Shown here piece after piece: positions 1 to 24,000 of a stretch of DNA of 24,000 nt (its first letter is position 1; each line of letters starts with the position of its first letter). The DNA comes from Erysipelotrichaceae bacterium (GTDB taxonomy: Bacteria > Bacillota_I > Bacilli_A > Erysipelotrichales > Erysipelotrichaceae). Location of the stretch: NCBI GenBank assembly GCA_022772735.1, contig JALEZD010000023.1, positions 99,791 through 123,790 on the forward strand. Reading direction: 5' to 3'. Under the pieces are notes generated by a model, which searched no databases, had not been told where the DNA came from, and worked only from the letters and a program-made list of their open reading frames with translations. Made by a program: the position numbers and the translations under genes.

Positions 1-76
1 AAAAAACAATAAAATACTAAACAAAATAAATAAAAATTTAAATATAATTGTAAACAATAAACAAGGACTTTGATAT

Positions 77-700
77 ATGAGTATAAATTTAATTTGGGAT
101 TTAGATGGTACATTGTTAGACTCATATGATAATATGGTTGAATCACTTTTATTACTTTGTAACAAATTTAATATAGATATAACTAAAATAGAATTATTAA
201 AAAAAATCAAAACAACATCTATTACTGATTTTATTAAAGAAATTTCTGTTGAAAAAAATTTGGACTATAATGAATTAATAAATTTGTTTATAAAAAACAA
301 GAGAACATTTGAATATAATAAGTTAATTGAAAATGTTTTTGAAGTTTTAGTATATTTAAAAGAAAAAAATATAAAATGTTATGTATATACTCATAATGAT
401 AATAAAACTTTTGAAATATTAAAAAAATTAAATGTCATACAATATTTTGAAGAGATTATTACAAGTGATAATGGTTTTTTAAGAAAACCTAATCCTGATG
501 CTTTAATTTATTTGATTGAAAAATATAAAATGGAAAAAGAAAATACTTATTACATTGGTGATAGAAATCTTGATATTGAATGTGCAAATAATGCAAAAAT
601 AAAAAGCATATTATTTTTAAATGATTCAATAATTGAAAGTGAAAAAAAAGAAACATATCTAATTAAAGATATGTTAGAAATAAAAGAAATTTTCAGATAA
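77..700 (+). CDS. HAD-IA family hydrolase (phosphoglycolate phosphatase / PpaX-like)
   Basis: 207-aa ORF. HAD motif I is DLDGTLLDS near the N-terminus. It also has a motif III Lys (RKPNPD) and motif IV GDRNLDIE. An AAGGA RBS lies at 63-67, 9 nt before the ATG. Confidence 0.8.
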   Translation: MSINLIWDLDGTLLDSYDNMVESLLLLCNKFNIDITKIELLKKIKTTSITDFIKEISVEKNLDYNELINLFIKNKRTFEYNKLIENVFEVLVYLKEKNIKCYVYTHNDNKTFEILKKLNVIQYFEEIITSDNGFLRKPNPDALIYLIEKYKMEKENTYYIGDRNLDIECANNAKIKSILFLNDSIIESEKKETYLIKDMLEIKEIFR

Positions 701-1546
701 TTATTTTAATATATATTCTTTAATAAATTTAGCAAATCCATTTTCAATAAAAGAAGGTGCAATATAGTCTGCAACTTTTTTTGTTTCTTCCATACCATTT
801 TTCATGCATACACCTATATTTACTGCCTCAAGCATTGATATGTCATTTTCTCCATCTCCAAATGCCATAGTATTTTGTAAATTAATATTTTCTATTTTAC
901 AAATATCAATAACAGCATTTCCTTTTGAGATGTTAGAGTGTTGAACTTCTAACCAATTTTTTGTCACAAAGAAGCAATTATAAGGTTTATTTTCTAAAGA
1001 TTCTATACAATTTTTTAACTTTTTTAAATTGGAATAAGTAGAAATAAAACATATTTTTGCAGTTTCCTTTAAATGTATTTTATTAATATCCATTGAAAAA
1101 ATTGATTTGGTTTTTTTTCTTTGTTTAAAAACAAATCTCATTTTATTTAAAAGATTAAATGTATATGCAAAAATAAATTGTTTTCTTGAAGTAACAAGAT
1201 ATGTTGTTTTCTCGTAATGTATATTACTAAAACAGTTATTTTTAAGACCTAATTTATACAAAAATTTTAGTTCATCTTTATCTAATAATTTTTTTTCAAT
1301 AACTTCATTAGTTTTTAAATTTTTTATATATTGCCCATTCATGCATACAACATAATCAAATGGTAGTTTTAACAAATCATCTGGAATAGAGTATATAGGT
1401 CGACCAGAATTTGCAACAAGTGTAATATTTTTTTCTTTTAATTTTTTTATGACTTCAACTGTTTCTTCAGATAACTTTCCATTTATATTTAATAATGTTC
1501 CATCTAAATCACATGAAATTAGTTTTATATTTTCAATTTTTTTCAT
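701..1546 (-). CDS. Cof-type HAD-IIB hydrolase (sugar-phosphatase-like)
   Basis: 281-aa ORF. It has N-terminal CDLDGTLLN, a large cap insertion, and C-terminal GDGENDISML, which is typical of Cof/YidA-type HAD-IIB enzymes. Its stop codon directly abuts the stop of the convergent gene at 700/701. Confidence 0.85.
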   Translation of the reverse strand: MKKIENIKLISCDLDGTLLNINGKLSEETVEVIKKLKEKNITLVANSGRPIYSIPDDLLKLPFDYVVCMNGQYIKNLKTNEVIEKKLLDKDELKFLYKLGLKNNCFSNIHYEKTTYLVTSRKQFIFAYTFNLLNKMRFVFKQRKKTKSIFSMDINKIHLKETAKICFISTYSNLKKLKNCIESLENKPYNCFFVTKNWLEVQHSNISKGNAVIDICKIENINLQNTMAFGDGENDISMLEAVNIGVCMKNGMEETKKVADYIAPSFIENGFAKFIKEYILK

Positions 1547-1598
1547 AAAATCTCCAATCCGATATATTATAACATGATATAATTTTTTAGGGGTAAAT

Positions 1599-2069
1599 AT
1601 GTTAGCGTATAATTTTGTGTTTTTTATAGTATTTTTATCAGTTATTTTTTATAGTTTTTATAAGATTTTTACTGTTAATAGAAAAATATTAATTAGTTGT
1701 AAATATATAAATAATACAAATATATTATTTATTTTTGTAATTATTTTTGGACTATTAACACTGATTTTTAATTATACAACATTGGATTTAATTAGGGTAT
1801 TTACAATGTCTACTTCTATAGTCATATATATGTTTATTAAAAGTGGATTATCAGAAGATGGTATTTATATAAGTGGCAGTTTTTACTCATATGATGATAT
1901 TGAGTATTATTCGTACAGTGATAAAAAAATATTTTCTTTATTTATAAAAACCTGTGGAAATAAAACCGATAAATATAATTTGAAATTAGAGTTCAATATA
2001 AAAAACAAAGAAAAGATATGTGATTTATTAAAAACAAAGTTAATTAAAAAATATAAAAAATCGATATAA
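1599..2069 (+). CDS. Hypothetical small membrane protein (about 3 TM segments plus a basic C-terminal soluble domain)
   Basis: 156-aa ORF with hydrophobic N-terminal segments and a Lys-rich C-terminal half. An AGGGG RBS precedes the ATG. I recognise no family. Confidence 0.5.
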   Translation: MLAYNFVFFIVFLSVIFYSFYKIFTVNRKILISCKYINNTNILFIFVIIFGLLTLIFNYTTLDLIRVFTMSTSIVIYMFIKSGLSEDGIYISGSFYSYDDIEYYSYSDKKIFSLFIKTCGNKTDKYNLKLEFNIKNKEKICDLLKTKLIKKYKKSI

Positions 2070-2105
2070 TGATATACTTAGCTTAATAATTTATATGGAG
2101 GATAT

Positions 2106-2594
2106 ATGAAAAAGCCAATTGTTGCAGTAATTATGGGATCAAAAAGTGATTTGGAATATGTTAAAAATACATTTGATATTTTAAATGAGTTTGAAATTGA
2201 ATTTGAAGCTAGAATACTAAGTGCACATAGAACTTTAGATGAAACTGTTTCGTATGTTAAAGAATTATATGAAAGGGATTTTAAAGTTGTTATTGCGGCT
2301 GCAGGAGGTGCTGCACATTTGGCAGGTGTAATTGCAGGTTGTACAACTTTGCCAGTAATTGGTGTACCAATAAAAACATCCACTTTAGATGGATTAGATA
2401 GTTTATTATCTATCGTACAAATGCCAAAAGGGGTACCAGTTGCGACAGTGGCAATTGGTAAAGCAGGATGTATTAATGCAGGTATTTTAGCTGCAACTAT
2501 AATTGGTGCTTTTGATAAAGAAATGCATAAAAAAATTGAATCTTATAAAAATAATATGAAGGATCAAGTTTTAAATAGTAAAATTGATTATTAA
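2106..2594 (+). CDS. purE: 5-(carboxyamino)imidazole ribonucleotide mutase PurE (class I signature)
   Basis: 162 aa. It has VAVIMGSKSDL, SAHRT and AAGGAAHLAGV motifs, and a GGAGG RBS at 2096-2100. The SAHRT motif (rather than SAHK) suggests a class I N5-CAIR mutase. Confidence 0.9.
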   Translation: MKKPIVAVIMGSKSDLEYVKNTFDILNEFEIEFEARILSAHRTLDETVSYVKELYERDFKVVIAAAGGAAHLAGVIAGCTTLPVIGVPIKTSTLDGLDSLLSIVQMPKGVPVATVAIGKAGCINAGILAATIIGAFDKEMHKKIESYKNNMKDQVLNSKIDY

Positions 2595-2607
2595 GTAGGT
2601 GGATAAA

Positions 2608-4119
2608 ATGAAGAAAAGGGCATTAATTAGTGTATATGATAAAACAAATATTGTAGAATTTTGTAAAAAGTTAATTGAATTAAATTTTGAAATAATATCT
2701 ACAGGAGGAACAAAAAAACTTTTAGATCAAAATAATATTAAAAATATTTCTGTGGAAGATGTTACAAATTTTCCGGAAATGTTAGATGGTAGAGTAAAAA
2801 CTTTACATCCTAAAATACATGGTGGCATACTAGGAGTTTTAGATAATGAGGCACATGTTGAAAAGATGAATCAATTTGAAATTACACCAATAAGCTTAGT
2901 TTGTGTAAATTTATATCCGTTTAAAAAAACAATAGAAAAAAAAGATTGTACTTTTTTAGAAGCAATTGAAAATATTGATATTGGTGGACCAGCAATGTTG
3001 AGAAGTGCTGCAAAAAATCATAAATATACTACTGTTATATGTGATATTGATGATTATGATTTAGTTATTGATGAGATTAAAAATTTAAATAATACAACTT
3101 TTGAAACAAGAAAAAAATTGGCAGTAAAAGTTTTTAAAGTTACATCGGAATATGATAATTTAATTTCAGATTATCTATTTAATAATGAAAGTCTAAATAT
3201 TAAATATAACTTAAAACAAAATTTAAGATATGGAGAAAATCCACATCAAAGTGCAAGTTTTTATGTAGATGAAAATGAATATAGTTATAGCATAAGTAAT
3301 TCTATCCAATTACATGGCAAAGAATTATCTTACAATAATATTCAAGATTCAAATGCCACATTGGAGATTTTAAGAGAATTCGAATATACAAATTGTGTTG
3401 TTGCATGTAAACATACAAATCCATGTGGGGTAGGTATTGGAGATACTATACATGAAGCATGGAATAAGGCTTATGAAGCTGATCCTAAAAGCATTTTTGG
3501 TGGAATTGTGGCATTTAACAAAGAAGTTGATGAGCCTTCTGCAAAAATGATGAGTGAAATGTTTCTTGAAGTAATATTAGCACCTTCTTTTAGTAAAGAA
3601 GCCTTTGAACTTTTAAGTAAGAAAAAAAATATAAGATTAATTACATTTAACAAACATGGGAATTATATTAATAAAAAACTTGTTTCAGTTACTGGTGGAA
3701 TACTTGTTCAAAGTGTAGATGATACAAGTGATAATGAAATACAGATAGTAACAAATAAAAAACCTACAGAAAAAGAAATTGATGATGCACTTTTTGGAAT
3801 GAAGATTGTTAAACATGTAAAATCAAACGCAATAGTTTTAGTAAAAGATGGCCAAAGTATTGGTATTGGTGCAGGGCAAATGAATAGAGTTGGTGCATGT
3901 AAAATTGCTTGTGAAATGGCTGATATGAAATCACATGGAAGTGTTTTAGCTTCTGATGCATTTTTTCCGATGTCAGATACTGTTGAACTTGCTGCAAAAT
4001 ATGGTATAAGTTGTATAATTCAACCTGGAGGCTCAATTAGAGATCAAGAATCAATTGATATGTGCAATAAATATAATATTTCAATGATATTTACAGGTAA
4101 AAGACATTTTAAACATTAA
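2608..4119 (+). CDS. purH: Bifunctional AICAR formyltransferase / IMP cyclohydrolase PurH
   Basis: The N-terminal MGS-like domain reads ALISVYDKT...STGGT...GRVKTLHPKIHGG. The C-terminal AICARFT domain reads LRYGENPHQ...SDAFFP. The ORF track starts at GTG 2599. I prefer ATG 2608, which lies 5 nt after AGGTGG (2597-2602). Confidence 0.93.
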   Translation: MKKRALISVYDKTNIVEFCKKLIELNFEIISTGGTKKLLDQNNIKNISVEDVTNFPEMLDGRVKTLHPKIHGGILGVLDNEAHVEKMNQFEITPISLVCVNLYPFKKTIEKKDCTFLEAIENIDIGGPAMLRSAAKNHKYTTVICDIDDYDLVIDEIKNLNNTTFETRKKLAVKVFKVTSEYDNLISDYLFNNESLNIKYNLKQNLRYGENPHQSASFYVDENEYSYSISNSIQLHGKELSYNNIQDSNATLEILREFEYTNCVVACKHTNPCGVGIGDTIHEAWNKAYEADPKSIFGGIVAFNKEVDEPSAKMMSEMFLEVILAPSFSKEAFELLSKKKNIRLITFNKHGNYINKKLVSVTGGILVQSVDDTSDNEIQIVTNKKPTEKEIDDALFGMKIVKHVKSNAIVLVKDGQSIGIGAGQMNRVGACKIACEMADMKSHGSVLASDAFFPMSDTVELAAKYGISCIIQPGGSIRDQESIDMCNKYNISMIFTGKRHFKH

Positions 4120-4146
4120 TTATAAATTTATTATTTGAAATAATAG

Positions 4147-4196
4147 ATGATATTTATAAATACAAATTGTTTGTATTCAATAAATATCATTTTTTT
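4147..4196 (+). terminator. Rho-independent terminator after purH
   Basis: Nested inverted repeat followed by a run of T. The outer arms are ATGATATTTAT (4147-4157) and ATAAATATCAT (4180-4190). The inner arms are ATACAAA and TTTGTAT. The T-run spans 4190-4196. The stem is AT-rich, as expected for this genome. Confidence 0.6.
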
Positions 4197-4213
4197 AAAT
4201 ATGATAATAAAAA

Positions 4214-4242
4214 TTGACACATAAAATTCATATAAGTATAAT
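4214..4242 (+). promoter_or_regulatory. Consensus sigma-A promoter for the histidine-triad lipoprotein gene
   Basis: TTGACA (4214-4219), an exact 17-nt spacer, then TATAAT (4237-4242). The element lies 45 nt upstream of the ATG at 4287. Confidence 0.6.
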
Positions 4243-4256
4243 ACATAATGTAAAAA

Positions 4257-4271
4257 TGGAAATGATTTTCA
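4257..4271 (+). promoter_or_regulatory. Fur-family-like 7-1-7 inverted repeat (candidate Zur/Fur operator)
   Basis: TGGAAAT-G-ATTTTCA is an imperfect palindrome with 6 of 7 arm positions complementary. It lies between the -10 box and the RBS. It matches the Bacillus Fur 7-1-7 core TGATAAT-N-ATTATCA at 11 of 14 positions. The match to the Zur core is weaker. Confidence 0.3.
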
Positions 4272-4286
4272 AATTAAGAGGGGTAT

Positions 4287-6161
4287 ATGAAAAAGTATTT
4301 GTTTTTTATAAGTGTTTTTATTTTGATTGGATGTGTTAATAAAACAAAGCCAACTATAAATGAATTTAGTCAAGATGAGATAAAAAAATTAGTAGAACAA
4401 GCTGCAACCGCAAGTAATTTAGATATTTTGGATAAAGTAATTACTTTAGAAAAAAATGATAAATATATTATTTTAATGGATAAAGAAGGATTTATTTTTA
4501 TTGATTTAACAAGTTTAGAAGCAAAGTCGTATAGATTAAAAAAGAATTTAGAAATTGAAAGTTCTTCTATAAACGAAGATGAGAAAAACACTACAATTGA
4601 AGAAGATAAAAAGATTGTGAATATAAGAAAACACGGCAATCATTGGCATGTAACTATGGATGATGGTAGTGAGTTTATTACTTTTAAAGATCCAAGTGGT
4701 AATAAAACTTCTAAAAATATAGATGATAAAATAGAAGTAGTTAAAAATGTTAATAATGAAAAAAAAGAAATCTCTAGGTACTTACATGGTGATCATTGGC
4801 ATGTTAAATATGAAGATGGAAGTGAGGCAATAATATATGTTAATGGTAATAGTACAAATGATTTAAATAATATTAAAAATGTAAATGGTGTATTTGAAAA
4901 AGTAATTGATCATGGTGAACATATACATGTTTGGCATAATGGAAAAGAATATTCAATCAATAAAATAATGTATGATGAATTTATTTCTAGTGGGAAATTT
5001 GATGAAAACAAAGCCCTCGGAAAAGATAATAAAAGTCTTGTAGAAAATACTGATGAAAAAATAAAAAAAGAAATAGAGTATATTTCTGAAGTTTATAATG
5101 TACCCATTGAAGCAATAAAATATTCTGAAGAGTATTATGTTTTTAATGATCCAAGTCATTCATATGATCCAAGTCACATACATCCATATTATATTTATAG
5201 AAAAAGATTTGTAATCCCAGAGGTAACTGGAATTGATGAAATTGATTTTGAAAATGAGCTTGTTGCACTTGCAAATTTAAATAATATACCTATGAACCAA
5301 ATTAGAATATTTAATGATAAATTTGTACTTAGTCATGGAAGTCATGATCATTATGTAAAAATTAAAACTAAAAATTATAAGGAATATTTTGATAACAAAT
5401 TACCTACAATTCAAGGAAAATATATTGAAGGTGATTTTGATGAAACCTTAATTTTTAATAAAATTGATGAATTATTAAATAATTCTGAATCTAAATTTAC
5501 GGATATTGTTGTTAAAAGGCGAATAAGTAGAGCATTATTAGATTTAAAGCAAAGTATTAAGGCAGGAAAAAGTAATTCAACACAAGGTTATTTAGAAATG
5601 TTAGAAACATTTAATAAAAAATACATTCTTTTAGAGGATGTTAATGTTGTGGTAGATGAGGTTACTCAAAAATATTATGATTTAATAAATAAAGTGAATT
5701 CCAAACCTAATAATTTTTTTAGTATGGGTATTACAAAAGAAACAATAATTGAAGAAATTAATAAACATCAAAATGATTTGTTGAATTTAAAACTTTATGA
5801 GCATATTATTAATGAACTTGAAAAGTTTGAAGCAAGAAAAAATATTATAACTATTGGATATGCAAAATATTTAATTGAAAATGTTCAGAGTAGCTATATA
5901 TCAAATGATTTAAGAGAAGAAATATCAGAGTTAATTGTATATTTGAATAGTGGTATGTTTAACATTGATAACGACCGTGTTTTCCAACTAATAAATTTAA
6001 AAATTAAAGTTTTCGATTCTTTAAATAAGAAAGAAGAATTTGAAATTTTAGAAGGTGAACATTATTCTAATTTAATCATAAATCATTTTACAAGTGCTAG
6101 TGAATTTGTTGATGCAGTTAGTGATATGTCAGAAGAATTAACATTTCCTGATTCATTATAA
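4287..6161 (+). CDS. Lipoprotein with repeated histidine-triad (HxxHxH, Pht-like) modules and a long helical C-terminal region
   Basis: The signal peptide has a lipobox (FILIGC, Cys16). HxxHxH motifs are HGNHWH (4632-4649), HGDHWH (4785-4802), HGEHIH (4911-4928) and HGSHDH (5334-5351). A degenerate SHIH lies at 5172-5183. The motifs are embedded in repeated modules of the form HGxHxHV..(D/N)G(S/K)E. An AAGAGGGG RBS is present. Confidence 0.7.
   Translation: MKKYLFFISVFILIGCVNKTKPTINEFSQDEIKKLVEQAATASNLDILDKVITLEKNDKYIILMDKEGFIFIDLTSLEAKSYRLKKNLEIESSSINEDEKNTTIEEDKKIVNIRKHGNHWHVTMDDGSEFITFKDPSGNKTSKNIDDKIEVVKNVNNEKKEISRYLHGDHWHVKYEDGSEAIIYVNGNSTNDLNNIKNVNGVFEKVIDHGEHIHVWHNGKEYSINKIMYDEFISSGKFDENKALGKDNKSLVENTDEKIKKEIEYISEVYNVPIEAIKYSEEYYVFNDPSHSYDPSHIHPYYIYRKRFVIPEVTGIDEIDFENELVALANLNNIPMNQIRIFNDKFVLSHGSHDHYVKIKTKNYKEYFDNKLPTIQGKYIEGDFDETLIFNKIDELLNNSESKFTDIVVKRRISRALLDLKQSIKAGKSNSTQGYLEMLETFNKKYILLEDVNVVVDEVTQKYYDLINKVNSKPNNFFSMGITKETIIEEINKHQNDLLNLKLYEHIINELEKFEARKNIITIGYAKYLIENVQSSYISNDLREEISELIVYLNSGMFNIDNDRVFQLINLKIKVFDSLNKKEEFEILEGEHYSNLIINHFTSASEFVDAVSDMSEELTFPDSL
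4632..5351 (+). repeat. Intragenic array of 4-5 histidine-triad modules
   Basis: There are four canonical HxxHxH motifs and one degenerate motif, at irregular spacing (about 51, 42, 88 and 53 residues apart). The first three share flanking residues: HG-HWHV--(D/E)DGSE and HGEHIHVWHNGKE. Confidence 0.6.
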
Positions 6162-6169
6162 AACAGAAT

Positions 6170-6195
6170 AAAACCCCAAATTAACTTGGGGTTTT
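6170..6195. terminator. Bidirectional intrinsic terminator between convergent genes
   Basis: AAAACCCCAA-ATTAAC... pairs with TTGGGGTTTT. The core stem is CCCCAA (6174-6179) with TTGGGG (6186-6191). A-runs and T-runs flank both sides. The element overlaps the stop codon of the minus-strand regulator gene (6194-6196). Confidence 0.75.
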
Positions 6196-8080
6196 AGTTT
6201 TCAAAAATTTCAATAAAATCTTCAAAAGATTTTGATTTTAAAATGGTAGATAATTTAGAAATATCACTAGATAAGTCACTCATCCAATTGAAGAATAATT
6301 TCATTACATCACTTTCCATATTTTTTATAGTTAGTAAAAAAATTATTTGAACTTCATAATTATCCCAAGTGATTGGTTTATTCAATATCATAATACTTAT
6401 ACTAGAACTATTAATTGAATCAGTATTCAAGCTATGAGGTATTGCAAAACCTTGAATAAAAGAAGTACTAGACATAGTTTCACGAGCTAACACACTATTT
6501 AAATAATCATTAGTTACTTCATTTTTTTGATAAAGTTTATCACATAAGAAGCTTATTGCTTCATTAGGATTTTTAAACTCTTTATTTAAATAAAAGTTTT
6601 CTTTTTTTATGATATTTGCTAAATATTTTCTGTAATCTTTTTGTAATTTTTTTTGTTCGCATTCGTTTATTGCTTGGAAAATTTTTACTTCATCTTGATA
6701 GTTAAAGAATACAGATATTAAAACTGTTACAATATTTAAATTATGAATAATTGGTATACTACTGATTATAATGTCACACGAAAGTGTTTTAATTTTCTCT
6801 TCTTCAAAATAATTTAAAACAGCCACAATATCTAAGTGATGTTCAAATGTATTATTCAATTTGTTAATTAATTCGGTGTATATACCATGTGAATTTGGTA
6901 GTAATAAAACAGCACGATATTTTTGAGAATTTTGTCTTTCATATGCAGTTCCAAGATGTAAGGCAACAAAACCTATTTCAGATTCACATATTTTAATATT
7001 TAGTTTATTTTGCAAGTAATCACATGCAGCAATAGACAACTCAAATACAAGAGGAAATCTTTTTTTAATTTCATCTAAATAAAGATTTGATGGTGCTGCA
7101 TTTATTTTTAATCTCTCAAGTAAAGACTGAATGTGTAAACTCAAACCAACAGCTAATTCATTATCAATAGAAAAATCAATTCCAAATTGTTTGTAAATAT
7201 GATCAATTAATTCTTTGACAAGTTCTTCATAAACTAGATTACCTGTTAAAGAATAAGTGTCTTGATTTTTTTTGGTCATTAGTAATAATGAAAATAAAAT
7301 TATCTCAGAATCATATTTTTCAATTTGATATAATTTTGCAAGTTCTGTAAAAAATTCGGTTGCGATTTTAAATTCTATTGTTTCATTTATATCGACATTT
7401 AAAGCTATATTATCAATATGATGAAAGTTCATAAGCCTTTCTATAGTAACTCCAACATGTACAATCAAAACTGGAAAAGATACAGTACTTATTTTGTAGT
7501 TATATTTATCTAATATTGCTTCTAAACATCTTTTTGCCTTTAACAAATCAAATTTATTGTATAAAGATGCAATTTCATTAAGATTGTATAAATTGTTTTG
7601 AGTTTCCTCCATTAACATATCCTTATAAAGTTTTCTTTTGCTTTGTTCAGGACCTTTTAAATATAAGTTTTGTTTTGACTTAGAAATTGTTAAATTATCA
7701 TAGTTTTTTAAAATTTCTTTTATCTTTTTTAAGTCATTATCTAGTGAATATTCACTTATATATATATCTTCTATTAATTGATTAATATATGTATTTTGTT
7801 TGTTTATTAACAGTTGTTTAAGAATATAGTTATACCTTTCTTTTGGAGTCTGAGGTATTTGATTTTGAGGTATTGTATCAAAATAATTAAATGATGAATT
7901 TAGTCTATATCCTTGTTTTGTATTAGATTCTATAACAACTGAATTAAATTCAGAATTTATTTTTTCAATATCATACCTTATTGTTCTATCTGTAACACCT
8001 AAAATACTAGATAACTCCTTACCAGTTATCCAGTTTTTATTATTTAGTAAAGTTAGAATTTGTTTGTGTCGTTTTTGCAT
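6194..8080 (-). CDS. PRD-domain transcriptional activator of the LicR/MtlR/ManR type (HTH, PRD1, PRD2, EIIB-like, EIIA-Mtl-like)
   Basis: 628 aa. The N-terminal DeoR-type HTH reads ITGKELSSILGVTDRTIRYDIEKIN. PRD histidines occur in LIVHVGVTIERL, LSLHIQSLLERL and VALHLGTAYER. The C-terminal EIIA(Mtl/Fru)-type motif is GFAIPHS. The EIIB-like segment AVLLLPNSHG lacks the usual Cys. Confidence 0.85.
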   Translation of the reverse strand: MQKRHKQILTLLNNKNWITGKELSSILGVTDRTIRYDIEKINSEFNSVVIESNTKQGYRLNSSFNYFDTIPQNQIPQTPKERYNYILKQLLINKQNTYINQLIEDIYISEYSLDNDLKKIKEILKNYDNLTISKSKQNLYLKGPEQSKRKLYKDMLMEETQNNLYNLNEIASLYNKFDLLKAKRCLEAILDKYNYKISTVSFPVLIVHVGVTIERLMNFHHIDNIALNVDINETIEFKIATEFFTELAKLYQIEKYDSEIILFSLLLMTKKNQDTYSLTGNLVYEELVKELIDHIYKQFGIDFSIDNELAVGLSLHIQSLLERLKINAAPSNLYLDEIKKRFPLVFELSIAACDYLQNKLNIKICESEIGFVALHLGTAYERQNSQKYRAVLLLPNSHGIYTELINKLNNTFEHHLDIVAVLNYFEEEKIKTLSCDIIISSIPIIHNLNIVTVLISVFFNYQDEVKIFQAINECEQKKLQKDYRKYLANIIKKENFYLNKEFKNPNEAISFLCDKLYQKNEVTNDYLNSVLARETMSSTSFIQGFAIPHSLNTDSINSSSISIMILNKPITWDNYEVQIIFLLTIKNMESDVMKLFFNWMSDLSSDISKLSTILKSKSFEDFIEIFEN

Positions 8081-8171
8081 AGTACTCCTATATTTCCTTT
8101 CTTTAGGAAAAAGTTTAATTTTTTAAAATTTACTATAGATTTTACAATATTTATGAGGGGTGAATATTTAG

Positions 8172-9044
8172 ATGAGTTTTAGTATGCTTAGAAACAAAAT
8201 AAATAACAGTTGGCTAATTTCTATAATCCTTGTTTGTTTATCTAGTTTAGTTCAAACATATGTCCTTCAAACTTTTGTAAAATCTGCTAATCTACTTTCA
8301 TCAGGATTTAGTGGTTTATCAATACTTATACATAGAATATTAGCATTATATCATATAAATTTTCCTATTTCTTTGGGTTTATTGTTATTTAATGTTCCTT
8401 TTGCAATTTTATGTATAAAAAATGTTTCATTTAAATTTGCAGTTATTTCAACAATACAGTTTATGATGACTTCATTTTTACTTTTGGTATGTAATTTTAA
8501 ACCTATATTTGATGATGTGATTTTAAATTGTTTTATTGGTGGATTTGTATATGGACTATCAATTTTAATAGCTTTAGGGGCAAATGGTTCTACTGGTGGA
8601 ACAGACTTTATTGCGATGTATGTGTCAAATAAAATTGGTAAATCTATATGGTCATATGTTTTTTGTTTTAATGCATTTATACTTATTGTTTTTGGATTTA
8701 TTGCTGGATTTGAAAATGCTGGTTATTCTATAATTTTCCAATTTATAAGCACTCAAACAATTGAAAGATTTTATCATAGATTTGATCAAGTAACTTTACA
8801 AATCACTACATATAAACCAAATGAAGTTGCACAAAAATATATAGAAAAGTATAGACATGGAATGACAATAACAAAAAGCTATGGTGCTTACAGTAAAAAA
8901 GAGCTGTTTTTATGTCATAGTGTTGTTTCAAGCTATGAAGTAAGTGATATGATAAAGCTTATTAAAGATGTAGATAATAAAGCTATAATAAATGTTTTTA
9001 AAACCATGAATTTTTATGGTGGTTTTTATAGAGAAAAGATATAG
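8172..9044 (+). CDS. YitT-family membrane protein (with a DUF2179-like C-terminal domain)
   Basis: 290 aa with about 5-6 TM segments and a GGTDFIAM motif. The C-terminal soluble domain reads TITKSYGAYSKKE...VVSSYEVSDMIKLIKDVDNKAIINVF, which is typical of YitT/DUF2179. A GAGGGG RBS is present. Confidence 0.75.
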   Translation: MSFSMLRNKINNSWLISIILVCLSSLVQTYVLQTFVKSANLLSSGFSGLSILIHRILALYHINFPISLGLLLFNVPFAILCIKNVSFKFAVISTIQFMMTSFLLLVCNFKPIFDDVILNCFIGGFVYGLSILIALGANGSTGGTDFIAMYVSNKIGKSIWSYVFCFNAFILIVFGFIAGFENAGYSIIFQFISTQTIERFYHRFDQVTLQITTYKPNEVAQKYIEKYRHGMTITKSYGAYSKKELFLCHSVVSSYEVSDMIKLIKDVDNKAIINVFKTMNFYGGFYREKI

Positions 9045-9065
9045 TTAAATTAAGGAGGAAAAACT

Positions 9066-10025
9066 ATGTGGGCTATAATTGGTACTTGGAGAATGTCTTT
9101 GGAGGCTATAAGTAATGTTTCAAAGAAGTTAAAAAACAATGAAATTGATGCAGGTGGTGCAGTTGTTGAAAGCATTAGTGAAATTGAAGATTTTCCGTAT
9201 TTTAAATCTGTGGGATATGGTGGGTTACCAAATGAAGAAATGGTTGTTGAGCTTGATGCTGGATACATGGATGGTAGAGATTTTTCAATTGGGGCAATAA
9301 TGGCAATTAAAGATTATAAAAATCCAATAAAAATTGCATATGAATTATCTAAAGAATATACAAACTGTGTTTTAGTTGGTGAAGGTGCAGAAAAATATGC
9401 ACATAAAAATGGGTTTGTTAGACAAAATATGTTGAGTGATAGAGCAATAATTCACTATAAAAAAAGAGTAAAAGAAAATCTTGAACAAGAATTAAAACCA
9501 TATATAGGGCATGATACAGTTGGTATTTGTGTTTTGGATAATGATGAAAATATTTGTGTAGGAACTTCTACATCAGGTCTTTTTATGAAAAAAGCTGGAA
9601 GAGTTGGAGATAGTCCAATAATAGGTTCTGGGTTTTATGCTGATTCAAATATCGGTGCATGTAGCGCTACAGGACTTGGAGAAGATTTGATGAAGGGATG
9701 TATATCTTATGAAGTTGTTTCACTAATGGATAAAGGTTTATCACCACAAGAAGCTTGTGAAAAGGCGGTTTATGATTTAAAAAATAAATTGCTTAAAAAA
9801 AGAAAAAAAGTAGGAGATTTATCTATTGTTGCGATTGATAAAAACGGTAATTTTGGTTGTGCTACAAATATTGATAATTTTTCATTTGTTTACGCAAGTG
9901 AAAAACAAGAACCTATTGTTTATTTAGTGAAAAAAGAAGAAAATGGAAAAATGATTTTTGAAAAAGCAAGTCAAGAATGGTTAGACGATTATTTAAAGAC
10001 AAGGATGGCGAAATTAGAACTATGA
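9066..10025 (+). CDS. Glycosylasparaginase-type Ntn hydrolase (N4-(beta-N-acetylglucosaminyl)-L-asparaginase; Asparaginase_2 family), cytoplasmic
   Basis: 319 aa with no signal peptide. It has an N-terminal IGTW motif, SVGYGGLPNEE..VELDAGYMDG, the autoprocessing/nucleophile motif GHDTVG (Thr151, 9516-9518) and GRVGDSPIIGSGFYAD. These resemble aspartylglucosaminidase more than IaaA-type isoaspartyl peptidase, but I could not test this by alignment. A strong AGGAGG RBS is present. Confidence 0.7.
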   Translation: MWAIIGTWRMSLEAISNVSKKLKNNEIDAGGAVVESISEIEDFPYFKSVGYGGLPNEEMVVELDAGYMDGRDFSIGAIMAIKDYKNPIKIAYELSKEYTNCVLVGEGAEKYAHKNGFVRQNMLSDRAIIHYKKRVKENLEQELKPYIGHDTVGICVLDNDENICVGTSTSGLFMKKAGRVGDSPIIGSGFYADSNIGACSATGLGEDLMKGCISYEVVSLMDKGLSPQEACEKAVYDLKNKLLKKRKKVGDLSIVAIDKNGNFGCATNIDNFSFVYASEKQEPIVYLVKKEENGKMIFEKASQEWLDDYLKTRMAKLEL

Positions 10026-10750
10026 ATTATTTAGAAATATGTTGTGGTAGTTATGAAGATGCATTAAATGCATACAAAGGAAACGCAGATAGAATAGAGT
10101 TGAATAGTGCTTTGCATTTAGGAGGTTTAACACCGAGTCTTGCAACATTTAAACTGGCAAAACAGGTTATAAATATTCCAATAATTTGCATGATTAGACC
10201 AAGAGGTGCAGGTTTTAAATATACAAAATATGAAATAGAAACAATGTTTGAAGATGCAAAGATTTTTCTTGAAAATGGTGTAGATGGTTTAGCTTTTGGT
10301 TTTTTAAATGATGATTATAGTATAGATATTGAAAATACAAAAAAAATGGTAGATTTAATTCATTTATATAATAAAGAGGCAGTATTCCATAGAGCATTCG
10401 ACATAAGCAATGATCTTAAAAAAAGTATAGAAACTTTAATTGAATTAAATGTTGATAGAGTTTTAACAAGTGGTGGATATTCTAATGTAACATTAGGTAA
10501 AGATAATTTAAAAAAATTAAGTGAATATCAAAATAAAATTGAGATTTTAATGGGATCAGGCATTAATGAAAATAATGTAAAAGAAATAATAGAATATACA
10601 AATATTAATCAAGTACATAGTAGTGCAAAAACATGGATATTTGATAATACAACTGGGAATGATAAGCTAAATTATAGGTTTGTAGAAGATAATGTATATG
10701 ATATAGTTGATTTAAATAAGGTTATTAAACTAAAGGAGAATATTAAATGA
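10022..10750 (+). CDS. cutC: CutC-family TIM-barrel protein
   Basis: It matches E. coli and human CutC along its full length: LEICCGS..A..GNADRIELNSAL..GGLTPS, MIRPRG, FHRAFD, RVLTSG and VHSSA. The ORF track begins at 9977. I prefer ATG 10022, which overlaps the upstream stop as ATGA (10022-10025). Confidence 0.88.
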   Translation: MNYLEICCGSYEDALNAYKGNADRIELNSALHLGGLTPSLATFKLAKQVINIPIICMIRPRGAGFKYTKYEIETMFEDAKIFLENGVDGLAFGFLNDDYSIDIENTKKMVDLIHLYNKEAVFHRAFDISNDLKKSIETLIELNVDRVLTSGGYSNVTLGKDNLKKLSEYQNKIEILMGSGINENNVKEIIEYTNINQVHSSAKTWIFDNTTGNDKLNYRFVEDNVYDIVDLNKVIKLKENIK

Positions 10751-11829
10751 GAAAATTTGGTGTAAGTATTTATCCAGCACATTCAAACTGGGAAAAAGAT
10801 TATGAGTATTTAAAAAAGGCTTCTAAACTAGGATATTCAAGATTGTTTATGTGTTTACTATCTGAAAAGGATACTTTAGAAAATATTGTAAAAAAATATA
10901 AAAATATTTGTGATAAGGCGCATGAATTAGGTTTTGAAATTTCAGTTGATACTAATTTCAATGTTTTTAAAAGATTAAATGCTAGTGCGTTTGATTTAAG
11001 TGTTTTTAAAGAGATTGGAATTGATATTATAAGATTAGATGGACCATTTACAAATAATGACTATGTTGCGATGACAAACAATCCATTTGGAATAAAAATA
11101 GAATTTAATGGATGTACTTATTTAAATTTAGAGTATCTAATTGAAATTGGTGCAAATAAAAATAATATGGTTGTATGTGCAAATTTCTATCCACAAAGAC
11201 ATACAGCAGTAGATGTTGATTTATATTTAGATTTTTGTAACAGATTTAGAAGTTTAGGAATAAGAAATGCAGCATTTGTATCAAGTAATAATGAAAATAC
11301 TTTTGGTCCATGGGAAGTATATGAAGGATTAGTTACTATTGAAGAATGTAGAGATATGGATATTTGTGATCAAGCAAGACTTTTAGTAGCTTTAGGTGTG
11401 GTTGATGATATATTTATTGGAAATTGCTATGCAAGTGATGATGAACTTGAAAGATTAAGCAAAGTTGATTTAAATACAATTTGTTTGAAAATTGAAGAAA
11501 ATAATATACTAGATGAAGAAAGTAAAATTTTATATAACTCTATACACTTTAGAAGACTTGATTGTGGCAAAACAATGATTAGATCATCATTTACAAGAGA
11601 TAATAGATCATTTTATGTTCCATTTAAAAAATATGAAAATTCTAAGGTTTATTCTGGAAGTGTTACTATAATAAATGATAATTTAAAGCATTATGGAAAT
11701 GAGGTACAAATATTATTAAAAGATATTAATAATGATGATACTAGAAATGTTGTTGGATATTTAAATGAATTTGAAATGAAACTTGTTTCGTTTATTAAAA
11801 TTAATCAAATTTTTAAATTTATAAAATAA
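10747..11829 (+). CDS. DUF871 / MupG-family protein (putative 6-phospho-glycosidase)
   Basis: 360 aa. The N-terminal GVSIYP start, overall size and PTS context are typical of DUF871, whose characterised member is the S. aureus MurNAc-6P-GlcNAc hydrolase MupG. There is an ATGA overlap with the cutC stop (10747-10750) and an AAGGAG RBS. Confidence 0.65.
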   Translation: MRKFGVSIYPAHSNWEKDYEYLKKASKLGYSRLFMCLLSEKDTLENIVKKYKNICDKAHELGFEISVDTNFNVFKRLNASAFDLSVFKEIGIDIIRLDGPFTNNDYVAMTNNPFGIKIEFNGCTYLNLEYLIEIGANKNNMVVCANFYPQRHTAVDVDLYLDFCNRFRSLGIRNAAFVSSNNENTFGPWEVYEGLVTIEECRDMDICDQARLLVALGVVDDIFIGNCYASDDELERLSKVDLNTICLKIEENNILDEESKILYNSIHFRRLDCGKTMIRSSFTRDNRSFYVPFKKYENSKVYSGSVTIINDNLKHYGNEVQILLKDINNDDTRNVVGYLNEFEMKLVSFIKINQIFKFIK

Positions 11830-11842
11830 GGGAGAAACTTAA

Positions 11843-12415
11843 ATGAATGAAAAATCAAGGGGCGGATATTTAGTTAAAAGAGTTTTTGCGTTTGGAATTG
11901 ATTGGTATTTTACAGCAGTTATTGCGAATATTATATCTGTTTTATTTAACGTTTTAATTTTTAAAGAAAGTTTACCGATAAAACCAACTGATCAATCTAA
12001 GATTTTATGGTTTATTCTTGCGTGTTTTATTGCAAGCTTATTCACATACATTTATATACCTTTAAAAAGAAAAAATAATCAAACTATTATGCAAAAAGTA
12101 TTACAACTTGAAGTTGTTTCAATTAATGGTGAAAAATTAAGTATTAAAAATCATTTAATTAGATTTTTTGTTGGATGTCTTATTCTGGAAAGTGCTTTAT
12201 ATATTTTTTCTGCACAATTCACAAGCTATTTTCTTTATTTGATATTCCCATTACAAATTCAAGCATATATTTCATATTTACTTATTATAATTTCAATAGT
12301 TAGTCTAATTTTTGCATTTGTTGATAAAAAAAATACTCAAACATTCCACGATAAAATATCAAATAGCAAAGTGATTGATGTGGGTTTCCTAGATAAAGGA
12401 AAAAAACTTCTATAA
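11843..12415 (+). CDS. RDD-family integral membrane protein
   Basis: 190 aa. It has N-terminal KRVFAFGIDWYF, three TM segments and C-terminal FHDKISNSKVIDV, which fits the RDD-domain pattern. A GGGAG RBS is present. Confidence 0.55.
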   Translation: MNEKSRGGYLVKRVFAFGIDWYFTAVIANIISVLFNVLIFKESLPIKPTDQSKILWFILACFIASLFTYIYIPLKRKNNQTIMQKVLQLEVVSINGEKLSIKNHLIRFFVGCLILESALYIFSAQFTSYFLYLIFPLQIQAYISYLLIIISIVSLIFAFVDKKNTQTFHDKISNSKVIDVGFLDKGKKLL

Positions 12416-12462
12416 AAATATGTGTTAATTATGTGAGAATAGTATCAGAAAGGTGTGATGCT

Positions 12463-12783
12463 ATGAAAAGATTTTATTTATTTTGTAGTGCTGGGATGTC
12501 TACAAGTCTTCTTGCAAGTAGAATGCAAAAAGTAGCTGATGCTCATAATTTGCAAATAGAAATTAAAGCATTCTCAGACAAAGAAATGCCAATGATTGTT
12601 GAACAATACAATCCAGATGTAATCTTATTAGGACCACAAGTTAAACATATATTTGGCAGAGTAAATGAAAAATATGGCGACAAAATACCTGTATTTGTCA
12701 TAGACAGTAAAGATTATGGGGAAGTAAATGGTGAAAGGGTATTAAAAGTTGCTATAAAAGCTTATAAGGAAAGAAAGGGATAG
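12463..12783 (+). CDS. PTS EIIB component, lactose/cellobiose (ChbB/LicB) family
   Basis: MKRFYLFCSAGMSTSLL carries the phospho-Cys motif. The length is about 106 aa. The ORF track starts at GTG 12433. I prefer ATG 12463, preceded by GAAAGGTG. Confidence 0.85.
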   Translation: MKRFYLFCSAGMSTSLLASRMQKVADAHNLQIEIKAFSDKEMPMIVEQYNPDVILLGPQVKHIFGRVNEKYGDKIPVFVIDSKDYGEVNGERVLKVAIKAYKERKG

Positions 12784-12786
12784 AAT

Positions 12787-14133
12787 ATGTTTGAAAAGTT
12801 AGAAAAGTTATTAACTCCTGTTGCGAACTCTTTATCTAAAAATAAAATATTGATTGCAATAAGAGATGGTTTCATGATTACAGTTCCTATTACTATTGTT
12901 GCATCAATATTCCTATTGTTAGCAAATTTCCCTATTGAAGGGTGGTCTACATTTATTGCAGGATTCTTTGGTGAAGGTTGGGAACAACATTTAGCAAGAG
13001 TTACAAGAGTTGGGTTTAATACAATTGCATTATTAGGTGCACTTGGTATTGGATATGCTTACTCACGTGAAGAAGGTATTGATAATAAAATTGCTGGTGG
13101 TGTAGTTGCAATGGTTTGCTTCTTAATCATATCTCCACAAGCTCATCCAACATTTGTTAATGAAGGTGGTTCATCTTTTAGAGGTTTCTCGTTAACACAC
13201 TTAGGAACTGCAGGTATGTTCTTATCAATGCTTACAGCAATAATTTCAGTTAAAATTTTTGGTTGGGCATTAAAGAAAAACTTAGTAATTAAATTACCTG
13301 ATGGAGTTCCTCCAATGGTAATGGATTCATTTGCTTCATTAATTCCTGCAGCATTCGCAATATTGTTCTTCTTTGTTGTGAATATTATTTTCTCAAATAC
13401 AAGTTATGAATATGCTCATAATTTTATTTATCAAGTATTACAAGCGCCTTTAACAGGTTTAGGACAATTAAGTATATTTGAGGTTATTTATCAATTCTTA
13501 TCTACTTTATTCTGGTTCTTCGGAATTAATGGTCCAGCTGTAACAAATACAATTTTTGGACCAATTCATAAAGCATTAACTCTTGAAAATTTAAATAATT
13601 TTGAAGCTGGAAAACCAATGCTTAATATTTTCACAGCTGGTTTCTCTGATTTCTTCTGTAATTTTGGTGGTGGAGGTTCAACACTAGGGTTAGTAATAAT
13701 GATGTCTACAATTGGTAAATCAAGTAGAATTAAAACTTTAGGTAGATTATCTCTTCCAGCTGGTATATTTGGAATTAATGAACCAATTATATTTGGTTTA
13801 CCAGTCGTATTAAATCCTATTATGGCTGTACCATTCATTTTAACACCAGTTGTTAATACAATTCTTGCAACTGTGGCAACTTATATTGGATTCATTCCAA
13901 TCACAAGTGGTATTCAACTTCCTTGGACAATGCCTATTGTTTTCTCAGGATTTTTAGTAACAGGAACAATTAGAGGCGCAATCTTACAAATCTTCTTATT
14001 AGCTGTTAATATGGCAATTTATTATCCATTCTTAAGAATTTTAGATAATAAATATTTAGAAGATGAAAAGAACGCTGTTTCTGAAAAAGATGAAATTGAT
14101 GATTTATCATTTGATGATTTGTCATTAGATTAA
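12787..14133 (+). CDS. PTS EIIC permease, lactose/cellobiose family
   Basis: 448 aa. The N-terminus reads LTPVANSLSKNKILIAIRDGFMITVPITIVASIFLL. It has about 10 TM segments and the typical FGINGP, GGGGST and INEPIIFG motifs. It ends in an unusual acidic tail of about 26 aa. Confidence 0.9.
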   Translation: MFEKLEKLLTPVANSLSKNKILIAIRDGFMITVPITIVASIFLLLANFPIEGWSTFIAGFFGEGWEQHLARVTRVGFNTIALLGALGIGYAYSREEGIDNKIAGGVVAMVCFLIISPQAHPTFVNEGGSSFRGFSLTHLGTAGMFLSMLTAIISVKIFGWALKKNLVIKLPDGVPPMVMDSFASLIPAAFAILFFFVVNIIFSNTSYEYAHNFIYQVLQAPLTGLGQLSIFEVIYQFLSTLFWFFGINGPAVTNTIFGPIHKALTLENLNNFEAGKPMLNIFTAGFSDFFCNFGGGGSTLGLVIMMSTIGKSSRIKTLGRLSLPAGIFGINEPIIFGLPVVLNPIMAVPFILTPVVNTILATVATYIGFIPITSGIQLPWTMPIVFSGFLVTGTIRGAILQIFLLAVNMAIYYPFLRILDNKYLEDEKNAVSEKDEIDDLSFDDLSLD

Positions 14134-14134
14134 T

Positions 14135-14656
14135 ATGAAGATTGTTGTAATTTTTGATCAAGGATTGTCAGGATTAGGCGGAAAGAGTAATCTAGACTTA
14201 CCACTTACAATTCAAAAAGGTAGTGTAGGAACTGGACTTATTTTGAGTCAACATTTAAATAAAGTAAATGCTGAAATAATCGCTACATTATCTTGTGGAG
14301 TAAATACATTTAACAATGATAAAGAAAACACAGTATTAAAGTTATGTGCTATGGTTAAAAAGATAAACCCTGACTTTGTACTTGTTGGTCCATGTTTTGA
14401 TTTTAAAGATTATGCATTAATGAGTGCAATGACTTGTAAATTATTAAAAGAAAAATCAATAGCCAAAGCTGTTAGTATGATGTCTATTGAAAATAAAGCA
14501 GTCATTGATGAATATGCCAAAGAAATTGACATAATTAAAATGCCTAAAAAAGGTGGAACAGGATTAAATGATAGTTTAGCTGATCTTTGTGAATATATTG
14601 AAACATTAAATAATCAAGATAAACTTGATGAGCTAAAGAAAAGAATATGTTATTAA
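14135..14656 (+). CDS. Small protein resembling the N-terminal domain of glycine/sarcosine/betaine reductase component B (GrdB-like, no Sec domain)
   Basis: 173 aa. By my recollection, several segments parallel the GrdB N-terminus. MKIVVIFDQGLSGLGGKSN..KGSVGTG parallels VHYINQFF.GIGGEEKA...G.VGPG. LVGPCFDFKDYALMSAMTCK parallels AGPAFNAGRYG.ACG. MMSIENKAV parallels ENPGV. The ORF ends with TAA and has no in-frame TGA. The family assignment is from memory only. Confidence 0.4.
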   Translation: MKIVVIFDQGLSGLGGKSNLDLPLTIQKGSVGTGLILSQHLNKVNAEIIATLSCGVNTFNNDKENTVLKLCAMVKKINPDFVLVGPCFDFKDYALMSAMTCKLLKEKSIAKAVSMMSIENKAVIDEYAKEIDIIKMPKKGGTGLNDSLADLCEYIETLNNQDKLDELKKRICY

Positions 14657-14679
14657 AGGTTGCTTTAGCAACCTTTTTG
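14656..14679 (+). terminator. Intra-operon terminator-like hairpin (possible attenuator or partial terminator)
   Basis: AAGGTTGC-TTTA-GCAACCTT forms an 8-bp stem (4 G:C pairs) and runs into TTTTT. It starts at the last base of the upstream stop codon. It ends 12 nt before the next ATG, and that gap holds only the RBS GAAAGGAAA. Confidence 0.5.
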
Positions 14680-14690
14680 AAAGGAAAAAT

Positions 14691-15713
14691 ATGAATATTG
14701 ATAGATTAAAAAAATTAGTTGATATTTTTTCTGTATCAAGCTATGAAGATGAATTAAAAAATTTTTTTAAAAAAGAATGTGAAGAAAAAGATTTTATTGA
14801 AGATAAATTAGGTAGCATTTTTTATCTTAAAAAATCAAAAAATCCCCAAGCTAAAAGGGTTATGATTGCATGTAGTAAAGATGAAGTTGGTTTAATGATT
14901 AAAGAGGTTTTTGAAGATGGAACTTGTAGTTTTATAACTCTTGAACCACTTAGCCCTGCAAGTCTTTTACATCAAAGAATAAATATTTTAACAAGAGATA
15001 ATAAAATTATTGAGGGATTTATTTTTTGCAAAAATGTAAAGTTTAATGAAGTTCCTTTAGAAACAATAAAAATTGATGATTTAAGTATTGATACAGGTGA
15101 AACTGATGCAAAAAACTTAATTAAACCTGGAGATATATGTGGATTTAAAAATCAATTTTGTAAAGTAGGCAATAGAGTTATTTCTAAAGGTTTAAATCAA
15201 AAAACTTTTATAGAAGTTATTTTGTGTACTATTGAAAAGTTAAAAGATATTGAATTAGATTTTGAAATTGCATTAGGTATTGTTGCACAATCTACAATTG
15301 GATTTAGAGGAAGTAAAACTGCAAATTATGTTGTTAATCCAGATTTAGCAATCGTCATAAATGGGTTTGAGGTTAATAATTCTAATCCTAAAATAAATTT
15401 AAATGATGGTTTTATTGTTTCTCAATTTGATAAACAAATGTTGCCAAACAGATTGCTTTTAAACGATATAAAATCTAAATATAATTACAAAGAATATTTT
15501 GGAATAATTGGTAATGATGGTTCATTTATTCATAAAACAATGAATGGAGTTAGTTGTGTTAGTGTTGGTATTCCAATAAAAAATATTCATACAAGTGTAG
15601 AAATGATAGATTTGTTGGATGTTAAAAAGTTAGAGGACAACTTGTTTGATTATATAATGACTTTAAATAATGAAAAAATAATCAAACTTGGGGTGAGTGA
15701 ACATGAGTTTTAA
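14691..15713 (+). CDS. M42-family peptidase paralog with degenerate metal and catalytic residues (likely pseudo-peptidase)
   Basis: 340 aa, collinear with the downstream M42 gene. At the conserved positions it has CSKDEVG versus THVDEIG (His to Ser), GLNQK versus AFDNR (Asp to Asn) and AQSTIGFRG versus TQEEVGLRG (Glu-Glu to Ser-Thr). It also has AIVINGF versus AFAIDTT (Asp to Asn). Only the C-terminal His is kept (IKNIHTS versus IRYMHSN). Confidence 0.75.
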   Translation: MNIDRLKKLVDIFSVSSYEDELKNFFKKECEEKDFIEDKLGSIFYLKKSKNPQAKRVMIACSKDEVGLMIKEVFEDGTCSFITLEPLSPASLLHQRINILTRDNKIIEGFIFCKNVKFNEVPLETIKIDDLSIDTGETDAKNLIKPGDICGFKNQFCKVGNRVISKGLNQKTFIEVILCTIEKLKDIELDFEIALGIVAQSTIGFRGSKTANYVVNPDLAIVINGFEVNNSNPKINLNDGFIVSQFDKQMLPNRLLLNDIKSKYNYKEYFGIIGNDGSFIHKTMNGVSCVSVGIPIKNIHTSVEMIDLLDVKKLEDNLFDYIMTLNNEKIIKLGVSEHEF

Positions 15714-16752
15714 ATTATTAAAAGAATTAAGTGAAATTCCTTCTATTTCTTCAAATGAATATTTAATATGTGATTATATAAAAGATAAGTTAAACACTAT
15801 AGGATATAAATATAGAGTTGATGGATTAAATAGTGTTATTGCTTATAAAGAAAATACTTTAAATCCTTTAAAATTTATGATTGCTACTCATGTTGATGAA
15901 ATTGGGTTTATTGTAAAAAGTATTGATAATAGTGGGTTTATAAAAATGGAAGCTGTTGGCTCATGGTGGTCACATTTGGTCATGGGGCAATTAATGGAGA
16001 TAACAACATCTGAAAATAAAAGATTTTTAGCCCTTGTTGGAAGTCTTCCAACACATGGTATAAAAAAAGAAATAAAAGAAAGAACTATTGATTTAAATGA
16101 TTTATATTTAGATTTAGGTGTTTCAAGCAAAGAGAGTGTATTAAAACTTGGTATAAATATTGGCGATATGATAACTCCATATGCAAAAACACAAATGATG
16201 AATGAATATGGTTATGTTATCTCAAAAGCATTTGACAATAGAATAAGTACATACATTCTTATGAGATTTTTAGAAGAGGTAAATAATAAAAATAATATTT
16301 TTGGAGCTTTTACAACTCAGGAAGAAGTTGGATTGCGTGGAGCTAGAACATCAACAAATATGATAAAACCTGATATCGCTTTTGCGATTGATACAACTCT
16401 TGCAGGAGATACACCACTTACTAAAAATATATGTAAATTAAATGGTGGAGTTGTTTTATCAATGATTGATTCAAATTCAATTGCACCTAGAAAATTAATA
16501 AGGTATTTAGAAAATTTATGCAATAAAAATAATATTAAATATCAATATGCAGTTTTTAATGGTGGAGGAACTGATTCAGGTAATATACACAAATCATTAG
16601 ATGGTATATTAAATTTAACACTGTCTATTCCTATAAGATATATGCATTCTAATTATTCAATGGTAAATTTAAATGATGTTGAAGAGTGTATAAAATTATT
16701 ACTTGCGATTAATGAAGATATTACTTTAGATAAGATAGAGGAACTTATATGA
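15703..16752 (+). CDS. M42-family metallo-aminopeptidase (FrvX/YsdC/TET-like), ligands intact
   Basis: All canonical M42 motifs are present: HVDEIG, AFDNR, QEEVGLRGA, AIDTT and RYMHS. The ORF track starts at GTG 15697. I prefer ATG 15703, after the GGGGTGAG RBS. Either start overlaps the upstream gene end (15713). Confidence 0.85.
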   Translation: MSFKLLKELSEIPSISSNEYLICDYIKDKLNTIGYKYRVDGLNSVIAYKENTLNPLKFMIATHVDEIGFIVKSIDNSGFIKMEAVGSWWSHLVMGQLMEITTSENKRFLALVGSLPTHGIKKEIKERTIDLNDLYLDLGVSSKESVLKLGINIGDMITPYAKTQMMNEYGYVISKAFDNRISTYILMRFLEEVNNKNNIFGAFTTQEEVGLRGARTSTNMIKPDIAFAIDTTLAGDTPLTKNICKLNGGVVLSMIDSNSIAPRKLIRYLENLCNKNNIKYQYAVFNGGGTDSGNIHKSLDGILNLTLSIPIRYMHSNYSMVNLNDVEECIKLLLAINEDITLDKIEELI

Positions 16753-17873
16753 GAAATGAATTATTTAAAGCTATTGATGAATTAAAAGATAGTCTAATTA
16801 ATGATGTGTGTGATTTAGTAAAAATAGAAAGTATTCAAGGTGAAAGTACAGTTGATTTTCCATATGGTAAAAATGTGAATGATGCTTTAAGTCACGCCCT
16901 TAAAATTTGCGAAAGGGAAGGTTTACTAACAAAGAATATTGATAATCAAATGGGTTATGGGCAATATGGAGAATCTAAAGAATATATCGGTATTTTTGGG
17001 CATTTAGATGTTGTTGAAGTGGGTGATGGTTGGAAATATCCACCTTTTAGTGCAACTATTAGTGAAAATAAAATATGGGGTAGAGGTGCTTTAGATAATA
17101 AAGGACCAATAATTGCAGCGTTATATGGATTATTAGCATTAAAAAAATTAAATATATGTCCTAAAAGAGCCATTAGAATTGTTTTTGGAACAAATGAAGA
17201 AACAGGAATGAATGATATAAAATATTATTTGGAAAAAGAAAATCCACCGATAATGGGATTTACACCAGATAATAAATTTCCTGCAATTTATGGTGAGCGT
17301 GGAAGAGCAGTAATTGAAGTAGAAAATGAAATTTCTTTAATGGTTGATTTTATTAATGAATATTTTATGAATGCAAAACCTAATGGTGATAGATTAGGTA
17401 TAAATGTTTTTGATAATGATTTTAAAGAAATGATTATTAGAAATAAAAAAATAGATTATAAAAATAATAAAATGTCCATCAAGTTTAGTTTGAGTACACC
17501 AGTTTGTGATATTAATGAAATTATTGAAAAAATATCATTAAAATCTAATGGTGGAAATGTTAAGTTAATTTCATGGTCACCTTGGGTTTTACATAATAAG
17601 GATGCAACATTAATAAAAATTTTAAATGATGCATATAATGAAATTTTTGATACAAATCTAGAGCCAACAACTACTACAGGTGGAACTTATGCTCATATTT
17701 GTACAAATATAATTCCATATGGACCATCTTTTCCAGGTCAAAATGGAATTGCTCATCAACCAAATGAGTTTATAGATATTGATGATTTAATTTTATGTGC
17801 GAAAGTTTATGCATATGCACTTTATAAACTATCATTAATAGATGAAATTGAAAAACCACTTATTTTGAAATAG
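16749..17873 (+). CDS. M20-family dipeptidase (PepV/Sapep-like, short lid region)
   Basis: 374 aa. Motifs are GHLDVVEVGDGWKYPPF, GRGALDNKGP, GTNEETG, GFTPDNKFPAIYGERG and C-terminal GGTYAH. It is about 90 aa shorter than typical PepV. There is an ATGA overlap with the upstream stop (16749-16752). Confidence 0.85.
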   Translation: MRNELFKAIDELKDSLINDVCDLVKIESIQGESTVDFPYGKNVNDALSHALKICEREGLLTKNIDNQMGYGQYGESKEYIGIFGHLDVVEVGDGWKYPPFSATISENKIWGRGALDNKGPIIAALYGLLALKKLNICPKRAIRIVFGTNEETGMNDIKYYLEKENPPIMGFTPDNKFPAIYGERGRAVIEVENEISLMVDFINEYFMNAKPNGDRLGINVFDNDFKEMIIRNKKIDYKNNKMSIKFSLSTPVCDINEIIEKISLKSNGGNVKLISWSPWVLHNKDATLIKILNDAYNEIFDTNLEPTTTTGGTYAHICTNIIPYGPSFPGQNGIAHQPNEFIDIDDLILCAKVYAYALYKLSLIDEIEKPLILK

Positions 17874-17895
17874 TGCTTTAAAGGCACTATTTTTA
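17871..17895 (+). terminator. Rho-independent terminator closing the PTS/peptidase block
   Basis: TAGTGC(TT)-TAA-(AG)GCACTA hairpin (17871-17889) followed by TTTTT (17890-17894). It begins at the stop codon TAG. Confidence 0.55.
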
Positions 17896-17930
17896 ATATT
17901 ATAATTAATAATATAGATTGGAATTTAGCT

Positions 17931-18728
17931 ATGTATAATATTACTATTAACAAAAATACTGTTTATATTGATGATATTGTTTCATTTGAATTTATTAGTA
18001 AAGATAAAATTATAACATTTAGTTTTATTATACATAAGGATGTAGATTTTTATTGTTTTAGTGAAATATTAAACTTATTTACAAATTTTATGATAAAAAA
18101 GTTTAAAGTAATTAAATTGAAAATTAAAAAAGAAAATGTAAATAAATATTACAAGTCATTTTATGAATGCATGTATTATGAATATAAAGAATATTTAATA
18201 AGAAGTGTTGAAGCATACAGGTATTTAATTGATGAAAATGCTTTTGATAATAAAGGTTTTATTATTAATCAATCAAAACTTAAAATTATACCTTTTAAAA
18301 TGTTTAAAACTGATAAAAAAGGTTGTGGATGGATTGCGGTTTATAATTTTTTAAAAATAATTCACAGAGAAAAAACAATTAAAGAAGTTTCACAAAATGT
18401 TTCAAAATATGCATTGTTTTTTGGTGCAATTGGACAAGATATTTTTACGATATTTTATTATTTAAGAAAAAATAATATAAATGTATTTTTAACTCCAATA
18501 TTTAAAAGACAGTGTATTAGAGATATAAAAATGAGTAAAGCTGGTATTATATTGTATATTCATTCAAGAGGTTCTCATTATGTTGCATATAAAAATTTAG
18601 GTAATGGTAAATGTTTGTTATATAATGTTGTATATGGAAAAGAAAATCACATTATGAATATTGAAGAGTTTTATAAAAAATATTCTATAACGCCATTGGG
18701 AATGTTATTGTTTGTGAATGAGGTATAG
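17931..18728 (+). CDS. Hypothetical protein with a putative papain-fold (C39-like) cysteine peptidase domain in its C-terminal half
   Basis: 265 aa with no signal peptide. Candidate triad: Cys132 in KKGCGWIAVYNFL (18324-18326), His216 in RGSHYVAYK (18576-18578) and Asn231 in LLYNV. The Cys-to-His spacing is about 84 aa and the His-to-Asn spacing is 15 aa. By recollection these resemble C39-type domains. The RBS is weak and the N-terminal 100 aa are unrecognised. Confidence 0.35.
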   Translation: MYNITINKNTVYIDDIVSFEFISKDKIITFSFIIHKDVDFYCFSEILNLFTNFMIKKFKVIKLKIKKENVNKYYKSFYECMYYEYKEYLIRSVEAYRYLIDENAFDNKGFIINQSKLKIIPFKMFKTDKKGCGWIAVYNFLKIIHREKTIKEVSQNVSKYALFFGAIGQDIFTIFYYLRKNNINVFLTPIFKRQCIRDIKMSKAGIILYIHSRGSHYVAYKNLGNGKCLLYNVVYGKENHIMNIEEFYKKYSITPLGMLLFVNEV

Positions 18729-18730
18729 TT

Positions 18731-21460
18731 GTGTTTAAAAAAATATGTTTGTTTTTGTTTGTATTAACATTATTTATAACTAATGTAAATGCACTTGTGT
18801 TAAGTGATTTTACAATTGATGATAAATTTCATGTTTATTCTTTAGAGTATGATAATTTTCAAGAAGTAGGAGTCTTTGAAAATTATAAAGATGCATCTAA
18901 CTTTTTTGAAACAAATAAAGATTCCTATAATAATTTGTCAATATATTCTAATGGTTATTTTTACAAGGCAGAATATGCAATAGTAGCTTTTAAATATAGT
19001 GATAAATGTGATTATAATGTGGAGTTTAACAATGATTTAGATAATTCTAAAAATTATTTAAATGCGTGTTATGGTGTTGATGGTGCATATGTTGATACAT
19101 CTGAAAACGGTACTAAGATAAAATTTAAAATATCTGGTGTTGATGGCTGGGCAAATTTTTCTGATGTAACAATATATCCTCTACAATTATTACCAGGTAG
19201 ACTTACAAAATATAAGGTTATTGATAATAATCTATTTCATCAAATAAAGCATTCTTTTAATAATGACTATTATAGTAGTATTATTAATCTTGGAGAAGCA
19301 CCAGAATATTTAGAAAATGGATTAGAATATTTTAGTTATGATGGACATTATTTTTATAATGATGATTCTTTATGGCTAATGCTTGATGATTATAGAAATA
19401 GTAATACTAATAATAGTGTAAATAAAGATAATCCATATTATAATTATTATCAATTTGTTAGTAATAGAACTTTAAGCAATTATTCTTATAAACTAATAGA
19501 TGAATATTTAAAAAACAATTTACATATGAATGGCGAAGTTGTTAGTTATATTGATTATGATAGAGATAGTATTAATGATATTATCAACAAAACACAATTT
19601 TATAATCAAATTGATTCATTTTATCAATATCAATATCAATATGGAGCAAATGCACTAATGATGATTTCTCTTTCAATGAATGAAAGTGCCAGTGGTAGAA
19701 GTTCACTTGCGTTTACTAGAAATAACTTATTTGGTCATTCTGCATTTGATAGTGATGTAGAAAAAAATGCTTCAAGATATCTAAATCCTTCTTCTTCAAT
19801 ATATAGTCATGCAAAATATTATATTTCAAATAGTTATTGCAACCCCAAAAAATTTCAATATCATGGATGTTTTTTTGGTAATAAATCTTCAGGAATGAAT
19901 GTGAGTTATGCATCAGATCCATATTGGGGTGAAAAAGCTGCACAAAACTATTATTTATTGGATAAAAAGTTAGGAATGGAAGATTTTAATAAATATACAA
20001 TAGGTATAAAAGATATAAGTAATGAAATAAATATATATAAAAATCCTAATAGCGAATCAGAAATACTTTATAGTACTGACAAACAAAAAGATACTTCTTT
20101 TATAATTCTTGAAACAATAAATAATGACGAAGGTCAATGGTATAAAATTCAAAGTGATGCCGCATTAAACGATGATGGAAATGTTGATAATAATGTTTAT
20201 TATTATAGTTTCAAAGATGATATAGGATATATTAAATCAGATAATATAAAAATTATTAATCAAGGGAAAAGTGACATTATTGAAAATGTAAAGATAACTT
20301 TTGATGCCAAAGATGGATTTTTTAGAGATAATACAAATAAGGTTGTTTATGATATTGAAATAAATAAAATTCCAACGGTTGAAACACCTACATTACAAGG
20401 CTATTTATTTACGGGATGGGATAAAAATATTGTTGAAGCTACATCAGAAGAATATTATAGTGCAACTTATAAAAAAGTTTTAAATATTGAAATGGTTTCT
20501 ATACCAAAAACTCAATATGAAATAAATGATAGAATTGATATTTCTAATGGTAAAATAAAAATTAATTTTGAAGATGGAACATCAAATGAAGTAGAGCTAT
20601 CAACAAGTATGGTTTCTAATTTTGATTTTAAAGTTGCTGGTGAACAAGAGGTGATTGTTACATATGGTGGTTCGACAACATCTTATAAGATAGATGTTTC
20701 TGAAGAATTAGATGTAATTAGAAATCAAATAAGGGATGAAATAATAACTTTAATTGAAGAAAATGGTAATTCAAGTAATTTTGATTCACAAAGTCTATTA
20801 GATTTGAAAAATAAAATAGATACTTATATGGTTCCGTCAATTAATCAAAGTAGAATTAGAAGTATTGATAAAATATTTTATGAATTTTTTAAAAACAAAA
20901 TAAATTATATTGTTGATGGTAAAAGTCTTGATGGTTCTGTTTCAGGTTTAGCATTATCTGTTAAACTAGAAAAATCATTAGAAAAAAAATTTTTTAAGGA
21001 TAATATAAAAATAACAATTAAAAATAGTAACGTAAATAATAAATTAAAAGAATTAGCTATTGGAAATAATTATACAATTTTTAATGGTTTAAAAGTTTCT
21101 GGAAATAAAAATTTTGGTGAATTAAATCTTCATGGACCAATTATAGTAAAAATAAAAAAACCTGAAGGATCACTAGAAAATCAATTATTTAGTGTTTTAC
21201 ATATAAAAGGTGATAACATATTAGAGCTGTATACAACACAGTCAAGTAATTACATAATGTTTGTAACAGATAGCTTTGGTGATTTTCTCGTTGTTGCAAA
21301 AAATACAACTAATACATATAGCAATGAAGATATTTTAGAAAATATTCAAAGTACAAGTAATAATAGTTATTTGTTGTATATATTAATATCATCTGGTTTA
21401 TTGTTTATTTTATTGTATTTGTTAAAAAGGAAGAGATTTAATGATAAACAAAAAAATTGA
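18731..21460 (+). CDS. Large secreted, membrane-anchored multidomain protein with a GH73 N-acetylglucosaminidase domain
   Basis: 909 aa with a GTG start 7 nt after GAGG. The signal peptide is MFKKICLFLFVLTLFITNVNA. The GH73 motif is GANALMMISLSMNESASGRSSLAFTRNNLFGHSAFD, with a putative catalytic Glu318 at 19682-19684. An SH3-like segment reads EGQWYKIQSD. A Listeria/Bacteroides-type repeat (FDAKDGFF...LQGYLFTGWDK) spans 20288-20476. An Ig-like module (GKIKINFEDGTSNEV...GEQEVIVTYGGSTTSYKIDV) spans about 20489-20701. A C-terminal TM helix plus KRKRF tail spans 21368-21439, with no LPXTG motif. Confidence 0.75.
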   Translation: MFKKICLFLFVLTLFITNVNALVLSDFTIDDKFHVYSLEYDNFQEVGVFENYKDASNFFETNKDSYNNLSIYSNGYFYKAEYAIVAFKYSDKCDYNVEFNNDLDNSKNYLNACYGVDGAYVDTSENGTKIKFKISGVDGWANFSDVTIYPLQLLPGRLTKYKVIDNNLFHQIKHSFNNDYYSSIINLGEAPEYLENGLEYFSYDGHYFYNDDSLWLMLDDYRNSNTNNSVNKDNPYYNYYQFVSNRTLSNYSYKLIDEYLKNNLHMNGEVVSYIDYDRDSINDIINKTQFYNQIDSFYQYQYQYGANALMMISLSMNESASGRSSLAFTRNNLFGHSAFDSDVEKNASRYLNPSSSIYSHAKYYISNSYCNPKKFQYHGCFFGNKSSGMNVSYASDPYWGEKAAQNYYLLDKKLGMEDFNKYTIGIKDISNEINIYKNPNSESEILYSTDKQKDTSFIILETINNDEGQWYKIQSDAALNDDGNVDNNVYYYSFKDDIGYIKSDNIKIINQGKSDIIENVKITFDAKDGFFRDNTNKVVYDIEINKIPTVETPTLQGYLFTGWDKNIVEATSEEYYSATYKKVLNIEMVSIPKTQYEINDRIDISNGKIKINFEDGTSNEVELSTSMVSNFDFKVAGEQEVIVTYGGSTTSYKIDVSEELDVIRNQIRDEIITLIEENGNSSNFDSQSLLDLKNKIDTYMVPSINQSRIRSIDKIFYEFFKNKINYIVDGKSLDGSVSGLALSVKLEKSLEKKFFKDNIKITIKNSNVNNKLKELAIGNNYTIFNGLKVSGNKNFGELNLHGPIIVKIKKPEGSLENQLFSVLHIKGDNILELYTTQSSNYIMFVTDSFGDFLVVAKNTTNTYSNEDILENIQSTSNNSYLLYILISSGLLFILLYLLKRKRFNDKQKN

Positions 21461-21704
21461 TATAAATAGTATTAAGTTTGTTTATACTAAGTATGATGAA
21501 GTTTTGTATGAAAGTATTAAAAGTAAAGGGTTATTCATTGCTGTAAAAGTTTGTATGAATGATGATGGTTATGTTTGTATTGACGGTAATAAAAGGCTAT
21601 CTGTATTAAAAGATTTAGGAATTAAAGAAGTTTTTGTTATGATAAAAAATGATTTTAGCAAAGCAGGAAGTACGTATTGGGGAAATACAAGAAACAAACA
21701 TTAG
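21441..21704 (+). CDS. Stand-alone ParB/sulfiredoxin-like N-terminal domain miniprotein
   Basis: 87 aa. IDINSIKF...LYESIKSKGLFIAVKV....DGYVCIDGNKRLSVLKDLGIKEVFVMI follows the ParBc pattern (SI...G...P.V ... DG.HR..A...LG). The usual HR is replaced by KR. An AAGGAAGA RBS lies at 21428-21435. The gene overlaps the 3' end of the upstream gene by 20 nt. Confidence 0.5.
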   Translation: MINKKIDINSIKFVYTKYDEVLYESIKSKGLFIAVKVCMNDDGYVCIDGNKRLSVLKDLGIKEVFVMIKNDFSKAGSTYWGNTRNKH

Positions 21705-21712
21705 GAGAAGTT

Positions 21713-22444
21713 ATGGAAAGAATTCAAAAGGTAATTGCACAAGCAGGTATTGCATCTAGAAGAAAAGCAGAAGAATTAATATTACAAGGTAAAGTGAAAG
21801 TTGATGGAGAAACTATTTCTGAGCTTGGTTATAAGGTTAAAAAAGGGGCTTTAATAGAAGTAGATGGCAAAAAAATTGAAAAAGAGGACAAGGTATATTT
21901 TGTTTTAAATAAGCCCAAAAATATTATTAGTTCTGTAAGTGATGATAAAAACAGAAAAACTGTAGTAGATTTAATTAATGTAAAAGAAAGAATTTTTCCG
22001 ATTGGAAGACTAGATTATGATACTACGGGTGTTTTATTGCTTAGTAATGATGGAGAATTTGCGAATGAGTTAATTCACCCAAGATATCATGTAGAAAAAG
22101 AATACGATGTTACAATAAAAGGCATTTTAAATAGTGAAGAAATAAAAATGTTGCAAAAGGGTATTGTGATTGATGGTAAAAAAACACTTCCTGCAAAAGT
22201 TTTTTTGGTAAATAAAGACTTAAAAAGTGGGATTTGTAATATACAGCTTATTATTAAAGAAGGTAGAAATCATCAAGTTAAAAAGATGATTGAATATTTT
22301 GGATACACAGTTACAAAACTTAATCGCAGAAGATTTGGATGTATAAATTTAAAAGGCCTTAACCTTGGAGAATATAGAAGATTAAAGCCTTTTGAAATTA
22401 AAAGATTAAAAGCTATTGCAAACTCTAATGAAGATTTAAAATAG
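21713..22444 (+). CDS. rluB: 23S rRNA pseudouridine synthase, RsuA/RluB family
   Basis: The S4 domain reads RIQKVIAQAGIASRRKAEELILQGKVKVDG. The catalytic motif is GRLDYDTTGVLLLSNDGE, and it also has EGRNHQVKKM. The ORF track starts at 21677. I prefer ATG 21713, after the AGGAGA RBS (21703-21708). Confidence 0.85.
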   Translation: MERIQKVIAQAGIASRRKAEELILQGKVKVDGETISELGYKVKKGALIEVDGKKIEKEDKVYFVLNKPKNIISSVSDDKNRKTVVDLINVKERIFPIGRLDYDTTGVLLLSNDGEFANELIHPRYHVEKEYDVTIKGILNSEEIKMLQKGIVIDGKKTLPAKVFLVNKDLKSGICNIQLIIKEGRNHQVKKMIEYFGYTVTKLNRRRFGCINLKGLNLGEYRRLKPFEIKRLKAIANSNEDLK

Positions 22445-24000
22445 TATATTTTTCAAGTTCTTCTTCGTTTGGATCGATATATATTGTTTTATATGAATTA
22501 ATTGATACTTTGCCAATTTTTGCGCCAGGTATCTTTTTTAAATTTTTCACTTGTGTATAATCTACAGGTACACTACTAGAATATTTAGCTTTAGAATATA
22601 ATGCTGCAATATTTGCGGCTAATCTAATCAATTCTTCAGATAAATTATCTGTTTCAACAATAACATGAGAACCATGTATTTCTTTTGTATGGAAAAAATA
22701 ATTGTGTTTTTTTGCAATTTTAAATGTTAGTGTCTCATTTTGTATATTATTTTTCCCAAAATATATTTTTGAACCGTTGGTTTCTATGTATGAAATGGAA
22801 GGATATTTTTCTTTTTTATGCTTTTTTTGTGTTTTAAACGCTTTTTTAATATATCCACCATTTATTAATTCTTGGATTATTTCTTTTGCATCATTTACAT
22901 TAATTAATTCTAGTTGTTGATTAATACCTGTAAAATATTCAATTTCATCTTTACAAATTTCAATTTGTTTTTCTAAATGAATCTTACCTTTTTTTAATTT
23001 TTCATATTTTTGAAACATTTTTTTAGCATTAGATTTTCTATCTAGTTTCTCATCTAAAGGGATTTTTATAACTTTTAAATCTTCAAAATTTTCTAGTTCA
23101 ATAAAAGTTTTACCTTTTGTTTCTATATTGTTATATGTATAAAGTAAATCACCATAAAGTTTCCATTTTTCACAATCTAAAGATTCTTCAAGTGAATTTT
23201 CTAATTTAACAAGTTTTAAACTTTGATGCTTTAACTCTCTTTTGACAATTTTAAATAAATCACCTGCAATTTGTTTTATTCTGTCTTTTTCTTCTTTATG
23301 ATAATACAAAACATCAATTCCATCGTGTAGTTCGTATTTTTTTGAAGAATTTATATGCTTTAACTCAATACAATGAAAAAATTCTTCTTTATCTTTAAAA
23401 GAAATGTACAAACTATTTGATTTTTTTATTTCGTCTATTACGTTAGTAAATGATTCACCATTATTAATTCTGTATTCAATTTCTTTAGACAATAGTGGTG
23501 AAAAACCTGCAAGTTGTTTTGTGAGTGAAATTTCTCTATTAATTATTGGATATTCAAAAGGGTTTAGTTTATTTTGTGGTTCAACTTCACTAAATAAACT
23601 TCCTTGTTGTATTGTACGTTTATTATTTTCAAATGGTGGAATTCTTTTTAATGCATCAATTATTTTGTTATTTTCATCTACAAGAATTACATTTGCATAT
23701 TTTCCCATCAGTTCTATGTATAATTTTTTTTCTATTTTATCCCCAAGATTATTTCTCATATTTAATACAAAATAGCACCATCTATCTAAATCTTTTTGTA
23801 CAACATCTTGAATAATAGCACCTTCTAAATGTTTTCTTAAAAGCATTACAAAATTACTTGGTTCTTCAGGGGTTGAATAATTTTTTTTAGTAATGTTAAT
23901 TCTATTATATAAAGGATGACATGAAATCATTAATGTTTTTTTGTCTTTATTAGTTTTTAAATGAAATAATAATTCCGTATTGGAAATTTTATAAATTTTA
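22425..24000 (-). CDS. rqcH: RqcH / NFACT-family ribosome quality control protein (FbpA-like), with its 5' end outside the window
   Basis: It has the NFACT-N motif SCHPLYNRINIT...PSNFVMLLRKHLEG, a coiled-coil middle and the NFACT-R/DUF814 motif FHTKEIHGSHVIV. The frame stays open upstream of the tracked Met at 23930 through 23999 (...KIYKISNTELLFHLKTNKDKKTL-MISCHP). That extension matches the family N-terminal region, so the gene is truncated by the window edge. Confidence 0.8.
   Translation of the reverse strand, partial: KIYKISNTELLFHLKTNKDKKTLMISCHPLYNRINITKKNYSTPEEPSNFVMLLRKHLEGAIIQDVVQKDLDRWCYFVLNMRNNLGDKIEKKLYIELMGKYANVILVDENNKIIDALKRIPPFENNKRTIQQGSLFSEVEPQNKLNPFEYPIINREISLTKQLAGFSPLLSKEIEYRINNGESFTNVIDEIKKSNSLYISFKDKEEFFHCIELKHINSSKKYELHDGIDVLYYHKEEKDRIKQIAGDLFKIVKRELKHQSLKLVKLENSLEESLDCEKWKLYGDLLYTYNNIETKGKTFIELENFEDLKVIKIPLDEKLDRKSNAKKMFQKYEKLKKGKIHLEKQIEICKDEIEYFTGINQQLELINVNDAKEIIQELINGGYIKKAFKTQKKHKKEKYPSISYIETNGSKIYFGKNNIQNETLTFKIAKKHNYFFHTKEIHGSHVIVETDNLSEELIRLAANIAALYSKAKYSSSVPVDYTQVKNLKKIPGAKIGKVSINSYKTIYIDPNEEELEKYTILNLH

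Follow-up and report, generated by a model that had tools for sequence, protein, structure and literature searches.

The gene cluster described here probably encodes a PTS-dependent, PRD-activator-controlled pathway for the catabolism of Asn-linked GlcNAc remnants of N-glycoproteins, and would be an expanded relative of the ega locus of Enterococcus faecalis. The substrate is probably GlcNAc-Asn, with short GlcNAc-Asn peptides and/or chitobiosyl-Asn as likely further substrates. An initial annotation of this DNA had suggested a system for Asn-linked glyco-amino acids, a reading that is supported by the enzyme type, the conserved gene set and the E. faecalis precedent.

Gene arrangement

The cluster was analysed within a 24,000-nucleotide stretch of DNA (the window) from a gut bacterium that is Erysipelotrichaceae-like and very rich in AT. 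An open reading frame check combined with Pfam searches reproduced the previously given coordinates of all 12 genes, with eleven same-strand genes at 8172-17873 and a divergent PRD regulator, and in profile-HMM searches every cluster protein matches the family assigned to it. Genes and candidate signals are as follows:

6194..8080, minus strand: LicR/MtlR/Mga-type PRD activator, divergent (Pfam HTH_11, Mga, two PRD, PTS_EIIA_2)
8093..8110, no strand: inverted repeat TTTCCT-N6-AGGAAA, candidate operator 1, in the regulator/YitT intergenic region
8172..9044, plus strand: YitT-family membrane protein with C-terminal DUF2179 (Pfam YitT_membrane, DUF2179)
9066..10025, plus strand: cytoplasmic glycosylasparaginase-type Ntn hydrolase (Pfam Asparaginase_2, 206 bits)
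10022..10750, plus strand: CutC-family TIM-barrel protein (Pfam CutC, 182 bits)
10747..11829, plus strand: GH170/DUF871 (MupG-like) putative 6-phospho-beta-glycosidase (MupG_N 243.5 bits, MupG_C 85.6 bits)
11843..12415, plus strand: RDD-family membrane protein (Pfam RDD)
12385..12402, no strand: inverted repeat copy 2 (TTTCCTAGATAAAGGAAA), candidate operator 2 and candidate internal promoter region (motif scan)
12463..12783 (alternative start 12433), plus strand: Lac/Cel-family PTS EIIB (Pfam PTS_IIB; TIGR00853 and PRK10499 matches)
12787..14133, plus strand: Lac/Cel-family PTS EIIC (Pfam PTS_EIIC, 172 bits)
14135..14656, plus strand: GrdB-N-terminal-like protein without the selenocysteine region (Pfam GRDB, N-terminal half only, profile 2-164 of 347)
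14655..14678, plus strand: hairpin and U-run at the boundary of the GrdB-like and first M42 genes (folding, weak evidence)
14691..15713, plus strand: catalytically dead M42 paralog, a pseudo-peptidase (Pfam Peptidase_M42, 135 bits)
15703..16752 (alternative start 15697), plus strand: intact M42 (TET-type) aminopeptidase (Pfam Peptidase_M42, 298 bits)
16749..17873, plus strand: PepV/Sapep-related M20 peptidase with short lid domain (Pfam Peptidase_M20, 101 bits)
17867..17894, plus strand: intrinsic-terminator-like hairpin and U-run (folding; overlaps the M20 stop codon)

From the YitT gene through the M20 gene, the intergenic distances are 21, -4, -4, 13, 47, 3, 1, 34, -11 and -4 nt. The spacing of 1-47 nt reported initially is correct for the true gaps, the ATGA overlaps at 10022-10025, 10747-10750 and 16749-16752 are present, and the two M42 genes share 11 nt if translation of the second begins at the ATG at 15703. 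The proposed terminator was recovered by folding as a hairpin at 17867-17893 with a U-run (-12.7 kcal/mol, z = -5.9; none of 200 shuffled sequences equally stable); a consensus terminator scan gave no call for this hairpin. The hairpin at 14655-14678 (-11.2 kcal/mol, z = -2.7, 4 of 200 shuffles equally good) is a possible partial terminator or attenuator. Since both this hairpin and the second palindrome copy lie inside the gene string, the latter may comprise more than one transcription unit. A gene for a secreted GH73 glucosaminidase (Pfam) is situated 0.9 kb downstream of the cluster, at 18731-21460; neither it nor the open reading frame preceding it was found in any of 80 related loci.

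Conservation across genomes

The gene string is a real gene cluster that is conserved across gut Firmicutes. The same locus was found in three independent metagenome assemblies, and the combination recurs in dozens of species of the Erysipelotrichaceae, Lachnospiraceae, Clostridiaceae, Peptostreptococcaceae, Peptoniphilaceae and others; a lack of conservation, which would have spoken against the initial annotation, is not seen. Cultivable relatives that carry this gene set include Dielma fastidiosa and Allobaculum stercoricanis. Among 80 species loci around the asparaginase, 42 of them with full flanks, the most frequent companions are CutC (65 of the 80, 38 of the 42) and the M20 peptidase (61 and 39), which is immediately beside the asparaginase in 31 of the 42. 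They are followed by EIIC (52 and 32), EIIB (51 of the 80), YitT and the GrdB-like gene (50 and 30 each) and a homologue of the PRD regulator within 10 kb (48 and 31); GH170 (26 and 17), RDD (21 and 13) and the M42 pair (8 and 7) are rarer. The link to CutC is asymmetric: asparaginase loci mostly have CutC, whereas CutC loci mostly lack the asparaginase, which is nearby for only ~30% of CutC homologues at ~50-60% identity. The presence of CutC therefore says little about the substrate. The protein itself matches human CUTC (140 bits), and its predicted structure resembles phosphate-binding TIM barrels.

The GrdB-like protein exceeds the cut-off of NF041545 'GrdB_like_no_Se' (201.6 vs 175) and is modelled by AF2 as a flavodoxin-like alpha/beta fold (pLDDT 95.9), for which a comparison with the PDB gave no specific neighbour. 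A natural fusion of GRDB and Asparaginase_2 exists in the protein P0095.

The glycosylasparaginase

The best PDB match of the Ntn hydrolase is a glycosylasparaginase (166 bits), as opposed to ~112 bits for isoaspartyl peptidases. Its predicted nucleophile is Thr151, within GHDT|VG, and in an alignment to the solved glycosylasparaginase the equivalents of Trp11, Thr152, Thr170, Arg180, Asp183 and Thr203/Gly204 are conserved; the sugar-stacking Trp is retained. Homologues at 62-69% identity carry the NCBI name N(4)-(beta-N-acetylglucosaminyl)-L-asparaginase, and the enzyme from an Enterococcus locus of ega architecture is 49% identical. The first residues align from residue 7 of the solved Elizabethkingia/Flavobacterium chain, in keeping with the initial view that a signal peptide is missing. 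Judged by its sequence, the enzyme is glycosylasparaginase-like rather than isoaspartyl-peptidase-like, and the conserved active site predicts glycosylasparaginase activity.

Bit score and active-site residues, which group the enzyme with glycosylasparaginases, weigh against a different reading of the cluster, in which an isoaspartyl aminopeptidase would degrade beta-aspartyl or other peptides together with M42 and M20, the PTS genes being purely regulatory. The Asparaginase_2 family does take in isoaspartyl peptidases, and three peptidase-fold genes are present; however, the score against the NCBIfam beta-aspartyl-peptidase model (119 bits) is far under the cut-off of 567, intact EIIB and EIIC are conserved beside the asparaginase, and GH170 would be left without a role. 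We consider this reading extremely improbable.

Transport and regulation

The phosphorylatable Cys of EIIB is located in LFCSAGMSTS, and metagenome gene calls place its start at the ATG at 12463. EIIC scores 380 bits against TIGR00410 (cut-off 236) and stays under the cut-offs of the cellobiose and chitobiose equivalog models. Sequence identity reaches 68-73% with 'type 2' EIICs, compared with 42-47% for 'type 1' and 45% for the Enterococcus EIIC, which places the protein in a subgroup separate from the enterococcal ega EIIC; RDD accompanies every sampled EIIC of this subgroup. Given the low identity and the separate subgroup, the substrate may differ from plain GlcNAc-Asn. This subgroup could point to another sugar-amino-acid conjugate as the cargo of the 'type 2' EIIC, such as an Amadori (glycated) amino acid or, apart from GlcNAc-Asn, some HexNAc-amino acid with an O- or N-link; so could the modules adjoining ega-type loci, in which M42 and M24 peptidases linked to a PTS come with an aminotransferase. 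Yet the asparaginase is 59-67% identical to the enzymes of loci with 'type 1' EIICs, its active site is unchanged, and no Amadori-type deglycase or kinase was revealed by Pfam, which makes such a cargo very unlikely. The window contains no EIIA gene, one of the Lac type being present in 52 of the 80 loci, and no NagA, NagB or endo-N-acetylglucosaminidase acting on N-glycans.

Two TTCCT-N6/7-AGGAA sites are found in the window vs 0.12 expected, and 60 nt separate the second from the EIIB start downstream of it. The repeat also occurs in the equivalent regulator/YitT intergenic region of other species, and the 80 loci hold 47 N6 and 55 N7 copies, where shuffled sequences give ~1.5; almost all of these copies lie no more than 400 nt upstream of a cluster gene. 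Across genomes, the repeat precedes the regulator, YitT, IIA, IIB, AGA, GH170 (nine genes) and RDD genes. It tracks the PRD regulator, being present in 42 of 48 loci with the regulator vs 6 of 32 without, and is probably its operator.

The GH170 enzyme

The GH170 protein matches B. cereus 1X7F (246 bits) and accompanies only ~40% of asparaginases. In L. paracasei, a GH170/DUF871 enzyme and a cellobiose-type PTS are required for the use of N,N'-diacetylchitobiose (PMC12791066), a role that fits the removal of a 6-phospho sugar proposed for DUF871 in the initial annotation. The same chb pairing would suit a chitobiose/chito-oligosaccharide operon, as would an EIIC that is generic for the Lac/Cel family and has no assigned specificity; this would be an operon in which GH170 acts as 6-phospho-beta-N-acetylglucosaminidase and asparaginase and peptidases are nitrogen-scavenging passengers. 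Against this, GH170 is the less constant part (17 of 42), whereas PTS, GrdB-like, M20 and CutC genes accompany the asparaginase in 71-93% of loci; one operator motif is common to AGA, PTS and GH170 genes, and the E. faecalis PTS takes up GlcNAc-Asn with a described locus that has no GH170 (PMC11160706, PMC11976118). The passenger scenario is unlikely.

The sole biochemically characterised GH170, MupG, is a 6-phospho-N-acetylmuramidase acting on MurNAc-6P-GlcNAc. This precedent and the downstream GH73 gene speak for salvage of muropeptides or peptidoglycan fragments, the alternative offered initially: the PTS would import MurNAc-GlcNAc(-peptide), the MupG-like enzyme would cleave MurNAc-GlcNAc, and breakdown of the stem peptide would fall to the peptidases, that of iso-Asx cross-bridges to the Ntn hydrolase. 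It finds little support, as MurQ etherase and the Glc-family transporter MurP are missing, the PTS belongs to the Lac/Cel family, the GH73 neighbourhood is not conserved, and the Ntn hydrolase, with its stacking Trp and its low beta-aspartyl-peptidase score, is glycosylasparaginase-like. Salvage of this kind is quite improbable.

The peptidases

The first M42 paralog was called degenerate, and rightly so: the metal/catalytic His, Asp, Glu, Glu and Asp are replaced by Ser, Asn, Ser, Thr and a gap. These residues are also gone in 9 of 9 orthologues from other loci; the dead paralog is conserved and always partnered by an intact M42. The latter matches B. subtilis 1VHE (232 bits), and all seven checked residues are kept in 11 of 11 orthologues from other loci. 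The two proteins are probably assembled together. The M20 peptidase scores 318 against the NCBIfam Sapep/PepV subfamily (cut-off 208) and aligns in two pieces with its metal-binding motifs retained; it is short (374 vs 433-492 residues), with a shortened lid domain and a deletion of ~60 residues relative to the Enterococcus enzyme.

Proposed pathway

Catabolism of Asn-linked GlcNAc compounds could proceed in the following manner; the order of the four steps proposed in the initial annotation is tentative. EIIC and EIIB, served by an EIIA encoded elsewhere, would take up the glyco-amino acid or glycopeptide with phosphorylation of its GlcNAc at O6, as their family and the E. faecalis precedent suggest. 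Flanking residues may be stripped by the short-lid M20 and by the intact M42, the latter probably in assembly with the dead paralog, which would free the alpha-amino and alpha-carboxyl groups of Asn. Where the sugar is 6-phospho-GlcNAc-beta-1,4-GlcNAc, GH170 would release GlcNAc-6-P, by analogy with L. paracasei ChbE. The glycosylasparaginase would then cut the amide, yielding L-Asp and 1-amino-GlcNAc(-6-P), which would convert to GlcNAc(-6-P) and ammonium. For CutC, YitT, RDD and the GrdB-like protein, all of them conserved, an accessory role is presumed. The regulator would bind TTCCT-N6-AGGAA upstream of YitT and of EIIB, and would tie induction to the PTS phosphorylation state through its PRD and EIIA domains.

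Comparison with known systems

In L. casei, a cytoplasmic glycosylasparaginase is genetically linked to PepV, which is dispensable for use of the glyco-amino acid; we therefore propose trimming by the peptidases as an inference (PMC6960285). In E. faecalis, GlcNAc-Asn is taken up by a PTS and used through the ega locus, which combines EgaG, a glycosylasparaginase, with a dipeptidase, a GrdB-like gene and an EIIB and EIIC of the Lac/Cel family; CelA1 serves as EIIA (PMC11160706, PMC11976118). Glycosylasparaginase, EIIB/EIIC, GrdB-like gene and M20/dipeptidase are common to both systems, whereas GH170 is present in the window and absent from the ega locus as described. The Enterococcus locus of ega architecture, in the order GntR-M20-AGA-IIB-IIC-GRDB-IIA, has a GntR regulator and a IIA gene, in contrast to the window with its PRD regulator and no EIIA. 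The initial annotation, which was aware of no characterised PTS pathway of this composition, is out of date as regards the core but still right for the additions of CutC, GH170, M42, YitT and RDD: the core GlcNAc-Asn PTS pathway is already known, and the cluster in the window extends it by several conserved genes.

Organization and boundaries of the cluster

In the ORF map of the window, which is very AT-rich (G+C of 20-32%), the minus-strand gene of a PRD-type regulator is followed by eleven plus-strand genes between 8172 and 17873. The initial annotation had delimited the same genes: its coordinates match the map, all families that it named are recovered by Pfam, and the intergenic gaps of 1-47 nt and three ATGA start/stop overlaps lie where it had placed them; the two M42 genes overlap one another as well.

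Features of the cluster
6194-8080, minus strand: PRD-type regulator, 628 aa (HTH_11, Mga, two PRD and EIIA_2 in Pfam)
plus strand: YitT gene, product with YitT_membrane and DUF2179 (Pfam)
9066-10025, plus strand: Ntn hydrolase of the Asparaginase_2 family
10747-11829, plus strand: GH170 (DUF871/MupG-like) gene
plus strand: RDD gene and PTS_IIB gene (both families matched in Pfam)
plus strand: genes for CutC, PTS EIIC and a GrdB-like protein
14691-15713, plus strand: first M42 gene
15703-16752, plus strand: second M42 gene
16749-17873, plus strand: M20 gene (Peptidase_M20 in Pfam)

The same locus is found, with identical gene calls, in three independent metagenome assemblies. The terminator proposed at the end of the block is supported by folding: a hairpin at 17867-17893, followed by a U-run, folds with -12.7 kcal/mol (z = -5.9), and a simple consensus terminator scan of the window missed it. 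Sites returned by a sigma-70 scan of the window were no more frequent than in shuffles, and neither Rfam nor tRNA scanning of the window turned up an RNA element. A second plus-strand hairpin, at 14655-14678 and followed by UUUUU, is located right after the stop codon of the GrdB-like gene and before the M42 genes (-11.2 kcal/mol, z = -2.7); it might conceivably lower expression of the peptidase genes.

Three flanking genes were considered as members of the system and rejected, since they occur in none of 80 related loci.

Flanking genes
4287-6161, plus strand: 624-aa lipoprotein-like ORF, N-terminal FILIGC lipobox-like motif, no family match
17931-18728, plus strand: 265-aa ORF just past the terminator, no Pfam or NCBIfam match
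18731-21460, plus strand: 909-aa secreted GH73 protein with Glucosaminidase domain, Big_3, Listeria-Bacteroides repeat and C-terminal hydrophobic anchor

The GH73 protein, which also has a weak SH3_3 match, is probably a cell-wall hydrolase. In its C-terminal half, the 265-aa ORF has a Cys/His pattern (GCGW...SHYVAY) and resembles a small papain-like or C39-like peptidase, and the 624-aa ORF, in which H-G-x-H-W-H / H-x-H-V motifs recur, may encode a surface protein that binds metal.

Conservation in other genomes

A scan based on asparaginase alignments, with one genome per species, yielded 80 loci at 59-81% identity, which belong to Erysipelotrichaceae (the closest, 81% and 78%), Lachnospiraceae, Clostridiaceae, Peptostreptococcaceae, Peptoniphilaceae, Butyricicoccaceae, Aerococcaceae and others. 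Partner genes were counted by tblastn with the window proteins within 10 kb of the asparaginase.

Partner genes near the asparaginase (all loci; loci with full flanks)
CutC: 65/80; 38/42
M20: 61/80; 39/42
EIIC: 52/80; 32/42
EIIB: 51/80; 33/42
YitT: 50/80; 30/42
GrdB-like: 50/80; 30/42
PRD regulator: 48/80; 31/42
GH170: 26/80; 17/42
RDD: 21/80; 13/42
M42 pair: 8/80; 7/42

The commonest gene order is regulator, IIA/IIB, IIC, GrdB-like, asparaginase, M20, CutC and YitT, at times followed by GH170. Three of the 42 full-flank loci have the full gene set of the window; one example is Dielma fastidiosa, where it is arranged in two divergent or separate modules, RDD-IIB-IIC-GrdB-M42-M42-M20 and regulator/YitT-asparaginase-CutC-GH170. 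D. fastidiosa and Allobaculum stercoricanis (L056, L025) are cultivable species that carry the full set. Two related Erysipelotrichaceae from one ENA sample (ERZ9426291; loci L001 and L090), with asparaginases 81% identical, differ in cluster layout: one reads YitT-AGA-CutC-GH170-IIA-HAD-RDD without adjacent EIIB/EIIC, and the other has the layout of the window.

The probable glycosylasparaginase

The protein encoded at 9066-10025 matches Asparaginase_2 with 206.2 bits against a gathering score of 27 (Pfam). Its best matches among all solved structures are chains of the Elizabethkingia/Flavobacterium glycosylasparaginase (166 bits, E = 8e-48), whereas isoaspartyl peptidases and plant-type asparaginases reach about 110-116 bits. 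The NCBIfam beta-aspartyl-peptidase model scores the protein at 119 bits, below its cut-off of 567. The HDT nucleophile/autoprocessing site is kept (GHDT151VG, with Thr151 as predicted nucleophile), as are the equivalents of Thr170, Arg180, Asp183 and Thr203/Gly204, which hold the aspartyl moiety (TSTSG, GRVGDSP and ATGLGE motifs), and Trp8 aligns with the sugar-stacking Trp11 of the Flavobacterium enzyme. These active-site residues are invariant across 19 homologues, and NCBI annotates homologues at 62-69% identity as N(4)-(beta-N-acetylglucosaminyl)-L-asparaginase. By score, motifs and homologue names, the Ntn hydrolase is therefore glycosylasparaginase-like, as the initial annotation had proposed, and does not group with isoaspartyl dipeptidases. 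It also has no signal peptide, as had been noted, because its first residue aligns with residue 7 of the solved signal-peptide-free chain.

Directly after the sugar-stacking Trp, the window enzyme has Arg-Met (TWRM, residues 7-10, window 9066-9095) in place of the Asn-Phe of the periplasmic Flavobacterium enzyme; TWRM is invariant in 19 Firmicute homologues and present in the Enterococcus enzyme, and its Arg might contact the 6-phosphate of a PTS-derived substrate. In a 457-aa predicted protein from an ENA metagenome contig of 6,096 bp (P0095), GRDB (PF07355) is followed by Asparaginase_2 (PF01112); the two neighbouring genes are truly fused there, or else the protein is an artefact of gene calling or assembly.

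PTS components, GH170 and the GrdB-like protein

The EIIC matches PTS_EIIC with 172 bits (Pfam) and passes the Lac/Cel subfamily model TIGR00410 (380 vs 236), but falls below the NCBIfam equivalog cut-offs for cellobiose (380 vs 434) and chitobiose (176 vs 760); the EIIB carries its active-site Cys in LFCSAGMSTS. A Lac-type EIIA is encoded in 52 of the 80 species loci; in the window none was found, even at E <= 10. The identity of the window EIIC to EIICs that accompany RDD, in most such loci together with the M42 pair, is 68-73%, compared with just 42-47% to the commoner 'type 1' EIICs and 45% to the enterococcal EIIC, which is itself closer to 'type 1' (55-58%). Since its subgroup is distinct, the transported molecule may differ in detail, for example as a glycopeptide instead of a bare glyco-amino acid. 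Uptake of some other sugar-amino-acid conjugate is a further, unlikely alternative.

The GH170 protein matches MupG_N with 243.5 bits and MupG_C with 85.6 bits (Pfam), its closest match being the B. cereus 1X7F protein. Two unlikely alternatives start from this enzyme. Lacticaseibacillus paracasei requires the GH170/DUF871 enzyme of its chb operon, which also encodes a cellobiose-type PTS, for the use of N,N'-diacetylchitobiose (PMC12791066); this would be compatible with a plain chitobiose operon. The only biochemically characterised GH170 is S. aureus MupG, a 6-phospho-N-acetylmuramidase (PMC6262408), and a window enzyme of the same kind would imply muropeptide salvage. Neither the MurQ etherase nor the MurP transporter is found in the window by Pfam, however, and its PTS is of the Lac/Cel family, so that the protein can be assigned to GH170 but MupG specificity is not supported.

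The GrdB-like protein passes NF041545 ('GrdB-related putative oxidoreductase', the selenium-free form) with 201.6 vs a cut-off of 175 (NCBIfam), and covers the N-terminal half of GrdB alone (Pfam GRDB); 'oxidoreductase' is the name of that model and is putative for this protein. It has an invariant Cys-Gly and an MPKKGG motif. A flavodoxin-like alpha/beta domain is predicted by its structural model (pLDDT 95.9), for which no informative structural neighbour was found.

Peptidases

The first and second M42 genes score 135 and 298 bits, respectively, against Peptidase_M42 (Pfam). The first had rightly been called degenerate: the metal-binding His, Asp, Glu and Asp and the catalytic Glu are lost (S, N, S, T and a gap), and this five-residue loss is common to all nine orthologue sequences. 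The second keeps the two-metal site (His, Asp, Glu, Asp, His) and the catalytic Glu, as do all orthologues. Judged by these residues, the second M42 is a peptidase and the first a pseudo-enzyme, and the conservation of this dead/live pair suggests a mixed TET-type oligomer. The M20 protein passes the Sapep/PepV subfamily model TIGR01887 (318 vs 208) but not the PepV equivalog (321 vs 435; both NCBIfam); the metal-binding motifs HLD, LDNKG, NEE, TPD and HQPNE are present, and its lid is shorter than the PepV/Sapep lid by about 60-90 residues.

CutC

The CutC domain is matched with 182 bits (Pfam), the E. coli CutC equivalog is scored below its cut-off (160 vs 311, NCBIfam), and there is weak similarity to the BtpA/SgcQ family (Pfam, NCBIfam). 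In structural comparisons, the predicted model (pLDDT 93.9) reaches a TM of about 0.9 to human and Shigella CutC, and its next neighbours are phosphate-binding TIM barrels acting on phosphorylated sugars, including phosphoribosyl-anthranilate (N-glycosylamine) isomerase. The copper phenotype behind the name of E. coli cutC is due to the sRNA MicL encoded within the gene (PMC4102768), so that a 'copper homeostasis' role of the CutC protein is unsupported even in E. coli. Among the 42 full-flank loci, CutC is the second most constant neighbour of the asparaginase, after M20. A literature search found no paper mentioning CutC together with glycosylasparaginase, and on CutC and N-glycans just an indirect STRING-type hint in Xanthomonas.

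That CutC is a strictly AGA-specific partner was considered and rejected upon CutC-centred sampling: in 80 metagenomic loci picked by CutC similarity (49-60% identity), an asparaginase was near CutC in 24, and in 12 of the 39 loci whose flanks extend 4 kb or more to each side, or roughly 30% of close CutC homologues. Elsewhere the neighbours of CutC vary (alpha/beta-hydrolases, PTS enzyme I, fumarase with malic enzyme, others). Outside asparaginase clusters, close homologues lie in an apparent operon with malic enzyme and the two fumarase subunits, directly before alpha/beta-hydrolases (three cases) or beside PTS enzyme I.

CutC loci without an asparaginase cluster
L092: 5473-9794
L119: 10737-11480
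L161: 10740-11582
L112: 10824-12518

It is possible, if speculative, that CutC acts downstream of the asparaginase, e.g. on its glycosylamine product. A more far-reaching joint proposal, which we consider improbable, is that CutC would be a non-copper enzyme in the breakdown of the N-glycan core, acting just after glycosylasparaginase, for instance by hydrolysing or converting 1-amino-GlcNAc(-6-phosphate), and that the M42 pair and the short-lid M20 would form a dedicated trimmer of PTS-imported glycopeptides. In its favour are the position of CutC within 10 kb of the asparaginase in 38 of the 42 loci, the phosphate-binding-barrel neighbours and the sRNA-caused copper phenotype; the low share of close homologues near an asparaginase and the heterogeneity of the other neighbourhoods oppose it. 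The glycosylamine itself is fairly stable at cytoplasmic pH. If true, the proposal would provide the first biochemical function for a family conserved from bacteria to humans, and the first physiological substrate class for PTS-linked M42 peptidases.

Regulator and candidate operator

Exactly two copies of the inverted repeat TTTCCT-N6-AGGAAA are present in the window, compared with 0.12 expected by chance.

Candidate operators
8093-8110: inverted repeat between regulator and YitT genes
12385-12402: inverted repeat within the final RDD codons, 60 nt ahead of the EIIB start

Other species have this repeat in equivalent intergenic regions. Across the 80 species loci, TTCCT-N6-AGGAA was counted 47 times and TTCCT-N7-AGGAA 55 times vs about 1.5 each in shuffles, nearly all copies lying within 400 nt upstream of regulator, YitT, IIA, IIB, asparaginase, GH170 or RDD genes; the N5 and N8 spacings are near background. 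The motif is present in 42 of 48 loci with a PRD regulator and in 6 of 32 without, a comparison confounded by contig truncation, and is absent from the GntR-type Enterococcus locus. Most simply, it is the predicted operator of the PRD regulator, and on this shared motif GH170 would be tied into the same regulon. The 9 copies with the N8 spacing (background about 1.8) include 5 just upstream of CutC genes.

Proposed pathway and its significance

A GlcNAc-Asn-type substrate and a general scheme of the following kind are, in our judgement, likely. The PTS would import and 6-phosphorylate GlcNAc-Asn, a short GlcNAc-Asn peptide or chitobiosyl-Asn, and trimming by the M42 and M20 peptidases would leave the Asn with both its alpha-amino and its alpha-carboxyl group free. 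If the sugar has a distal 6-phospho-GlcNAc, GH170 would remove it; the asparaginase would then release Asp and (phospho)GlcNAc-amine, the latter yielding GlcNAc(-6P) and ammonium as input to the general Nag pathway. The PRD regulator would activate two promoters via the palindrome. What the data show directly is membership in the families, the conserved active site, the linked genes and the shared cis-element; the substrate, the sequence of the steps, the tasks of the peptidases and binding by the regulator are inferred. A chitobiose operon, muropeptide salvage, isoaspartyl peptide degradation and another sugar-amino-acid conjugate each account for fewer conserved links than the GlcNAc-Asn scheme, and under the first three a function is missing for the asparaginase, for the PTS or for GH170.

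Host and dietary N-glycoproteins are a major gut nutrient, of which the GlcNAc-Asn stub remains after the action of endoglycosidases and proteases. A PTS route for this stub was reportedly shown only recently, in E. faecalis, where it is said to contribute to infection. The window and the survey indicate that a larger version of this route occurs widely among Erysipelotrichaceae, Lachnospiraceae, Clostridiaceae and their relatives. CutC, YitT/DUF2179, the GrdB-like protein, RDD, GH170 and the pseudo-M42/M42 pair would thereby be tied to one substrate class and their functions become experimentally approachable, while PTS-linked M42 peptidases and several families of unknown function would gain a defined substrate context. 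This offers a testable answer to the old puzzle of aminopeptidases in PTS operons, and the candidate operator can be used for regulon prediction in genomes.

Comparison with known systems

The alf-2 cluster of Lactobacillus casei, whose substrate is fucosyl-alpha-1,6-GlcNAc-Asn, resembles the window in that a cytoplasmic, self-processing glycosylasparaginase (AsnA2) acting on an N-glycan core glyco-amino acid is linked to a PepV-type M20 gene (PMC6960285). The authors noted this linkage in many genomes and found PepV dispensable for growth on the glyco-amino acid (PMC6960285). Uptake is by the MFS permease AlfH and not by a PTS, so that the sugar kinase SugK is needed (PMC6960285). The cluster includes a fucosidase and an aspartate decarboxylase but no CutC, GH170, GrdB-like or M42 genes.

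The L. paracasei chb and S. aureus mupG-murQ-murP operons share with the window a GH170/DUF871 enzyme encoded with a PTS, which is thought to hydrolyse a 6-phospho-disaccharide arising from transport. Unlike the window, they contain neither an asparaginase nor peptidases, and the partners of MupG, the Glc-family MurP and the MurQ etherase, have no counterpart in the window.

Genes for a PTS and an M42 aminopeptidase also occur side by side in the E. coli operons frvABXR (FrvX), sgc (SgcX, with the BtpA-like barrel SgcQ) and fry-ypdEF (YpdE), which use Fru/Gat-type PTS families. These operons are not known to include an asparaginase or a dead M42 partner, and their aminopeptidases have no known substrate from which a substrate class could be inferred for them.

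The ega (enterococcal glycosylasparaginase) locus of E. faecalis was reportedly first described by Combret et al. (Res Microbiol 175:104169). Its features are taken here from papers citing that work, and the Enterococcus xiangfangensis locus L087 stood in for the E. faecalis sequence. As far as these citing papers relate, E. faecalis uses GlcNAc-Asn via ega, in which genes for a GntR regulator and a dipeptidase accompany those for the glycosylasparaginase EgaG, for EIIB and EIIC of the Lac/Cel type and for a GrdB-like oxidoreductase (PMC11160706), and the general EIIA CelA1 is required for GlcNAc-Asn transport (PMC11976118). Going by these accounts of ega, both it and the window unite in one locus a glycosylasparaginase of the cytoplasm, EIIB and EIIC of the Lac/Cel family, the GrdB-like gene and a dipeptidase of the M20 family; the ega PTS takes up GlcNAc-Asn with an EIIA that can be encoded elsewhere, and the window likewise lacks an EIIA.

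L087 is arranged as GntR (GntR/UTRA), M20, Asparaginase_2, IIB, IIC, GRDB and IIA, with 49% identity to the window for the asparaginase, 45% for EIIC, 34% for the GrdB-like protein and 31% for M20. Adjoining the ega-type loci of two distant genomes (L006, 1387-8691; L087, 1-3277) is a module with M24 (Xaa-Pro-type) and M42 peptidases and an aminotransferase, which in L006 also includes a PRD regulator, PTS IIA and IIB and which resembles the E. coli fry/ypdEF arrangement.

The reading given in the initial annotation is thus supported: the finding is real, and its core has, by the citing papers, experimental precedent in E. faecalis. The initial annotation's remark that it was not aware of a characterised PTS-based pathway like this one is therefore out of date. 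In contrast to the GntR of L087, the window has a PRD/LicR-type activator with its own candidate palindromic operator, its EIIC belongs to another subgroup and its M20 lid is shortened; CutC, YitT/DUF2179, GH170, RDD and the dead/live M42 pair are conserved additions relative to ega. Since E. faecalis already provides an example of such a system, the cluster will not be very surprising to a specialist; it is an expanded variant, set apart by its regulator, its EIIC subgroup and six or seven additional conserved genes.

Follow-up and report, generated by a model that had tools for sequence, protein, structure and literature searches.

The window, a stretch of 24,000 nucleotides, carries on its forward strand an operon with the order PTS, GrdB-like, M42, M42 and M20. 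The PTS IIB and IIC genes, which belong to the lactose/cellobiose family, lie upstream at positions 12433–14133 (PF02302 and PF02378; TIGR00410, 380 bits), and they are followed at 14135–14656 by a gene for a GrdB-related protein without selenocysteine, assigned to NF041545 by its score (201.6 bits against a cut-off of 175). A 9-bp stem-loop followed by U-rich sequence separates the GrdB-like gene from the first M42 gene (14655–14676; −11.2 kcal/mol, z −2.6); in six of seven orthologous loci a hairpin of different sequence is found at the equivalent position. The upstream M42 paralog, of 340 aa (14691–15713), is predicted to be catalytically dead, and the M42 aminopeptidase that follows it (15703–16752) is catalytically intact. 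These full-length overlapping reading frames are as the original prediction described them. A Sapep/PepV-like M20 dipeptidase completes the order (16749–17873; TIGR01887, 318 bits, above the cut-off); the start codon of its gene and the stop codon of the live M42 gene overlap within the sequence ATGA.

The assignment of the upstream gene draws on PF05343, the ligand columns, AlphaFold2, Foldseek and dN/dS. Its protein matches the Pfam Peptidase_M42 profile (PF05343) at an E-value of 4.4e-39 and 134.7 bits (cut-off 23.2), and residues 41–314 correspond to profile positions 1–289 of 292, a full-length family match. It aligns collinearly with the live protein at 26% identity (E 4e-24). The best NCBIfam model is the same for both copies, the enterobacterial “aminopeptidase” equivalog NF007421, and both fall below its cut-off. 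The AlphaFold2 model of the dead protein (pLDDT 88, pTM 0.90) was matched by Foldseek to 9qr6, 4wwv, 5ds0, 1vhe and 1y0r with TM-scores of 0.83–0.89 over approximately 340–360 columns. The full two-domain TET subunit fold, comprising a catalytic domain and a PDZ-like dimerisation domain, is present in the model, which shows that the fold is retained in the predicted structure.

The ligand columns were read from alignments to solved M42 structures (MJ0555, 9qr6; PhTET2, 1y0r) and to 43 homologues, using PhTET2 numbering (PMC8993905). The binuclear metal site formed by His68, Asp182, Glu213, Asp235 and His323 reads Ser, Asn, Thr, Asn and His in the dead copy. His68 is replaced by Ser62 (codon 14874–14876), Asp182 by Asn169 (15195–15197), the catalytic Glu212 and the adjoining Glu213 by Ser201 and Thr202 (15291–15296), and Asp235 by Asn224 (15360–15362), while His323 corresponds to His300 (15588–15590). 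The Asp of the HxD motif is also kept, as Asp64. The substitutions claimed at four ligand positions and at the catalytic Glu are therefore real in structure-referenced alignments to characterised enzymes. The position of the PPH-loop His (His123 of PhTET2), a residue present in 88% of the M42 family (PMC8993905), holds Lys in the window copy and in 76% of the dead clade. The dead copy has also lost other near-invariant M42 residues, namely the D/G within fiDiG, the Asp that follows the ligand Asp, a Q, and the R within the RY.H motif.

Across the dead clade none of the five metal ligands is conserved, whereas the position of the catalytic base is Ser201 in 37 of 37 members. The claim that only the last His is kept holds for the window copy but does not extend to the clade, since His300 is His only in the window and its nearest relatives and is G, D, S, N or Y in other orthologues. 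On these alignments the retained His is a lineage-specific relic and not a conserved feature. As read from its sequence, the upstream gene is a non-catalytic M42 homologue, a predicted pseudo-peptidase that has lost the whole binuclear metal site.

The downstream copy has all five ligands (H/D/E-E/D/H; ligand pattern string HDDEEDH), the catalytic Glu and a PPH-type loop His within LPTHG. Its match to PF05343 has an E-value of 5.9e-89, and its alignments to YsdC (1vhe) and PhTET2 have E-values of 6e-68 and 4.5e-60, respectively. The stop codon of the dead gene (TAA, 15711–15713) lies beyond the ATG of the live gene at 15703, giving an overlap of 11 nt; the ORF listing also offers a GTG at 15697 as an alternative start. 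A Shine-Dalgarno-like GGGGTGA, read from the sequence within the last codons of the dead gene (15690–15696), stands 6 nt before the ATG. Ten dead/live junctions were read with coordinates; eight overlap by 4–17 nt and two have a gap of 0–1 nt. The coupling arrangement is thus conserved in all ten, in line with the earlier suggestion of co-translation.

Because all the catalytic residues are gone, we considered whether the dead copy is a decaying duplicate that has not yet acquired stop codons. Amino-acid divergence at depth, which is somewhat faster in the dead clade (38–46% identity) than in the live partner (48–58%), would fit such decay. However, dN/dS of the dead gene in three independent close pairs was 0.063, 0.109 and 0.060, about equal to that of the live partner (0.072, 0.050 and 0.072); these values were limited to close pairs with unsaturated dS, as larger distances were saturated (dS >1.5 or undefined). 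Furthermore, the clade comprises at least 59 protein clusters at 39–99% identity, all intact and all without the ligands. All orthologues examined are open, full-length and free of stops or frameshifts, and they come from at least two named taxa, Helcococcus kunzii and Lachnospiraceae MAGs. The confident predicted fold and the 36 columns that are invariant across the clade also speak against decay. Strong purifying selection acts on the dead gene, and the selection analysis refutes its identity as a pseudogene, a reading that we regard as extremely improbable. The view that the copy need not be a decaying gene is borne out by the comparison across orthologues.

The dead gene is strictly paired with one live partner. 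In every locus examined it adjoins, on the upstream side, one specific clade of live M42 genes, within an operon of the PTS, GrdB-like, M42, M42, M20 order. Each dead gene from the protein look-ups (10 places) and from a class-level scan (3 genomes) is directly followed by a live M42 gene; conversely, the dead gene lies just upstream of the partner-clade M42 in 12 of the 13 genomes that carry this live gene, which in the thirteenth is at a contig end. Both clades are monophyletic (SH-aLRT 100 each) and their internal groupings match. The dead gene therefore shows strict adjacency to, and co-divergence with, one live M42 clade, and the trees show a single origin for the dead clade.

Related operons carry two live copies. 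A cassette of regulator, RDD, IIC, IIB, GrdB-like, M42 and M42 genes with a live upstream M42 was found in eight genomes, and two of the upstream copies are partly eroded, one with a bridging Asp changed to Gln and the other with Asp to Glu, Asp to Gly and His to Tyr. The downstream copy was intact in all 21 complete pairs of the cassette scan. Two-domain M42-M42 fusion proteins (~700 aa), one of which pairs an intact with a degenerate domain, were also among the best matches, a point in favour of joint assembly; they stem from other M42 lineages, however, and the DNA-level check covers a single fused ORF of 736 aa. As signs of association, adjacency and co-divergence carry the caveat that any pair of genes within a single mobile operon would be expected to show them.

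Neither tree places the dead clade as sister to the clade of its neighbour. A tree forcing the two together was 18.6 lnL units worse than the free tree (p-AU 0.077), and trees uniting the dead clade with the type-A or upstream-live lineage improved on the free quick tree by 14–17 lnL units; the long branch of the dead clade (stem ~1.1–1.2) keeps these topology tests from being decisive. The results suggest that the dead clade groups more closely with the lineage of the upstream copies in live-live tandems than with the neighbouring live clade, and they speak against the reading of the two genes as recent tandem duplicates. In sister operons the upstream copy of this cassette is live, though partly eroded in two cases; the dead gene therefore appears to be one half of an old pair of tandem paralogs that has degenerated, and not a recent duplicate of its neighbour.

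Column entropy identified residues 201–220 (15291–15350, forward strand) as the most conserved segment of the dead clade, with a mean of 0.75 against 1.62 for the whole protein. This segment corresponds to the dimer-dimer helix of PhTET2 that contains R217, R220 and F224, three of the interface residues (with H248 and I292) changed in a pentamutant (PMC4220976). The equivalent dead-clade residues are Arg206, which is Arg in 37 of 37 sequences, Lys209 (Lys in 30 of 37) and Tyr213 (Tyr in 30 and Phe in 4 more, so that 34 of 37 are aromatic). The I292 position is Tyr in 30 of 37, and H248 falls in an unalignable loop; this mapping was made by sequence alignment.

What the protein does with a conserved helix and no metal site can be read in more than one way. 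The M42 scaffold may have been re-used in the same pathway for a stand-alone protein that does not co-assemble with the live M42, with candidate jobs such as binding the sugar-phosphate or peptide part of the PTS substrate, metal-independent hydrolysis, or partnering the GrdB-like protein. Clade-specific invariant residues at or beside the former active site are consistent with such a role: Ser201 in place of the catalytic Glu, the retained Asp64-Glu65, an invariant Asn275-Asp276-x-Ser-Phe-Ile-His-Lys loop, and Glu85 and Phe226, which are switched relative to live M42. Selection as strong as that on true enzymes and the constant position 3′ of the GrdB-like gene point the same way. However, most positions of the former pocket are variable: five of the six ligand and catalytic columns have mid-range entropy (36th–58th percentile), and the equivalents of the PPH loop, D137, D236, Q281 and R312 vary within the clade, which speaks against a conserved new site there. 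Constraint is strongest in the oligomerisation helix, and the GrdB-like gene, which occurs in M42-less PTS operons, has no need of a dead M42. Overall, we regard a stand-alone function as possible but somewhat improbable.

The invariant adjacency, the co-divergence and the conserved oligomerisation helix, together with precedents for mixed M42 particles, lead us to favour, by a little over an even chance, a dead protein that joins the live copy in a hetero-oligomeric TET-like peptidase, as a subunit without catalytic function. The precedents are the PhTET2/PhTET3 heterododecamers, which are built from homodimers (PMC4220976), and the in-cell cross-links between the B. subtilis M42 paralogs YtoP and YsdC (PMC10090944; PDB 9a5r). 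In the proposed mechanism, the dead protein would keep the TET fold and the oligomerisation surface, would be made together with the downstream M42 by coupled translation, and would assemble with it into a mixed TET-like particle. The particle may combine dead and live dimers, as in PhTET2/PhTET3, or may contain heterodimers; peptides would be cleaved by the downstream-encoded subunits only. The suggestion of a glycan-binding role for the dead subunit found no evidence.

Metal content bears on assembly in this family and is a point against the proposed mixed particle. Re-oligomerisation of PhTET is metal-induced (PMC4220976), and PDB titles place the TmPep1050 ligand mutants H60A and H307A beside an entry titled “dimeric TmPep1050”. 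The step from dimer to dodecamer is driven by metals in M42 enzymes, and a metal-free subunit may therefore stay outside the dodecamer. The H60A and H307A mutants reportedly stay dimers, a finding ascribed to Dutoit et al. in 2019.

A mixed particle could also serve mainly to limit or gate the live peptidase. The dead subunit would then act as a dominant-negative “spacer” that shields cytosolic peptides from a broad aminopeptidase unless the substrate of the operon is present. Such a negative regulator shares the association evidence given above. The PPH-loop His of PhTET2 reaches, and acts on, the active site of the neighbouring subunit, and mutants of H123, including H123K, have a poorer KM (PMC8993905); Lys is the residue that predominates at this position in the dead clade. 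However, a built-in inhibitor induced together with its target from one operon seems wasteful, and live-live cassettes work without one, so that we consider this role quite unlikely. The missing loop His also counts against the favoured mixed particle, because a live active site paired with a dead subunit in a heterodimer would be deprived of it.

The proposed non-catalytic subunit can be compared with several known systems. PhTET2 and PhTET3 of Pyrococcus horikoshii are likewise two M42 paralogs of the same two-domain fold, and the helix after the catalytic Glu-Glu of PhTET2 makes dimer-dimer contacts through R217, R220 and F224 where the dead protein has Arg, Lys and Tyr. Mixed 12-subunit particles formed from dimers have been seen for the archaeal pair, whereas a mixed particle of the window pair is a proposal. 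Both archaeal subunits are active, with complementary specificities, whereas the dead partner is without a metal site, a catalytic base and the PPH-loop His. Moreover, the literature cited here does not present the archaeal genes as overlapping, unlike those of the window. YtoP and YsdC of Bacillus subtilis are a bacterial case of two M42 paralogs in contact, and among structural matches to the dead-copy model their integrative model, 9a5r, ranks second. The live copy in turn matches YsdC closely, and the catalytic motifs of the two align. The ytoP and ysdC genes are not known to be adjacent in B. subtilis.

Arrays of the TM1048-1050 type in Thermotoga and Clostridia resemble the window in having tandem, overlapping M42 paralog genes. 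Their third gene is orthologous to TmPep1050 (TM1050; E 4e-91), an active leucyl aminopeptidase that forms homododecamers (PMC3511314). This third gene lacks the PPH His, and we therefore rejected absence of that residue as a sign of inactivity. Of the 45 three-gene arrays sampled, 8 show an independent loss of catalytic residues from this gene, a trend shared with the window, although the dead clade is a separate lineage that belongs to a PTS operon and opens an array of two genes. It is conceivable but, in our estimate, unlikely that M42/TET peptidases of bacterial tandem arrays are generally obligate hetero-oligomers in which one paralog repeatedly turns non-catalytic, with the dead subunit of PTS operons as a specificity adaptor. 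As an adaptor, the dead subunit would admit or hold a PTS-imported peptide bearing a sugar phosphate for trimming by the live subunits. If this were true, the window clade, the eroded upstream copies and the degenerate third genes would be independent instances of one rule. The proteasome, with its inactive beta subunits, would then offer a parallel to such non-catalytic M42 subunits.

The GrdB-like gene lies immediately 5′ of the M42 pair in every locus examined. NF041545 genes were also found in PTS operons without any M42, together with Asparaginase_2, M20, CutC or M81 genes; an obligate pair of the GrdB-like gene and the dead M42 was rejected for this reason. The two M42 genes thus form an optional module within a PTS operon. 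Because the other genes of these operons include Asparaginase_2, MupG-like, CutC, M20 and GH73, we infer that the operon probably degrades an imported glyco-amino-acid or glycopeptide/muropeptide. The enterobacterial frvX, ypdE and sgcX are likewise M42 genes within PTS sugar-transport operons. As far as we know, each is a lone and apparently intact copy that lacks a dead partner.

Textbooks present M42/TET aminopeptidases as self-compartmentalised homo-dodecamers. We know of hetero-oligomers only from archaeal in vitro work and one bacterial cross-linking match, and always with active subunits. Literature searches on inactive, pseudoenzyme or heterododecameric M42 proteins and on the gene combination of this operon turned up neither a dead M42 subunit nor such an operon. 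In public records, dead-clade proteins are named “M42 family metallopeptidase”, “zinc-binding metallopeptidase family protein”, “aminopeptidase FrvX” or “hypothetical”, so that a consequence of the finding for annotation is that metallopeptidase and aminopeptidase names are carried by proteins of a predicted non-catalytic clade. If the proposed assembly is correct, no non-catalytic TET subunit would have been described before this one, which is conserved, under selection and found in strict pairing with a live copy. The pair would offer a tractable system for asking what a non-catalytic subunit contributes to assembly, gating or substrate selection, and the dead M42 gives a further hint about why PTS sugar transporters and M42 peptidases are associated, which has long lacked an explanation.

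The upstream M42 ORF of the window (14691-15713, + strand; 340 aa; Pfam Peptidase_M42, E 4.4e-39), hereafter the dead copy, is followed on the same strand by the live copy (15697/15703-16752; 351/349 aa; same Pfam family, E 5.9e-89), and the two align collinearly at 26% identity. The dead gene ends with TAA at 15711-15713 and overlaps the live gene by 11 nt, the live ATG lying at 15703 with GGGGTGA (15690-15696) ahead of it; the live gene in turn shares ATGA with the start of the M20 gene. G+C in the window is about 25% (low-GC), and the 1.79 Mb source genome holds two more intact M42 genes elsewhere. The M20 protein (16749-17873; 374 aa) is about 80-90 residues shorter than the Sapep/PepV enzymes and matches their 447-466-position profiles in two separate stretches; its shortened sequence suggests a reduced lid or dimerisation domain.

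The ligand columns were set by alignment to solved M42 structures and 43 homologues, with the residue numbering of PhTET2, a Pyrococcus horikoshii paralog, taken from PMC8993905. His68, Asp182, Glu212 (the catalytic base), Glu213, Asp235 and His323 of PhTET2 are His, Asp, Glu, Glu, Asp and His in the live copy, and correspond to Ser62, Asn169, Ser201, Thr202, Asn224 and His300 in the dead copy. This alignment confirmed the columns, and the original prediction was right about the pair: the ORFs, their collinearity and the ligand substitutions were all borne out. The same loss characterizes the orthologues of the dead copy (the dead clade; 37 aligned members, the window's copy included), all of which carry non-ligand residues at the ligand columns, barring the last His of the window's copy and its closest relative. 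The first ligand column holds S, A, P, N or C, the second N, F, S, T, H or Y, the Glu213 column T, V or I, the Asp235 column T, C, N, S or A, and the last-His column G, D, S, N or Y outside those two members, while the catalytic Glu is replaced by Ser throughout. Further near-invariant M42 positions are also gone, including the His of the PPH loop, and within the clade ordinary variability is seen at five of the six columns that formerly held ligand or catalytic residues. The dead protein cannot act as a binuclear metallopeptidase.

Such a protein could simply be the product of a decaying gene, which the original prediction had doubted. For three close pairs whose dS is unsaturated (0.37-1.07), codon alignments gave dN/dS values for the dead gene and its live partner of 0.063 and 0.072 (the window's own genome against one of the same genus, L060/L065), 0.109 and 0.050 (L062/L064), and 0.060 and 0.072 (L068/L070). 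The dead protein is thus under selection as strong as that on its neighbours, and over deep divergence it evolves only about 1.2-1.4 times faster than the live partner. AlphaFold2, run with the clade alignment, returned a confident model (pLDDT 88, pTM 0.90), which Foldseek matched to full-length TET subunits at TM 0.83-0.89; the protein is accordingly predicted to fold like a TET subunit. The dN/dS range of 0.060-0.109 and this fold exclude a pseudogene and strongly support the earlier view. The family is also well populated: among 5.8 billion proteins searched, 59 clusters lay at 39-99% identity (E < 1e-68), followed by a steep fall to ordinary live M42s, and a profile run against 1.84 billion representatives recovered some fifteen to twenty clusters at the 50%-identity level that bear the dead-clade pattern, together with many other M42 homologues degenerate in different ways. 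Some dead-clade proteins bear the public name "hypothetical protein"; the Helcococcus kunzii member is named "zinc-binding metallopeptidase family protein", and those of Lachnospiraceae MAGs "M42 family metallopeptidase" or "putative aminopeptidase FrvX".

The dead gene is inherited together with one specific live M42. Among 300 genomes sampled from the class, four, all in the window's family, carry a dead-clade gene, and in all four a live M42 lies directly downstream. Conversely, in a survey of 251 genomes of the family, a live M42 of the partner clade (at least 475 bits) was present in 13, with the dead gene directly upstream in 12 and the thirteenth at a contig end. Protein look-ups for nine clade members gave ten places, and in all ten, where the contig was long enough, PTS IIB, PTS IIC, GrdB-like (NF041545), dead M42 and live M42 genes follow one another in this order. 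An M20 gene is nearby, Asparaginase_2 is nearby in most loci, and the usual complement further includes MupG-like, CutC, YitT and RDD genes and an Mga/PRD regulator; the window operon has the same gene set. Eight of the ten dead-to-live junctions with coordinates overlap by 4-17 nt and two have gaps of 0-1 nt; the two genes are probably translated together. At the thresholds used, the pair was absent from three of four same-genus genomes sampled (G100, G381 and G427) and is thus accessory. Its subclades are scattered over genera of the family, and these two distributions mark the operon as an accessory module that probably moves horizontally.

The trees recover a single group for each of the two clades, dead and partner (SH-aLRT 100 each), and their internal groupings match; therefore the two genes have stayed together ever since the dead state came about. 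Among the genes most closely related to the partner clade are those lying downstream in a different tandem pair, which occurs in eight genomes and has a live upstream gene. Wider fetches placed these live-live pairs in the same cassette, comprising an Mga/PRD regulator, RDD, IIC, IIB, GrdB-like, M42 and M42. In the upstream-live copies the PPH His is missing as well, and an R-N-x-H-T motif is common to them and the dead copy of the window. Trees in which the dead clade was kept together with the upstream-live or type-A lineage beat the free quick tree by 14-17 lnL. A recent duplication of the live neighbour is disfavoured, since forcing the dead clade with the neighbour's clade cost 18.6 lnL (p-AU 0.077), subject to a long-branch caveat. 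With that caveat, the dead gene is best read as an upstream gene, since degenerated, of an old two-paralog cassette. In two live-live cassettes the upstream M42 is partly eroded: the bridging Asp is Gln in G326 (C34; L087, wider fetch L092), and G320 (C100; L086, wider fetch L093) shows Asp to Glu, Asp to Gly and His to Tyr. Both copies stand part-way to the dead state beside intact partners. Across the family scan, every one of the 21 complete pairs has an intact downstream copy.

The GrdB-like gene (no selenocysteine; above the NCBIfam cut-off) also occurs in operons without M42, which carry Asparaginase_2 plus M20, M20 alone, or CutC plus an M81 (MlrC-like) peptidase. In five of six loci (L048-L052 and L056; genomes G130, G153, G209, G258, G202 and G174) it directly follows a lactose/cellobiose-type PTS IIC gene; in the sixth, L051, it is flanked by an ORF of about 106 aa and RDD and IIC genes. 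Because IIC adjoins it without M42, the PTS transporter seems to be its constant partner, and the M42 pair is an optional two-gene plug-in. The host operons belong to a family of PTS operons that couple a sugar transporter to enzymes cleaving amides or peptides. Their gene content would suit the breakdown of a glyco-amino-acid, glycopeptide or muropeptide, and resembles in logic the glycosylasparaginase/PepV operon of Lactobacillus casei (PMC6960285). No PTS IIA (PF02255) gene was found in the window operon (8172-17873) or the L043 operon; in most orthologous operons (L006, L010, L044-L047) it lies between the regulator or Asparaginase_2 and RDD or IIB. Directly 3' of the GrdB-like stop codon lies a stem-loop (14655-14676), present in six of seven orthologous operons examined (L042:924-945, L043:4605-4626, and the same position in L044, L006, L008 and L045). 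The stem sequences are unrelated, structure and position being kept, with free energies of -11 to -21 kcal/mol; the element may terminate transcription partially or act in mRNA processing or stability, and in this way set the transport:peptidase protein ratio.

Querying with a fusion protein brought up loci that hold the common two- and three-gene M42 arrays of Clostridia. The active enzyme TmPep1050 has its orthologue in the third gene of three-gene arrays (E 4e-91), and this gene has lost catalytic residues in 8 of 45 arrays of the TM1048-1050 type sampled, including isolates of Clostridium frigidicarnis, C. senegalense and Hathewaya limosa. In these eight (L095, L096, L098, L101, L102, L103, L126 and L144) most catalytic residues are gone, through independent losses. 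Two full M42 domains in about 700 aa occur in seven of the best 150 representative hits (P0134, P0154, P0166, P0172, P0205, P0213 and P0234), and P0213 joins an intact to a degenerate domain. Loss of catalysis in one array member is thus recurrent. The sole fusion seen at the DNA level is a 736-aa ORF (L130:1042-3252), and the others could be gene-calling artefacts; natural fusions suggest that array members contact each other.

The best explanation, which we hold at slightly better than even confidence, is that the dead subunit co-assembles with the live M42 encoded directly downstream. Conservation in the dead clade peaks over a 20-residue stretch, residues 201-220 (entropy 0.75; mean, 1.62), matching the PhTET2 helix that bears the dimer-dimer interface residues R217, R220 and F224 (PMC4220976); at these positions the clade has Arg in 37, Lys in 30, and Tyr or Phe in 34 of 37 members. 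PhTET2 and PhTET3 form 6:6 and 8:4 heterododecamers built from homodimers (PMC4220976), and the Bacillus subtilis paralogs YtoP and YsdC cross-link in cells (PMC10090944). This conserved helix, the variable former active-site columns and these precedents support co-assembly. Two difficulties stand against it: M42 dodecamer assembly is metal-driven (PMC4220976; PDB titles of TmPep1050 ligand mutants), and the loop His that in PhTET2 reaches the neighbouring subunit's active site (PMC8993905) cannot be supplied by the dead subunit. A particle of dead homodimers and live homodimers would avoid the second problem, although the first would remain. The dead subunit could contribute spacing, chamber shape, gating or the holding of a bulky glycosylated substrate; we found no evidence for the glycan-binding role initially suggested. 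The literature searchable here yielded no description of a conserved non-catalytic M42 subunit. The dead M42 would represent a variant on hetero-oligomeric TET peptidases and on pseudoenzyme subunits in general.
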